A DNA stretch of 64,000 bases from Actinomycetota bacterium (lineage in GTDB: Bacteria > Actinomycetota > CADDZG01 > WHSQ01): assembly GCA_046262355.1 (NCBI GenBank), contig JBHEMX010000092.1:677-64676 (forward strand), written 5' to 3'. How positions within the stretch are numbered: the first letter of the stretch is position 1; each line of letters starts with the position of its first letter. Shown here piece by piece: positions 1 through 64,000 of the stretch. Under the pieces are notes generated by a model. It was given only the letters and a program-made list of their open reading frames with translations. It had not been told where the DNA came from and did not search any database. The position numbers were made by a program, and so were the translations under genes.

Positions 1-225
1 GCGACCGAACTTCCCACAGCCAAGGATGGATCGGTAGATGAAGCCGGCTCGGGCATGGAAGTCGTGGACGAGGTTGAAGATCTCGCGGCCGGCAAGGCCG
101 AGACCCTCACCGTGGATCTTGACGCAGGCCACTACGTTCTGATCTGCAACGTGGTCGAGAAGGAAGAGGGTAAGACGGTGTCTCACTATCAGAACGGGAT
201 GCGCGCAGAGTTGACGGCGGAGTAA
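1..225 (+). CDS. cupredoxin-like copper-binding domain protein, 3' fragment (start upstream of window)
   Basis: Frame 1 is open from base 1 to TAA 223-225. Hand translation ...AGKAETLTVDLDAGHYVLICNVVEKEEGKTVSHYQNGMRAELTAE shows Cys...His-x4-Met spacing like type-1 Cu ligands. Below the ORF-track size cutoff. Confidence 0.45.
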   Translation, partial: ATELPTAKDGSVDEAGSGMEVVDEVEDLAAGKAETLTVDLDAGHYVLICNVVEKEEGKTVSHYQNGMRAELTAE

Positions 226-269
226 GCGCAGGGGGCCGATCCTTCGACAACATGGTTCCGCCGGCCCGG

Positions 270-1457
270 CTATCGGTTCGGCGCGGTGGAGGAGGTGGCT
301 GCCGTCCGCAGCGGCGGGAAGTGGACGGCCAGTCCCTCGGCCTCGACCTGAAAGAGCGACTCGGCGTGTGTGAGCCCGGCCAGGCGATGCGGTCCGAGGC
401 TCTGGAGGCGGACGCCCGCGGGCAACGATCCTTCGACGGCGGCCTTCGTCTCGCCGGAGACCACGATCTGGCCGCCGTGGCCCGCGGAGCAAACCCGAGC
501 CGCGGTGTGGACGGAGAGCCCGATGTACCCGGTATCCGTCAGGGTGGGGCGCCCGCTGTGGAGGCCGGCGCGGATCCGGACGGTGAGATCGCCGGGCCGG
601 CTGCGCTCGCTCAGCGCACGCTGGATGGTGAGGGCCGCCTCGATGGCGGCGCCGACGCGCTCGAAGACCGCGAAGAACTCGTCGGCTCGGGCGTCGACCT
701 CGCGCCCGCCTGCAGGAAGCACGGCTTGCCGGATCGTGGTCCGGACGTCGTTCAGCAGGTCCCCGTAGCCGTCGCCGAGCTTCCTCAGGAGAGCGGTGGA
801 GTTCTCGATGTCGGTCAACAGGAACGTGACGAAGCCGGTGGGCAGCGTTGCGGCGTCGGTTGAGCGAGCCTGGACCTCGCCCTGGACGCTCTCCTTGTCG
901 ATGACGAAGCGCACCGCGGCCAGCACGGTCTCGGCGAGATCAGGGTCTTCGAGCACGGCCGGATCGTGCACGAGCGCGGTCATCGGGCGACCCCGACGCT
1001 CGAGGAAGGTGACCGCCCGTTGTTGTCCCTCGGCGGGGAGCGGAACCGGCTTGCCTGCGCCATCCACGTAGGAGCCGGCCGCCTCCGACCAGTGCAGGAC
1101 GCTGAGGGTGCGATCGCCGAGGACGTGCCGCAACTGCTCCTCGAGCTCGCCGGCCGCCCCCATCCGGCCCAACTCGATCACCACGCGACCGGCGGCCGCG
1201 TCTCTGCGCTCCGCTCGGAGCTGGCCGGTGATGAACCCGACGGGCACGATGCCGTGCTTCTTGGCGGCGTTCAGCACTCGCTTTCGAGCGCGTTCCCGGG
1301 CCGCATCGTTCTCGAAGGAGACCTGATCGAACCGGGCGAGGGCGGCCCGCAAGTGCGCTTCGTCGTGTATCGGCAGCCGTCGCCGGCCGCGCGAGTCGAT
1401 GTAGGCGAATGCGCTGTCCGGAAGGCTTGCCCGTTCGCTGGCGCTGAGCCTGACCAT
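270..1457 (-). CDS. class III adenylate/guanylate cyclase with uncharacterised N-terminal domains
   Basis: ORF 270..1511. The C-terminal FVTFLLTDIENSTALL...DEFFAVF...RIRAGLHSG...GYIGLSVHTAARV is a cyclase homology domain. N-terminus reads SASERASLPDSAFAYIDSRGRRRLPIHDEAHLRAALARF. Start uncertain: ATG 1457 preferred, ATG 1481 or TTG 1511 possible. Confidence 0.8.
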   Translation of the reverse strand: MVRLSASERASLPDSAFAYIDSRGRRRLPIHDEAHLRAALARFDQVSFENDAARERARKRVLNAAKKHGIVPVGFITGQLRAERRDAAAGRVVIELGRMGAAGELEEQLRHVLGDRTLSVLHWSEAAGSYVDGAGKPVPLPAEGQQRAVTFLERRGRPMTALVHDPAVLEDPDLAETVLAAVRFVIDKESVQGEVQARSTDAATLPTGFVTFLLTDIENSTALLRKLGDGYGDLLNDVRTTIRQAVLPAGGREVDARADEFFAVFERVGAAIEAALTIQRALSERSRPGDLTVRIRAGLHSGRPTLTDTGYIGLSVHTAARVCSAGHGGQIVVSGETKAAVEGSLPAGVRLQSLGPHRLAGLTHAESLFQVEAEGLAVHFPPLRTAATSSTAPNR

Positions 1458-1700
1458 GCGCCGACAATATCCGGGGACCATGCCCCACGGAGTGTGTGAC
1501 GAACGCGGCAAGCGCTAGACAAGAGGGGCCATTCGAGGGAGGGTTCGCGCGACCTGAGCTTTGGTCCTGTGGCCACGCTCCGTGTCGGTGGAGGACGGAT
1601 GGTCGGACGCGCCGGCGGAGAGCTCCAAACCGGTTCAGCGGTCTGAGGTTTCGGCCCCGAGGTCAACCGTCGAGGGCCGGCGCCGAGATCGGCGTGACGA

Positions 1701-2696
1701 TCAGCGCTGCACCGAGCTCGGCAACGGGCTCGGCAGTGGCCGTCGAAGCTCGACCCCAAGGGCGGCCCCGCCTCGGCTGCTGGCGAGGCCCATCAGCGCG
1801 ATCGTGACCGAGAGCAGCGCGATCCCGAGCCACTGTGTGCCTCCGAGGGTGGTTCCGAACGCGATGTAGTTGATCGCCACCGCGCTGAGCGGAAACGCCA
1901 GCTCACCCAACGTCGCCGCGGCCGCCGGCGTCCTGTGCAGGCCCCGGTAATAGATGAGGAGAGCGAGGAGCCCCGGGATGAGGGCCAGCAGGAGCAGCGC
2001 GAGGCCGGCGCGCGCGTCGATCGCTCCCATGCTCGCGGCGTCGCCCTGGACCCACATGATGACGGCGGCGGCCGGAAGCCCGACCGCGAAACGGAGCGCG
2101 GTGAGCTGCTTGAACTCCACCTTGGATGTGAGATGTCGCCCCAGGACGGTCCCGAGCCCCCACAGAGCCGCAGCTCCGGTGGCAAGGGCGGCGGGCACGA
2201 ACTCGTCGACGCTCACGTGCAGCGGTTCGGGGAAGGTTATGAGGTACGCACCCCCCAAGCCGCTGAAGAAGTAGAGGACGTAGCGCGGCAGGAGTCGCTC
2301 GCCGAGCAGGATCGCCGCACCGGCTATGGCGAACAGCGGCTGCAGCTTCTGGAGCAGCAAGGGCGTGGTCGGGTCCCCGTAGGTGAATGCCTCCGTGAAC
2401 AGGATCGTCGCGGTGGCGGAGGCGCCCACGCCGACGAAGGCGAGCGCGAGCCAATCCTTCCTCGAAAAGCCGCGCACGGCGCCTCGGGCGGAGACCACAA
2501 GCGGAGCGGTGGCCACGACGAGGATCGCATGTTCAGCGAACACCACCACGGACGCCGGGAGCTCGAGCGCGAGCCCCCTGCGGAACAGCGCATCGCTGCC
2601 CCACATCGCCGCGGCCAGGGTGACGAGCAGGAATCCGTTGGCCTCAACGCTTCTCGCGAGCTGCGCGTGGTGGCGGCGGGACATGCGCCGGGACAT
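1701..2696 (-). CDS. EamA/DMT-family transporter (two EamA repeats)
   Basis: 331 aa, hydrophobic throughout with about 10 TM segments and internal duplication typical of drug/metabolite transporters (AAMWGSDALF..., AALWGLGTVLG...). Confidence 0.8.
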   Translation of the reverse strand: MSRRMSRRHHAQLARSVEANGFLLVTLAAAMWGSDALFRRGLALELPASVVVFAEHAILVVATAPLVVSARGAVRGFSRKDWLALAFVGVGASATATILFTEAFTYGDPTTPLLLQKLQPLFAIAGAAILLGERLLPRYVLYFFSGLGGAYLITFPEPLHVSVDEFVPAALATGAAALWGLGTVLGRHLTSKVEFKQLTALRFAVGLPAAAVIMWVQGDAASMGAIDARAGLALLLLALIPGLLALLIYYRGLHRTPAAAATLGELAFPLSAVAINYIAFGTTLGGTQWLGIALLSVTIALMGLASSRGGAALGVELRRPLPSPLPSSVQR

Positions 2697-2752
2697 TACC
2701 AGCGCCCCGTCGTCACGGTACTCTCGAGGGCGCCTGCTAAGAAGGGAGCGCG

Positions 2753-2992
2753 ATGCAAGGTCACGCCACGCTCGTCCTCTGTGATGTCTGCGGGAGGGCG
2801 ATCCCCGATCAATCCGCGAAGGAAGTGGTCTACCAGGTCACGAAGCTCCGCTTCCGGCTGGAGCTCTGCCCGACGTGCCTCGATGGAGAGATGAAACGGC
2901 ACGAGGGGCACCGAGGCATCCCCGGCTTCCACAAGCGTGCGGCGATCATCTTCCCGGTCGCCTCAGAAGATGACCTCCCAAGCCGTCGCTGA
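2753..2992 (+). CDS. small zinc-ribbon-like hypothetical protein
   Basis: 79 aa with CDVC...CPTC pairs. GGGAG Shine-Dalgarno a few nt upstream of the ATG. Third codon positions mostly G/C. Confidence 0.5.
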   Translation: MQGHATLVLCDVCGRAIPDQSAKEVVYQVTKLRFRLELCPTCLDGEMKRHEGHRGIPGFHKRAAIIFPVASEDDLPSRR

Positions 2993-2997
2993 ACGGG

Positions 2998-3807
2998 TTG
3001 TTCGCGCGGCCGTCGGGCCCTCGGGGTGACGAGGTCCTCGCATCCTCGAGGCACGAGGCACATCTGCGGCATCATCGCGGGGTGAGCAGCGCCGATCGGT
3101 CGTGGCAAGCAGGTCTGCAGGGAGCGGCTCGAACCATCGGGGCCGGGCTGTGGGCGGGCCTCATCTCCGGCTTCCTGTGGGGCGGCGTCGGTGGTCGTCT
3201 GGCCATGTTCGTCTTGCGCCTGACCTCGGATCCGTCGCTGCGCGGCCTCGAGACCGACGACGGGTTCATCATCGGCCGGTTCTCTTCGGAAACAGGGTTC
3301 CTGGTCCTGTTCACAACTGCGCTCGGCGGCTTGGGCGGGCTCTTCTACCTCGCGGTGCGACCGTGGTTGCCGCAGAGGTACCGGCCCGCCGTCATGGCGG
3401 TCATCGGCGCGGCGGTAGGAGGTGCCCTCGTGATCCGTCCGGAAGGCATCGACTTCACACTGCTCGCTCCCTTGTCGCTCGCCATCGCGATGTTCCTCGC
3501 CCTGCCTGCGCTGTACGGAGCGGTGATGAGCGCGCTTGCCGAAAGGTTCCTGGCCGAGAGCAGCGGCGCGCGGCGGGGCGCCTGGATCGCCTCTCTGCTG
3601 CCGCTCGCCGGTTTCGCTATCGCCGGTGTGTTCGGGCTCGTCCTGGTGGGGGCCTTGGCGGCGCTGTGGGCGCTCGACCGGAGGTTGCCGCTCGCGGAGC
3701 TGTGGTGCTCACGACCGATGACATGGGTCGGCCGAGCCGCACTCGCGCTGGCGGTCGTGGTCGCATCCGTAGCACTGACCGGCGACGTTGCAGAGGTCCT
3801 TCGCTAG
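2998..3807 (+). CDS. hypothetical integral membrane protein
   Basis: 269-aa ORF with about 6 hydrophobic helices (GLWAGLISGFLWGGVGG, LVLFTTALGGLGGLFYLAV, ...). True start may be the internal GTG at 3082. Confidence 0.55.
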   Translation: MFARPSGPRGDEVLASSRHEAHLRHHRGVSSADRSWQAGLQGAARTIGAGLWAGLISGFLWGGVGGRLAMFVLRLTSDPSLRGLETDDGFIIGRFSSETGFLVLFTTALGGLGGLFYLAVRPWLPQRYRPAVMAVIGAAVGGALVIRPEGIDFTLLAPLSLAIAMFLALPALYGAVMSALAERFLAESSGARRGAWIASLLPLAGFAIAGVFGLVLVGALAALWALDRRLPLAELWCSRPMTWVGRAALALAVVVASVALTGDVAEVLR

Positions 3808-3870
3808 CGGTCACGTCATCGGCGGCGGTCCCCCCGCGCGCCGAGCCCGACTACTCGTAGAGTTGCGTCG

Positions 3871-4809
3871 GTGACCTTCCTGATCGACTCGGATACCGCG
3901 GGCGACGACGTTGCCTCCTTGCTGTTCGGGCTCAGGTGGCCCGGCGTCACGCTCGAGGCCCCAACGATCGCGGCCGGCAACGTTCATCTCCACCAGGCCG
4001 TGCGCAACGCTCTGATCACGGTCGAGACGGCCGAACGAACCGACGTGCCCGTGCACCCGGGAGCCGATCGTCCGTTGCTGAAGCCTCTCGTCACCGCGCA
4101 CTACGTTCACGGCGACGACGGCATGGGCAACTCGAACTTCCCGCCGCCGAACGTCGTGGCGTCGTCTCAACACGCTGTCGACGCGATCCTAGACATCGCG
4201 ACGCGCCACGCGGGCGAGATCGAGATCATCGCCCAAGCCCCGTTGACGAACCTCGCCCTCGCCTTCATGAAGGACCCGGAGCTTCCGGCCAAGGTGAGAA
4301 GGCTGTGGATCATGGGCGGGAGCAACAACGCGCTCGGCAACATCACCCCCGCGGCGGAGTTCAACTTCTACGTCGATCCCGACGCCGCTCATATCGTCAT
4401 GAACGCCGGCTTCACCGTGACGCTCGTACCGTGGGACGTATGCCTGCGGGACGGCGTCATCATGCGCGCGGAGCTAGGGCCGATCCTCGAGATGGGAAGC
4501 GAGCTGAGCGAGTTCTACCTCGCCGTGAATCGCGCCGCGTGGGACTTCATGCGCACGCATTCCGAGGGTGCGGGCATCGACGGCATAAGCCATCCGGACT
4601 CGCTCATGATGGCGATGGCGATCGATGGCCGGGTCATCGTCGACAGCGCCAACCTCTTCGTCGACGTCGAGCACCGCGGAGAGCTTACGAGTGGCTACAG
4701 CCTCGTGGACGTCAACGGTGTGCTTCACAGACCGCCCAATGCCGAGGTCGTCCTGAGGGCGAACAAGGAGCGCTTCAAGGAGATGCTCATCGAGCTGTTG
4801 CGCAGCTGA
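3871..4809 (+). CDS. nucleoside hydrolase (inosine/uridine-preferring family)
   Basis: GTG start. N-terminal FLIDSDTAGDDV matches the DxDxxxDD motif of IU-nucleoside hydrolases. Length 312 aa is typical. Confidence 0.85.
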   Translation: MTFLIDSDTAGDDVASLLFGLRWPGVTLEAPTIAAGNVHLHQAVRNALITVETAERTDVPVHPGADRPLLKPLVTAHYVHGDDGMGNSNFPPPNVVASSQHAVDAILDIATRHAGEIEIIAQAPLTNLALAFMKDPELPAKVRRLWIMGGSNNALGNITPAAEFNFYVDPDAAHIVMNAGFTVTLVPWDVCLRDGVIMRAELGPILEMGSELSEFYLAVNRAAWDFMRTHSEGAGIDGISHPDSLMMAMAIDGRVIVDSANLFVDVEHRGELTSGYSLVDVNGVLHRPPNAEVVLRANKERFKEMLIELLRS

Positions 4810-4865
4810 TCGTCCGGTGAGTGCACCGTGAGTGGCGCATCTCGCAACCTACGGCGCGCCGGCCT

Positions 4866-6206
4866 TCAGCGTCGCGTTGCGGCGGCCTCTGCCCGCTCGA
4901 TCAACGCGTCGGCGCAGGCACGGATGTCTCGCTTCTCGTCGTCCGTGGCGCGCGCGACCCGTTGTTGCACGAGCTGTTCGCAGCGAGCCACGACCTGTGG
5001 CCACGACTCGGGATCGTCTCCCGCGGCCTGCAGGGCGCGCCGCAGCCAGCGTCGCCCATAGCCTGCATGGATCGCCTCGTCGGCCCAATCGAAATCCATG
5101 TCGCGCTGGCTCGTGCGGTCGCCGAGCGCGCCGAACTCCTCCGCGCGCTCGCGTTTGCGCCCGATGTTCTTGGTCTCGAAGAACGCGAGCATGCCGAGCC
5201 TGTGGACCGGGTCCTGGTCCCGGCACGCGTCGTAGATATAGGAGCCGAGCGGGACGCCGGAGGGTTCGAGACCCCACCACTCCAGTCGCACCTTGCCCAT
5301 CGTCATGTGGCGGCTCTCGTCGTAGAGCCAGCGGGCCGCGTCGAAGATGAACTCCCATCCCAGAGGCTGGGCGAGCCCCTGGAGGATCGCTCCCGCGGTC
5401 TCCACGGCCCACACCTCATTGAGATGGCTCACGGCGCTGCGCACCTGCAGGCGCAGCCCCTCCCCATAGGGGTACGAAGGGTCGACGGCGTCGGGCCAGT
5501 AGAAGGTGCAGCGGAAGTAGTGGGGATCGCGCGCGGGTACCTGCGCGAGCGTGAACGGCTCGCCCGGCGCGATCACCGCGTCCACTTCCGCCGAGGCGCC
5601 CGGTGGTGCGATGCCGGCGCCCCGTGGCTCGAGGCCGAGGCCTCCCCAGCGCTCGAGACGGCGCGCGAGCTTCGAGACCCATCTCTGCGCGCTTGCGCCC
5701 TGTTCGGGGCGCAGCTCCAGCTCCGCCCCGGCCGCCGTCGCTAGGTCGCGCTCTTGGGCCGCCTTCTCGCGCACTGCGAGCTCCAGGAACCGGCGCGTGG
5801 GGCCGTCGGCGACGTCGTCGGACGCCTCGAGGTAGCGCTCGTAGGCGCGCCGCAGAGCGGGCGTGAACAAGGCGGCGAGCGCATGCAGTAGCGCCGCGCC
5901 GCCCGGCGCATGCAGCGCGGCGTCGAACAGCGTGACGAGCTCCACCTCGTCGCCGACGTCGAGCGCGCGATCCGGGTAGCGCAGCTCGAAGACGCGCGCG
6001 CGCAAGGCATCGGCGGTCATCGCGTCCTCCCACGCGCAGCGGGACAGCAGTTGCTTGGACTCGAGCCGATGTACGGCCGGCACCCATCCGCCGCACGCGA
6101 TGACGAGGGCGCGCTCGAGGTGGAAGAAGCGCTTGAGCACGACGGCGCTGTCGAGCCGCATGAGGCGGTCCCTTCCCGGCTCGAGTGGCAGGATCGCCTC
6201 GCTCAT
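4866..6206 (-). CDS. ferritin-like di-iron protein of unknown function (DUF455/MiaE-like C-terminal half)
   Basis: ORF 4866..6281. Start taken at ATG 6206, which forms an ATGA overlap with the ribokinase stop (6203-6205). The C-terminal half has NEVWAVE...DESRH...FFETKN...DEAIH, i.e. E / ExxH / E / ExxH. Confidence 0.6.
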   Translation of the reverse strand: MSEAILPLEPGRDRLMRLDSAVVLKRFFHLERALVIACGGWVPAVHRLESKQLLSRCAWEDAMTADALRARVFELRYPDRALDVGDEVELVTLFDAALHAPGGAALLHALAALFTPALRRAYERYLEASDDVADGPTRRFLELAVREKAAQERDLATAAGAELELRPEQGASAQRWVSKLARRLERWGGLGLEPRGAGIAPPGASAEVDAVIAPGEPFTLAQVPARDPHYFRCTFYWPDAVDPSYPYGEGLRLQVRSAVSHLNEVWAVETAGAILQGLAQPLGWEFIFDAARWLYDESRHMTMGKVRLEWWGLEPSGVPLGSYIYDACRDQDPVHRLGMLAFFETKNIGRKRERAEEFGALGDRTSQRDMDFDWADEAIHAGYGRRWLRRALQAAGDDPESWPQVVARCEQLVQQRVARATDDEKRDIRACADALIERAEAAATRR

Positions 6207-7162
6207 CGCGACGGGCCTGTCAGCAGCGCCTCGACGTCGGCGCGCCGCGGCAGCGACGGGATCACCCCGAGCTTCGTGCACGCGAGCGCGCCGGCCGCGA
6301 CCGCGCGCGCGACCGCATCCTCGAGCGCCTCACGGCGCGCGAGTCCCGCCGCGAGCGTCCCGTTGAAAGCGTCGCCTGCGCCGGTGGAATCGACCACGTC
6401 GACCGGCTGCGCAGGCAGCGCGACGCTGCCGTCGCTCGTCACGATCACGGCACCCTCGCTGCCGCGCGTAAGCACGACGGTATGGGCGCCGAGCGCCAGC
6501 AGCCTCCCGCAGGCTTCCATGTCGTCGATCGGATCGGCCGGCGACAGCCCCAGCAGTATGCGAGCCTCCGTCTGGTTGGGCGTGAGGATGTCGGCGACGT
6601 CGAAGATCTCCGGCGGCAGAGGCCTCACCGGCGCGGGGTTGAGCACCGTGAGCGCACCTTTCTCTCTGCCGAGCCGCAGTCCCTCGTGCGCGGCCTCCAC
6701 GGGGATCTCGAGCTGTGCCATCACCACCGCGCTGGTTGCGATCGCAGCGGCCGCATCCGCCACGTCGGCGCGCGCGAAGAGCGCGTTGGCGCCGGGATCG
6801 AGAAGGATGCGATTATCGCCGGCGGCGTCGATCACGATGAAGCCGAGCCCGGTGTTGCGCGCCGACGTCCTGCGCAGGAAAGTTGTGCCGACCCCCTCCT
6901 CGGCGAACAGCGCGTCGGCGACGTCGCCGAAGGCATCATCGCCCAGGCGGCCGACGAACTCCACGGGTGCGCCCATGCGCGCGACCTGAACCGCCTGGTT
7001 GCTGCCCTTGCCGCCGGGACCCTGATCGAAGTCACGCGCGAGAACCGTCTCTCCGGACACCGGGAAGCGGTCGGCGCGCAGCGTGAGGCCGACGGCGAAG
7101 CTGCCGACCACGGTGACCCGTCCTTGGGCGAAGCTCGTCCGGTCATCCATCGGCGTCCACAA
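6203..7162 (-). CDS. rbsK: ribokinase (PfkB family)
   Basis: GPGGKGSNQAVQVARMG near the N-terminus and DSTGAGDAFNG near the C-terminus are ribokinase/PfkB signatures. Alternative start at ATG 7150. Confidence 0.85.
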   Translation of the reverse strand: MWTPMDDRTSFAQGRVTVVGSFAVGLTLRADRFPVSGETVLARDFDQGPGGKGSNQAVQVARMGAPVEFVGRLGDDAFGDVADALFAEEGVGTTFLRRTSARNTGLGFIVIDAAGDNRILLDPGANALFARADVADAAAAIATSAVVMAQLEIPVEAAHEGLRLGREKGALTVLNPAPVRPLPPEIFDVADILTPNQTEARILLGLSPADPIDDMEACGRLLALGAHTVVLTRGSEGAVIVTSDGSVALPAQPVDVVDSTGAGDAFNGTLAAGLARREALEDAVARAVAAGALACTKLGVIPSLPRRADVEALLTGPSR

Positions 7163-7228
7163 GTATGGTCACGACGACCCGCTGCGTCTCCACGGGACGC
7201 CTGCAATGGCGCCAACGAAGGAGCGACG

Positions 7229-9208
7229 ATGACGAAGCCCAAGGAGCGGCGGTTCCGTCCGGCCGATGTGCACGAGCAGGTCATGATCCAGGAGCTCGCG
7301 CTGTCGCCGGACGGCTCGAGCGTCGTCTACGCACGTCGCACGATCGAGGACGGCAAGTACCGCAAGCGCCTGTGGCGCGTCGATACCGACGGCGGAAGGC
7401 CGGAACAGCTGACGTTCGCGCCGGCGCGCGACGGCGCGCCGAGGTTCTCGCCGGACGGGACGATGTTGCTGTTCCTCTCGGATCGCTCCGGGCGGGCTCA
7501 GCCGTGGGTCATGCCGGTGGGAGGCGGCGAAGCGCGTCGGGTTGCGGAGCTCGAGGGCGACGTCGCCGGCGCGGAGTGGTCGCCGGACGGCAGACGACTG
7601 GCGCTGCTCGCGCCCAGCGGGAAGGATCGTTACATCGTCGGCCGATCCGAGGACCCGATCGCCCGCCGCATCACCGACCTCACGTGGCAGCTCGACGACG
7701 TCGGCAAGCGGGACCAGTTCAAGAGCGTGTGGGTCGCGCGCCTCGCCGGGGGCAAGCCGAGGAGGATCGTCAAGTCGTCGTTCGAGGCGGCCGCTCCCCT
7801 GTGGTCGCGCGACGGGAAGCGGATCTGCTTCCTCGCCGATCGTCGCCCCGGGGCCGCCATCATGGAGGAGCCCCAGCTGTGGGCCGTGCCGCGCCGCGGC
7901 GGCGAGCCGTCCGAGCTGGCTGCCTTGAAGGGAGCGATCGAGGCTGCGTCGTGGTCGCCGGGCGGCAGACTCGTCGCCGTCGGAGTGGATCGACGGGCGA
8001 CCCCCGAGTGGGCCAACCGCGGCCTCTTCGTCGTCGAGGACGGCAAGGCTCGCCGGCTGGCGCCGGAGCGCGACCTCACCGTGACGATCTCTAGCTACGG
8101 CGATCTCGTGGATCCCGACGCCGTCTTCGGCCTCGCGTGGAGCGACGAGACCGTCATCGCGCTGGTAAGCGAAGCGGGGAGCACGCTCCCCTGCGCCTTC
8201 TCGCTCGACGGCGGCTTCGAGCGCCTCCTCGAGCGCGAGGCGATCTGCACCGCGGTCGCGGCGGCCGCGGGGCGCGTGGTGGTCGTCGCCAACGACGGAG
8301 AGCGACCCGGGGAGGTCTATGCGCTCGAGGGCGGCGAGATGCGCCCGCTCACCGACCATGGCGGCCGCTGGTTCGAGCCCTTTCGGAGGGTGCCGGAGCG
8401 TCATCGCATCAGCCATCCCCAGGGCCACGACGTCGATGCCTGGCTCGTCCGCGCGCGCGGCAAGAGGACGGCTCGGCCGTTGGTGGTGCAGGTCCACGGC
8501 GGTCCGCACGCGAGCCATGGACCGACGCCGTGGCTCGAGATGATCGCCCTCGCCGATGCCGGGATACACGTCCTCTATGCCAATCCGCGCGGCTCCACGA
8601 GCTACGGAGAGGACTTCGCCCGAGCTCTGCACGGAGCCTGGGGGGACCCGGACGGCTCGGACATCATGGCGCTGCTGGACTGGGCGGTGGAGGAGGGCCT
8701 GACGAGCCCCGGACGCATCGGCGTGCTCGGCCTCTCCTACGGCGGCCACATGGTGAACTGGCTGCTCGGGCACTTCCCCGGCCGGTTCGCGGCGGGAGTC
8801 AGCGAGAACCCCGTCACCGACATGGTCGGCGAGTTCGGCGAGTCCGACTTCGGCGTCGCGGTCGACGAGACGGCGGTCGGAGCGGGCAGGCTCCCCGAGG
8901 ACATCGATGCGTTCCTCGAGCGCTCGCCGTACCTGCAGCTCCACAAGAGCGACGCCCCGCTGCTGTTGCTGCAGTCCGAGGAGGATCTGAGGTGCCCCGC
9001 GGGGCAGACCCAGCTCGCCTTCACTATGCTGAGGGCGCGCGGGGCGGAGGTCGAGATGGTGCTCTATCCCAAGGAGTTCCACTACCTCGTCGGCACCGGC
9101 CGCCCCGATCGCCGCGTCGATCGCATCGAGCGGATCGTGGACTGGTTCGAGCGTCACCTCCGCGCAGCCAAGGGCTCCACCGGGCGCACCGCCACCAAGG
9201 GGGATTGA
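7229..9208 (+). CDS. S9 family serine peptidase (prolyl oligopeptidase / acylaminoacyl-peptidase type)
   Basis: In-frame ATG at 7229 (MTKPKERRF) inside the run-on ORF 6185..9208. N-terminal beta-propeller repeats (SPDG..., WSPDGRRLA). C-terminal VLGLSYGGHM (GxSxGG nucleophile elbow) and a later Asp/His region. Confidence 0.85.
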   Translation: MTKPKERRFRPADVHEQVMIQELALSPDGSSVVYARRTIEDGKYRKRLWRVDTDGGRPEQLTFAPARDGAPRFSPDGTMLLFLSDRSGRAQPWVMPVGGGEARRVAELEGDVAGAEWSPDGRRLALLAPSGKDRYIVGRSEDPIARRITDLTWQLDDVGKRDQFKSVWVARLAGGKPRRIVKSSFEAAAPLWSRDGKRICFLADRRPGAAIMEEPQLWAVPRRGGEPSELAALKGAIEAASWSPGGRLVAVGVDRRATPEWANRGLFVVEDGKARRLAPERDLTVTISSYGDLVDPDAVFGLAWSDETVIALVSEAGSTLPCAFSLDGGFERLLEREAICTAVAAAAGRVVVVANDGERPGEVYALEGGEMRPLTDHGGRWFEPFRRVPERHRISHPQGHDVDAWLVRARGKRTARPLVVQVHGGPHASHGPTPWLEMIALADAGIHVLYANPRGSTSYGEDFARALHGAWGDPDGSDIMALLDWAVEEGLTSPGRIGVLGLSYGGHMVNWLLGHFPGRFAAGVSENPVTDMVGEFGESDFGVAVDETAVGAGRLPEDIDAFLERSPYLQLHKSDAPLLLLQSEEDLRCPAGQTQLAFTMLRARGAEVEMVLYPKEFHYLVGTGRPDRRVDRIERIVDWFERHLRAAKGSTGRTATKGD

Positions 9209-9217
9209 CGGACCGCG

Positions 9218-9724
9218 ATGATCGACGTCCGGCCGCTCGCAACTGCCGACGAGTACGACGCCGTCTTGCCTCTCATCGCCGACTACCAACGGTTCTACGA
9301 GGTCGAGGACATAGACTCGGAGCGGAACCGCGCCTTCTTCCGCCGCTTCCTCGCGCCGAGCGACGATGGGCTCCTGGTGGGGGCGTGGGACGACGGCGCG
9401 CTCATCGGTTTCACCTGCCTCGTGTGGACCTTCAGCTCGCTGCATGCGGCCGAGATCGTGTTGCTGGCCGACCTGCTCGTCGCCGCTGAGGCGCGCGGCA
9501 GAGGCGTGGGGCGCGCCCTCATCGACGCGGCCGTGGAGGCGGGTCGGGCTCGCGGCGCCCACCACGTCGAGTGGTTGACCCACATCGACAACCGGCGCGC
9601 CCAGCGCCTCTACGAGAGCGTGGGCGCCGAGCGTTCGGCGTGGTTCGGCTACGAGATCCCGCTCCGCGAGGGTCCGCCCGCCTCGCCGGGGGATGGGTCG
9701 CCCGCAGCCGCGCCCGAGATTTAG
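9218..9724 (+). CDS. GNAT family N-acetyltransferase
   Basis: 168 aa. RGRGVGRALIDAAVEAGRARGAHHVEWLTHIDNRRAQRLYESVG is the acetyl-CoA-binding motif A region. Confidence 0.8.
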   Translation: MIDVRPLATADEYDAVLPLIADYQRFYEVEDIDSERNRAFFRRFLAPSDDGLLVGAWDDGALIGFTCLVWTFSSLHAAEIVLLADLLVAAEARGRGVGRALIDAAVEAGRARGAHHVEWLTHIDNRRAQRLYESVGAERSAWFGYEIPLREGPPASPGDGSPAAAPEI

Positions 9725-9739
9725 TCCCGATTTAGTCCC
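9718..9739. repeat. perfect 11-nt tandem duplication GATTTAGTCCC x2 spanning the GNAT stop codon
   Basis: 9718-9728 equals 9729-9739. The TAG stop is at 9722-9724. Confidence 0.9.
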
Positions 9740-9767
9740 TTCGCGCTATTCAGCTTCCTCCCGCTGA

Positions 9768-11336
9768 TTGGCAGAATCTGGAATGCCAGAGAGTGGCAGT
9801 AGGCAAGACGACAAGGGGGAGATCTTGGGACGTACCGGACAGAGGTGGGGCGCGCGCTTGCTCGCCCCGGCGCTTGCGGTCGCGCTGCTCGCCGTCCCGC
9901 TCGTGGGCGGCGTCGCGGTTGCAGATCACGGCGCGCGCACCCTCGACCTCGATCCCGAGGCCGAGAACAGCGGCATCGGCACGAGGCGCTCGATCAAGGG
10001 CATCCTGAGCTCGGCGCCGGACGTTGCGGCGATCGACATCAACTTCGAGATCGCGGGTCCGAACGACCCCGACAACTCGAGCACCGTGGACTCGCCGGAC
10101 CTGTCGTGCACGGTCGAGCTCGGAGCGGTCGACGATGGCGCGACGGCCAACACGGATGAGTCCACGACCTGCACCGTGTCCTACTCGGGCCCGGTCGCGG
10201 GCGACGACGTGGTGCGCGGCTGGATCGCCGATGCGACCCCGGACATGACAGAGGGCCAGGATGCGGGCGACGAGCCCGGGACCCAGCCCGAGCCGGATGC
10301 CACCGACGTCGTCGGGACGCTGTGGTTCGACGGGCTCTCGGGGAGCACGCGCATGGACTGCAGCCCCGAGTCGGCCACCGCTTCCGTCGGTTCGAGCGCC
10401 GACATCTTTACCTGTGAGGTCGTACGGACCTCGAGCGGGGCCGGCGTCGCAGGTGTTCTGGTCGACGGCGAGAAATTGGGCGGCGCCAACGACGGCGACA
10501 ACGCGGCAGCCTTCCCGGCCGACCTCGACGACGCCTGCACGACCGGAGCCGATGGGCGCTGCAAGATAAGGATCGAGGGCAGCTCCGAGGCCGGCACGGC
10601 CGAGATCTGCTTCTGGGCCGACGAAGATGACGATGCCGGCATGCACGCGACCTCCGAGTGGGACGGCGGGGATTGCGACGAGGGCGCGGCCGACGGCCCC
10701 ACGAACCTCAACAAGACCGACGTCGTCAAGATGGCGTGGAAGCACGATCGCTCGGTGACCACCGCAGCGTCTGTGGCCAAGGCCGATTACGGTCAGATGG
10801 TCACGATCGCCGGCGCCATCGATTCGGTCGACGGTGCTTGCGCCGGGGGCGTCGACGTCCACGTCAGCCGCAAGCTCATGGACGGGTCGGTTGAGGACGT
10901 GACGACCGCGACCACGGCAGCCGACGGGAGTTACTCGACGGTCGCCAAGGCCAACCGAGGCGCGAAGTACTCGGCGATCGTCGACGAGGACGCCACGTGC
11001 AGCGCGGCCGCCTCCGGGACTGCCCAGGTGCTCGTCAAGAAGAAGGTGGGCCTCCGTCTCGCAAAGACGAAGGTCGCCAAGGGCAGCAAGGTGCGCATCC
11101 GTGCCGCGCTCAAGCCGTCTGCAAGCCTGGCGAGACAGCGTGTCGTGCTGTTCAAGTCGACGAACGGCGGCGCCACCTTCAAGCGGGTCGCAGCGAAGGA
11201 CACGAACGCCAACGGCGTAGCGTGGTTCGGGTCCAAGGTCCGCAAGGCCACGCTGTTCCAGGCACGCTCGCCGAAGCAGGACGTGAACTACATCGCCGGA
11301 CGTTCAGTGGCGAAGCTGGTTCAGATCAGGAAGTAG
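9768..11336 (+). CDS. secreted acidic protein of unknown function, Ig-like repeats likely
   Basis: Signal-peptide-like RWGARLLAPALAVALLAVPLVGGVAVA. Asp/Gly/Thr-rich body with paired Cys. Lys-rich C-terminal about 100 aa. Start ambiguous (TTG 9768, ATG 9783, or TTG 9825 preceded by AAGGGGGAG). Confidence 0.6.
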   Translation: MAESGMPESGSRQDDKGEILGRTGQRWGARLLAPALAVALLAVPLVGGVAVADHGARTLDLDPEAENSGIGTRRSIKGILSSAPDVAAIDINFEIAGPNDPDNSSTVDSPDLSCTVELGAVDDGATANTDESTTCTVSYSGPVAGDDVVRGWIADATPDMTEGQDAGDEPGTQPEPDATDVVGTLWFDGLSGSTRMDCSPESATASVGSSADIFTCEVVRTSSGAGVAGVLVDGEKLGGANDGDNAAAFPADLDDACTTGADGRCKIRIEGSSEAGTAEICFWADEDDDAGMHATSEWDGGDCDEGAADGPTNLNKTDVVKMAWKHDRSVTTAASVAKADYGQMVTIAGAIDSVDGACAGGVDVHVSRKLMDGSVEDVTTATTAADGSYSTVAKANRGAKYSAIVDEDATCSAAASGTAQVLVKKKVGLRLAKTKVAKGSKVRIRAALKPSASLARQRVVLFKSTNGGATFKRVAAKDTNANGVAWFGSKVRKATLFQARSPKQDVNYIAGRSVAKLVQIRK

Positions 11337-11350
11337 CAAGCCTGAGGTAC

Positions 11351-11392
11351 GAGACCGGGGCGGCCTCCGCGAGAGGGGGCCGCCCCGGTCTC
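11351..11392 (+). terminator. strong stem-loop downstream of the secreted-protein gene
   Basis: GAGACCGGGGCGGCC (11351-11365) pairs perfectly with GGCCGCCCCGGTCTC (11378-11392), with a 12-nt loop. No clear U-tract. Confidence 0.6.
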
Positions 11393-11429
11393 TCTCAGTC
11401 ACCGCACCGTCACCGAGAGGAGCACCCCC

Positions 11430-11645
11430 ATGGCCGCCGTCGATTGCTCGAACCACAAGTGCATCAAGCCGGCAAGCATCCACCTGCTGCACCCGCTCGA
11501 GGGCAAGGCCCCAGAGGCCGTGGGCTTCTGGCTCTGCCGCGAGCACGCGGGTGAGCTCGAGGCGGTGCGGCGCTCGCCGGAGGGGGCGACGACCAAGAAG
11601 GGCTCGGCTCTGCTGCGACGGGTCCGGGCACTCGCCGCATCGTAG
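11430..11645 (+). CDS. small hypothetical Cys/His-containing protein
   Basis: 71 aa. GAGAGGAG SD 7 nt upstream of the ATG. Strong G/C preference at third codon positions. Confidence 0.45.
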   Translation: MAAVDCSNHKCIKPASIHLLHPLEGKAPEAVGFWLCREHAGELEAVRRSPEGATTKKGSALLRRVRALAAS

Positions 11646-11671
11646 TTCCCCAACGCGGGGAAACTCGGCCG

Positions 11672-12073
11672 CTAGCTCCCCGGACCGGAGCCGTCATCTT
11701 CACCGCTCCCGTCCCCGAGGGTTGCGATCAGCCCCTCGATCAACGCCCGTTCCTCCTCATCGGAGAGGCGGGCACCGGGATGGGCGAGCGTGTAGCGCAG
11801 CGGAGGCATCTCGCCCTCCGCGACGGTCTCCGCGGCCTTGTCGCCGTCGTCCTGCGCGCGATCCCACTCCGATAGGTTCAGCTCATCCCTGCCCCTGTCG
11901 ACGTCGCGCTGCTGCAGCCATGAGATCGGAGCGATGTTCGAGGACCAGGGCCACTCGGTCTCGTTGCTATGACAGTCGAAACACGCCCGAACGGCAAGCA
12001 CACGCGTGCGGGGACTGTTCCAGTTCGGCTCTCCGGTCACCGGCGGGTCGTCGTGGTTCCGGCCGTAGGGCAC
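11672..12073 (-). CDS. heme-binding-domain protein (Haem_bd family), apparently N-terminally disrupted
   Basis: PYGRNHDDPPV...ACFDCHSNETEWPWSSNIAPISWL matches the CxxCH-type Haem_bd family. The expected signal anchor (MKKVLGVALASGLVIFG from ATG 12137) lies upstream in another frame; see findings. Confidence 0.65.
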   Translation of the reverse strand: MPYGRNHDDPPVTGEPNWNSPRTRVLAVRACFDCHSNETEWPWSSNIAPISWLQQRDVDRGRDELNLSEWDRAQDDGDKAAETVAEGEMPPLRYTLAHPGARLSDEEERALIEGLIATLGDGSGEDDGSGPGS

Positions 12074-12528
12074 GAGCTGGATGAGGACCGAAGATCACGA
12101 GGCCGCTCGCGAGCGCCACGCCCAGCACCTTCTTCATCGCTCCTCGCTTCTCTCTTTCTCCTTCGGCGCGCCCATGTCCGTCTTACGACGCGGCCACCGG
12201 AACGGATCGAGCTTCGTTGGGGCCTCGCCCTCGGATCCGGCTTCGTGGGGGCGCCCTCCCTCGACCGAGCCGAAGCTCTACCCATACGAGCGATGGGTAA
12301 GCGGGCGTCGGCCTCCCATAATCGCCGAGGGAGTTGCTAGGCGGAGACGAGGGCCTCAGGACGCGACCGTACCCCCCGTGTCCCCTGAGGTCCTCGTCCG
12401 TCTTGCGGGGACGGCATCGGCATCGGGGCGTCATCTCGGGCGCCCGGCGTGCTAACCTGAGGCCTCGATCCCTCCCCCGCAGTTCGGACCCTTTACGAAG
12501 CGCGTCCGACCGAGCCGAGGAAGGCCGC

Positions 12529-12822
12529 GTGAACAGGCAGTACAAACGGATGATGAAGAAGGAGCAGCAGCGCAAGGCTGCGGCTCCTCGCCCCCAGGTC
12601 AAGGCTCCCGGCGCACCCGCCCGCAAGGAGCGCACGAAGCCGCGCCAGTTCGTGAAGGAGGTCGCGGCCGAGCTGCAGAAGGTCGCCTGGCCGACGCGCC
12701 AGGAGGTCGTTTCGTACTCGCTCGTGGTGATCGTGGCCGTGATCGTCATCGCGTCGGTCATCTTCGTCATGGACTACGTGTTCACGAAGGCCGTTCTCGC
12801 CCTGTTTGGAGTTGATGTCTAG
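12529..12822 (+). CDS. secE: preprotein translocase subunit SecE
   Basis: GTG 12529 preceded by GAGGAAGG. C-terminal PRQFVKEVAAELQKVAWPTRQEVVSYSLVVIVAVIVIASVIFVMD is the SecE TM/amphipathic signature. Position is immediately upstream of nusG. Alternative ATG at 12550. Confidence 0.85.
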   Translation: MNRQYKRMMKKEQQRKAAAPRPQVKAPGAPARKERTKPRQFVKEVAAELQKVAWPTRQEVVSYSLVVIVAVIVIASVIFVMDYVFTKAVLALFGVDV

Positions 12823-12950
12823 ATGAGCGATACGCAGGGGACTTGCGCACTGCCTGAGGCGGCCCGGCTCCGCTCGAGGCGGAGCCACGAGGAGCGCGGA
12901 GAGAAGCGCATCGGCGGTCGGCTTGGCGCGCGCGGAAAGAAGGAAGCAGC

Positions 12951-13907
12951 ATGAGCGAGACCGAGTTGGAGCGCAGCGAGACCGGCCTCGAGGTCGGCGC
13001 GCCGTCCGACGTGAACGAGGGTGAGAGCCCCTACAACCCGGCGGTTGCCCAGCCCTTGAGTGACGCCGCGGGCACCGCGGTGGACCCGGCGAGCCCCGAG
13101 GTGGACGCCCAGGAGATCGTCGAGGACGGCGACACCCATGCGTCGCACGCGGCGGAGGAGTTGCAGCCCGACGCCACGCAGGACGCCACCGAGCCGCGGG
13201 GCGAGGCCGGGACCGAGGTTGCGGAGTCGCACGGTGCGGCCGAGACCGAGGTCGCGCAGCCGGAGCCCGAGCAGGACGCCGCCGAGCCGCAGGCCGGGCA
13301 GGACGCTGCCGAGCCGCAGGCCGGGGCGGAAGCGGACGAGTTCGTCCTCGACGATTTCGAGATCCCGCTCATGGAGCGCCCCGGGGACTGGTTCGTGATC
13401 CACACCTACGCGGGCTACGAGAACAGGGTAAAGGCGAACCTCGAGTCGCGCATCTCGTCGATGAACGTCGAAGACAGGATCTTCGAGTGCGTGATCCCGA
13501 TGGAAGACGTCATGGAGATAAAGCAGGGCAAGAAGCAGGTCGTACAGAAGAAGGTCTTCCCCGGTTATCTCATGGTGAGGATGTACCTCGACGACGATTC
13601 CTGGTACGTCGTGCGCAACACGCCCGGCGTCACGGGGTTCGTCGGGTCCGGAGCGCGCCCGACCCCGCTGTCGAGCAAGGAGGTCGAGAAGATCCTCCAG
13701 GTCAAGCCCGAGGACAAGAAGAAGCTGCGTCCGCGGCTCGAGTTCGAGGAGCAGGAGAGCGTGCGGGTCGTCTCCGGCCCCTTCGCCAACTTCACCGGCA
13801 CGATCTCGGAGATCAACGTCGACCAATCGAAGCTCAAGGTGCTCGTCAACATCTTCGGCCGTGAGACCCCGGTCGAGCTTGGCTTCGACCAGGTCGCCAA
13901 GCTCTAA
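12951..13907 (+). CDS. nusG: transcription termination/antitermination factor NusG with long acidic N-terminal extension
   Basis: [23 protein letters not shown] (NGN domain) and a C-terminal KOW domain ([40 protein letters not shown]). About 130-aa Glu/Ala/Pro-rich N-terminus. Confidence 0.95.
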
Positions 13908-13925
13908 GCACGGAGGGAACACGCA

Positions 13926-14360
13926 GTGACGCAGGGACGTCGCAAGAAGGTAGCGCAGGTGCTCAAGCTGCAGATAACGGGAGGCCAGGCGACGCCGGCG
14001 CCTCCGGTTGGTCCCGCCCTCGGCCAGGCTGGGATCAACATCATGGAGTTCTGCAAGCAGTACAACGCCGCGACGCAAGGCTCCACGGGGACGATCGTGC
14101 CGGTGGAGATCACCGTCTACGAGGACCGCTCGTTCACCTTCGTGACCAAGACGCCGCCTGCGGCCGTGCTGCTCAAGCAGAAGGCGGGGCTCGACAAGGG
14201 CTCGAGCCAGGCGTCGCGCGAGGGGGTCGGCACGGTGTCGCGTGACGAGCTCAGGGACATCGCCGAGCAGAAGATGCCCGACCTCAACGCCAACGACGTC
14301 GAGGCGGCGATGAAGATCATCGAGGGCACCGCCCGCAGCATGGGCATCACCGTCGGATAA
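13926..14360 (+). CDS. rplK: 50S ribosomal protein L11
   Basis: [44 protein letters not shown] start. Confidence 0.97.
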
Positions 14361-14377
14361 ACCGGGAACCTTAAGCA

Positions 14378-14412
14378 GTGGGAGGCGGAGGCGAGACTCC
14401 GCCGCGGACCAC
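14378..14412 (+). promoter_or_regulatory. candidate L1-binding mRNA stem-loop directly upstream of the rplA SD
   Basis: GGCGGAG (14384-14390) pairs with CTCCGCC (14397-14403). An outer GTGG (14378-14381) / CCAC (14409-14412) helix leaves an asymmetric internal loop. The rplA SD GAGGAGG follows at 14413-14419. Confidence 0.35.
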
Positions 14413-14428
14413 GAGGAGGTTGAGCGCG

Positions 14429-15121
14429 ATGGCGCAACGCGGCAAGCGGTACTCACAGGCGGTCGAAGCGATCGACCGCGAGCGGCTCTATCCGCCGCGC
14501 GACGCGATCGCGGTGCTCAAGTCGCTGCCGCCGGGCAGGTTCGACGAGACCGTCGAGCTGAACATGCGGCTCGGGGTGGATCCGCGCAAGGCGGACCAGA
14601 TGGTGCGCGGGGCGGTGTCCCTGCCCAAGGGCACCGGCAAGACCGTGCGCGTGGCGGCTTTCGCCAAGGGGCCGCAGGCGCGCGACGCGGAGGACGCGGG
14701 CGCGGACGTCGTCGGCGCGGAGGACCTCGTCGAACGCATCCAGGGAGGTTGGCTCGAGTTCGACGCCGCCGTTGCGGCTCCCTCGATGATGCCGCTCGTG
14801 GGGCGCCTCGGCCGCGTTCTGGGCCCGCGCGGCCTCATGCCGAACCCGAAGTCGGGCACGGTGACCGACGACGTCGCCAAGGCGGTGAGGGACCTGAAGG
14901 GCGGGCTCGTCGAGTACCGCACCGACCGTCATGGCAACCTCCATCTCATCATCGGCAAGAAGTCGTTCACCGAGGACGACCTGCTCGAGAACTTCTCGTC
15001 GGTGCTCGACGAGGTTCAGCGAGCCAAGCCCGCGGCGGCCAAGGGCCGCTACCTCAAGGGCATCACGCTGTCGACGACGATGGGTCCGGGCGTGCGCGTC
15101 GACTCGCAGACGCCGGGGTAG
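14429..15121 (+). CDS. rplA: 50S ribosomal protein L1
   Basis: In-frame ATG 14429 ([21 protein letters not shown]) with SD GAGGAGG. The ORF-track start at 14378 is a run-on. Confidence 0.95.
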
Positions 15122-15294
15122 ATGCGGCGCGCCGGATGATAACCTCGGCGCCGTAGGCCCCAGACCGCCGGCGGGAGCGATCCCCCAAGCCACGTGGACC
15201 GGCGCAGGCCGATCGAGCGGAACTCAACGAACGCGCGGTCGCCCGGGCTGGGGCGGCCGTTTTTTTTGTTGCCCATCTGTGTGAGGAGTCGCAA
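15122..15294 (+). promoter_or_regulatory. rplJ 5' leader (L10-leader-like attenuator region)
   Basis: 173-nt untranslated spacer ahead of rplJ-rplL, ending in a hairpin plus a T8 tract. Its position matches the L10(L12)4 autoregulatory leaders of other Gram-positives. Confidence 0.5.
15237..15267 (+). terminator. intrinsic terminator/attenuator hairpin with T8 tract
   Basis: GGTCGCCC (15237-15244) pairs with GGGCGGCC (15251-15258), including one G-U pair, followed by TTTTTTTT (15260-15267). A T8 run is very unusual in this GC-rich window. Confidence 0.65.
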
Positions 15295-15858
15295 ATGGCT
15301 CGACCGGAGAAGGTGCAGGCGGTGGAGGACATCGGCGAGCGCTTCGCCGGCGCACAGGCCGCGCTGCTCGCGGAGTATCGCGGGCTCTCGGTGGTCGACA
15401 TGGCCGAGGTCCGTAGAGCGCTGCGCGCGGCCGAGGCCGACCTCAAGGTGCTCAAGAACACCCTCGCCCGGATCGCCGTGCGAGAGGCCGGTCTCGAGGA
15501 CCTCGTCGAGTTCCTCGAGGGCCCGACGGCGATCGCGTTCTGCAGGGGCGACGCGATAGAGGCGGCCAAGGCCCTCGACGAGGCGACGCGGAGGTTCCCC
15601 GTGCTCCAGGTCAAGGGCGGTGTCCTGCGCGGCAAGGTGATCAGCGGCGATCAGGCCAGGGCGCTGGCTCGGCTCGGATCGCGCGAGGTGCAGCTCGCGA
15701 AGATCGCGCTGCTCGTGAACTCGCCGGCGCAGCAGACGGCCAACGTGTTCGCCGCGCTGTTGAGGAACCTGGGCTCGATGCTTGCCCAGGTAGTGACGCA
15801 GAAAGAGGCAGTGACGGAGGAAGAGGCCACCGCCGGCCCCCGGGCCGAGGCGAGTTAA
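15295..15858 (+). CDS. rplJ: 50S ribosomal protein L10
   Basis: [44 protein letters not shown]. Confidence 0.96.
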
Positions 15859-15874
15859 GGAAAGGACGGAGATC

Positions 15875-16273
15875 ATGGCGGAGAAAACGCTGTCTCAGGA
15901 CCAGGTGCTCGATGCGATCGCGGGATGGACGGTGCTCGAGCTCTCGGAGTTCGTCAAGGCGTTCGAGGACAAGTTCGGGGTGACTGCGGCGGCGCCGGTG
16001 ACGGTGGCGGCAGGGCCTGCCGCCGCGGGCGGCGACGGAGCTGCCGCCGCAGAGGAGGAGCAGGACGAATTCGACGTCGTCCTGACGGCCGCCGGCGACA
16101 AGAAGATCCAGGTCATCAAAGAGGTCCGGTCGCTCACGAGCCTCGGGCTCAAGGAGGCCAAGGACCTCGTCGACTCGGCGCCGAAGGCGGTGCTCGAGAA
16201 GATCGCGAAGGAGCAGGCGGACGAGGCGCGCGGCAAGCTCGAGGGCGCCGGCGCCACGGTCGAGGTCAAGTAG
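15875..16273 (+). CDS. rplL: 50S ribosomal protein L7/L12
   Basis: Ala-rich hinge and C-terminal [34 protein letters not shown]...GATVEVK. Confidence 0.97.
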
Positions 16274-16326
16274 CCCGTCCCGCTGCCGGCGCGCCGCCCC
16301 GCCGCAACCGGACAAACCGGCCGGCG

Positions 16327-16377
16327 CCCGACCAGATCCCCTCCACCGCCGCCTCGCGACGGCAGAGGCACAAAGGT
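16327..16377. repeat. 51-nt direct repeat, copy 1 (rplL-rpoB spacer)
   Basis: CCCGACCAGATCCCCTCCACCGCCGCCTCGCGACGGCAGAGGCACAAAGGT, identical to 16440-16490. Contains an imperfect hairpin with arms at 16340-16351 and 16357-16368. Confidence 0.9.
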
Positions 16378-16439
16378 CGCCCCCGGGCTTGCGCGGCGAG
16401 GGCCGGGACCCGTGCCGCCAGGCCGGCGGCGCGCCGCGA

Positions 16440-16490
16440 CCCGACCAGATCCCCTCCACCGCCGCCTCGCGACGGCAGAGGCACAAAGGT
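16440..16490. repeat. 51-nt direct repeat, copy 2
   Basis: Perfect copy of 16327-16377, 113 nt downstream. Similarity continues imperfectly for about 14 more nt (..CCCCGG(G)CTTGC). Confidence 0.9.
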
Positions 16491-16670
16491 TTCCCCCGGC
16501 TTGCCCTGATCGCGGCGCGCAACCGGTCGGCGCGGAGAAGGATTCCCGGCGCCGCCTGCCTGAGAAGATCCGGGCCCGCCCGCCCGACGAGACCCGGGTA
16601 GATCCGGGGACTCGGGGTGGTTGACCGGTAGCCTTTCGGGCGCGCCGGGAATAGGTGGGCGCGAAAAGTG

Positions 16671-16700
16671 TTGACCCTGGGGCAGGAAGGGCGCTAAAGT
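16671..16700 (+). promoter_or_regulatory. putative sigma-A promoter (rpoB P1)
   Basis: TTGACC (16671-16676), 18-nt spacer, TAAAGT (16695-16700). Confidence 0.45.
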
Positions 16701-16759
16701 TCCCCTAGCTACCTTTCAAGGAGCATCGATACAGGCAACATCTAGATCAAGCGTCGTGC

Positions 16760-16789
16760 TTGACGCCGGTACGGGCTGCCGCCTATACT
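16760..16789 (+). promoter_or_regulatory. putative sigma-A promoter (rpoB P2)
   Basis: TTGACG (16760-16765), 18-nt spacer, TATACT (16784-16789). About 165 nt upstream of the rpoB start. Confidence 0.5.
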
Positions 16790-16953
16790 GGCGGTTTGCT
16801 GTGTCTGCTCTCCGACCGTCCTCTATGCGTTGTCGCGCGGCTAAGAACCGCCCATCGCGTGCCGGCCGGAGATACGCCGGAAGGGATCGATGACGAGGCC
16901 CCTTCTGCACTGGGGCTGGTTCAACCGTCTAGCAACACACTGAGGAGGCTCGC

Positions 16954-20334
<3,381 letters not shown>

Positions 20335-20339
20335 GCAAC

Positions 20340-24479
<4,140 letters not shown>

Positions 24480-24497
24480 GCAGGCCGCTCGGCCGGG

Positions 24498-24519
24498 GGC
24501 GGGGTGATTTGACCCCGCC
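24498..24519 (+). terminator. stem-loop just downstream of rpoC
   Basis: GGCGGGGT (24498-24505) pairs with ACCCCGCC (24512-24519), with a 6-nt loop. Weak T content afterwards. Overlaps the -35 element of the putative rpsL promoter. Confidence 0.4.
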
Positions 24520-24537
24520 TTCGACGCCTCCTAGTAT
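24509..24537 (+). promoter_or_regulatory. putative sigma-A promoter for the rpsL-rpsG-fusA-tuf operon
   Basis: TTGACC (24509-24514), 17-nt spacer, TAGTAT (24532-24537). This would give a leader of about 365 nt before rpsL. Confidence 0.5.
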
Positions 24538-24906
24538 TGGTGGTCGCGTCCCTTGCGGGGGGCGCGCCGCGCGCGCAACGTGGGCGCTGAGAGGCGCAGC
24601 ATCAAGCCCGAGTTCGGTGAGCTTCGGCAGGCCCGGTCGCCCCGGGAACCGCCGGGGTCGGGGTTCCATCGCCGAACGCAAGCCGTCGAGAGGACACCCG
24701 GAGCCGGCAGACGTGGTCGTGCTCGTCTCGGGTCCGGCCCCTTATCTCGCGACGCGTCGGGAAAAAGCCTCGTCGTGGTCTCGATGGTTGAGCCGCGAGG
24801 GTCATAGAGAGGCGAGCTGCTGGGAGTCATTCCCTGAGTGGCCGTGAGCACGGATGCGACGGCGCAGAAGGCGTCGTCGATCGAGAAGAAGCGGGGAACG
24901 AGTTAG

Positions 24907-25278
24907 GTGCCGACAGTCCAGCAACTGGTCCGCCAGGGCCGGCAGAGCAAGCGGGAGAAGACGAAGTCCCCTGCCTTGAGGGGCTCGCCTCAGCGGCGTG
25001 GAGTGTGCACGCGCGTTTACACCCACACGCCCAAGAAGCCCAACTCCGCTCTACGCAAGGTCGCGCGCGTCCGTCTTTCCTCTGGCGTCGAGGTCACCGC
25101 CTACATCCCCGGGATCGGGCACAACCTCCAGGAGCACTCGATCGTGCTCGTGCGCGGCGGGCGCGTGAAGGACCTGCCGGGCGTGCGCTACAAGATCATC
25201 CGCGCCGCGCTCGACACCGCGGGCGTGCGGGACCGCCAGAACTCGCGCTCGAAGTACGGCGCCAAGAAGGGCGGATAG
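24907..25278 (+). CDS. rpsL: 30S ribosomal protein S12
   Basis: [14 protein letters not shown]...[22 protein letters not shown] start. Confidence 0.98.
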
Positions 25279-25280
25279 CC

Positions 25281-25751
25281 ATGCCGAGAAAAGGGCCGGC
25301 GCCGCGCCGCCACATCATGGCGGACCCTGTCTACAACTCCGTGCTCGTAACGCAGATCCAGAACCGGATCATGACGCGCGGCAAGCGGACGCTGTCCGAG
25401 AGCATCGTCTACGACGCCCTCGGCAAGGTCGGCGATCGTACCGGCAAGGACCCGTTGCCCCTCCTCAAGAAGGCGGTGGACAACATCAAGCCGCTGCTCG
25501 AGGTGCGCTCTCGGCGCGTCGGAGGCGCGACGTACCAGGTGCCGGTCGAGGTTCCCCCCCGACGCGGCACGACGCTGGCGATCCGGTGGCTCGTGGGCTT
25601 CTCGCGCCGGCGCCGCGAGCGCAGCATGGCCGAGCGACTCGCAGGCGAGATCCTCGACGCGAGCGGCGGCACAGGCTCGGCGGTGAAGCGCCGAGAGGAC
25701 ATGCACAAGATGGCGGAGGCCAACAAGGCTTTCGCGCACTACAGATGGTGA
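25281..25751 (+). CDS. rpsG: 30S ribosomal protein S7
   Basis: ATG 25281, [20 protein letters not shown]...; within run-on ORF 25005..25751. Confidence 0.97.
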
Positions 25752-25821
25752 TTACCCGGCGAGTGGGTGAGAGATCCCGTATGTGGCAACTCACCACCCA
25801 CTCGGCGCCTGAAGGAGACGT

Positions 25822-27996
25822 ATGGCTGAGGTAGCAGAGAAGCAAACGAGACAGGGCGGACGCCCGCAACTGCGGGAGTTGAAGGGCGGGCGCGGTCATG
25901 TGACGCGCGAGTACCCGCTCAACCGAACGCGCAACATCGGGATCATGGCCCACATCGACGCGGGCAAGACGACTACGACCGAGCGCATCCTGTACTACAC
26001 CGGGCGCACCTACAAGATCGGCGAGGTCCACGAGGGCGCCGCGGTCATGGACTGGATGATCCAGGAGCAGGAGCGCGGCATCACGATCACGTCTGCCGCG
26101 ACCACCGCGCACTGGAAGGGCTACTGGATCAACATCATCGACACGCCCGGCCACGTCGACTTCACCGTCGAGGTCGAGCGGAGCCTCCGTGTGCTCGACG
26201 GAGCGATCGCGGTCTTCGACGCGGTCGCCGGTGTCGAGCCGCAGTCGGAGACCGTGTGGCGTCAGGCCGATCGCTACAACGTGCCGCGCGTCTGCTTCGT
26301 CAACAAGATGGACCGCACCGGCGCCGACTTCTTCCGCACGGTCGACATGATCCGGAGCCGCCTCAACGGGACGCCCGTCGTCGTGCAGCTTCCGATCGGC
26401 AAGGAGGCCGACTTCCACGGCGTCGTCGACCTCGTCACGATGGTCGCCCACTACTGGCCGTCGGACGGGATGGGCGAGCAGTGGGAGGACCGCGACATCC
26501 CCGATCACCTGCGCGACCAGGCGGAGCGGTATCGCCACGACCTCATCGAGGCGCTCGCCGACCACGACGAAGGCATCATGGAGGCCTACGTCGGCGAGCA
26601 CGACATCGACGTCGACGAGATGCGACGGGCCCTCAGGCGGGCCACGATCGCCGGCGACATCACCCCGGTGCTGTGTGGTTCCGCGTTCAAGAACAAGGCC
26701 GTCCAGCCGCTGCTCGACTCGATCTGTTGGTATCTGCCGAGCCCGAGTGACCTCCCGCCGTACGAGGGCCGCATCCCGTCGACCGGTGAGGTCGTGGAGC
26801 GCAAGGCGGAGGACACCGATCCCTTCTCTGCGCTCGCGTTCAAGATCATGAGTGATCCCTACGTCGGCCGCCTCACCTATCTCAGGGTCTACTCGGGGAC
26901 ACTGCGCAGCGGCGACCAGGTGACGAACTCGACACGCGACCGCAAGGAGCGCGTCGGTCGCATCCTGCAGATGCACGCGAACCACCGAGAGGACAAAGAG
27001 GCGGTCTTCGCCGGCGACATCGTCGCGATCGTGGGGCTCAAGAACACGCTCACGGGGGACACGCTGTGCGATCCGAGCGAGCCCGTGCTGCTCGAGGAGA
27101 TGAGCTTCCCGGCGCCGGTGATCGATGTCGCGATCGAGCCCAAGTCCAAGGTCGACTCCGACAAGCTCGGCAACGCGCTGCAGCGGCTCTCTGAAGAGGA
27201 TCCGACGTTCCGGGTCCACACGGACGAGGACACGGGGCAGACCATCATCTCGGGGATGGGTGAGCTGCATCTCGAGGTGCTGGTCGATCGCCTCATCCGC
27301 GAGTTCAAGGTCGGCGCGAACGTAGGAAAGCCGCAGGTCGCCTATCGCGAGACCGTGCGCAACCCGATCCAGAAGGTCGAGACGCGCTACGTCAAGCAGA
27401 CGGGTGGTAAGGGTCAGTACGGCCATGCGGTGATCAACCTGGAGCCGACCGGCCCCGGCGGCGGATACGAGTTTGTCAACAAGATCACCGGCGGGAAGAT
27501 CCCGACCGAGTACATCCCGTCGGTCGACCAGGGCGTGCAGGAGGCGATGGCGTCGGGCGTGCTCGCGGGCTACCCCGTGGTCGACATACGGGTGACGCTC
27601 ACCGATGGCTCGTACCACGAGGTCGACTCGTCCGAGATGGCGTTCAAGATCACCGGCTCGATGGCGTTCAAGGAGGCGGCGCGCCGTGCGAAGCCCGTGC
27701 TGCTCGAGCCGATCTTCGACGTCGAGGTCGTGACACCCGAGGAGTACATGGGCGACGTGATCGGCGACCTCTCCAGCCGGCGAGGTCGCGTCGAGTCGAT
27801 GGACCAACGCGGCAGCGACCGCATCATCACGGCCCAGGTTCCACTGGCCGAGATGTTCGGCTACGCGACCGAGCTTCGTAGCCGTACCCAAGGTCGCGCC
27901 ACTTACACCATGCAGTTCAACTCGTACAAGGCAGTTCCTCAGTCGATCCAGGAAGAGGTCGTCGCGTCGGTTCGCGGTGAGCCGGTGGGCAAGTAG
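25822..27996 (+). CDS. fusA: elongation factor G (with about 26-aa N-terminal extension if ATG 25822 is used)
   Basis: [32 protein letters not shown]. Strong SD GAAGGAG before ATG 25822. GTG 25900 is a shorter alternative. Confidence 0.97.
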
Positions 27997-28010
27997 GAGA
28001 AGGAGAGACG

Positions 28011-29201
28011 ATGGCCAAGCAGAAGTTCGAGCGCAACAAGCCGCACGTGAACATCGGGACCATGGGTCATATCGACCATGGCAAGACGACGTTGACGGCG
28101 GCGATCACCAAGGTGCTCGCGGAGCGCAATCCGAACGTATCCTTCACGCCCTTCGACAAGATCGACAAGGCGCCGGAAGAGCGCGAGCGCGGTATCACGA
28201 TCGCCATCGCGCACGTCGAGTACGAGACCGAGAACCGGCACTACGCCCACGTCGACATGCCGGGGCATGCCGACTACATCAAGAACATGATCACCGGCGC
28301 CGCCCAGATCGACGGGGCGATCCTGGTCGTCTCGGCGGCCGACGGTCCGATGCCCCAGACGCGCGAGCACGTCCTCCTTGCTCGCCAGGTGAACGTCCCG
28401 TACATCGTCGTCGCCCTCAACAAGGTCGACATGGTCGATGACCCAGAGCTGCTCGACCTGGTCGAGCTCGAGGTGCGCGAGCTGCTCACCGAGTACGAGT
28501 TTCCCGGCGACGACGTCCCGGTCGTGAGGGTTTCCGCCCTCAAGGCGCTCGACGGCGACGCCGAGGCTGCGGACGGGATCGTCGAGCTCATGAATGCGGC
28601 CGACGAGTACATCCCAGAGCCGGAGCGCGACACCGCCAAGCCGTTCCTCATGCCGATCGAGGACGTCTTCACGATCACCGGCCGTGGAACCGTCGTGACC
28701 GGCCGCGTCGAGCAGGGTCAGCTCAAGCTCGGCGAGGAGATCGACATCATCGGGATCGAGAGGGCTACGAAGAAGACGGTCGTCACCGGCATCGAGATGT
28801 TCCGCAAGATGCTCGACGAGGCACAGGCTGGAGACAATGCCGGCATCCTGCTGCGAGGCATCAAGAAGGACGATGTGCAGCGCGGCCAGGTGCTTGCGAA
28901 GCCAGGCTCGGTGACGCCGCACACGAGGTTCCAGGCACAGGTCTACATCCTGTCCAAGGACGAAGGCGGACGGCACACACCTTTCTTCAACAACTATCGC
29001 CCTCAGTTCTACTTCCGAACCACGGACGTGACGGGTTCGGTCAATCTCCCCGGCGGCACCGAGATGGTCATGCCGGGCGACAACACCGAGATGACGGCCG
29101 AGCTGATCCAGCCGATCGCGATGGACGAGGGTCTCCGCTTCGCCATCCGCGAGGGCGGTCGCACCGTCGGCGCCGGTCGAGTGACCAAGATCATCGAGTA
29201 G
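28011..29201 (+). CDS. tuf: elongation factor Tu
   Basis: [44 protein letters not shown]. Confidence 0.99.
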
Positions 29202-29217
29202 AGGGCGGACGAGAGCG

Positions 29218-29529
29218 GTGGCGACGGGGATGAAGATCAGGATCCGGCTCAAGGCCTATGACCACGAGGTCATCGACCAATCGGCGCGCAAGATCGTCGA
29301 AACGGTGACCCGCACGGGCGCGAGCGTCAACGGTCCGATCCCTCTGCCGACGGAGCGCTCCGTCTACACGGTCATCCGCTCGCCGCACAAGGACAAGGAC
29401 TCGCGCGAGCACTTCGAGATGCGTACACACAAGAGGATCCTGGACATCGTGAATCCGACGCCGAAGACTGTCGACTCGCTTCAGCGGCTCGACCTTCCCG
29501 CCGGTGTCGACATCGAGCTCAAGCTGTAG
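29218..29529 (+). CDS. rpsJ: 30S ribosomal protein S10
   Basis: [28 protein letters not shown] 29218 or ATG 29230. Confidence 0.97.
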
Positions 29530-29558
29530 GCTAGAGAGAGACGAGGGAACAAGCATCC

Positions 29559-30221
29559 ATGGCGGGTAGAAAAGGCATCCTGGGGCGCAAGATCGGGATG
29601 ACCCAGGTCTTCGACGACGGCGGGCATGCCGTGCCCGTGACGGTGATCGAGGCCGGGCCGTGCCGCGTCGCTCAGGTCAAGACGCTCGAGAAGGACGGTT
29701 ACGCCGCGGTGCAGCTTGCCATCGGTGTGCGCCGGCGCGCCTCCAAGCCGCTCGCCGGCCACTTCGCCAAGAATGGCCTCGATCCGGCGCAGCACGTCGT
29801 CGAGATGCGTGTCGACGACGTGTCCAGCATCGATGCCAGCGCCGAGATCAAAGCCGACGTCTTCGAGCCGGGAGAGATCGTCGACGTCATCGGTGTGACC
29901 AAGGGCAAGGGCTTCGCCGGCGCCATGAAGCGCCACAACTTCAAGGGACTCAGCGCGAGCCATGGAACCGAGCGCAAGCATCGCTCACCCGGTTCGATCG
30001 GCGCGTGCGCAACCCCTGCGCGCGTCTTCAAGGGTACGCGCATGGCCGGCCACCTCGGCCACGCGCGCGTAACCACGCTCAACCTCAGGATCATCAAGGC
30101 CGACCCGGAGCGCAACCTGCTGCTCATCCGCGGAGCGGTTCCCGGTCCCAAGGGCGGGCTCGTGATGATCCGCTCCTCGGTTCGCGAGCGCCAGCGGGAA
30201 GCCGGAAAGAGAGCGGGCTAG
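29559..30221 (+). CDS. rplC: 50S ribosomal protein L3
   Basis: [30 protein letters not shown]. Confidence 0.97.
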
Positions 30222-30254
30222 TGGTCCGCCGGGTAAGTAACGGCAGCACCGAGA

Positions 30255-30326
30255 GCGTTCCTGCGCGCCGAGGGCAAGGCGCGAGGAGTCGAGCGTACCT
30301 GGAGGTACGTGAGCGACGAGGAACGC
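30255..30326 (+). promoter_or_regulatory. nested inverted repeats in the unusually long rplC-rplD spacer (candidate cis-regulatory RNA)
   Basis: Outer helix GCGTTCCT (30255-30262) / AGGAACGC (30319-30326) encloses CGCGCC (30264-30269) / GGCGCG (30278-30283) and CGTACCT (30294-30300) / AGGTACG (30303-30309). Confidence 0.3.
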
Positions 30327-30384
30327 AGCCATCGGTGATGCAGGGGCGCTCGAATGCGTCGGTGATTTACGCGGTGGGGCACTA

Positions 30385-31017
30385 GTGGTCGGCATCAACG
30401 TCATCGATGCATCGGGCCGGGTAACGGGACGGCGCGAGCTTCCCGATGAGCTCTTCGGCGGCGAAGTCAACGAGGCGGTTCTCCACCAGGTTGTCACCGC
30501 GCAGCTGGCCGCGGCGCGCTCCGGCACCGCGTCTACCAAGACGCGCGCGCAGGTGCGCGGCGGCGGCCAGAAGCCGTGGCGCCAGAAGGGCACGGGCCGC
30601 GCCCGGCATGGCTCGACGCGCAGCCCCATATGGGTCGGCGGAGGCGTCGTGTTCGGACCCAAGCCGCGCGACCACTCGGTGCGCGTCAACAAGAAGATGC
30701 GCAAGGCGGCGCTGCGCGGCGCGCTGGCGAGCAAGGTGGCCGACGGCGCGGTGTGGGTGCTCGACGGATTCGACGACATCAAGACCAAGGCCGCGGCCGC
30801 GTGCCTTGCCGCGGCGGATGTGTCGGGACGCGTGCTGATCGTGCTCGATCCGAACGACTCCGATGCACCGTCCGTGGATCGCGCCTTCCGCAACCTCGAC
30901 AAGGTTGCGTTCTCGCTCTACGGAGCGCTGTCGACCTACGATGTGCTGGTCGCCGACGCCATCCTGTTCACTTCGAGCGCAGTCGACGCCTATACCGGAA
31001 AGGACTCAGGCGGATGA
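30385..31017 (+). CDS. rplD: 50S ribosomal protein L4
   Basis: [41 protein letters not shown] 30385 is the first start codon in this frame after a TGA at 30310-30312. Confidence 0.95.
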
Positions 31018-31319
31018 GCGGATCGACGAAGTCGGACGCGCGCGATGTCATCCTCGCCCCGGTCGTAAGCGAGAAGTCATATTCCTTGCTCGATCAGAAC
31101 ACCTACACGTTCATCGTGCATCCCAAGGCCAACAAGACTGAGATCCGAAAGGCCGTCGAGTCCATCTGGAACGTCTCGGTCGATAAGGTCAACACGATCA
31201 ACCGAAAGGGCAAGTCCAAGCAGTTCCGCCACGCGATGGGCCGCCGTCCGGACACGAAGCGAGCGATCGTCAAGCTCGCCGAAGGCGACCGGATCGAGAT
31301 CTTCGAGCAGCAGGCGTAG
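31014..31319 (+). CDS. rplW: 50S ribosomal protein L23
   Basis: ATG 31014 forms an ATGA overlap with the rplD stop. [39 protein letters not shown]. Confidence 0.96.
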
Positions 31320-31329
31320 GGGGACAGCG

Positions 31330-32163
31330 ATGCCGATCCGCAAAGCCAAGCCAACCTCGCCGGCCAGGCGCTTCCAGACGTTCACCGACTTCCGCGAGGT
31401 GACGCGCACCGATCCCGAGAAGGGCCTGCTCGAGCCGAACCCGAAGAAGGCCGGACGCAACAGTTACGGTCGCATCACGTCGCGCCACCAGGGTGGAGGA
31501 ACCAAGCGCCGCTACCGCGTCGTCGACTTCCGCCGAAACAAGGATGGAGTGCGGGCCAAGGTCGCTCACGTCGAGTACGACCCGAACCGCAACGCGCGCC
31601 TCGCGCTGCTGCACTACGCGGACGGCGAGAAGCGATACATCCTGATGCCCAACCGGCTCAAGGTGGGCGACGTGATCCAGTCGGGGGCTTCCGCCGAGAT
31701 CAGGCCCGGCAATGCGCTACCGCTTCGCAACATCCCGGTCGGCACGGTCATCCACAACGTCGAGCTCAAGCCCGGCGCGGGTGGAAAGATGGCTCGCTCC
31801 GCCGGCTCGTCGGTGCAACTCGTCGCCAAGGAAGGCCGCATGGCGTCGCTCAGGCTCCCGTCGGGGGAGACGCGCCTGGTGGCGATGGACTGCCGGGCGA
31901 CGATCGGCGAGGTCGGCAATCCCGAGGCCGAGCTCGTCTCGATCGGCAAGGCGGGGCGCGCGCGCTGGAAGGGTCGTCGCCCCAAGGTCCGAGGTGTTGC
32001 CATGAACCCGGTCGATCACCCGCTCGGCGGCGGCGAGGGTAAGTCCTCGGGCGGACGCCACCCCACGAGCCCGTGGGGCAAGAAGGAGGGCCGCACGCGC
32101 AAGAAGAAGCCGTCGGACGCGCTCATCGTGCGGCGCCGGCGCAGCAAGAAGAGAGGCCGCTAG
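31330..32163 (+). CDS. rplB: 50S ribosomal protein L2
   Basis: [26 protein letters not shown]...[16 protein letters not shown]. Confidence 0.98.
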
Positions 32164-32194
32164 ATGGACGACAGCCTTACCAGGAGGTCCATTA

Positions 32195-32479
32195 GTGCCC
32201 CGTAGCTTGAAGAAGGGTCCGTTCGTCGACGATCACCTGCTGGTCAAGGTCGTCGAGATGAACAACCGCAACGAGAAGCGTGTGATCAAGACATGGTCGC
32301 GGCGCTCGACGATCGTGCCGGAGATGATCGGACACACCCTCGCGGTGCACGACGGGCGCAAGCACGTACCCGTCTACATCACCGAGTCGATGATCGGTCA
32401 CAAGCTCGGGGAGTTCGCACCGACGCGTGCGTTCCGCACGCACGGCGGCTCGGCGGAGAGATCGACAAGGGTTAGGTGA
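32195..32479 (+). CDS. rpsS: 30S ribosomal protein S19
   Basis: [19 protein letters not shown]...[23 protein letters not shown]. Confidence 0.98.
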
Positions 32480-33012
32480 TGGCGAGGAAGATGGCGCCCG
32501 AGGCGCAAGAGGCGATCGCGACGGCGAGGTTCATCAGGATCTCGCCGACCAAGGCGCGCCAGGTCGTGGACCTGATCCGCGCCCGGCACGTCGACGACGC
32601 GCGGCGCGTGCTCAGATTCTCCGAGCGGTCGGCGTCCACGCCCGTCGGCAAGGTCCTGGAGTCGGCGATCGCCAATGCCGAGCACAACCGCGGCCTGCCC
32701 GCCGACGAGCTCGTCGTTGCCCGGGCGTGGGTCGACGAAGGCCCCACGCTGCGCCGGTACCGGCCTCGGGCCCTCGGGCGCGCGACGCGCATCAGAAAGC
32801 GCACCTGCCACATCTCGATCGTGGTGGGAAGGACCGAGGACGCGAGCGACTCCAGGCCCGAAGCAGCTCCTCGGCGCGAGCGGCGCGCCCGCCGAGCGAG
32901 CGGGACGGAGGGCGCCGACGCGGCCGCGAGCCCCGCGACCGAGGCGGCTCCGGAGGCCACCTCGCGCACCGAAGAGATGGATAGGCACGCAGCGAACGAG
33001 AGGGAGTCATAG
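32476..33012 (+). CDS. rplV: 50S ribosomal protein L22 with extended C-terminal tail
   Basis: [20 protein letters not shown]...[13 protein letters not shown], then about 55 aa of Ala/Glu/Arg-rich tail. GTGA overlap with rpsS; ATG 32479 is an alternative. Confidence 0.95.
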
Positions 33013-33016
33013 AGCG

Positions 33017-33940
33017 ATGGGTCAGAAGGTTCACCCCTACGGCTTCCGCCTCGGCATCCACACCGACTGGAAGTCGCGCTGGTTCAGCGAGAAGCAGTAC
33101 CGCGAGTACCTCGAGGCGGACCTGCGCATCAGGGAGTACCTGCTCGGCGAGCTCCCGCATGCAGGCATCAGCCGGGTGGACATCGAGCGGACGCGCGAGC
33201 GTGTGCGCATCGATGCGCACACGGCGCGCCCCGGCATCGTGATCGGACGGCGCGGTTCCGAGGCCGAGAGGCTGCGCTCCCGCCTCGAGTACATGGAGCA
33301 GAAGATCTACGGCAAGCCCGTGGACGTGCGCCTCAACATCATCGAGGTCAAGCAGCCGGAGCTTGACGCGCAGCTCATCGCCCAGGGCATAGCGGAACAG
33401 CTCGCCAGCCGGGTGTCGTTCCGGCGGGCGATGAAGAAGGCGGTCGGAACCTCGATGCGCCACGGGGCGAAAGGCATCCGCGTTCAGTGCGGGGGACGGC
33501 TGGGCGGCGCCGAGATGAGCCGCACCGAGTGGTACATCGATGGGCAGATGCCGCTGCACACCCTGCGCGCGGACATCGATTACGGCTTCGCCGAGGCGCG
33601 CACGACCTTTGGGCGCATCGGCTGCAAGGTGTGGATCTATCGGGGGCCGTTCCAAGACCTCTATGCGTCGGCGCGCGACGCGGCGCGCCTGCGCCGGGAG
33701 GCCGCGCTTGCAGCGGGCGAGACCGTTGGGCGCGGCGCCGAGGAGCGCGCGGGCCGGGCACCGCGGCGCGACTCGAACATCGCTCGCCGGCCACAAGGAC
33801 CGCCCGCGGATGCGGCGTTGGGCAAGTCGTCGTCGAGCCCTCTCCCGAGGGAGGACCCGGTCAAGAAGGGGACGCCCTCGGCGGACGCGACCGGTGCGAC
33901 CCCGGCAGATGTGGACCACAGCCGGGAGGGTGGTGCATAG
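33017..33940 (+). CDS. rpsC: 30S ribosomal protein S3 with extended C-terminal tail
   Basis: ATG 33017, [23 protein letters not shown]...; about 90 aa of low-complexity C-terminus. Confidence 0.96.
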
Positions 33941-33941
33941 C

Positions 33942-34367
33942 GTGCTGCAGCCGCGCAAGACCAAGCACCGCAAACAGCATCGTGGCCGCATGCGCGGTCG
34001 GGCGAAGGGCGGCACGACCGTCAACTTCGGCGACTTCGGGCTGATGGCGCTCGAGCCGGGGTGGATCTCGAACCGCCAGATCGAGGCGGCTCGTATCGCC
34101 ATGACGCGACACATCCGTCGCGGCGGCAAGGTGTGGATAAACATCTTTCCCGACAAGCCGGTCACGAAGAAGCCGGCGGAGACCCGCATGGGCTCGGGCA
34201 AGGGCAATCCGGAGGCATGGGTCGCCGTCGTGAAGCCCGGGCGCGTGATGTTCGAGCTTGCCGGCGTGCCGGAGCCACTGGCGCGCGAGGCCATCCGGCT
34301 CGCCGCTCACAAGCTTCCGGTGAAGTGCAGGTTCGTCGCTCGCGAGCAGACGATGGAGGTGCAGTGA
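33942..34367 (+). CDS. rplP: 50S ribosomal protein L16
   Basis: GTG 33942, (M)[18 protein letters not shown]...[20 protein letters not shown]. Confidence 0.97.
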
Positions 34368-34582
34368 TGGCCACGGCGTCTGAGATCCGGGATCTCTCCG
34401 ACGACGAGCTCGAGGTGCGGCTCACGGAGACCAAGGAGGAGCTCTTCAACCTCCGTTTCCAGAACGCGACGGGACAGCTCGACAACTATCGGCGTCTCGC
34501 GCTGTTGCGCAAGGATGTCGCTCGCATCAACACGATCATGCGCGAGCGCCAGCTTGTGCAAGAAGCGGGAGGTGAAGTATGA
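34367..34582 (+). CDS. rpmC: 50S ribosomal protein L29
   Basis: ATG 34367 overlaps the rplP stop by 1 nt. [16 protein letters not shown]. Confidence 0.95.
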
Positions 34583-34857
34583 GCATGGCGGAGACGAGCA
34601 TCTCCGAGCGTGGCAAGCGCAAGGCGCGCATGGGGCGCGTCGTGTCCGATGCGATGGACAAGACCGTCGTCGTGGAGGTGCGCGACGCCACGGCGCATCG
34701 AACGTACGGAAAGATCGTGCGTAGAAGCAAGCGACTCAAGGCGCACGACGAGGGCAATGAAGCGGCGATCGGCGACACCGTCCGGATCGCGGAGACGCGA
34801 CCGATGGCGAAGAGCAAGCGCTGGCGCGTCGTGGAGATAGTGGAAAAGGCGAAGTGA
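34579..34857 (+). CDS. rpsQ: 30S ribosomal protein S17
   Basis: [21 protein letters not shown]...[20 protein letters not shown] overlap. Confidence 0.97.
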
Positions 34858-35222
34858 TACAGCAGGAAACGAGATGCCGTGTGGCCGACAACACGGGCGC
34901 GCGCGAGGTCCTTGTCATCAAGGTCCTCGGCGGCTCGAGACGGCGCTACGCGGGCATCGGCGACGTCGTCGTGTGCACCGTCAAGGATGCGATCCCGGGT
35001 GCCGGCGTCAAGCGCTCCGAGGTCGTCAAGGCGGTGGTCGTGCGGACCGCGAAGGAACGTCGCCGGGGCGACGGCTCCTACATCCGCTTCGACGACAACG
35101 CCGTCGTGATCGTGGACAACCAGATGCAGCCGCGCGGGACGCGCATCTTCGGCCCCGTGGCGCGCGAGCTGAGGGAGAAGCGGTTCATGAGGATCGTATC
35201 CCTGGCGCCGGAGGTGTTGTAG
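34854..35222 (+). CDS. rplN: 50S ribosomal protein L14
   Basis: [32 protein letters not shown] overlap. Confidence 0.98.
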
Positions 35223-35542
35223 TGGCAGCAAGGGTCAGGAAGGGCGACGAGGTGGCCGTGATCGCCGGCAAGGATCTCGGTGTGCGCGGACGCGTGCTGG
35301 AGGTCGACCCTCGCAAGGGGCGTGTCCTCGTCGAGGGCGTCAACCGCGTCACGCGACACGAGAAGATCCGCATGAACAGGCGGGGCGGCCAGGAAGGCGG
35401 CATCGCGCACAAGGAGGCGCACGTCGACATCTCCAACGTGGCGCTCGTGTGCCCGACCGACGGTCCGACGCGCGTAGGCGCGCGAGTGGACGCATCGGGG
35501 GCCAAGGCGCGCGTATGTGTCAAGTGCGGGACGGAGCTCTAG
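35222..35542 (+). CDS. rplX: 50S ribosomal protein L24
   Basis: GTG 35222. [24 protein letters not shown] (KOW). Confidence 0.95.
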
Positions 35543-35544
35543 AG

Positions 35545-36102
35545 ATGACTTCCACCTACACCCCGAGGATGAAAGAGCGGTACCGCGACGAGCTGCGCGA
35601 GAAGCTCCGAGAGGAGCTCGGGCTGGGGAACATCATGGAGGTGCCGACGGTCGAGAAGATCGTGGTCAACATCGGCGTCGGCGAGGCGTCGCGTGACGCC
35701 AAGATGATGGACGGCGCGGTGCGCGATCTCACCACGATCACCGGCCAGAAGCCGGCGGTGCGACGTGCGCGCCGGTCGATAGCGACCTTCAAGATCCGTC
35801 AGGGGATGCCGATCGGGGCGGCCACGACGTTGAGGGGCGACCGCATGTGGGACTTCCTCGACCGCTTGCTCGCGGTCGTCCTGCCTCGCATACGCGACTT
35901 CCGGGGTCTGAATCCGGGGTCGTTCGACGGTGGCGGGAACTACAGCTTCGGAGTGACGGAGCAGCTCGTGTTCCCGGAGATCGACTACGACTCGATCGAT
36001 GCGACGCGCGGGATGAACATCACGATGGTTACCACGGCGGATGACGACGAACAGGGACGGGCTTTGCTGAGGGCACTCGGCTTCCCCTTCCAAGAGATCT
36101 GA
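35545..36102 (+). CDS. rplE: 50S ribosomal protein L5
   Basis: ATG 35545. [41 protein letters not shown]. Confidence 0.97.
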
Positions 36103-36113
36103 GAGGTTCGACG

Positions 36114-36299
36114 ATGGCGAAGAAGGCTCTGCGCAACAAGGCGCAAGCGAAACCGAAGTTCAGGATGCGCGCTTACACCAGGTGTGTCCGATGCGGACGT
36201 TCACGCGCTGTGTACAAGCGCTTCGGGCTGTGCCGTCTCTGCTTCAGGGAGATGGCCCATACCGGAGAGATACCGGGTATCACGAAGGCGAGTTGGTGA
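36114..36299 (+). CDS. rpsN: 30S ribosomal protein S14, type Z (zinc-binding)
   Basis: 61 aa, CVRCGR...CRLCFRE, ends ITKASW. Confidence 0.96.
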
Positions 36300-36302
36300 G
36301 TC

Positions 36303-36701
36303 ATGACGATGACCGACCCCATCGCCGACATGCTTGCTCGCATCCGCAACGCGACGACCGCGGCGCACGACGACGTGTTGATCCCGGCGTCGAAGATCAA
36401 GGAGAGCATCGCGCGCATACTTGTCGATGAGGGCTTCGTCGACTCCTACGAGGTCGTCGACGAGACGCCGCATGCTGCGATCAAGGTGAAGTTGCGTTAT
36501 GACGAAGAGCGTGAGTCGGCGATCGCGGGGATCCGCCGAGTCTCCAAGCCGGGTCGGCGGGTGTACCGAGGGGCGACCGATCTGCCGCGCGTGCTCGGCG
36601 GGCTCGGCGTCGCGATCATCTCGACGTCCCAGGGGCTCATGACGGACAAGCAGGCGAGGCGCGCCCGGGTCGGTGGCGAGATCCTCGCGTACGTGTGGTG
36701 A
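36303..36701 (+). CDS. rpsH: 30S ribosomal protein S8
   Basis: [17 protein letters not shown]...GGEILAYVW. Confidence 0.98.
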
Positions 36702-36735
36702 TCGGCGTGCAGGCAGTTTCCTCGGAGGTCGTGAG

Positions 36736-37272
36736 ATGTCTCGCATAGGACAGAGCCCGGTTGCGGTTCCTTCGGCGGTTGAGGTCGACATCGCGCGCCA
36801 CCACATCACCGTGAAGGGTCCGAGGGGAGAGCTCGAACGCGACATCCCGAAGGGGATCAGCGTCGAACGCACCGACGGCGAGCTGCGCGTCGTTCGCCGC
36901 GGCGATGAACGCCAGGTGCGGGCCCTGCATGGGCTCATGCGTTCGCTGATCGCGAACATGGTCCAGGGTGTCACGGACGGTTATCAGAAGACGCTCGAGA
37001 TCCAGGGAGTCGGGTACCGTGCGCAGAAGCGCGGCAACGACCTCGAGCTGGCGGTCGGCTACTCGCACTCCGTGACCAAGCCGGCGCCCGCGGGCATCGA
37101 GTTCGACGTACCGACCCCGACGAGAATCGTCGTGCGGGGCATCGACAAGGAGCTCGTCGGCCAGACCGCCGCCGAGATCCGGTCGATCCGCAAGCCGGAG
37201 CCGTACAAGGGCAAGGGCATCCGCTACGAGGGCGAGCACGTTCGACGCAAGGGCGGCAAGGCCGCGAAGTGA
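36736..37272 (+). CDS. rplF: 50S ribosomal protein L6
   Basis: ATG 36736, [19 protein letters not shown]...[10 protein letters not shown]. Confidence 0.97.
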
Positions 37273-37297
37273 CGAGAGAGGGAAGGCAAGAGACGCC

Positions 37298-37654
37298 GTG
37301 AAGGCCGAAGAGAAGGTGCGGGGAAGAAGCAGGCGGCATCGCCGCGTGCGCAAGAAGATATTCGGCGTCGCCGAGCGTCCCCGGCTCGCGGTCTACCGCT
37401 CCAACCGTCATGTCTACGCTCAGCTGATCGACGACGCGGCGGGCAGGACGCTCGCGTCGGCGTCGACGTTGAAGGACGCGGCCTCGAGCGACGGAAGCCC
37501 CAAGGAGAGAGCCAAGGCCGTCGGCTCCGCGCTCGCGAGCCGGGCCAAGGACGCCGGCATCAGCGAGGCGATATTCGACCGCGGCGGGTTCCGGTTCCAC
37601 GGTCGTGTGAAGGCGATCGCAGACGGGGCCCGTGAGGGCGGGCTTAGGTTCTAG
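37298..37654 (+). CDS. rplR: 50S ribosomal protein L18
   Basis: [34 protein letters not shown]...AREGGLRF. Confidence 0.97.
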
Positions 37655-37665
37655 GAAGGGACTCG

Positions 37666-38223
37666 ATGACACGAACGCCACGGGGTGGTCGCGGAGGACG
37701 AGACGACGACCGCTCGCAGTACGAGGAGAGGGTCGTCTCGATCAACCGCGTCGCCAAGGTGGTCAAGGGCGGGCGCCGCTTCTCGTTCACCGCGCTCGTG
37801 GTGGTCGGCGACGGCGCCGGGCAGGTCGGGGTCGGCTACGGCAAGGCGCGCGAGGTCCCGGCTGCGATCCAGAAAGGCATCGAGGACGCCAAGCGCAACT
37901 TCTTTAGGGTCCCCATGATCGGTCAGACGATCATCCACGAGATCATCGGCGAGGACTCGGCTGCCGTCGTGCTGCTCAAGCCCGCTTCCCCCGGTACAGG
38001 GGTCATCGCCGGCGGACCCGTGCGCGCGGTCGTCGAGTGCGCCGGCATCCGGGACATCCTTTCGAAGTCGCTGGGGTCCGACAACCCCATCAACATCGTG
38101 CATGCGACCGTGAAGGGCCTCAAAGGGATCAAGACCGCAGAGCAGATCGCCAAGCGGCGCCGCAAGACGCCGGCGGAGGTTGCGCCGTCCTACCTCCTCG
38201 ATGGAGCAGGGGCGGGCAAGTGA
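37666..38223 (+). CDS. rpsE: 30S ribosomal protein S5
   Basis: [29 protein letters not shown]. Confidence 0.97.
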
Positions 38224-38248
38224 TCGAAGTATCAAGGACGGGTTCGCT

Positions 38249-38434
38249 ATGGCGAAGGTGAAGGTGACACAGGTGCGGTCCGCCCTCGACCGGGGCGCCA
38301 AGCAGCGCGGAACGATGCGCGCGCTCGGCATCAAGCGCTTGGGCCAGTCGGTCGTGCACGAGGACCGGCCGGAGATCAGAGGCATGATCCGCGCCGTGCG
38401 CCACCTCGTCGACGTAGAGGAGATGGCGGGATGA
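38249..38434 (+). CDS. rpmD: 50S ribosomal protein L30
   Basis: ATG 38249, MAKVKVTQVRSALDRGAKQRGTMRALGIKRLGQ. Confidence 0.95.
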   Translation: MAKVKVTQVRSALDRGAKQRGTMRALGIKRLGQSVVHEDRPEIRGMIRAVRHLVDVEEMAG

Positions 38435-38892
38435 AGCCACACGAGCTGAGACCGGCTGAGGGCTCGCACAAGCGGGGCAAGCGGGTGGGACGAGGAGAGG
38501 GTTCTGGGCGCGGCAAGACGGCCGGGCGCGGGACCAAGGGCACCAACGCGCGCGGCAGCGTCAAGGCGTTCTTCGAGGGCGGGCAGATGCCTCTCGTGCG
38601 GCGCGTTCCCAAACTCAAGGGGTTCAACCCGCCGAGCCGCAAGAGCTACGGAGCCGTAAACGTCGAAGCTCTCGCGCGCAACCAAGGCGACGATATCGGT
38701 CCCGACGAACTGAGAACGGCCGGCCTCGTGCGAAAGCGCGACAAGCTCGTGAAGATCCTCGGTTCCGGCCGGATCGACCGCTCCGTCACGGTGCGCGCAC
38801 ACGCCTTCAGTGGATCGGCGCGCGCCAAGATCGAGGCGGCCGGCGGAACGGCAGAGGTCATCTCGCTCGAGCAGAGTGAGGGCGCCCGGTGA
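38431..38892 (+). CDS. rplO: 50S ribosomal protein L15
   Basis: MKPHELRPAEGSHKRGKRVGRGEGSGRGKTAGRGTKG. ATGA overlap. Confidence 0.97.
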   Translation: MKPHELRPAEGSHKRGKRVGRGEGSGRGKTAGRGTKGTNARGSVKAFFEGGQMPLVRRVPKLKGFNPPSRKSYGAVNVEALARNQGDDIGPDELRTAGLVRKRDKLVKILGSGRIDRSVTVRAHAFSGSARAKIEAAGGTAEVISLEQSEGAR

Positions 38893-40178
38893 ATCTGATC
38901 AAGGCGTTCGGCAACGCCTTCCGGGTTCCGGACCTGCGCAAGAAGATCCTCTTCACGCTGCTGATCATCGCGGTCTATCGTCTCGGGTCCCACATCCCGG
39001 CTCCTGGGATCGACGTCGAGGCGGCACAGCGCTTCGCCGCGGGGGCCCAGAGTGGCGTGTTCCAGTTCATCAACCTGTTCTCGGGCGGGGCGCTCACGCA
39101 GATGGCGATATTCGCGCTCGGCATCATGCCCTACATCACGTCCTCCATCATCATGCAGCTGCTGACCGTGGTGATACCGAAGCTCGAGGCGTGGTCCAAG
39201 GAAGGCGAGAGCGGCCACAAGAAGATCACGCAGTGGACCCGCTATCTCACCGTGGTGCTGGCGATCCTGCAGTCGACCGGCCTCGCGTTCCTGTTCCACA
39301 ACGGGCAGATCACGGATCCGCAGGGCCAGCCCGTCGACCTCATCCCGAACTTCAACCTCGGTTACATAGCGCTCGTGGTCATCTCGCTGACCGCGGGAAC
39401 TGCGTTGATCATGTGGCTGGGCGAGCTCGTAACGCAACGCGGCATCGGCAACGGCATGTCGATCATCATCTTTACGTCGATCGTGTCCACGCTGCCGAGC
39501 GAGGGCGATCTGATCTTGCGCCAGAAGGGCCTGGGGGTCTTCCTCATCGTCCTCGCGATGGGCATCGGGATCGTGTTCGCGATCGTCTACATGGAACAAG
39601 GCCAGCGCCGGATCCCGGTGCAGTACGCGAAGCGCGTGGTCGGGCGGCGCATGTACGGTGGCTCGTCGACGTACATCCCGCTCAAGGTCAACCAGGCCGG
39701 AGTGATCCCCATCATCTTCGCGTCGAGCGTGCTCTACATCCCGAGCCTGCTCCAGAACGTGATCCACAACGACACGATCCAGGGCATCTTCGACGCGCTC
39801 GTTGACTCCTCGAGCGCGATCCACATGATCTTGTACGGGACGCTGGTCGTCTTCTTTACGTACTTCTACACGGCGATCACGTTCAACCCCACCGACGTCG
39901 CCGACAACATGAAGAAGTACGGCGGGTTCATCCCGGGCATCCGTCCGGGACGTCAGACCGCCGAGTATCTCGACCGCATCCTCACGCGCATCACTCTTCC
40001 GGGGGCGCTGTTCATCGCCGCCATCGCGCTGTTACCGTCGGTGTTCCTGGCGACCCAGGACCTCAGCATCCCGTTCGGCGGCACATCGATCCTCATCACC
40101 GTGGGGGTCACGCTCGAGACGATGAAGCAGATCGAGTCGCAGCTGATGATGCGCCACTACGAAGGCTTCCTTAAGTGA
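38889..40178 (+). CDS. secY: preprotein translocase subunit SecY
   Basis: 429 aa, 10 TM. LFTLLIIAVYRLGSHIPAPGID, GIMPYITSSIIMQLL. GTGA overlap with rplO. Confidence 0.98.
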   Translation: MNLIKAFGNAFRVPDLRKKILFTLLIIAVYRLGSHIPAPGIDVEAAQRFAAGAQSGVFQFINLFSGGALTQMAIFALGIMPYITSSIIMQLLTVVIPKLEAWSKEGESGHKKITQWTRYLTVVLAILQSTGLAFLFHNGQITDPQGQPVDLIPNFNLGYIALVVISLTAGTALIMWLGELVTQRGIGNGMSIIIFTSIVSTLPSEGDLILRQKGLGVFLIVLAMGIGIVFAIVYMEQGQRRIPVQYAKRVVGRRMYGGSSTYIPLKVNQAGVIPIIFASSVLYIPSLLQNVIHNDTIQGIFDALVDSSSAIHMILYGTLVVFFTYFYTAITFNPTDVADNMKKYGGFIPGIRPGRQTAEYLDRILTRITLPGALFIAAIALLPSVFLATQDLSIPFGGTSILITVGVTLETMKQIESQLMMRHYEGFLK

Positions 40179-40816
40179 TGAGGCTGGTCATCCTGGGACC
40201 ACAGGGCGCCGGGAAGGGCACCCAGAGCTTGCGCATAGCCGAGAAGTACGACATCCCCAGCATCTCGACGGGTGAGATGTTTCGCTGGGCGATCTCCACC
40301 GAGACCGAGATGGGTCAGGAGGCACAGGAGTACGTCAAGAGGGGCCGCCTGGTGCCCAACGACGTCACGATCGAGGTCGTGCGCGAACGTCTCGAGGCCG
40401 ATGATTGCGAGCAGGGATTCCTGCTCGACGGCTTCCCCCGCAACCTCGCTCAGGCGGAGGCGCTCGACGAGATCCTCGCGGACCAGGGCTTTGAGCTCGA
40501 CGCCGCGCTCGTCATCGAGGTCCCCGAGGAGGTCTCGTTGCGGCGTCTCACCGGGCGCCGCGTGTGCTCGCGCTGCGGGCGCAACTACAGCGTCGGGTCT
40601 CCGCCGACGAAGGACTGGGTCTGCGACCGCTGCGAGGGGAAGGTCGAGGCGCGCATCGACGATCAGGACGAGGAAGCGATACGCGAGCGCCTCAAGCTGT
40701 ATCACGAGCAGACCGAGCCGCTCAAGGAGTACTACGAGAGCCGCGGCAAGCTGCGCACCGTGTCCGGCGAGGCCTCGCCGGACACGGTCTTCGACCAGAT
40801 AGTCGAGGCATTGTGA
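40178..40816 (+). CDS. adk: adenylate kinase (zinc-lid type)
   Basis: MRLVILGPQGAGKGTQ. Lid CSRCGRNY...CDRCEG. GTG 40175 is an alternative start. Confidence 0.96.
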   Translation: MRLVILGPQGAGKGTQSLRIAEKYDIPSISTGEMFRWAISTETEMGQEAQEYVKRGRLVPNDVTIEVVRERLEADDCEQGFLLDGFPRNLAQAEALDEILADQGFELDAALVIEVPEEVSLRRLTGRRVCSRCGRNYSVGSPPTKDWVCDRCEGKVEARIDDQDEEAIRERLKLYHEQTEPLKEYYESRGKLRTVSGEASPDTVFDQIVEAL

Positions 40817-40892
40817 GCGCGGCGAGCACCGAGTGGGCGAGAGGTTGCCGTAAGCCGGATCTGGCACCCATCACTCGAGCCGGGGGAAGGAC

Positions 40893-41648
40893 GTGATCTA
40901 CAAGAAGTCGGCCGACGAGGTCGCGGCCATGCGGCGCGCCGGACGCATCGTGGCCGACACGCTCAACCGGCTCGAGGACGCGCTGCGCCCGGGCGTGACC
41001 ACGATCGAGCTCGATCGCCTCGCCGAGGACTCGATCACCTCCGCCGGTGGCCGGCCCTCGTTCAAGGGCTACCGTGGCTTCCCCGCGTCGATCTGCACCT
41101 CGCCGAACGACGTCATCGTGCACGGCATCCCCGGCGACGACGCGTTGAACGAGGGCGACATCGTGGCGCTCGACGTCGGCGTGTTCCTCGACGGCTTCCA
41201 CGCGGACTCGGCGTGGACCTTCCCGGTGGGCCAGGTCGAGGCCGGGACGGCCGAGCTGCTGAAGGTGACCGAGGCGGCGCTCGACGGAGCCATCATGCAG
41301 TGCAAGCCAGGCAACCGGCTGGGAGACGTCGGGCACGCGGTCTACGAGGTCGCCGCCACCGCCGGCTTCTCGGTGGTGAGGGAGTACGTTGGTCACGGGG
41401 TCGGCCGGGCCCTCCACGAGGACCCGCAGATACCCAACTACGGCCCGCCGGGACGACGAGAGGTGCTGAGCCCCGGCATGACGGTGGCGATCGAGCCGAT
41501 GGTCAACCTCGGGGGCGCGGCCACCAAGGTGATGCCGGACGGGTGGACCGTGCGCACCGCGGACGGACGGCCCTCCGCCCACTTCGAGCACACCGTCGCG
41601 ATCACGCGCACTGGTCACGAGGTCTTGACCGCCCGAGGGCCCCGCTGA
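40893..41648 (+). CDS. map: type I methionine aminopeptidase
   Basis: GYRGFPASICTSPNDVIVHGIP, DVGVFLDGFHADSAWTF, VREYVGHGVGRALHE, AIEPM, HFEHTV (metal ligands D, D, H, E, E). Confidence 0.96.
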   Translation: MIYKKSADEVAAMRRAGRIVADTLNRLEDALRPGVTTIELDRLAEDSITSAGGRPSFKGYRGFPASICTSPNDVIVHGIPGDDALNEGDIVALDVGVFLDGFHADSAWTFPVGQVEAGTAELLKVTEAALDGAIMQCKPGNRLGDVGHAVYEVAATAGFSVVREYVGHGVGRALHEDPQIPNYGPPGRREVLSPGMTVAIEPMVNLGGAATKVMPDGWTVRTADGRPSAHFEHTVAITRTGHEVLTARGPR

Positions 41649-41887
41649 ACAGCTCGAGGGCGCGCTGCGGCGCGCCGGGCGACCGCCGGGGCACCGCATA
41701 CCTGTGCGGGGCGGAACGAGCCGGCGGGCGGGCGCGTTGTCTCCGGTCGACGGCAGGACCGGTCCGGCAGCCCCGGTCTGTTATCCTGTCGCGTCGGGCT
41801 GGCCCCTAGTTGCGCGCGTCTTCAGAGGGCGCTCGGCATGGTCGCACGGGTCAACCATCGTTCACCATCTATAGAGGGACTTTGCGC

Positions 41888-42133
41888 GTGGCGAAGAACA
41901 AGGAGAAACAAGGGGCCCAGAAGGAGGAGGGCATCCAGATCGAGGGGTCGGTGCTCGAGACCCTTCCCAACGCCATGTTCAGGGTCGAGCTGGACAACGG
42001 CCACCAGGTCCTCGCACACATCTCCGGGAAGATGCGGATGCATTACATCCGGATCCTTCCGGGTGACCGGGTCCTCGTGGAGCTGTCGCCGTACGACCTC
42101 ACACGCGGCCGCGTGGTCTACCGCTACAAGTAG
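41888..42133 (+). CDS. infA: translation initiation factor IF-1
   Basis: GTG 41888. [47 protein letters not shown]. Confidence 0.95.
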
Positions 42134-42139
42134 GAAGAG

Positions 42140-42253
42140 ATGAAGGTACGTCCAAGCGTCAAGACGATCTGCGACAAGTGCAAGGTGATCCGCCGCCGCG
42201 GCCGCGTCATGGTCATCTGCTCGAATCCACGCCACAAGCAGCGACAGGGATAG
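42140..42253 (+). CDS. rpmJ: 50S ribosomal protein L36
   Basis: Hand-translated 37 aa: [37 protein letters not shown]. Below the ORF-track cutoff. Confidence 0.95.
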
Positions 42254-42262
42254 GAGGGGGCC

Positions 42263-42646
42263 GTGGCTCGTATCGCCGGAGTCGATCTACCGCGCGACAA
42301 GCGTCTCGACATCGCGCTCACCTACATCTACGGATTGGGGCCGACGCGCTCGCTCGAGACGTGCGTCGGTTCGGGCGTCAACCCCTCGACGCGCGTGCGC
42401 GACCTCACCGACGAGGAGGTCGTTCGCATCCGAGAGTGGATCGGTGGCAGCTACCAGATCGAAGGGGATCTGAGACGCGACATCAACCAGAACATCAAGC
42501 GCAAGATCGACATCGGGAGCTACCAGGGCCTGAGGCATCGGCGCGGCTTGCCGGTGCACGGCCAGCGCACGCACACGAACGGGCGCACGCGCAAGGGCCC
42601 GAAGAGAACCGTGGCTGGGAAGAAGAAGGCGAAGGGCAAGAAGTAG
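42263..42646 (+). CDS. rpsM: 30S ribosomal protein S13
   Basis: [29 protein letters not shown] start after GGAGGGGG. Confidence 0.97.
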
Positions 42647-42658
42647 GAAGGAACGTGG

Positions 42659-43054
42659 TTGGCTAATCCGAAGAAGAGCAAGAAGCCTCGCCGGCGAGAG
42701 AAGAAGAACATCGTCCACGGCGTGGCCCACATCAAGGCGACGTTCAACAACACGATCATCGCGATCACCGACACCGACGGCAACGTCCTGTCGTGGGCGT
42801 CCGCGGGCAACGTTGGCTTCAAGGGCTCCCGCAAGTCGACCCCTTTCGCGGCACAGCTCGCGGCCGAGGCCGCATCGCGCCGCGCGCAGGAGCACGGCGT
42901 GCGCCGCGTCGACGTGATGGTCAAGGGTCCGGGTTCCGGTCGAGAGACCGCGATCCGCTCCCTGCAGGCATCCGGGCTCGAGGTCATCGGCATCAAGGAC
43001 GTGACGCCGGTGCCCCACAACGGCTGCCGGCCACGGAAGCGGCGGCGCGTGTGA
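42659..43054 (+). CDS. rpsK: 30S ribosomal protein S11
   Basis: [27 protein letters not shown]...[16 protein letters not shown] start. Confidence 0.96.
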
Positions 43055-43077
43055 TGGGCCTCCCGCGTGTGATGGGC
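43046..43077. repeat. 14-nt perfect direct repeat (period 18) duplicating the rpsK stop region
   Basis: CGCGTGTGATGGGC at 43046-43059 and 43064-43077. It creates a second in-frame TGA at 43070-43072. Confidence 0.9.
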
Positions 43078-43103
43078 TCTTCACAACGCCGGGCGGTGCG
43101 TTA

Positions 43104-43730
43104 GTGGCGCGCTACACCGGCCCCGTCTGCAGACTCTGCCGGCGCGAGAAGACCAAGCTGTTCCTCAAGGGGACGCGCTGCGAATCGCCGAAGTGCCCGA
43201 TCGAGAAGGGCAGGCCGCCTCCCGGCGAGCACGGTCGCGGGCGCGTGCGCGAGAGCGAGTACCTGTTACAGCTGCGCGAGAAGCAGAAGGCCAAGCGCTT
43301 TTATGGAGTGCTCGAGAAGCAGTTCCGCGGCTACTACGAGGAGGCCGCGCGCTCCAAGGGTGTGACGGGCGAGGAGCTCATGAGGATCTGCGAGTCGCGA
43401 CTCGACAACGTCGTGTATCGCGCCGGCTTCTCGATGAATCGTCCGATGGCGCGCCAGCTCGTGTCTCACGGCCACTTCGAGGTCAACGGCCACAAGGTCA
43501 ACGTTCCGTCGTACCGGGTCAAGCCGGGAGATATCCTGAAGGTCCGCGGCCGTTCGCGCAAGATGGGACGGATCATCGAGAACACGTCCTACGCGGCGGG
43601 GCGCGAGATCCCGGGATGGCTCGACTCCGACCTCAGAGAGATGACCGCTCAGGTGCGCGCCCTGCCCGAACGCAACCAGATGGACGTTCCGGTGCAGGAG
43701 CAACTCATAGTCGAGTACTACTCGAAGTAG
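43104..43730 (+). CDS. rpsD: 30S ribosomal protein S4
   Basis: [23 protein letters not shown]...; GTG start. Confidence 0.97.
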
Positions 43731-43762
43731 TCGGGCGAGGGAGCCCGGCAGGAGGGAAGTTC

Positions 43763-44701
43763 ATGAACCTACTTATCGTTCAGCGCCCGGAGATCGAGGA
43801 GCAGCGGATCAACGATATCCGCAGCAAGTTCATCATCGAGCCGCTGGAGCCCGGCTTCGGCTACACGCTGGGGAACTCGCTGCGACGCACGCTGCTGTCG
43901 TCGATCCCGGGTGCTGCCATCAAGCAGATAAAGATCGACGGCGTGCTGCACGAGTTCGGCACGATCAACGGCGTCACCGAAGACGTCACCGACATCGTGT
44001 TGAACCTCAAGGAGCTCGTTATCAGGAGCGAGAGCGAGGAGCCGACCAACGTGCATCTGCGCGTGACCGGCCCCGCGGAGGTGACCGCCGGGGACATCGA
44101 GCTGCCGGCGGGCGTCGAGATCCTCAATCCCGACCATCACCTTGCGACGCTCAACAGGAACGCGGGGCTGTCGATGGAGCTCGTGATCCAGCAGGGCCGC
44201 GGCTACGTCGCGGCGACGACGGCTGCCAAGGAGGCGATCGGGACGATCCCGATCGATGCGCTGTTCTCGCCGGTGAAGAGAGTGACCTACGAGGTCGAGC
44301 CGACGCGCGTCGAGCAGATGACGAACTACGACCGGCTCATCCTCGACGTCGAGACCGACGGCTCCATCACCGCGTCGGACGCGGTGTCGGCCGCCGGTTC
44401 GACGCTGGTCAACCTCTTCGAGCTCTTCTCGGTCCTCGGCGAGGGTGAGGGCCTCATGCCGGGGCCCGAGATCGGCCAGGACGAGCAGTCCGGCGAGCTC
44501 GCCAAGCCGATCGAGGACCTCGATCTCACCGTGCGGTCCTACAACTGCCTGAAGCGAGAGGGCATCACGACCGTCGGCGAGCTCATGGAGAAGTCCGAGG
44601 AGGACCTGCTCGAGATCCGTAACTTCGGTCAGAAATCGATAGACGAGGTCAAGGCCAAGCTCGAGGAGATGGGCCTCGACCTCAAGCGCAAGGAGTTCTA
44701 G
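43763..44701 (+). CDS. rpoA: DNA-directed RNA polymerase subunit alpha
   Basis: ATG 43763. [32 protein letters not shown]-terminal [22 protein letters not shown]. Confidence 0.98.
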
Positions 44702-44764
44702 TGCCGGTTGCGCTGTGGGTATCGTCTTTCGCTACCGACGGCGCGGTCGCCGTGGAGGCCTGAC

Positions 44765-45397
44765 ATGCCGCAGCCGAAGAGGGGGCCGTCGCTCGGCTCC
44801 AACCCGTCGCACCAGCGGCTGATGGTGCGAAACCTCGCGCGCTCCCTGTTCGAGCACGAGCGCATCAAGACCACCGAGGCCAAGGCCAAGCTGCTGCGCC
44901 CCTTCGCCGAGCGTCTCATCACCAAGGCGAAGAAGGGCTCGCTGCACGACCGCCGGCAGGTCCTGTCGCTCATCGAGGACCGCGCCGTCGTGCACAAGCT
45001 CTTCGCCGACATCGGCCCCCGGTTCTCGACCCGCAACGGCGGCTACACCCGCATCCTCAAGATCGGCCCGCGCAACGGCGACGCGGCTCCCATGGCCCTC
45101 GTCGAGCTCGTCGAGGCGGGGGCTCGAGCGAGCGGGGCCGGCGCAACGACTGAGGAAACGAGACGCCGCCGCCTCAGGCGCCCCGGCCGCCGAGGGGTTG
45201 CCCGAGGACAAGCCTGCTCGCTCGCGCGCCGCGGAGGCGGGCGCGGCGGGAACTCCCCCCGACGAGGAGCCGGTCGCGAGCGACGAGGGCCCGGTCACCG
45301 AGGACCAGGCCCCGGCCGAGGGCAACGTCGCCTCCGGAACGCCGGATGCGGGTCCCGAGGGCGAGGGCTCGTCGGGAGCCGGCGGCGCGCCGGGTAG
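44765..45397 (+). CDS. rplQ: 50S ribosomal protein L17; annotated reading frame of the C-terminal tail is doubtful
   Basis: ATG 44765, [56 protein letters not shown]...[25 protein letters not shown]. After about 45150 the +1 frame (ending TGA 45408-45410) looks more protein-like; see findings. Confidence 0.9.
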
Positions 45398-45406
45398 GGG
45401 AGGCGG

Positions 45407-46186
45407 CTGAACCTCCGAATCGACCTCGCCTACGACGGGACGCCGTTCCACGGCTTCGCCAGGCAGCCGGGGATTCGAACGATCCAGGGAGAGATCGAGT
45501 CCGCTCTCGCCCGCCTGTTCGCCCGGCCGGTGACGACCGCCTGCGCGGGACGTACCGACGCCGGCGTCCACGCCCTCGCGCAGGTCATGACCACGACCGA
45601 CGCGCCCGACGACATCGACCTGGAACGACTGCGGCACGCGCTCAACGGGATGTGCGGCCCGGCCATCGCCGTCGCCGGATGCCGGAGCGCGCCCGACGGC
45701 TTCCATGCTCGCTTCAGCGTCCGCTCGCGCACGTACGTCTATGCGGTGCTCGAAGGCGACGTGCCCGACCCGTTCCTAGCGCACACGGCGCTTCGCCACC
45801 CGCCTCCTCTGGACGTCGATGCGATGAACGAGGCGGCCGGCCACCTCGTGGGCCCACACGACTTCAGCTCGTTCGGACGCGTGACCGAGCCGGACGCCTC
45901 GCCCGAGCGCACGCTGTTCGAGCTGCGCTGCGCGCGCACCGGCCGGCTCATACGGGTCCGCGCGCGCGCCAACGCGTTCATCCAGCAGATGGTTCGGTCG
46001 CTCGTGGGGACGTTGCTCGAGGTCGGCGTGGGGCGGCGCTCTCCCGACGAGATGCCCACGACCTTGCGGGCGAGAGACCGCGCCGCGGCCGGGCGTGTGG
46101 CTCCCGCTCACGGCCTCTGCCTCGTTGCCGTTGAGTACGACGAGGGCTGGAGCGCTCCCCCCGTGCTCGACGGAGACGGCGTTTGA
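45407..46186 (+). CDS. truA: tRNA pseudouridine(38-40) synthase TruA, probable non-canonical CTG start
   Basis: LNLRIDLAYDGTPFHGFARQPGIRTIQGEIE...CAGRTDAGVHA (catalytic Asp). An in-frame TAG at 45395-45397 blocks any upstream start. The first canonical start (GTG 45530) would delete the conserved N-terminus. Confidence 0.8.
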   Translation: MNLRIDLAYDGTPFHGFARQPGIRTIQGEIESALARLFARPVTTACAGRTDAGVHALAQVMTTTDAPDDIDLERLRHALNGMCGPAIAVAGCRSAPDGFHARFSVRSRTYVYAVLEGDVPDPFLAHTALRHPPPLDVDAMNEAAGHLVGPHDFSSFGRVTEPDASPERTLFELRCARTGRLIRVRARANAFIQQMVRSLVGTLLEVGVGRRSPDEMPTTLRARDRAAAGRVAPAHGLCLVAVEYDEGWSAPPVLDGDGV

Positions 46187-46211
46187 CCAGGTCAAACGCG
46201 GCTTGTATCCT
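46183..46211 (+). promoter_or_regulatory. putative sigma-A promoter for rplM-rpsI, with its -35 element embedded in a 15-bp perfect palindrome
   Basis: TTGACC (46183-46188), 17-nt spacer, TATCCT (46206-46211). Palindrome TTTGACC-A-GGTCAAA at 46182-46196. Confidence 0.5.
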
Positions 46212-46217
46212 GCCTCG

Positions 46218-46243
46218 ACGGCCGGAGCTCCGGCCGTTCTTTG
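46218..46243 (+). terminator. 20-nt perfect palindrome hairpin plus T-rich tail (truA terminator and/or rplM leader attenuator)
   Basis: ACGGCCGGAGCTCCGGCCGT (46218-46237) followed by TCTTTG. Confidence 0.5.
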
Positions 46244-46260
46244 CGAGCGCCGGTGTCCCA

Positions 46261-46290
46261 GGCGTCAGAGGAAGCGGCGTCAGAGGAAGC
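46261..46290. repeat. perfect 15-nt tandem duplication carrying the rplM Shine-Dalgarno
   Basis: GGCGTCAGAGGAAGC at 46261-46275 and 46276-46290. The rplM ATG is at 46292. Confidence 0.9.
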
Positions 46291-46291
46291 G

Positions 46292-46783
46292 ATGAAGACC
46301 CACTCAACGAAGCCAAGTGAGATCACCCGCGACTGGTGGCTCGTGGACGCCGACGGGGTCGTGCTCGGCCGCCTTGCATCCGAGGTTGCGAAGCGGCTAC
46401 GCGGCAAACACAAGCCCAACTTCGCGCCCTACCTCGACTGCGGCGACCACGTGGTCGTCGTGAACGCGTCGAAGGTGCTCCTCACCGGCAACAAGGTCAT
46501 CGACAAGAAGATGTTCCGCCACTCTGGTTACCCCGGCGGACTGAAGACGGTCGCGTACGAGAAGCTCATGGCGACCAAGCCGGAGATCGCGATCGAGAAG
46601 GCGGTCAAGGGCATGCTCCCGGGCAACCGGCTCGGCAGGGCGATGATCAAGAAGATGAAGGTCTATCGTGGCGCCGAGCATCCCCACGGCGCGCAGAACC
46701 CCCAAACGCTGGACCTCAAGCCGATCGCGGCGCCGCACGACCCAACGCAGGCGCACACGATCGAGGAGGTAACCCATGGCTGA
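46292..46783 (+). CDS. rplM: 50S ribosomal protein L13
   Basis: ATG 46292. [31 protein letters not shown]. Confidence 0.96.
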
Positions 46784-47168
46784 GGAGCTGGCCAGGGCGA
46801 CCGGGAGGCGCAAGGAAGCCGTGTGCCGCGCTCGCCTCATGGAGGGAAGCGGCAGGTGGCAGATCAACGGGCGTCCGCTCGAGGACTACTTCCCGAGCCA
46901 GGCGCACCGCATGATCATCTCCGAGCCGCTGCGCTTGACGAGGACCGAGGGTCGCTACGACGTCCGCGCCAAGCTCGAGGGTGGCGGGGTCAGCGGCCAG
47001 GCCGGGGCGCTGCGTCACGCGCTCGCCCGGGCCCTCGTGGAGCTCGATCCCGACCTGCGCGCCGCGCTCAAGAAAGCAGGCTTCCTCACGCGCGACGCGC
47101 GCGAGAAGGAGCGGCGCAAGTACGGGCTCAAGAAGGCGCGCAAGGCGCCGCAGTACTCCAAGCGCTAG
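46776..47168 (+). CDS. rpsI: 30S ribosomal protein S9
   Basis: [12 protein letters not shown]...[19 protein letters not shown]...[17 protein letters not shown]. Confidence 0.97.
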
Positions 47169-47187
47169 GCGGTGGAGGAGACAAGGT

Positions 47188-48189
47188 CTATAGGTTCGAC
47201 GAGTGCCCGGGGAAGAGCTGTAGCGCCGGGTTGATCACCGTCGCCGCGTTGTTCACGGCGGTGGCGCCCTCTCCGAAGCCCACCGAGATCAGCTTCACCT
47301 TTCCTGCGTAGTCGGTGATGTCGCCCGCGGCGAAGACGCGTGGGAGATTGGTCGCCATGGTCGTGTCGACCGCGATCTGACGCTTGTGCAGCTCCAGCCC
47401 CCACTCCTTGAGCGGGCCGAGATCTGCGGTGAACCCCAGGGCCGCGACGACGGCGCCTACCTTCAGGATCGTGTGTTCGCCCGTCTTCTTGTTGATGACC
47501 TCGGCCTCTTCCACGCGCCCGTCTCCTCTGAGATGCACGACCTCGGTCGAGGTCAGCACGGTGACCGAGGAAGCGAGGACCTTCTGGACGGAGTGCTCGT
47601 GTGCCCGGAAGCTGTCTCTGCGATGGATCAACGTGACGTTGTGCGCGAGCGGCTCGAGGGCCATGGCCCAGTCGAAGGCGCTGTCGCCTCCTCCGACGAT
47701 CAACACGTCGAGCCCTGCGAGCTTGGTGAGCTCGGGTACGAAGTACTGCAGTCCTTTGCCCTCGAACTCCGCGGCGTTGGGCAGCGGGCGAGGGGTGAAC
47801 GTTCCCATGCCGCCGGTGATGATGATCGCCTTGCACGTCACCTCGGTGGTGCGGTGGCTCTGCACGGTGAGCGTCTCGTCGGCGTTGTGTGTGAGCTTCT
47901 GAGCGCGATGGCCGAGCAGATAACAGGGGTTGAACGGCGCAGTCTGGGCAACCAGGTTCGTGACGAGGTCTTGACCCTTGATGGCGGGGAAGCCGGCGAC
48001 GTCGTAGATGAGCTTCTCGGGGTACATCGCGGTGACCTGGCCCCCCGGCTCCGTGAGCGAGTCCATGAGCGCGGTCGTGAGCCCCCGGAACCCCGCGTAA
48101 TAGGCGGCGTAGAGGCCGACCGGCCCCGCGCCGATGATGAGCAGATCCACATCGAGCTCGTCGATCTCTGGGTTTAATCCTTCGGTCAT
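47188..48189 (-). CDS. ferredoxin-NADP(+) reductase, thioredoxin-reductase-like (YumC type)
   Basis: DLLIIGAGPVGLYAAYYAGFRGL...EPGGQVTAMYPEKLIYDVAGFP...VGGGDSAFDWA. 333 aa. Confidence 0.8.
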   Translation of the reverse strand: MTEGLNPEIDELDVDLLIIGAGPVGLYAAYYAGFRGLTTALMDSLTEPGGQVTAMYPEKLIYDVAGFPAIKGQDLVTNLVAQTAPFNPCYLLGHRAQKLTHNADETLTVQSHRTTEVTCKAIIITGGMGTFTPRPLPNAAEFEGKGLQYFVPELTKLAGLDVLIVGGGDSAFDWAMALEPLAHNVTLIHRRDSFRAHEHSVQKVLASSVTVLTSTEVVHLRGDGRVEEAEVINKKTGEHTILKVGAVVAALGFTADLGPLKEWGLELHKRQIAVDTTMATNLPRVFAAGDITDYAGKVKLISVGFGEGATAVNNAATVINPALQLFPGHSSNL

Positions 48190-48318
48190 CGCTCTTCCGG
48201 CTGCCCCGTGTTCCGTGTGAACGTGTCTCCGGAGGGTAGATCACATCTGGCTGTGAGGCCCCACCGAGGTGAAGGATGGCGGGGAGCCGGCGATCGTGGT
48301 TCCGGCGGCTCGGAGGCC

Positions 48319-48341
48319 ATTGTATGGAAATCGTATACAAT
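48319..48341. promoter_or_regulatory. candidate GntR operator (inverted repeat with GTATAC core) upstream of the regulator gene
   Basis: ATTGTAT (48319-48325), 9 nt, ATACAAT (48335-48341). GTATAC at 48333-48338. AT-rich island in a GC-rich context. Confidence 0.35.
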
Positions 48342-48352
48342 AAGTGATAGCG

Positions 48353-49060
48353 ATGGCGAACCCGCGGAGCAGGTTGCTCTCTCAGCAGATATTCGAGCGG
48401 CTCGAGACCGACATCGTGGACCGCATCCACCCTCCCGGGGCGCACCTCGTGGAAGACTCGATAGCGGCCGAGCTCGGCGTGTCCCGCACGCCGGTTCGGG
48501 AAGCGTTCCGGATGCTCCAGCGCGCCGGGTGGCTCGAGTTCCATCCCCATTCCGGCGCCTACGTTCGTCATCCGACGATGGATGAGGTGCGCGAGGTCTT
48601 CGAGCTGCGCCAATCGTTGGAGGAGAAGGCGACGCGCCTCGCGGCCGAACGCATCACCGAGGCGCAGCGCAAGGAGCTGGCCAAGCTGATAGAGCGAGGT
48701 TGGCGCGCCGTGGCGCGATCAGATGTGAAGGCGCTTGCGTCTCTCAACTCGGCCTTCCACGCCACGATCGCGGAGGCGGCGCGCAACCAGATCCTCAAGC
48801 GGATCCTCGACGACCTCGGCAAACAGGTGCGCTGGCATTTCTCCGCCGTCGCCGCGGTGCGAGGTGAGGCCTCGTGGACCGAGCACGAGGAGATCCTCGA
48901 GGCGATAGATCGCGGCGAGGCAGAGCGCGCCGGCGAATTGGCCGTGGCCCACAGCCACAGGACACAGGAGACGTTCTTCGCTCGGTTCCTCAGCGGCGGC
49001 GTGGTCGATCCGGCGCGCGTGGTGGCGCTCGACGGCGGAGGAACCGCCGCGCCGCGCTAA
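48353..49060 (+). CDS. GntR-family transcriptional regulator (FadR/FCD subfamily)
   Basis: wHTH IAAELGVSRTPVREAFRMLQRAGWLEF plus a helical FCD-like C-terminus. GTG 48344 is an alternative start. Confidence 0.85.
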   Translation: MANPRSRLLSQQIFERLETDIVDRIHPPGAHLVEDSIAAELGVSRTPVREAFRMLQRAGWLEFHPHSGAYVRHPTMDEVREVFELRQSLEEKATRLAAERITEAQRKELAKLIERGWRAVARSDVKALASLNSAFHATIAEAARNQILKRILDDLGKQVRWHFSAVAAVRGEASWTEHEEILEAIDRGEAERAGELAVAHSHRTQETFFARFLSGGVVDPARVVALDGGGTAAPR

Positions 49061-49097
49061 AGCGTGGCGCGTGCCAGATCCCGTATACGACGATAAC

Positions 49098-49490
49098 TCA
49101 TCCACTCGGCGCCCTCTCGGTCACGGCTCCGTTCCACACCAGCCTCAGTCCCATGAGCGCGAGGAAGGCGCCGAAGTAGAGCTGCAACAAGTCTGCCGGC
49201 AACTCTAGGGCGAGTCTCGCGCCCAGGAACGCGCCGCCCACACCACCCAACCCGAGCAGCGCAGCATGAGGGAAGGAAACGAAGTCCTTCTTGCGATGCA
49301 CGAGCACCCCGGCGATCGCGGTGGGAACTATGACCAACAGGGAGGTGCCTTCGGCGAGGTGCTGACCCTCTTCCAGCACGAGCGCCATGAAGGGGACCAT
49401 GAGCAGGCCGCCTCCAACACCGAAGAGGGCCGAGAGCACCCCGACGGCGATCCCGGCGGCGACCGTGATGAGGATGAGCTCGACCGTCAC
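49098..49490 (-). CDS. TauE/SafE-family exporter, C-terminal half-protein (4 TM)
   Basis: GTG 49490 (VTVELILITVAAGIAVGVLSALFGVGGGLLMVPFM...). Forms a GTGA overlap with the stop of the upstream half-gene. Confidence 0.75.
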   Translation of the reverse strand: MTVELILITVAAGIAVGVLSALFGVGGGLLMVPFMALVLEEGQHLAEGTSLLVIVPTAIAGVLVHRKKDFVSFPHAALLGLGGVGGAFLGARLALELPADLLQLYFGAFLALMGLRLVWNGAVTERAPSG

Positions 49491-49852
49491 GGCCACAGCA
49501 GCCGGACGGCAACCGCGAGCATGAGAACGCCGAACATCACCTTGAGTGGGCCCTCGCCCGCGCGCGCCATGACGCGCGCCCCGATCGGCGCGCCGACGAG
49601 GCTTCCGGCTGCAAGAGCTGCGGCCACCGCGTAGTCGACCTCCCCTGCGAACGCGAAGGTGGCTGCTCCCACCGCGGCTATCGGGACGATCGCCGCGAGG
49701 GACGTCGCATGCGCTCGATGCTGCGTGAATCCGACAAGCGTCAGCAGTGGCACCATGACGATCCCGCCGCCGACGCCGAGGAGACCGCTCGCGACGCCTG
49801 CGGTCAATCCGAACAAGAGCGCGAGCGACCGCCGCCGGGCCTCCGACACCAT
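49487..49852 (-). CDS. TauE/SafE-family exporter, N-terminal half-protein (4 TM)
   Basis: ATG 49852, MVSEARRRSLALLFGLTAGVASGLLGVGGGIVMVPLL...; it is the tail of the run-on ORF 49487..50782. Confidence 0.75.
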   Translation of the reverse strand: MVSEARRRSLALLFGLTAGVASGLLGVGGGIVMVPLLTLVGFTQHRAHATSLAAIVPIAAVGAATFAFAGEVDYAVAAALAAGSLVGAPIGARVMARAGEGPLKVMFGVLMLAVAVRLLWP

Positions 49853-49891
49853 GGCGCGATCGTACACGGGCTGGACGTTGTTGCATTCATG

Positions 49892-49901
49892 TTGTATACA
49901 G
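49892..49901. promoter_or_regulatory. candidate GntR operator in the divergent TauE / ABC-operon promoter region
   Basis: TTGTATACAG with palindromic core TGTATACA. Third GTATAC in 1.6 kb (others at 48333 and 49083). Confidence 0.3.
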
Positions 49902-49978
49902 TTCGTGTGACCGAAGGAGGCCGTAGGGGGGACGGGTTGGCTCACCAGGCGGGAGAGCTTCGGCGGCAGGAGTTCGAT

Positions 49979-50800
49979 GTGTTGCGCGAGAAGAACGGCG
50001 GCCGGCGCTTGACCGAGGTCGGCGCGCCGTCCGGGTCCCTTGCCGAGGGCGGCATCCGGATCGACGATCTCTCCAAGACCTACGTCCGCACGACGGGGAC
50101 CGAGATCATCCGTACCCACGCGCTCAAGGGCGTCGAGGTGCGCGTCAGGCCCAAGGAGTTCGTCTCCCTCATCGGCCCCTCGGGCTGCGGCAAGACGACG
50201 GTGCTCAAGATCATCGCAGGGCTGCTGACCCCCAGTGACGGCGAGGTCTGGATCGGGGACAAGAAGGTAGAGGGTCCCGGCACCGACCGCGCAACGGTGT
50301 TCCAGTACCCGGGCCTGATGCCGTGGAAGAACGTAGTCGACAACGTCGTCTTGGCGCTGGAGTTCGCCAAGGTGCCCAAGGACGAGCGCCTGCCCCGTGC
50401 GATCCGCTACGTCGATCTCGTCGGTCTCTCTGAGTTCCACGGTCACTATCCCAATGAGCTCTCGGGCGGCATGCAGCAGCGCGTCGGGCTGGCGCGCGCC
50501 CTCGCGATCGAGCCGAACGTTCTCTTGATGGACGAGCCGTTCGGGGCGCTCGACGCGATCACACGGGCACACATGCAGACGGAGCTCGTGCGCATCTGGG
50601 AGCAGGAGAAGAAGACGGTCCTCTTCGTAACTCACTCCATCGACGAAGCGATCCTGTTGTCGGACCGGATAGCCGTGATGAAGGACGGGGCCGTGTTGCA
50701 GGAGGTGACCGTTTCGATCCCTCGACCTCGCACGAGGGAGGGGCTGGTCGAGGATCAAGTGGCCATAGCACTCAAGCGGCAACTCGTGTCGTTGCTCTGA
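49979..50800 (+). CDS. ABC transporter ATP-binding protein (TauB/SsuB/NitT-type)
   Basis: GPSGCGKTT (Walker A), LSGGMQQR (signature), LLMDEPFGALD (Walker B). GTG 49979 lies 6 nt after AGGAG. TTG 49937 is an alternative. Confidence 0.85.
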   Translation: MLREKNGGRRLTEVGAPSGSLAEGGIRIDDLSKTYVRTTGTEIIRTHALKGVEVRVRPKEFVSLIGPSGCGKTTVLKIIAGLLTPSDGEVWIGDKKVEGPGTDRATVFQYPGLMPWKNVVDNVVLALEFAKVPKDERLPRAIRYVDLVGLSEFHGHYPNELSGGMQQRVGLARALAIEPNVLLMDEPFGALDAITRAHMQTELVRIWEQEKKTVLFVTHSIDEAILLSDRIAVMKDGAVLQEVTVSIPRPRTREGLVEDQVAIALKRQLVSLL

Positions 50801-50812
50801 AGGGAGACAGAC

Positions 50813-51625
50813 ATGGCGATCGCCATCGAACGAGAGCGCATACCCCGCGGCGTCGCACTTCGACGGGAGTACGTCAGCTGGGAGCGCTTCGCCCAGATAG
50901 CGCTTCTTGCCGGCATCCTGATCACCTGGGAGATCGTGGGTCGGAGGGTGGGAGACTTCTTCCTCGCACCCCCGTCCTCGGTCGTGGGCGCGGCCGGCGA
51001 GATGCTCGAGAGCGGTGAGCTCTTGCGCGCGGTGCGAGACAGCCTCACCTCACTCTTCACCGGATACGGCCTCGGAGCGTTCATCGGGATCACGCTGGGG
51101 TTCCTGATGGGCTGGTACAAGCCGGTCGGCAAGGTGCTCAATCCCTTCGTCTCGGCGGTCTACGTCACCCCGGTTGCAGCTCTCGTGCCCGTGCTGATCA
51201 TCTGGTTCGGGCTCGGATTCGTGCCGCGCGTCCTTTCGGTGCTTCTCTTCTGCGTCTTCGAGATACTCGTCAGCACCTACACGGGGGTGAAGAACATCGA
51301 TCCGATGCTCGTCGATGTCTCTCGCTCTTTCGGAGCCAGACGCATCGAGCTCTTCCGCAAGGTCGTGTTCTTCGGCTCCTTGCCGTACATCTTCGCGGGG
51401 CTTCGGATGGGAGCTGCTCGGGCGATCAAGGGCATGGTGATCGCCGAGCTGCTTTTCGCGGTGACGGGGATAGGGGGCGCGATCCAAACCGCCGCCAACT
51501 ACTACCGCACAGACAAGGTGTTCGTGTACGTGATCGTGTTAGGCGTCATGGGAGTTGCTCTCTCCGGGGTCGTGCAACTCATGGAGCGCTTGTCAACCCC
51601 GTGGAAGCTGGAGCGGTCAGCCTGA
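50813..51625 (+). CDS. ABC transporter permease (TauC/SsuC-type)
   Basis: 270 aa, about 6 TM. Conserved loop FGARRIELFRKVVFFGSLPYIFAGLRMGAARAIKGMVIAE. Confidence 0.85.
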   Translation: MAIAIERERIPRGVALRREYVSWERFAQIALLAGILITWEIVGRRVGDFFLAPPSSVVGAAGEMLESGELLRAVRDSLTSLFTGYGLGAFIGITLGFLMGWYKPVGKVLNPFVSAVYVTPVAALVPVLIIWFGLGFVPRVLSVLLFCVFEILVSTYTGVKNIDPMLVDVSRSFGARRIELFRKVVFFGSLPYIFAGLRMGAARAIKGMVIAELLFAVTGIGGAIQTAANYYRTDKVFVYVIVLGVMGVALSGVVQLMERLSTPWKLERSA

Positions 51626-51651
51626 CGGCTGAGGGAGCACTGGGAGGAACG

Positions 51652-52653
51652 ATGAGACGGGTGAAGTGGATCGGCCTCTGTCTGAGCGTCCTGTTGCTGG
51701 GCGCCGCATGTGGAGACGACGGCGGCGGCGGAGGCTCGGGCGGCGACGACGAGGCTTCGACCGAGGCGATGAAGGTTGCGTACGCCTCGGACCTCGACCC
51801 GAACGACATCGCCGACCAGTTGGGGATCGACCAGGCGGGCGCAGAGGTTGTCGAGCTCACAGAGGACAGCGCCGTGGTCGCCGGTCTCATCCGAGGCGAC
51901 ATCGACGTCGGCAACATCGGTCTCACCGAAGCCATCAAAGCGGTCCAGACCGGTGTGCCGCTCAAGATCTTCTATGTCTCGCAGAAGCGCTTCGAGTTCG
52001 TGATGGTATCCCAGGCGCCGATAGAGACCTTCAACCAGCTGGCCGACAAGAAGGTCGCGTATCATGCTCCCGGCTCCGGCACGGAGATCCTCCAGCGCGT
52101 GCTCGTGCGCCAGTACGATCCGCAGCTCGAGAAGGAGATCGACTGGGTGGTTCTCCCCGAGTCGCCTAACCGAGCGGCGGCCATGCTCGCCGGCGAGATC
52201 GACGTGACCTCTCTGGAGTTCGCCGACGTGCTCACGCTTCAAGAGGAAGGCGACTTCAACGTCCTCGGCACGTGGTCGGACATCGAAGGCGATAGCAAGG
52301 ATGCGATCTCGACGGTCTGGGTCGCGAGCGAGGAGTCCTACGAAGACAACCGTTCGGCCATAGAAACCTTGGCCACCGACCTGCAGGAGGGCTACGACGC
52401 CTTCTACGACGACAAGGATGCGTGGATGCAGCGCGCCGGCGAGGAGCTTCCGGACGTCGACGAGGAGCGTCTCTCGAAGTCCTACGACTTCTACAAGGAG
52501 ATCCAGATGTATCCGGTTGCCGGTCAACCTCCCCTCACCCCCGAGCTGTGGAAGACCATGGACGGCTTCTTCAGGCAGATCGGCGAGTACGAGGACCCTG
52601 CCAGCGACGACATCGTCGACTACGAGATCATCGAGCAGGCATCCGGAGCGTGA
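51652..52653 (+). CDS. ABC transporter substrate-binding lipoprotein (NMT1/SsuA/TauA-like)
   Basis: ATG 51652 after GGGAGGA. MRRVKWIGLCLSVLLLGAACGDDGGGGG (lipobox-like), then a periplasmic-binding fold. Confidence 0.75.
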   Translation: MRRVKWIGLCLSVLLLGAACGDDGGGGGSGGDDEASTEAMKVAYASDLDPNDIADQLGIDQAGAEVVELTEDSAVVAGLIRGDIDVGNIGLTEAIKAVQTGVPLKIFYVSQKRFEFVMVSQAPIETFNQLADKKVAYHAPGSGTEILQRVLVRQYDPQLEKEIDWVVLPESPNRAAAMLAGEIDVTSLEFADVLTLQEEGDFNVLGTWSDIEGDSKDAISTVWVASEESYEDNRSAIETLATDLQEGYDAFYDDKDAWMQRAGEELPDVDEERLSKSYDFYKEIQMYPVAGQPPLTPELWKTMDGFFRQIGEYEDPASDDIVDYEIIEQASGA

Positions 52654-52687
52654 GGCTTCTCTTGCGTTGCGCCGGCCGCTCGCCTAG

Positions 52688-54241
52688 GTGACTGAGCGAG
52701 CCGCCAACGCTCTCCGCGAGGGGATGGTTGCCACCAGCCATCCGCTCGCCGTCCAAGCCGGCCTCGAGATGCTCGAGGCGGGAGGAGGTGCGGCGGACGC
52801 AGCGGTTGCATCCGCCGCCGTTCTCTCGGTGGCCGACCCGAGGTCCACAGGGATCGGCGGGGATCTGTTCGCCCTCTTCTGGGCCGACGGCGCAAGGCGT
52901 CCTGTGGGACTGGCCGCCGCCGGGCCCGCACCCGCCGGTCTCTCTGTGGCCTCCCTGAGAGGGGCAGGCTTCGACGCCATGCCGCTCGAGGGGCCGTGGT
53001 CGATCACGGTTCCGGGTTCGGTCGCCGGGTGGGGTGAGCTGCTCGCGCGCTTCGGCAAGCTGGGCCTGGATCGCGTTCTGCAGCCGGCGATCGTGCTCGC
53101 GCGGCGAGGATCCGAGGTCACTCCGGTCATCGCCGAGGAATGGAAGAGCAGCGAGACCAAGCTGCGGCGCAACGAGGCTGCGCGCGCGACGTTTCTCTCG
53201 GCCGGCAGAGCGCCCGCGGCCGGCGAGCGGTTCTCGAACGCGCGCCTCGGCGACGTCCTCGACCGGATCTGCAGACAAGGGCGCGATGCCTTCTATCGCG
53301 GCCGGGTGGCGGAGCGCATCGAGGATGCGGTGAGACGCGCCGGCGGCCCTCTGTGCGCGCTCGACCTCGAGAGCTGGAGCGGGCCCGAGTGGGTAGAGCC
53401 GATCCGGCGCCGCTTCCGGGACATCGACATCTTCGAGATGCCTCCGCCCGGGCAGGGCATGGTCGTGCTGGAGGCGACCGGGATCTACCAAGGCCTGTCC
53501 CTCGGCGATCGCGTCGATGAGGAGCACGGCGCGATCGAGGCGTTGAAGCTGGCCCTGAGTGACGCCGGCGCCTACGTCGCCGATCCGCTCGTGGAGGCGG
53601 TTCCGACGCAGGCCCTGCTGTCCGAAGCGTATCTTGCGACGCGGCGCGCCGGCATCGACATGCAGCGCGCTCAACCCGGGCGAGCAGGGTCACCCTCGGA
53701 CACGGTCTACGTCGCGGCGGCGGACGCGGATGGGTGTGCTTGCTCGCTCATCCAGAGCCTCTACGAAGGATTCGGCTCGGGCATCGGTGTACCCGGCACG
53801 GGTATCGTGCTGCAGAATCGCGGCGCCAACTTCGTGCTCGACGATGCCCATCCCAACCGCCCTGCCCCCGGCAAGCGGCCCTACCACACGATCATCCCCT
53901 CGATGCTGGGAGCAGACGGTTCCTTCCTTGCATGCCTCGGCGTCGTCGGGGGCTTCATGCAACCCCAGGGACAGTTCCAGATCATCAGGAACCTAGTCGA
54001 CCGCGACATGGATCCTCGGTCCGCCGTGGATGCGCCACGCTTCCGGGTGCTTGGAGGCAACAGGGTGGGCTTCGAGGCAGGCTTCGACCGCCCCACGATC
54101 GATGCCCTGCAGACCCGTGGTCACGAGATCGCGGCGCTCGGCCGCTTCGAAGCCGGCGGGGCGCAGCTCGTGATGCGGCGCGGCGATCGTTACGCCGGTG
54201 CTTCCGATCCCCGCAAGGGAGGACGCGTTGGCTCCCACTGA
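52688..54241 (+). CDS. gamma-glutamyltransferase-family protein without signal peptide
   Basis: GMVATSHPLA...GGDLFALFW...SDTVYVAAADADGCACSLIQSL (autoprocessing Thr region)...KRPYHTIIPSM...GGFMQPQGQFQ. GTG start. Confidence 0.85.
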   Translation: MTERAANALREGMVATSHPLAVQAGLEMLEAGGGAADAAVASAAVLSVADPRSTGIGGDLFALFWADGARRPVGLAAAGPAPAGLSVASLRGAGFDAMPLEGPWSITVPGSVAGWGELLARFGKLGLDRVLQPAIVLARRGSEVTPVIAEEWKSSETKLRRNEAARATFLSAGRAPAAGERFSNARLGDVLDRICRQGRDAFYRGRVAERIEDAVRRAGGPLCALDLESWSGPEWVEPIRRRFRDIDIFEMPPPGQGMVVLEATGIYQGLSLGDRVDEEHGAIEALKLALSDAGAYVADPLVEAVPTQALLSEAYLATRRAGIDMQRAQPGRAGSPSDTVYVAAADADGCACSLIQSLYEGFGSGIGVPGTGIVLQNRGANFVLDDAHPNRPAPGKRPYHTIIPSMLGADGSFLACLGVVGGFMQPQGQFQIIRNLVDRDMDPRSAVDAPRFRVLGGNRVGFEAGFDRPTIDALQTRGHEIAALGRFEAGGAQLVMRRGDRYAGASDPRKGGRVGSH

Positions 54242-55202
54242 GAGCGCCTCGCGCCTCGCTCTCTTCGGCCTCGGAGGGGTCGGGCGCGCTTTCTTGCAAC
54301 TGCTCCATGAGGGAAGGGTCCCCGTGCAGCTCGTCGCCGCGGCCGATTCGCGCGGCGTCCTCATGGGCCGGCTCGATCCGGTCGAGGTCCTGGAAGCGAA
54401 GCTGAGCGGAGGCTTGCCGCAGGGTCCCTCGCGCGACGAGGTCATCGAGGAGCTTCGGCCTCACGTCATCGTCGACTTGATGTCGTGCGCGTTCGATACG
54501 GGTGAGCCCTCCCTGTCACTGATCGCCGCCGGGCTCGTGCGGGGTGCGGCGGTGGTGACGGCGAACAAGGCTCCGCTGGTGCACGCATGGGGCAGGCTGC
54601 AGGAGCTCGCGGCCTCGGGCGGCTGCATGATCCGCTACTCGGCCGCCGCAGGCGCCGCGCTTCCGGCGGTGGCCGTCGCGAAGGCGCTCGCGAGAGCAGA
54701 TCGCCTCGAGGCCTTCGAGGGTGTCCTCACCGGAACGACGACGTTCGTGCTGGATGAGGTGGCCGGCGGAGCGAGCTTCGACGATGCCGTGAGGCGCGCC
54801 CAGAGCGCCGGCATCGCAGAACCCGATCCGACCATCGATCTCGATGGATGGGACACCGCCGCCAAGGTGGTCATCCTCGCCAACACCATCTGGGGTTGCG
54901 ACCTGTCGCTCGAGGAGGTCGCCGTGAGAGGCATCGACCGCGTCGACCGTGCACGACCACACGGCCGCATGCGGCTCGTGGGCCGCGCGCGTCGCGGCCA
55001 GGGAGGCTCGGTCCATGCGGCGGTTGCACCCTTGAACGTGCCCGACGATCATCCGCTCGCGGGACTCCAGGGTCGCGACAAGGGCGTCTTGTTCCACGGC
55101 CGTGACACGGGCGACGTCCTCGTCTCCGGCGGACGCTCACATCCTCGCGGCGCGGCCGCGGCAGCGCTCGGCGATGTCGTCGAAGTCGTGGCGGAGCGAT
55201 GA
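54228..55202 (+). CDS. homoserine-dehydrogenase-family oxidoreductase
   Basis: TTG 54228 after AAGGGAGGA. LFGLGGVGRAFLQLL (Rossmann), VTANKAPL, GVLTGTTTFVLDE, AEPDPTIDLDGWDTAAKVVILAN. Overlaps the GGT gene by 14 nt. Confidence 0.75.
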   Translation: MAPTESASRLALFGLGGVGRAFLQLLHEGRVPVQLVAAADSRGVLMGRLDPVEVLEAKLSGGLPQGPSRDEVIEELRPHVIVDLMSCAFDTGEPSLSLIAAGLVRGAAVVTANKAPLVHAWGRLQELAASGGCMIRYSAAAGAALPAVAVAKALARADRLEAFEGVLTGTTTFVLDEVAGGASFDDAVRRAQSAGIAEPDPTIDLDGWDTAAKVVILANTIWGCDLSLEEVAVRGIDRVDRARPHGRMRLVGRARRGQGGSVHAAVAPLNVPDDHPLAGLQGRDKGVLFHGRDTGDVLVSGGRSHPRGAAAAALGDVVEVVAER

Positions 55203-55726
55203 CGCCGCAGAACGCGTTCTCCGACGCCATCGTCCAAGGGCTGCTGAGCTGGGGCGTGGATGTGTTCGTGCATGTTCCGTCATCCCACATCGTGCCGGTC
55301 ATCAGGGGCCTCGAGGAGCGCGGCGTCTCCTCGTTGCTCGCCAACCGCGAGGAGGAGGCCGTGGGGATTGCCGGCGGACTCGTGCTGGGCGGCAAGAAGG
55401 CGGCCGTGGTGATGCAAGACAACGGTTTCGGCAATTGCCTCACGTCGCTCGCCACCTTCGCCAAGGCCTATCACCTGGCTCTGCCGGTCGTGGCCAACAC
55501 ACGCGGGGGACCGGGCGAGTACAACGCCATGATCCACTCCTTCTCGGAGGCCGTGCCCGACCTCTTGCATGCCATCGATGTAAGGGTCGAGCGCCTCACG
55601 GCAGAAGGCAGTCCGCTGCGGTGGCGGGAGGCGACGGAGGCCGCGGCGAAGCTTGCGACGATCTCTCACCGTCCGGTGGTCGTCTTGGCCGACCTCCTTC
55701 ATCCCACCGTCGCGGCGGCCCGATGA
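55199..55726 (+). CDS. split ThDP-dependent decarboxylase, alpha (PYR) subunit; sulfopyruvate/phosphonopyruvate decarboxylase-like
   Basis: VDVFVHVPSSHIVPVI...ANREEEAVGIAGGLVLGGKKAAVVMQDNGFGNCL. ATGA overlap with the preceding gene. Confidence 0.75.
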   Translation: MTPQNAFSDAIVQGLLSWGVDVFVHVPSSHIVPVIRGLEERGVSSLLANREEEAVGIAGGLVLGGKKAAVVMQDNGFGNCLTSLATFAKAYHLALPVVANTRGGPGEYNAMIHSFSEAVPDLLHAIDVRVERLTAEGSPLRWREATEAAAKLATISHRPVVVLADLLHPTVAAAR

Positions 55727-56283
55727 AGCGGTTGGATGCGCTCGGGGTCGCGGATGAGGTCTTCGCAGGTCGTCCGATGGTCGTGACGCTCGGGGCCACC
55801 GCGCGCGAGCTCGCGTCGTTGGCCAAGCGCGACTCGCATCTGTATCTGCTCGATTCGATGGGGCTCGCCCCCTCCGTCGGGATCGGCCTCGCGTGCGCGG
55901 GACGAGCACCCGTCGCCGTGATCGAAGGAGACGGGTCGCTGCTCATGGGCCTCACCACGCTCGCGTCGCTGGCATACCTCCGGCCCCCAGGTGTGACCCT
56001 TCTGGTGCTCGACAACCACGAGCACGCATCTGCCGCGGGAGTGGCGACTCAGGCCGCGACGGTGTCCCTCGCCCAGGCCTGCAGGGGCTTCGGCTTGCCG
56101 ACCACCGAGGTGATCGACGCCGAGTCTCTCCGCAGCGCCCTCGCGCGCGGGCGCGATTCCATGGAGGTGACGGTCGTGGTCGCCTCGATCGAGCCCGGAA
56201 ACGCGCCGGGGGTCCCGCTTCTGCTCGACGACCCGGTGGTGATCGCGGAGAGGTTCCGCAGCTTCCTGCGAGAGGGATCGTGA
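55723..56283 (+). CDS. split ThDP-dependent decarboxylase, beta (PP) subunit
   Basis: ATG 55723 (ATGA overlap). DSMGLAPSVGIGLA...VIEGDGSLLMGLTTLASL...LVLDNHEH (GDGx24-27N ThDP-Mg motif). Confidence 0.75.
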   Translation: MKRLDALGVADEVFAGRPMVVTLGATARELASLAKRDSHLYLLDSMGLAPSVGIGLACAGRAPVAVIEGDGSLLMGLTTLASLAYLRPPGVTLLVLDNHEHASAAGVATQAATVSLAQACRGFGLPTTEVIDAESLRSALARGRDSMEVTVVVASIEPGNAPGVPLLLDDPVVIAERFRSFLREGS

Positions 56284-57488
56284 AACCGCCGTTCGACAAG
56301 GAAGAGCTCGGGGCCCGAGGCGAGAGAGCGCGCGCCGCACTGAAGGAGCACGGGCTGGACGCGCTGTTGGTGACCGGCGACTTCAGCGCAGGTATGAACT
56401 ACTACTACCTGAGCGGCCACCTCCCGCGCGACTTCCAACCGAACTTCTCGAGGCCGCACGTCATGGTCCTTCCCTCCGAGGGCGAGCCCTTCCTCTACGT
56501 CTACGGGGTCAACGAGGAGAACGCTCGAGAGATGTCGTGGGTGGACGACGTCGAGGCTTACGCGCCGCCCTTCTCCGGCAAGGCTCTGGCGAGCGCCGTC
56601 GAGCGACGGGGCCTCGGCGCGGCGAGCATCGGAGCAGAGCTCGGCACGGACCAGAGGATATGGATGCCGTTGCTGGAGTACGACGCCCTGAAGCAAGCGC
56701 TGCCCAACGCCCATCTCACCGACGCCTCAGAGGTCATCTGGGGGTTGCGGATGATCAAGTCGGAGGCCGAGATCGCCTACATCAGAGAGGCCGATCGGAT
56801 AAACGATGAGGGACTGCGAACGGCCTTCGAGCGCCTCGCCCCTGGAGACTCCGAGGTCGACGTCGCCCGACTCGTGGGCGCCTCGTTGGTGGAGGCCGGC
56901 GCCTATCGTCCACCCTATGCGCAGGTCTTGGTCGTATCGCAGGCCAAGTCGAGGGAGCTTGGTCACCGCTCGCGCATGCTCGGACCGTCGCCGGAGCACA
57001 GGGTGCAATCCGGGGACCTGCTCTTCGTCGACTCGGGGGTCGTCGTGGCCGGCTACTGGGGTGAGTTCAACCGGATGGCCGTCGCCGGCGCGCCGAGCGA
57101 GCGACAGTCCCGACATCATGATGCGATCCGCACGATCGTCCGGCGTTCGATCGACGAGGCGATAAAGCCCGGTGAGAGCTTCCGCTCCGTGATCGAGAAC
57201 ATGGCGTCGTACTACCGCGCGCTCGGATACGCGGAAGAGCAGTTCGCCAACTATCTCGGGCCACCTTTCATGCATCTCTGCCACGGCATCGGGCTCGCAT
57301 CGAGTGAGCCGCCCTTCGTTCGTTTGGACTCGGACGAGCTCTTGCAACCCGGCATGGTCGTGTCGTGTGAGGCCTACCTGCGTGACGAAGACATGACGTA
57401 CGGGTCCGAGGAAGACGTCGTCGTGACCGCGTCCGGTTGCGAGGTGCTGTCGCGTCGAGATCCGGGCCTTTTCGAGCTGACCCCCTGA
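56280..57488 (+). CDS. M24-family hydrolase (creatinase / Xaa-Pro peptidase / ectoine-hydrolase-like)
   Basis: GTG 56280 (GTGA overlap). Creatinase-type N-domain, then FVDSGVVVAGYWGEFNRM, HLCHGIGL, VSCEAY, GSEEDVVV pita-bread motifs. Confidence 0.8.
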   Translation: MKPPFDKEELGARGERARAALKEHGLDALLVTGDFSAGMNYYYLSGHLPRDFQPNFSRPHVMVLPSEGEPFLYVYGVNEENAREMSWVDDVEAYAPPFSGKALASAVERRGLGAASIGAELGTDQRIWMPLLEYDALKQALPNAHLTDASEVIWGLRMIKSEAEIAYIREADRINDEGLRTAFERLAPGDSEVDVARLVGASLVEAGAYRPPYAQVLVVSQAKSRELGHRSRMLGPSPEHRVQSGDLLFVDSGVVVAGYWGEFNRMAVAGAPSERQSRHHDAIRTIVRRSIDEAIKPGESFRSVIENMASYYRALGYAEEQFANYLGPPFMHLCHGIGLASSEPPFVRLDSDELLQPGMVVSCEAYLRDEDMTYGSEEDVVVTASGCEVLSRRDPGLFELTP

Positions 57489-58505
57489 ATGAACCCGGCG
57501 GGCCACCCCTTCGCCGATCGACGCACCCGTGTGCTCGGGATGCACGAGGTGCGCGAGCTTCTCTCCATGCCAGACGTCATCGAGATCCAGCGCCGGGCCT
57601 TCATCGCACTCGCCGCCGGCAAGACCGAGGCTGCTCCGAACTCGTGGCTGCGTCTTCCGGGTGAGCGCCGAGGATGGCTGAAGCTGTTGGCGGGCTACGA
57701 TGCGACCACCTCGGGGCTGGGCGTGAAGGTGCTCGCGCGTTTCCCGCAGAACCCACCCGGGGCCAACCTCGGCTCGCTGCTCTTGCTCTTCGACGACGAC
57801 AACGGCTTTCCGCTTGCGATCATGGACGGCGTCTACGTGACCGCGGTGCGCACGGGTGCGGGCGCGGCGCTGGCCACGGAAGCTCTGGCGCGCTCGTCGG
57901 CGACCTCGATCGGGCTCGTCGGCACCGGCGTGGTCGCGTGGCACTCGCTTGCCGCGCTGAAGATCGCTGTTCCCCGGCTGACTTCCCTGCGCGTCTTCTC
58001 GCGGTCGGTCGAGCGCCGCAGGGAGCTCGTCCGCCGAGCCGTCGGGGAACTCGGCCTCGAGGCGCGCGCAGCAGGGACCGTCGAGGACGCGCTCCAAGGA
58101 GCGGACGTCGTCGTCACGGCCACGAACTCGCCCACGCCGGTTCTGCTGCCTCATCATGTGGAGGCGGGCCAGCACATCAACGCGATGGGCATCCGTACGG
58201 AGGTGGCGCCCGAGGTCATGGCGTCGAGCATGGTCGTCGGCGACGGCCGCGAAGAGACGATCACCGACGGGAAGTTCTCGGTCGCACTCGCCGCAGGGAC
58301 CGTGACTTCCGCCGACCTCGGGCCCGAGCTCGGCGAGCTGCTGTCGGGCGAGGCGCGCGGCCGCGAGTCTGACTCCGAGGTCACGTTGTTCGACTCGTCG
58401 GGCGTGGCGATCCAAGACGTCGCCTGCGCGCGTTACGTGTGGGAGCGCGCGGAGGAGGCCGACGTGGGCCGGCGGGTCGACCTCGGCCTGGACGACGGTC
58501 CCTGA
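57489..58505 (+). CDS. ornithine cyclodeaminase / mu-crystallin family enzyme
   Basis: LGVKVLARFPQNP...MDGVYVTAVRTGAGAALATEALA...IGLVGTGVVAWH...VVTATNSPTPVL. The ATG directly follows the M24 stop. Confidence 0.85.
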   Translation: MNPAGHPFADRRTRVLGMHEVRELLSMPDVIEIQRRAFIALAAGKTEAAPNSWLRLPGERRGWLKLLAGYDATTSGLGVKVLARFPQNPPGANLGSLLLLFDDDNGFPLAIMDGVYVTAVRTGAGAALATEALARSSATSIGLVGTGVVAWHSLAALKIAVPRLTSLRVFSRSVERRRELVRRAVGELGLEARAAGTVEDALQGADVVVTATNSPTPVLLPHHVEAGQHINAMGIRTEVAPEVMASSMVVGDGREETITDGKFSVALAAGTVTSADLGPELGELLSGEARGRESDSEVTLFDSSGVAIQDVACARYVWERAEEADVGRRVDLGLDDGP

Positions 58506-58514
58506 GCCCGTCGC

Positions 58515-59678
58515 TCAGGCACAGAGCTGCAACAGCGCGCGCCTGAGTATGCGGGCCGCCGTGATGCAGTCGTCGACCGGGATCGCATCGTCGCCGATCA
58601 AGCCGGCACCGGTGAAGTGGCGTTTGCCCGGCCCGAACATAGGGCTCGGGATGCCCTTGGAGCAGGCGTACCCGGCATCGAACGCGTTGAGGCTCCAGAA
58701 CGTCTCGCCGAGCGTGCCCCGTTCGTCGCGCACCGCGTCGCGCAGGGCGCGCACTACCGGAGCGTCCTCGTCCACGATCGCCGGCAGCATCGCGGCGCCC
58801 TGCCGCACCTCTGCCGTCTCCAAGCCGTGGCCGTGAAGGTGTTGCTCGATCGCCTCGACGGCGCGCGCGGCCGTCTCTTCGGGCAGGAGGCGGCGGTCGA
58901 CCACGATCTTGACCTCTTCGGGGATCGTGTGTGGCGCGATCGGGAAGCAGGCGAACTGATAGGGCGTCGCGGTTGCAGGCCCGAGGAAGGGATGCTCGCC
59001 CGGCAGCGGAAGCGAGCGCAGCGACACGGCAACGTCGGCAGCGCTCTCGATGGGGTTGTCGCCGAGCCACGGCTGGCTCGAGTGGGCGGCCTTGCCCCTC
59101 AGGGTTATCTCGACGTCGACGCGTCCCCGGTTGCCGAGCGACACGCGCATATCCGTGCCGAAGACAACGAGTCCGTGCGTGGCGGCGATCCCGAGCTCAT
59201 CGATGATCCGCCGTGAGCCTGCGTGACTGCTGCGTCCCTCGGTGTTGACCGCGAGCCAGATCGGGCGTCGCAGGTCTCCCTCCAGGGCCTCGAGCGCGGC
59301 GAACGCCGACGCCATCGGGCCCTTGTTCTGGGTCGCGCCACGCCCCACGGCGCAGAGTCCCTCGAGACCGAGGCTCGAGCCGTCGATCAGAGATCCCTCC
59401 GCGGCTTCGTCCATCAGATTGGAGTGCTGCGAGACGATGTAGGTCTGGACCAGGATGCCGTCGTCGCCGGCGGGGCCGAAGCGGGCCGCAACGTCGCCCA
59501 TGGGATGGCGCCGGATCTCGTCGGGTCCGATCTCGTAGACGAGGGGTAACACGACATCTTCGACCGCGCGCACGATGCGCTCGTCCCCGGGCGCGATCTC
59601 GGTGGCCCCGAGGGGAACCTGTGTCGGCGTCTTCAGCAGAGACACCAATGCGGCTTCCAACCATGCTTGGTCCACCAC
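58515..59678 (-). CDS. M20-family metallohydrolase (ArgE/DapE/ACY1-like deacylase or dipeptidase)
   Basis: GTG 59678, 1 nt after the LLM stop. ...VQTYIVSQHSN...NTEGRSSHAGS...GKAAHSSQPWLGDNPIE...AFDAGY. The ORF track extends to 59717. Confidence 0.8.
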   Translation of the reverse strand: MVDQAWLEAALVSLLKTPTQVPLGATEIAPGDERIVRAVEDVVLPLVYEIGPDEIRRHPMGDVAARFGPAGDDGILVQTYIVSQHSNLMDEAAEGSLIDGSSLGLEGLCAVGRGATQNKGPMASAFAALEALEGDLRRPIWLAVNTEGRSSHAGSRRIIDELGIAATHGLVVFGTDMRVSLGNRGRVDVEITLRGKAAHSSQPWLGDNPIESAADVAVSLRSLPLPGEHPFLGPATATPYQFACFPIAPHTIPEEVKIVVDRRLLPEETAARAVEAIEQHLHGHGLETAEVRQGAAMLPAIVDEDAPVVRALRDAVRDERGTLGETFWSLNAFDAGYACSKGIPSPMFGPGKRHFTGAGLIGDDAIPVDDCITAARILRRALLQLCA

Positions 59679-59679
59679 G

Positions 59680-60666
59680 CTAGCCCTGCAAGAGGGGCAG
59701 AAGCTCATCGAGAGCAAGCTTCATCTGTCCCTCCTGGTCGAAGGTGGCGAAGCGGATGATCGGAACGTCCAATCCCTTGTCGATGTAGCCGCCGATCCGC
59801 TCCGCGACCTGGTCCGGGGTGCCGTAGGCGCCCCACGAGGTCATCGTCTCGTGGCCGACGTTGGTCGAGTAGTACTCGTCGAGGAACCGTTTGGCCTCGC
59901 GGCGCGCCGTGGGTTCGTCGCTCTGCAGGTTGACCATGAGGTGCACGGCCGACGTCATCGACTCGGGATCTCTTCCCTCGGCTGCTGCAGCGGTGCGGAT
60001 CTCGTCCCAGCGGCCTCCGAAGTCATCGGGAGAGACGACCGTCGAGAGCCACCCGTCCGCGAGCCGGCCCACCCGCTTGATCGCGCTCTCGTAGCGCTGC
60101 GGCGACAGCTTGTTGGGGTCCGGGTTGCTCGCTATCCAGATCGGACAAGGGTCCTGCACGGGCTTGGGCTCGAGATCGATGCTCGGCCACTGGAAGTGCC
60201 GGCCGGCGTGCTCGCTGGGGCCGGACCACAGAGAGCGCAGCACCTCGATGCCCTCCTCGAGTCGGCCGACGCGCTCCTGCGCGGAGACGTTCATCGCCGC
60301 GAGCTCGGCGGCGAAGTCGCCGCCACCGCGACCTGTTGGCGCGCCGAGACAGACCGCCAGCAGCGACCTTCCGTCCGAGAGGACGTCGAGGGTGGCCCAC
60401 TGGCATGCGAACAGGACGGGGTTGCGCAGGGGGAAGGTCGCGAGGCAGCAGACCCCGAGCTTCATCCGGGTCGTCCTCGCGGCGAGGGCCGAGAGTGTTG
60501 CCACGGCCTCGATCCGGGGCTTCGCTATGAGCCCATCGCCGACCCAGACGGAGTCGAATCGGTTCGAGCGCTCGGCCTCCTCGGCGAGCGCGTAGAGCTC
60601 GGCAACTGTGGTCGCTCCGAACAGCACTCCGCGGTTCGGCAGGCTCAGACCGATGCTTCTGCGCAC
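59680..60666 (-). CDS. LLM-class (luciferase-like) flavin/F420-dependent oxidoreductase
   Basis: MRRSIGLSLPNRGVLFGATTVAELYALAEEAERSNRFDSVWVGDGLIAKPR...GRSLLAVCLG. 328 aa TIM-barrel family pattern. Confidence 0.8.
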   Translation of the reverse strand: MRRSIGLSLPNRGVLFGATTVAELYALAEEAERSNRFDSVWVGDGLIAKPRIEAVATLSALAARTTRMKLGVCCLATFPLRNPVLFACQWATLDVLSDGRSLLAVCLGAPTGRGGGDFAAELAAMNVSAQERVGRLEEGIEVLRSLWSGPSEHAGRHFQWPSIDLEPKPVQDPCPIWIASNPDPNKLSPQRYESAIKRVGRLADGWLSTVVSPDDFGGRWDEIRTAAAAEGRDPESMTSAVHLMVNLQSDEPTARREAKRFLDEYYSTNVGHETMTSWGAYGTPDQVAERIGGYIDKGLDVPIIRFATFDQEGQMKLALDELLPLLQG

Positions 60667-60676
60667 GTTGCCTCCT

Positions 60677-61075
60677 TCATGTTGCGACCAAGATGCCTCC
60701 GAGCACGACGGACAGCGCGCCCACCGATTCGCTGAGCAGGAGCGCGGCGCCGACGATCGCGAACAGCGGATAGATGCTTGCTTGAACCGGAACCGACACG
60801 GAGGGGCCCAGGCGGTCGATCCCTGCGATCGCGCTTGCGCGCGCGATCGCCGGCGCCAGGAGCCCTGCTGCGGCGAGGATCGCGACGCTCGAGAGACTCA
60901 CCTCCGACGGCAGCCGGGTCGTCGTCGCCACCAGCAGCAAGAGCCAACCCGTGGCGAGAGATATCAAGTCGCCGGCCACGACGCTCGTCGACTCCACCCC
61001 GCGCTTGGACGCGATGTGGCTGCCCGCGAAGCAGAAGGCGGAGAACGCGGCGAGCGCTTCTGGTGCGGCGGTCAC
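60677..61075 (-). CDS. single-EamA-domain (half-size DMT) membrane protein
   Basis: GTG 61075, 1 nt after the DpaA-like stop. 132 aa, 4-5 TM (ALAAFSAFCFAGSHIASK..., IYPLFAIVGAALLLSE...). Confidence 0.65.
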   Translation of the reverse strand: MTAAPEALAAFSAFCFAGSHIASKRGVESTSVVAGDLISLATGWLLLLVATTTRLPSEVSLSSVAILAAAGLLAPAIARASAIAGIDRLGPSVSVPVQASIYPLFAIVGAALLLSESVGALSVVLGGILVAT

Positions 61076-61076
61076 G

Positions 61077-61961
61077 TCACCGGGCGAGCGCCGCTTCGAT
61101 GATGCGGGTGACGCCGGACCATTGCGATCGTCCCACGGTGCGCGGAGCCGATGCGCCGAGCCCGCGCGCCCAGAAACCGTCGAGTCCAAGGTCTGCAGCG
61201 GCCTCCAGGTCGATGCTGCCGGGGGGCGCCGCGAGATCGACGACGAGCGCCCCTCGAGGCAGGCAAGCGAGCAGCTCGCGCGACCCCACGTGCGCCGGCA
61301 CGGTGCTGTAGAGGACCTCGAGGGTCGCGAAGGCCTCGCTTGCTTCTTCGAGCGCGTGCGGCGTGGCCGCCAATGCGTAGGCCGCGGCGCGCGCTTCGGC
61401 GCGCCGGGCAAACACATGTACGCGAGCACCAAGCGCCAGAAGCGCTCGCGTCAGGACCTGCCCGATGCGCCCGAAGCCCACCACGCCGATGTCGGTGTTG
61501 TGGATCGTTACCGGGCTTCTCTCGATCGCGACCCCGACGGCGCCCTCCGCGATCGCCGGCGCGCGCAGCAGCATGAGCTCGGTATCGGACTCGTACTCGT
61601 GGATCGTCACTCCGGCTGCGCGCGCCGATGCCTCGAGCCGGGCGTTCGCCTTGCCGATCACCACGTGCCCATCTGCGGCCATGGCCTCGAGATGAGAGGT
61701 CTCGATGATTATCTTGGCGGGCGCGTGCGGAGCGTAGATGCTTCCATCTTGTGCGATGAGCGGCACGGGCATGATCGCGACGCGTGCCTGCGCGAGGGCC
61801 TCGGAGAGAGAGCTGCTCGGCCTCAGTCGTTGCTCACCGGGAGGATGTGCAGCACCGAAGACGCGCACGAGCGCCCCCTCTTGGGATGCGAGCACCGCCA
61901 TCTCGGTCTCTCGGGCGTCACCGCCGACGAACGCGACGGTGAGTCCCTGCCACACGCTCAC
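61077..61961 (-). CDS. dipicolinate-synthase-subunit-A-like NAD(P)-binding dehydrogenase
   Basis: GTG 61961 (GTGA overlap). LTVAFVGGDARETEMAVLASQEGALVRVFG (DpaA N-domain pattern), then DIGVVGFGRIGQVLTRALLALGARVHVFAR (2-hydroxyacid-DH-type Rossmann). Confidence 0.7.
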   Translation of the reverse strand: MSVWQGLTVAFVGGDARETEMAVLASQEGALVRVFGAAHPPGEQRLRPSSSLSEALAQARVAIMPVPLIAQDGSIYAPHAPAKIIIETSHLEAMAADGHVVIGKANARLEASARAAGVTIHEYESDTELMLLRAPAIAEGAVGVAIERSPVTIHNTDIGVVGFGRIGQVLTRALLALGARVHVFARRAEARAAAYALAATPHALEEASEAFATLEVLYSTVPAHVGSRELLACLPRGALVVDLAAPPGSIDLEAAADLGLDGFWARGLGASAPRTVGRSQWSGVTRIIEAALAR

Positions 61962-63046
61962 GCAGCCTCTTCGATCAGCGCCTTGAGTGAGTCTCGATCG
62001 CATCCAACGATCCCGAGCTTGCGTTCGTTGAGTCCTTCTTGTCTGTAGGAACGCCCGGTGATCGTCTCGGCGAGCTGGATGAGCGCGTCCGTGACCGGCA
62101 TGGTCACGCCTGCGATACGAGCGAGTGCTGCAAGTGGCACGAGCCCGAACGCGATGTCTTCATGAAGGTAGCGATGATCGAGGGAGGAAGGGGCCTGTAT
62201 GGAAGCGTTGGCTGCACCCAGCCTTACCGCGCTCGCCAGATCTCCCTCTCGGGCGGACGAGGCATCCGCGGTTCCGATCGCCGCCATCGTGGCCTCGAGC
62301 GGGGGCAGCTCGAAGCCGAAGGAGCGCCCCACCGAGCATCGTTCTTCGTCGAGCGCGCGCATCGTCTTAGCAACCGCAGGCGTGACTCCCTCGGAGTAGA
62401 AGCGGAAGCTTCCTCGAGAGCTCTCGATCCACGCGGATCCCAGGACCATGCCCGGAGGATGCAGCATCATGTTGACGTCAGAGAGCCATGCCTCGATGGG
62501 GTTCGAGACCTCGACCCCCCCGGAGAACAGCCTGCCGGCGAACGTTGCAAGCTCTCGGTTCCTCGGGCTGGTTGCGAGTGGGATGGACCGGGCGCGCAGG
62601 TAGATGTCGACCGATCCTGGAGCGAGCGAGCGGCACACGTGCGTCAAGGTGCCGAACTCCGCGATCGGTGGACACACGGCGCGGTGCTCGGCGAAGACCC
62701 GACGGACGTGCAACGAGCCGCACATGTGGCCCGGGTCGAGGATGAGCGGCGTGCGGGCGCGATGTTTCGCGAGAGAGGCGGCGACCGGGCCGTGCGCCGT
62801 CGCGGGCAGCACGACCACGATGGCCTCCGCGTCGGAGATGGCCTCGGCGAAGTCCGTCGAGGTCTGCGCGATGGGCACGAGGCGGTCACCGAGCGCACCT
62901 TTGATCGCTATGCCGCGCCGGTCCCTGATCGGGCGCAGGGGCTCGTGGCTGCGATTGAAGAGGTGAACCTCGTGGCCCTCCAGGGCAAGGTCGGCGGCTG
63001 CTGCGAGGCCTCCGCTGCCCGCCCCCAGGACCGTCACGCGCGTCAC
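61958..63046 (-). CDS. NAD(P)-dependent opine dehydrogenase family protein (octopine/nopaline DH-like)
   Basis: MTRVTVLGAGSGGLAAAADLALEGHEVHLF. The mid/C-terminal HPPGMVLGSAWIES...FYSEGVTPAVAKTMRALDEE...LHEDIAFGLVPL matches the opine-DH helical domain. GTGA overlap with the upstream gene. Confidence 0.75.
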   Translation of the reverse strand: MTRVTVLGAGSGGLAAAADLALEGHEVHLFNRSHEPLRPIRDRRGIAIKGALGDRLVPIAQTSTDFAEAISDAEAIVVVLPATAHGPVAASLAKHRARTPLILDPGHMCGSLHVRRVFAEHRAVCPPIAEFGTLTHVCRSLAPGSVDIYLRARSIPLATSPRNRELATFAGRLFSGGVEVSNPIEAWLSDVNMMLHPPGMVLGSAWIESSRGSFRFYSEGVTPAVAKTMRALDEERCSVGRSFGFELPPLEATMAAIGTADASSAREGDLASAVRLGAANASIQAPSSLDHRYLHEDIAFGLVPLAALARIAGVTMPVTDALIQLAETITGRSYRQEGLNERKLGIVGCDRDSLKALIEEAA

Positions 63047-64000
63047 AGAGCGTAGGTCCTGAGCTTGTCCTCAGCGACCTCGACCCCGAGTCCGGGGCCC
63101 TCGGGGACGAGCACGCTCCCGTCCTTCAGGACGAACGGATCGCGCACGATGTCGTCGGTGTAGTAGTTCCCCGCGATGCCGCGCGACGCGTGCTCCGGAG
63201 CCGAGACCGGACAGACGCTCGGCAACGACGCTATCGGTGTCGCCGCCCCCAGGTGAAGGTTGGCGGCGTTGCCGATGCCCATCTCGATCGACCCACCGAT
63301 GTCGCACATGAAACCGAGTGCCGCCGCAGCCTCGGCCTGCTGGCGCGCGCGGAAGAGCCCTCCGGGCTTGGTGACGTAGAGCGAGAACGCCTCGGCCGCC
63401 TCGAGGCTCGCCAGCTCGACGATGTCCTGCAGTGTCCACGCCGACTCATCGGCCATGACGGGGATCGATATCCGGCGCGCCACAGCAGCCAGCGCGCGTG
63501 CTCCGGCGACGGGTTGCTCGCAGAGGAAGATCGCCGCCTCGTCGATCATCCGCTGGGTGGTGCGCACCGCTTCGCTGATCGTGGGGTAACCCTCGTTCGC
63601 ATCGACCCTTATCTGGACGCCCTCGGCGAGCCGCTCTCGCAAGCGGCGGACGAGCCGGACGTCGCGCTCCGCATCCAGGCCGGTCTTGACCTTGATCGTT
63701 CGGATCCCCTCACCCACCGCGGTCTCGGCTTCGTCCAGCGCGTCGTCTTCGTCCATGATCCCCAGCGAGTGACACACCGTGATCCGGTCTCGGACGTGGC
63801 CGCCGAGGAGGGTTGCCACCGGGACCTCGAGCATCTTGCCGGCGAGGTCGAAACAGGCGATGTCCAGGGCCGCCTTGGCGTAGGGGTGGCCCTTGACGAC
63901 GGCGTCCATGCGCGCGTGCAACACGGTCGGCTCGAGCGGCGAGCAACCCTCGACGGCGGGCCACAGATGGCGTTCGACAAGGTGCTGCGCGGTCTCCGGC
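63043..64000 (-). CDS. enolase-superfamily enzyme, MLE subgroup (racemase/epimerase/cycloisomerase type); 5' end beyond window
   Basis: IKVKTG (KxK), RVDANEGY, FLCEQP, VMADES (metal D/E/D), LYVTKPGG (second Lys). The frame stays open to base 64000. Confidence 0.8.
   Translation of the reverse strand, partial: PETAQHLVERHLWPAVEGCSPLEPTVLHARMDAVVKGHPYAKAALDIACFDLAGKMLEVPVATLLGGHVRDRITVCHSLGIMDEDDALDEAETAVGEGIRTIKVKTGLDAERDVRLVRRLRERLAEGVQIRVDANEGYPTISEAVRTTQRMIDEAAIFLCEQPVAGARALAAVARRISIPVMADESAWTLQDIVELASLEAAEAFSLYVTKPGGLFRARQQAEAAAALGFMCDIGGSIEMGIGNAANLHLGAATPIASLPSVCPVSAPEHASRGIAGNYYTDDIVRDPFVLKDGSVLVPEGPGLGVEVAEDKLRTYAL

Follow-up and report, generated by a model that had tools for sequence, protein, structure and literature searches.

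Several described systems share parts of their make-up with the locus analysed here. In the cnt (staphylopine/pseudopaline) operons an opine dehydrogenase is accompanied by a racemase and by an exporter of the EamA or MFS type, and their CntK is DapF-like. The reductive pyrimidine/hydantoin route proceeds through dihydropyrimidine dehydrogenase, then dihydropyrimidinase or hydantoinase, then a carbamoylase. Ectoine catabolism employs an M24 hydrolase (EutD/DoeA) and an enzyme of the ornithine cyclodeaminase/mu-crystallin (OCD) family (EutC). OCD-family, F420-dependent luciferase-like (LLM) and DpaA enzymes each have precedents on cyclic imine-2-carboxylates. The window, by which we mean the whole stretch of 64,000 nucleotides that was analysed, comes from an uncultured soil actinobacterium (Actinomycetota MAG). 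At its end, the sequence and its open reading frames reveal six co-directional genes on the minus strand, the family of each being confirmed by Pfam and NCBIfam:

63043..64000, minus strand: MLE-subgroup enolase-superfamily enzyme, 5' end beyond the window edge (Pfam MR_MLE_C 3.5e-44; KxK, D/E/D, second Lys)
61958..63046, minus strand: opine-dehydrogenase-family oxidoreductase (OpDH), predicted NADP(H) preference (Pfam PF02317 131.7 bits; 1BG6 full length)
61077..61961, minus strand: DpaA-like Rossmann dehydrogenase, coupled to OpDH (Pfam DpaA_N 75 bits; matches 2RIR, 3D4O)
60677..61075, minus strand: single-repeat EamA (DMT) membrane protein (Pfam EamA 31 bits)
59680..60666, minus strand: luciferase-like oxidoreductase, probably F420-dependent (Pfam Bac_luciferase 148 bits)
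58515..59678, minus strand: M20-fold protein, non-canonical metal site (Pfam M20_dimer and Peptidase_M20)

The earlier note had described these genes as a translationally coupled six-gene operon, and its coordinates, overlaps and gaps are all correct. GTGA stop/start overlaps join MLE to OpDH (63043-63046) and OpDH to the DpaA-like gene (61958-61961), single nucleotides separate the DpaA-like stop from EamA (61076) and the LLM stop from M20 (59679), and the 10-nt gap between EamA and LLM contains AGGAGG. Between 57400 and 64000, internal promoter-like and terminator-like sites were not above shuffle expectation, which agrees with a single transcript. As an outline of the locus, a six-gene operon is nevertheless too small, since these genes form one arm of a two-armed island of ∼16 kb and the window end cuts that arm. 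In syntenic relatives, a tautomerase-VOC fusion and then a GntR/FCD regulator lie upstream of MLE, which places the operon start outside the window. The minus arm converges on an equally conserved plus arm, the OCD stop lying 9 nt from the M20 stop:

57489..58505, plus strand: OCD-family enzyme (Pfam 1.5e-58; below all NCBIfam equivalog cut-offs)
56280..57488, plus strand: M24 hydrolase, Creatinase_N plus Peptidase_M24 (nearest structures prolidases, 7e-20)
55199..56283, plus strand: split ThDP-dependent decarboxylase, alpha 55199-55726 and beta 55723-56283 (Pfam TPP_enzyme_N, TPP_enzyme_C)
54198..55202, plus strand: homoserine-dehydrogenase-like (HSD-like) oxidoreductase (Pfam Homoserine_dh 2.2e-40; below NCBIfam cut-offs)
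52688..54241, plus strand: gamma-glutamyltranspeptidase-family (GGT) hydrolase (Pfam 425 bits)
49709..52653, plus strand: NitT/TauT-type ABC importer with ATPase, permease and NMT1-type substrate-binding protein (Pfam, NCBIfam)
49098..49490 (start approximate), minus strand: half-size TSUP (TauE/SafE) membrane protein (Pfam TauE, profile positions 2-111 of 237)
48344..49060, plus strand: transcription regulator of GntR/FCD type, outermost on the plus arm (Pfam GntR and FCD)

The gene order of the window is repeated in at least seven further loci (L001, L004, L007, L009, L051, L097 and L098), and L005 has the minus arm in part. Retention of the same order at 51-77% amino-acid identity puts the arrangement far beyond chance; the genes are not scattered in relatives, and no characterised counterpart to the operon was matched. 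We tentatively regard the island as catabolic and under GntR/FCD control, with the six genes making up the distal part of one of its two arms. All relatives of the window's clade keep the OCD gene in synteny, the ABC importer is conserved in L001, L051 and L097, and orthologs of the plus-arm regulator occur in L004 and L097. GGT is found in the window, L007, L009, L097 and L098 and is absent from L001 and L051, the ThDP genes are missing from L098, and L097 carries a 65%-identical copy of the half-TSUP gene at the same position. Between this clade and the broad family, the substrate-binding proteins are not orthologs.

All proteins of the island score below every NCBIfam equivalog cut-off that would assign a specific function. 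The best models of the ThDP decarboxylase are sulfopyruvate decarboxylase alpha and beta, both below cut-off. As in ectoine catabolism, the M24 gene adjoins that of the OCD-family enzyme, but against the ectoine models the two proteins score only 67-70 vs 575-613 and 167 vs 472, ectoine hydrolase and creatinase are more distant from the M24 protein than prolidases are, EutA, EutB, DoeB and DoeD have no counterparts in the window, and the transporter type differs.

The assignment of the enolase-superfamily protein to the MLE subgroup holds, all catalytic motifs quoted for it (IKVKTG, DANEGY, EQP, ADES and VTKPGG) being found in the translation. It shares the KxK, D/E/D and second-Lys set with characterised members, among which lie its best structural relatives; the best PDB match is 2P88 (5e-44), which we take to be N-succinyl-Arg/Lys racemase. 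The protein falls below every NCBIfam equivalog cut-off, those of the characterised subgroup included (192 vs 335, 126 vs 500, 93 vs 201 and 72 vs 400), and none of the characterised members has genomic partners of the window type, namely OpDH, DpaA-like and tautomerase-VOC. The murein-peptide connection raised previously is weak because the protein scores only 81 and 42 bits against L-Ala-D/L-Glu epimerase cut-offs of 500 and 343.

The opine-dehydrogenase assignment proved genuine. OpDH has an Octopine_DH domain (131.7 bits) in common with N-(1-D-carboxyethyl)-L-norvaline dehydrogenase (CENDH) of Arthrobacter sp. 1C (1BG6) and matches it over its full length (E = 4.5e-44), with the His of NxxxHP and the R-Y-x-x-E-D residues aligned; the His and motif residues, H196, R292 and D297 among them, are invariant in 26 homologs. 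Identity as a ketopantoate reductase or glycerol-3-phosphate dehydrogenase was rejected on the domain, the 1BG6 match and the conserved motif residues. The sequence is nonetheless divergent (154 bits over ∼350 aligned residues), and the cofactor loop reads LFNRS where CENDH has AWDID; NRS in place of DID points to NADP(H), not NAD(H), as the predicted cofactor. The setting differs as well, OpDH always having MLE as a neighbour and in most cases a DpaA-like partner too. To our knowledge, the physiological role of CENDH is not known.

Of 87 OpDH loci, 83 have room for a DpaA-like gene after OpDH, and 67 of these possess one; its start lies within the OpDH stop region in most loci, with overlaps of 4 nt in 30 loci and 11 nt in 9. 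The protein aligns end to end with DpaA/SpoVFA (2RIR, 3D4O) through its DpaA_N and Rossmann domains, but it stays below both equivalog cut-offs (194 vs 261 and 169 vs 320), and the window offers neither a DpaB flavoprotein partner nor a sporulation context; its partner is OpDH. The family also occurs in Proteobacteria, Verrucomicrobiota and Chloroflexota, which we do not know as dipicolinate-making endospore formers. In public databases the whole family carries the annotation "DpsA".

The EamA protein, described earlier as a half-EamA, is indeed of half length (132 aa), but it is better read as a truncated gene, because it aligns to residues 2-135, the first repeat, of the full-length 303-aa EamA at the same position in L007; L001 and L051 have no EamA gene. 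The top NCBIfam matches of the LLM protein are all F420-type LLM families, all below cut-off, and in every locus compared its gene adjoins the M20-like gene. A canonical deacylase or dipeptidase role for the latter, as once suggested, is unlikely because only one of five metal ligands is conserved: relative to E. coli DapE and ArgE, D99 is replaced by Q and E134 by G, and E162 and H348 are not conserved. This pattern is common to all four orthologs in the DapE/ArgE alignment, and an alignment of orthologs alone shows it also in the frameshifted L004 copy and, as far as the partial copy reaches, in L005.

The minus arm is a composite, and its MLE-OpDH-DpaA-like and LLM-M20 parts occur apart elsewhere (L003, L090, L091 and L095). 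MLE is present in 65 of 79 OpDH loci (drawn from the 87). Directly after DpaA, 37 of 38 loci encode a hydantoinase-like amidohydrolase (1GKR, 8e-71); hydantoinase-like genes occur in 40 of 69 DpaA-positive and in none of 18 DpaA-negative loci, and OCD is enriched in the latter (9/18 vs 8/69). This distribution suggests that DpaA-like and OCD enzymes are equivalent in a redox role of ketimine type. Relatives also repeatedly carry deaminase-like amidohydrolases, isochorismatase-VOC fusions and XDH-type molybdenum hydroxylases. The order of two NADP-type reductases and a hydantoinase-like enzyme in these 37 loci, together with nearby amidases of the isochorismatase or M20 families, recalls reductive pyrimidine catabolism and hydantoin utilisation. 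The reductases are unrelated, however, to the flavin/Fe-S dihydropyrimidine dehydrogenase, the MLE epimerase and tautomerase-VOC are extra, and the window's clade contains no cyclic amidohydrolase, hydantoinase included, and no molybdenum hydroxylase.

Whether the locus makes or degrades its compound had been left undecided; we infer that it most likely degrades a nitrogen-containing carboxylic acid, because the island has two GntR/FCD regulators and an importer dependent on a substrate-binding protein, and hydrolases and hydroxylases are encoded in its relatives. The importer and the placement of a regulator at either end are catabolic signatures. The imported substrate may be an N-substituted alpha-amino acid, with a cyclic type (imino acid, an N-heterocycle-2-carboxylate) as the most probable; we favour this reading with somewhat less than even confidence. 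The substrate would enter through the ABC system, and cleavage of a C-N bond by the M24, GGT or M20-like hydrolases would expose the imino acid. MLE could then invert C-alpha via its two lysines, so that the substrate matches the carboxyalkyl centre of D configuration which enzymes of the opine-DH family form or oxidise. OpDH and the coupled DpaA-like enzyme would catalyse successive hydride transfers, two in all and both NADP(H)-linked, at the C-alpha-N bond or beside it, interconverting amine, imine and enamine levels with a logic like that of dihydropyrimidine dehydrogenase, and the tautomerase-VOC fusion may handle imine/enamine or enol/keto tautomers. In most relatives the ring would be opened by the hydantoinase-type enzyme encoded right after DpaA. 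In the window's clade that position is taken by LLM-M20, an observation about position alone; M24 hydrolases are the only other visible candidates for C-N hydrolysis. The amino or 2-oxo acid so formed would be converted into central metabolites by the HSD-like enzyme, OCD and the ThDP decarboxylase.

The conserved His, Arg and Asp of OpDH, its NADP-type loop and the PntAB transhydrogenase that adjoins the cluster in L086 and L087 also count for the cyclic reading. Against it, the cyclic amidohydrolases and molybdenum hydroxylase that motivate a heterocycle are those absent from the window's clade, the proteins lie under their equivalog cut-offs with distant nearest structures, and the Opp-type SBP_bac_5 importer between the two modules in L090 would suit a linear substrate, peptide-like or opine, no less well. 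That importer, the bona fide kinship of OpDH with CENDH and the presence of several opine-type C-N oxidoreductase families in one island would fit degradation of a linear opine, N-(carboxyalkyl)-amino acid or aminopolycarboxylate (nicotianamine-, phytosiderophore- or staphylopine-type), which we consider rather unlikely. OpDH, DpaA-like and OCD would each cleave one secondary-amine linkage by oxidation to give an amino acid plus a 2-oxo acid, MLE would epimerise an L,L centre to D,L, and the ThDP decarboxylase and HSD-like enzyme would consume the products, homoserine- or aspartate-semialdehyde-type fragments suiting the latter. Yet the cofactor loop favours a reductive role, the importers are mostly of NMT1 or TctC type, and such a route needs neither the cyclic amidohydrolase most often found directly after OpDH-DpaA nor the recurrent deaminases and XDH-type hydroxylases. 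Salvage of D-amino-acid or gamma-glutamyl peptides (murein peptides, poly-gamma-glutamate fragments or Xaa-Pro peptides) could draw on the same Opp-type importer, on an MLE dipeptide or N-acyl-amino-acid epimerase with 2P88 as nearest structure, and on M24 (nearest to prolidases), M20 and GGT peptidases in one island, with the dehydrogenases peripheral. It is quite improbable given the epimerase scores and the metal ligands missing from M20, and it leaves no role for the most conserved pair, OpDH-DpaA, or for tautomerase-VOC.

Synthesis of an opine-type metallophore or compatible solute, in which OpDH would condense an amine and a 2-oxo acid with NADPH and EamA would export the product, would agree with the NADP-type loop, the EamA gene within the operon and the cnt precedent. 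We judge it highly improbable: Pfam and NCBIfam family calls bear out the earlier note in finding no CntL/nicotianamine-synthase-like gene, no other amine-building enzyme is present, EamA is truncated or absent as described above, and relatives carry hydrolases and hydroxylases and lie on catabolic plasmids. The locus has an opine-DH-family enzyme in common with cnt operons, but its epimerase belongs to the enolase superfamily, unlike CntK, its transporter is an importer with an NMT1-type binding protein, and its regulators are of catabolic type. It is unlikely, finally, that two or three independent modules are merely packed together in this actinobacterial clade (MLE-OpDH-DpaA; LLM-M20 with OCD and GGT; ThDP-HSD, perhaps acting on a sulfonate). 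Their separate occurrence in other loci, the loss of the ThDP genes from L098 and the SsuA-like binding protein, ComDE-like decarboxylase and TauE-like half-transporter of the plus arm speak for this. However, the full two-armed arrangement is kept across the seven or more loci, stop/start overlaps cross the module boundaries, one importer serves the whole island, and the sulfonate-family matches are all well below cut-offs.

Degradation of a cyclic imino acid is thus the reading we retain. We found no published study of the conserved gene set or its core trio in the literature. Related clusters lie between transposase copies on conjugative plasmids, and in two plasmids the cluster has an insertion that comprises a glycine riboswitch, DadA and malate synthase, which implies small amino-acid or glyoxylate products. 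The MLE-OpDH-DpaA-like trio is present in at least five bacterial phyla. (Tautomerase-VOC)-MLE-OpDH-DpaA-like is a widespread module and, we tentatively propose, the functional core, with LLM and the non-canonical M20 protein as a second module; since the two occur apart elsewhere, they may serve different substrates.

Six co-directional minus-strand genes had been claimed for this region by the earlier note, and a reading of the strand from 58400 to 64000 together with the ORF table confirms them at those coordinates. The GTGA overlaps and the 1-nt and 10-nt gaps that it had described are all borne out by the sequence, as set out below with the outer regulator of the convergent arm.

63043, minus strand: stop of the MLE-type enolase gene, whose frame continues past the window edge (ORF table and sequence)
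63043-63046, minus strand: GTGA shared by the MLE stop and the start of the opine dehydrogenase (OpDH) gene
61958-61961, minus strand: GTGA joining OpDH (stop at 61958) and the DpaA-like gene
61076, minus strand: single nucleotide between the DpaA-like stop and the GTG start of the EamA gene
60666, minus strand: LLM gene, preceded by 10 nt with AGGAGG at the EamA/LLM junction
59679, minus strand: single nucleotide separating the LLM stop from the M20 gene (GTG start; end at 58515)
48344-49060, plus strand: outer GntR/FCD regulator

No promoter- or terminator-like site within the minus-arm block rises above shuffle expectation. The family calls of all six genes are each backed by Pfam and NCBIfam, and none of the six proteins attains an NCBIfam equivalog cut-off.

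The gene order of the window recurs exactly in the related loci L007, L009, and L098, which run on upstream into a tautomerase-VOC fusion, a GntR/FCD regulator, and an additional M24 gene, so the operon is cut by the window end; the genes upstream of the window's MLE we infer from L007 and L009. Locus L097 starts within OpDH, and the remainder of its island matches the window. The plus arm, whose stop lies 9 nt from the M20 stop, is as compact and conserved as the minus arm. Its members are the GntR/FCD regulator, a half-TSUP gene (minus strand), an ABC importer whose substrate-binding protein (SBP) is of the NMT1 type, GGT, an HSD-like gene, a split ThDP decarboxylase, and genes for an M24 hydrolase and a member of the OCD family. 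Both arms are linked in L001, L004, L007, L009, L051, L097, and L098, with 51-77% identity. The decarboxylase scores 93 and 107 against the ComDE models TIGR03845 and TIGR03846, where the cut-offs are 148 and 221.5.

Three further observations concern the island and its surroundings. The TSUP (TauE/SafE) gene (~130 aa, 49098-49490, minus strand) lies between the outer GntR and ABC ATPase genes, and its Pfam match stops after the first half of the profile; since L097 has a copy with 65% identity in the equivalent position (13522-13788), the truncation is not a random one. The two ThDP decarboxylase genes are missing between M24 and HSD-like in L098 (12211-14500), where the island is otherwise complete, and the decarboxylase is thus dispensable for the island. 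The housekeeping genes secY and rpoA are found within 38889-44701 of the window, a few kb upstream of the island, which places it in a core chromosomal region of the MAG.

OpDH scores 131.7 bits against Pfam PF02317 (cut-off 30) and has both the N-terminal Rossmann fold and the C-terminal helical domain that define Octopine_DH. Its residues 5-358 align with the opine dehydrogenase CENDH (1BG6) over the full length (4.5e-44). Opine dehydrogenases join an amino acid and a 2-oxo acid by reductive condensation or carry out the oxidative cleavage. H196 (NxxxHP) and R292 and D297 (R-Y-x-x-E-D) are invariant among 26 homologs and align with the CENDH motifs; on the strength of the OcDH and CENDH literature, we take the His as catalytic and the Arg/Asp pair as binding and activating the alpha-carboxy-imine. 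The cofactor loop reads LFNRS, with a near-invariant Arg, in the window's OpDH family in place of the acidic, NAD-type AWDID of CENDH, and NADP(H) is therefore the predicted cofactor.

The DpaA-like protein carries a DpaA_N domain (75 bits, Pfam) and aligns end to end with DpaA structures. Against the dipicolinate synthase models, it scores 194 with a cut-off of 261 (NF006162) and 169 with a cut-off of 319.65 (TIGR02853). Neither the window island nor the syntenic loci with Pfam calls contain any flavoprotein gene that could supply a DpaB subunit, OpDH being the partner instead, and a DpaB partner was likewise absent from every DpaA-like context examined. Because the scores lie under both cut-offs and this partner is absent, the annotation "dipicolinate synthase subunit A" is unsupported. 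Within the homolog set P0241-P0360, nearly all named DpaA-like proteins are titled "dipicolinate synthase subunit A/DpsA", and P0253 is titled "serine carboxypeptidase". Aminobacter, Phyllobacterium, and Shinella, whose annotated genomes also bear the DpaA/DpsA label, are not known to produce dipicolinate. The DpaA-like start overlaps the OpDH stop by 4 nt in 30 of the loci from the tblastn survey and by 11 nt in 9, and lies no more than 48 nt away in nearly all the rest. An apparent natural fusion of the two proteins (P0082, 591 aa, Octopine_DH plus DpaA_N, from L004) was rejected as Rosetta-stone evidence: the L004 contig is full of split genes, with MLE, LLM, M24, and ThDP all fragmented, so the fusion is probably a frameshift artefact. 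The 120 best DpaA-like matches include no OpDH-DpaA fusion.

The motifs previously listed for the enolase (IKVKTG, DANEGY, EQP, ADES, and VTKPGG) are all found in the translation. The protein has the features of the MLE subgroup: strand 2 ends in KxK, the metal ligands are Asp/Glu/Asp, and strand 6 bears a second Lys. It matches MR_MLE_C at 3.5e-44 (Pfam). Every specific-function NCBIfam model scores under its cut-off (192/335, 126/500, 93.5/200.65, 81/500, 42/343, and 72/400), with scores somewhat lowered by a query that is short of ~60 N-terminal residues. The nearest structure is 2P88, the N-succinyl-Arg/Lys racemase of B. cereus.

The EamA protein of the window has one repeat (132 aa) rather than the two tandem repeats (10 transmembrane helices) of EamA/DMT transporters. 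Its description as a "half-EamA" is right as to the single repeat, which corresponds to repeat one of the L007 ortholog (303 aa); the gene is missing from L001 and L051. For LLM, the best NCBIfam match is TIGR03619 (132 bits, cut-off 166.9), and the top matches are all F420-type families. The M20 protein contains both fold domains (PF07687, 56 bits; PF01546, 39 bits; Pfam). A canonical site of the ArgE/DapE type consists of five ligands (His, bridging Asp, Glu, Glu, and His) and a general-base Glu. Alignment with E. coli DapE and ArgE shows that the equivalents of His66 and of the general base Glu133 are retained, that the bridging Asp99 is replaced by Gln and Glu134 by Gly, and that Glu162 and His348 are not conserved, leaving the five-ligand set incomplete. 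This loss is common to all four orthologs in that alignment, and an ortholog-only alignment gives the same pattern in L004 and in the stretch covered by the partial L005. The nearest PDB structure is a weak match (1e-5), and a metagenome scan with the M20 protein yielded 4 loci. Conservation of the M20 fold despite loss of the metal site makes this protein an enzymological oddity in its own right.

The tblastn survey gave 87 non-redundant loci with an OpDH homolog, from Actinomycetota, Alpha-, Beta-, and Gammaproteobacteria, Opitutales, Dehalococcoidia, and Vicinamibacterales; those of Aminobacter, Phyllobacterium, and Shinella include plasmid-borne loci. Of the 83 loci that have space for a DpaA-like gene, 67 carry it; MLE occurs in 65/79, a 4-OT-type tautomerase in 65/87, and an M24 hydrolase in ~58/87. 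The minimal form, L003, consists of GntR, tautomerase-VOC, MLE, OpDH, and DpaA-like. LLM always adjoins M20. L095 and L096 have this pair but no OpDH module, L091 combines M20 with GGT, OCD, and a transporter of the TctABC type, and in L090 an Opp-type importer lies between the pair and the OpDH module. The genes and order of the six-gene operon put forward earlier are thus real, but the operon is a composite, cut by the window, of two modules that are separate elsewhere; since these are found apart (in L003, L095, and L096, among others), we regard it as a clade-specific splice.

Where a hydantoinase-like amidohydrolase is present, its gene comes immediately after DpaA-like (37 of 38 loci); among structures, the protein best matches the L-hydantoinase 1GKR (8e-71). 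Such genes are confined to DpaA-positive loci (40/69 vs 0/18 DpaA-negative). The 18 DpaA-negative loci carry MLE (18/18), M24 (17/18), TctC (15/18), OCD (9/18), and the large subunit of a xanthine-dehydrogenase-type molybdenum hydroxylase (7/18). Also recurrent among the relatives are deaminase-like amidohydrolases, with matches to MTA/SAH deaminase, atrazine chlorohydrolase, 8-oxoguanine deaminase, and guanine deaminase, among others. Isochorismatase-VOC fusions and cytosine-deaminase genes recur as well, as do RidA, a CobW-type GTPase, binding proteins of the NMT1 type or TctC, and regulators of the GntR family. The TctC/XDH-type variant, which otherwise comes from environmental Betaproteobacteria, is also present on the MAG contigs L035, L072, and L082, whose titles name Chitinophaga pinensis, Bordetella parapertussis, and Klebsiella pneumoniae; these organism labels look unreliable.

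Riboswitch scans that took in the window together with 26 related loci gave no match in the window's clade, and the only relevant match was a glycine riboswitch in two plasmids (~61 bits; L085 7441-7544 and L086 10258-10360). The L085 aptamer lies upstream of two inserted genes, for DadA (D-amino-acid dehydrogenase) and malate synthase G, which separate the amidohydrolase gene from OpDH; that of L086 occupies the equivalent gap, for which the incomplete PLSDB gene table gives almost no genes. The otherwise identical Shinella cluster (L087) lacks the insertion. In Leucobacter zeae a TPP riboswitch (L043 3462-3572, minus strand) lies 6.5 kb upstream of the cluster, and in Actinomadura sp. KC216 a c-di-AMP riboswitch (L024 19581-19721) lies 8.5 kb downstream of it; both are probably those of adjacent genes. 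The Aminobacter aminovorans conjugative plasmid pAA03 carries the cluster OpDH-DpsA-amidohydrolase-tautomerase-isochorismatase-GntR-RidA between two TniQ/TniB/Mu-transposase (Tn7-like) sets with the same protein accessions (L085 3156-6511 and 21463-24818), which suggests a composite mobile catabolic element. Directly after the cluster's ABC transporter genes in L086 and L087, two alphaproteobacterial plasmids, lies pntAB, encoding NAD(P) transhydrogenase (26361-28999 and 26406-28999, respectively); this could be consistent with an NADPH demand of the pathway or could be coincidence.

GntR/FCD control and SBP-dependent import argue for a degradative island. Taken together, the gene contents of the relatives indicate probable catabolism of a nitrogen-rich carboxylate, which in many variants would include ring hydroxylation, deamination, and cyclic-amide hydrolysis. 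Enzymes of the opine dehydrogenase family make or oxidise an alpha-carbon of D configuration to which a carboxylate and a secondary nitrogen are attached, two-lysine MLE-subgroup enzymes invert such alpha-carbons, and cyclic imine-2-carboxylates are precedent substrates for DpaA, OCD/mu-crystallin enzymes, and F420-dependent LLMs. The gene order of the relatives, two NADP-type reductases and then a hydantoinase, mirrors the sequence of dihydropyrimidine dehydrogenase and dihydropyrimidinase. These precedents and this likeness led us to propose, with somewhat less than even confidence, that the island degrades an N-substituted, most likely cyclic, alpha-imino acid by a mechanism that we infer throughout. 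MLE would set the stereocentre, OpDH and the DpaA-like protein would perform two coupled hydride transfers about the C-alpha-N bond, and the tautomerase-VOC protein would handle the imine, enamine, or enol forms. Hydrolysis of the C-N bond would fall to the hydantoinase in most bacteria; in the window's clade, the place behind DpaA is taken by the LLM-M20 pair, with the M24 enzymes as the other candidates for this step. OCD, the ThDP decarboxylase, and the HSD-like enzyme would finish the carbon skeleton. It is possible, if unlikely, that OpDH and its DpaA-like partner are the two components of a so far unrecognised reductase that uses NADPH to reduce N-heterocyclic 2-carboxylates and that would be analogous in function to dihydropyrimidine dehydrogenase, but free of flavin.

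Several other explanations compete with the imino-acid route. Catabolism of a linear opine or aminopolycarboxylate is favoured by the Opp-type importer of L090; salvage of D-amino-acid or gamma-glutamyl peptides is another rival, as is the mere co-location of independent modules. Metallophore biosynthesis is disfavoured, given that the EamA protein is truncated, the transporters are importers, and, as the earlier note had stated, no nicotianamine-synthase-like (CntL) gene occurs among the Pfam-annotated genes of the window (48-64 kb) and the syntenic loci. The plus arm may serve a sulfonate, in line with its SsuA-like binding protein, ComDE-like decarboxylase, and TauE-like half-transporter, yet all of the models score under cut-off and the decarboxylase is gone from L098.

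As candidate substrates, sulfonates (tauropine and cysteate), ectoine, creatinine, hydroxyproline, purine, folate/pterin, and nicotianamine each explained part of the genes and never the conserved core, and the specific NCBIfam models for the substrates considered all scored under cut-off. The dip cluster for dipicolinate catabolism, which uses a monooxygenase as its first step, offers no gene set that matches the island (PMC11472048).

Our literature searches on combinations of opine dehydrogenase, DpaA/DpsA, enolase, hydantoinase, isochorismatase, ectoine, and pyrroline-2-carboxylate returned no characterised counterpart, and we found no characterised locus, NCBIfam equivalog, or close PDB entry that matches the island. 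The parts are known superfamilies, and the arrangement is of a familiar kind, a catabolic gene island; within the reach of these searches, neither the conserved MLE-OpDH-DpaA-like trio nor the ligand-less M20 protein has been described. The island is a good, testable target for enzyme-function discovery and no categorical surprise. Direct testing is possible in cultured carriers, which include Pseudarthrobacter sp. P1, Aminobacter aminovorans, Shinella, Phyllobacterium, Leucobacter, and Actinomadura.

If the module works as proposed, it would provide the first physiological context for bacterial CENDH-type opine dehydrogenases, correct the "dipicolinate synthase subunit A/DpsA" label on nearly all of the closest named homologs, and give the MLE subgroup a new function. 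It could also reveal an unrecognised turnover route for nitrogen-rich organic acids in soil and freshwater bacteria. Should the two-component reductase prove real, it would define, with the enolase-superfamily epimerase and the tautomerase-VOC protein, a reductive pathway for the breakdown of heterocyclic acids (orotate-like, picolinate-like, or pterin-carboxylate-like) that is widespread, spanning at least five bacterial phyla, and in which the actinobacterial clade would have swapped the ring-opening hydantoinase for an F420-LLM and a metal-site-less M20 protein.
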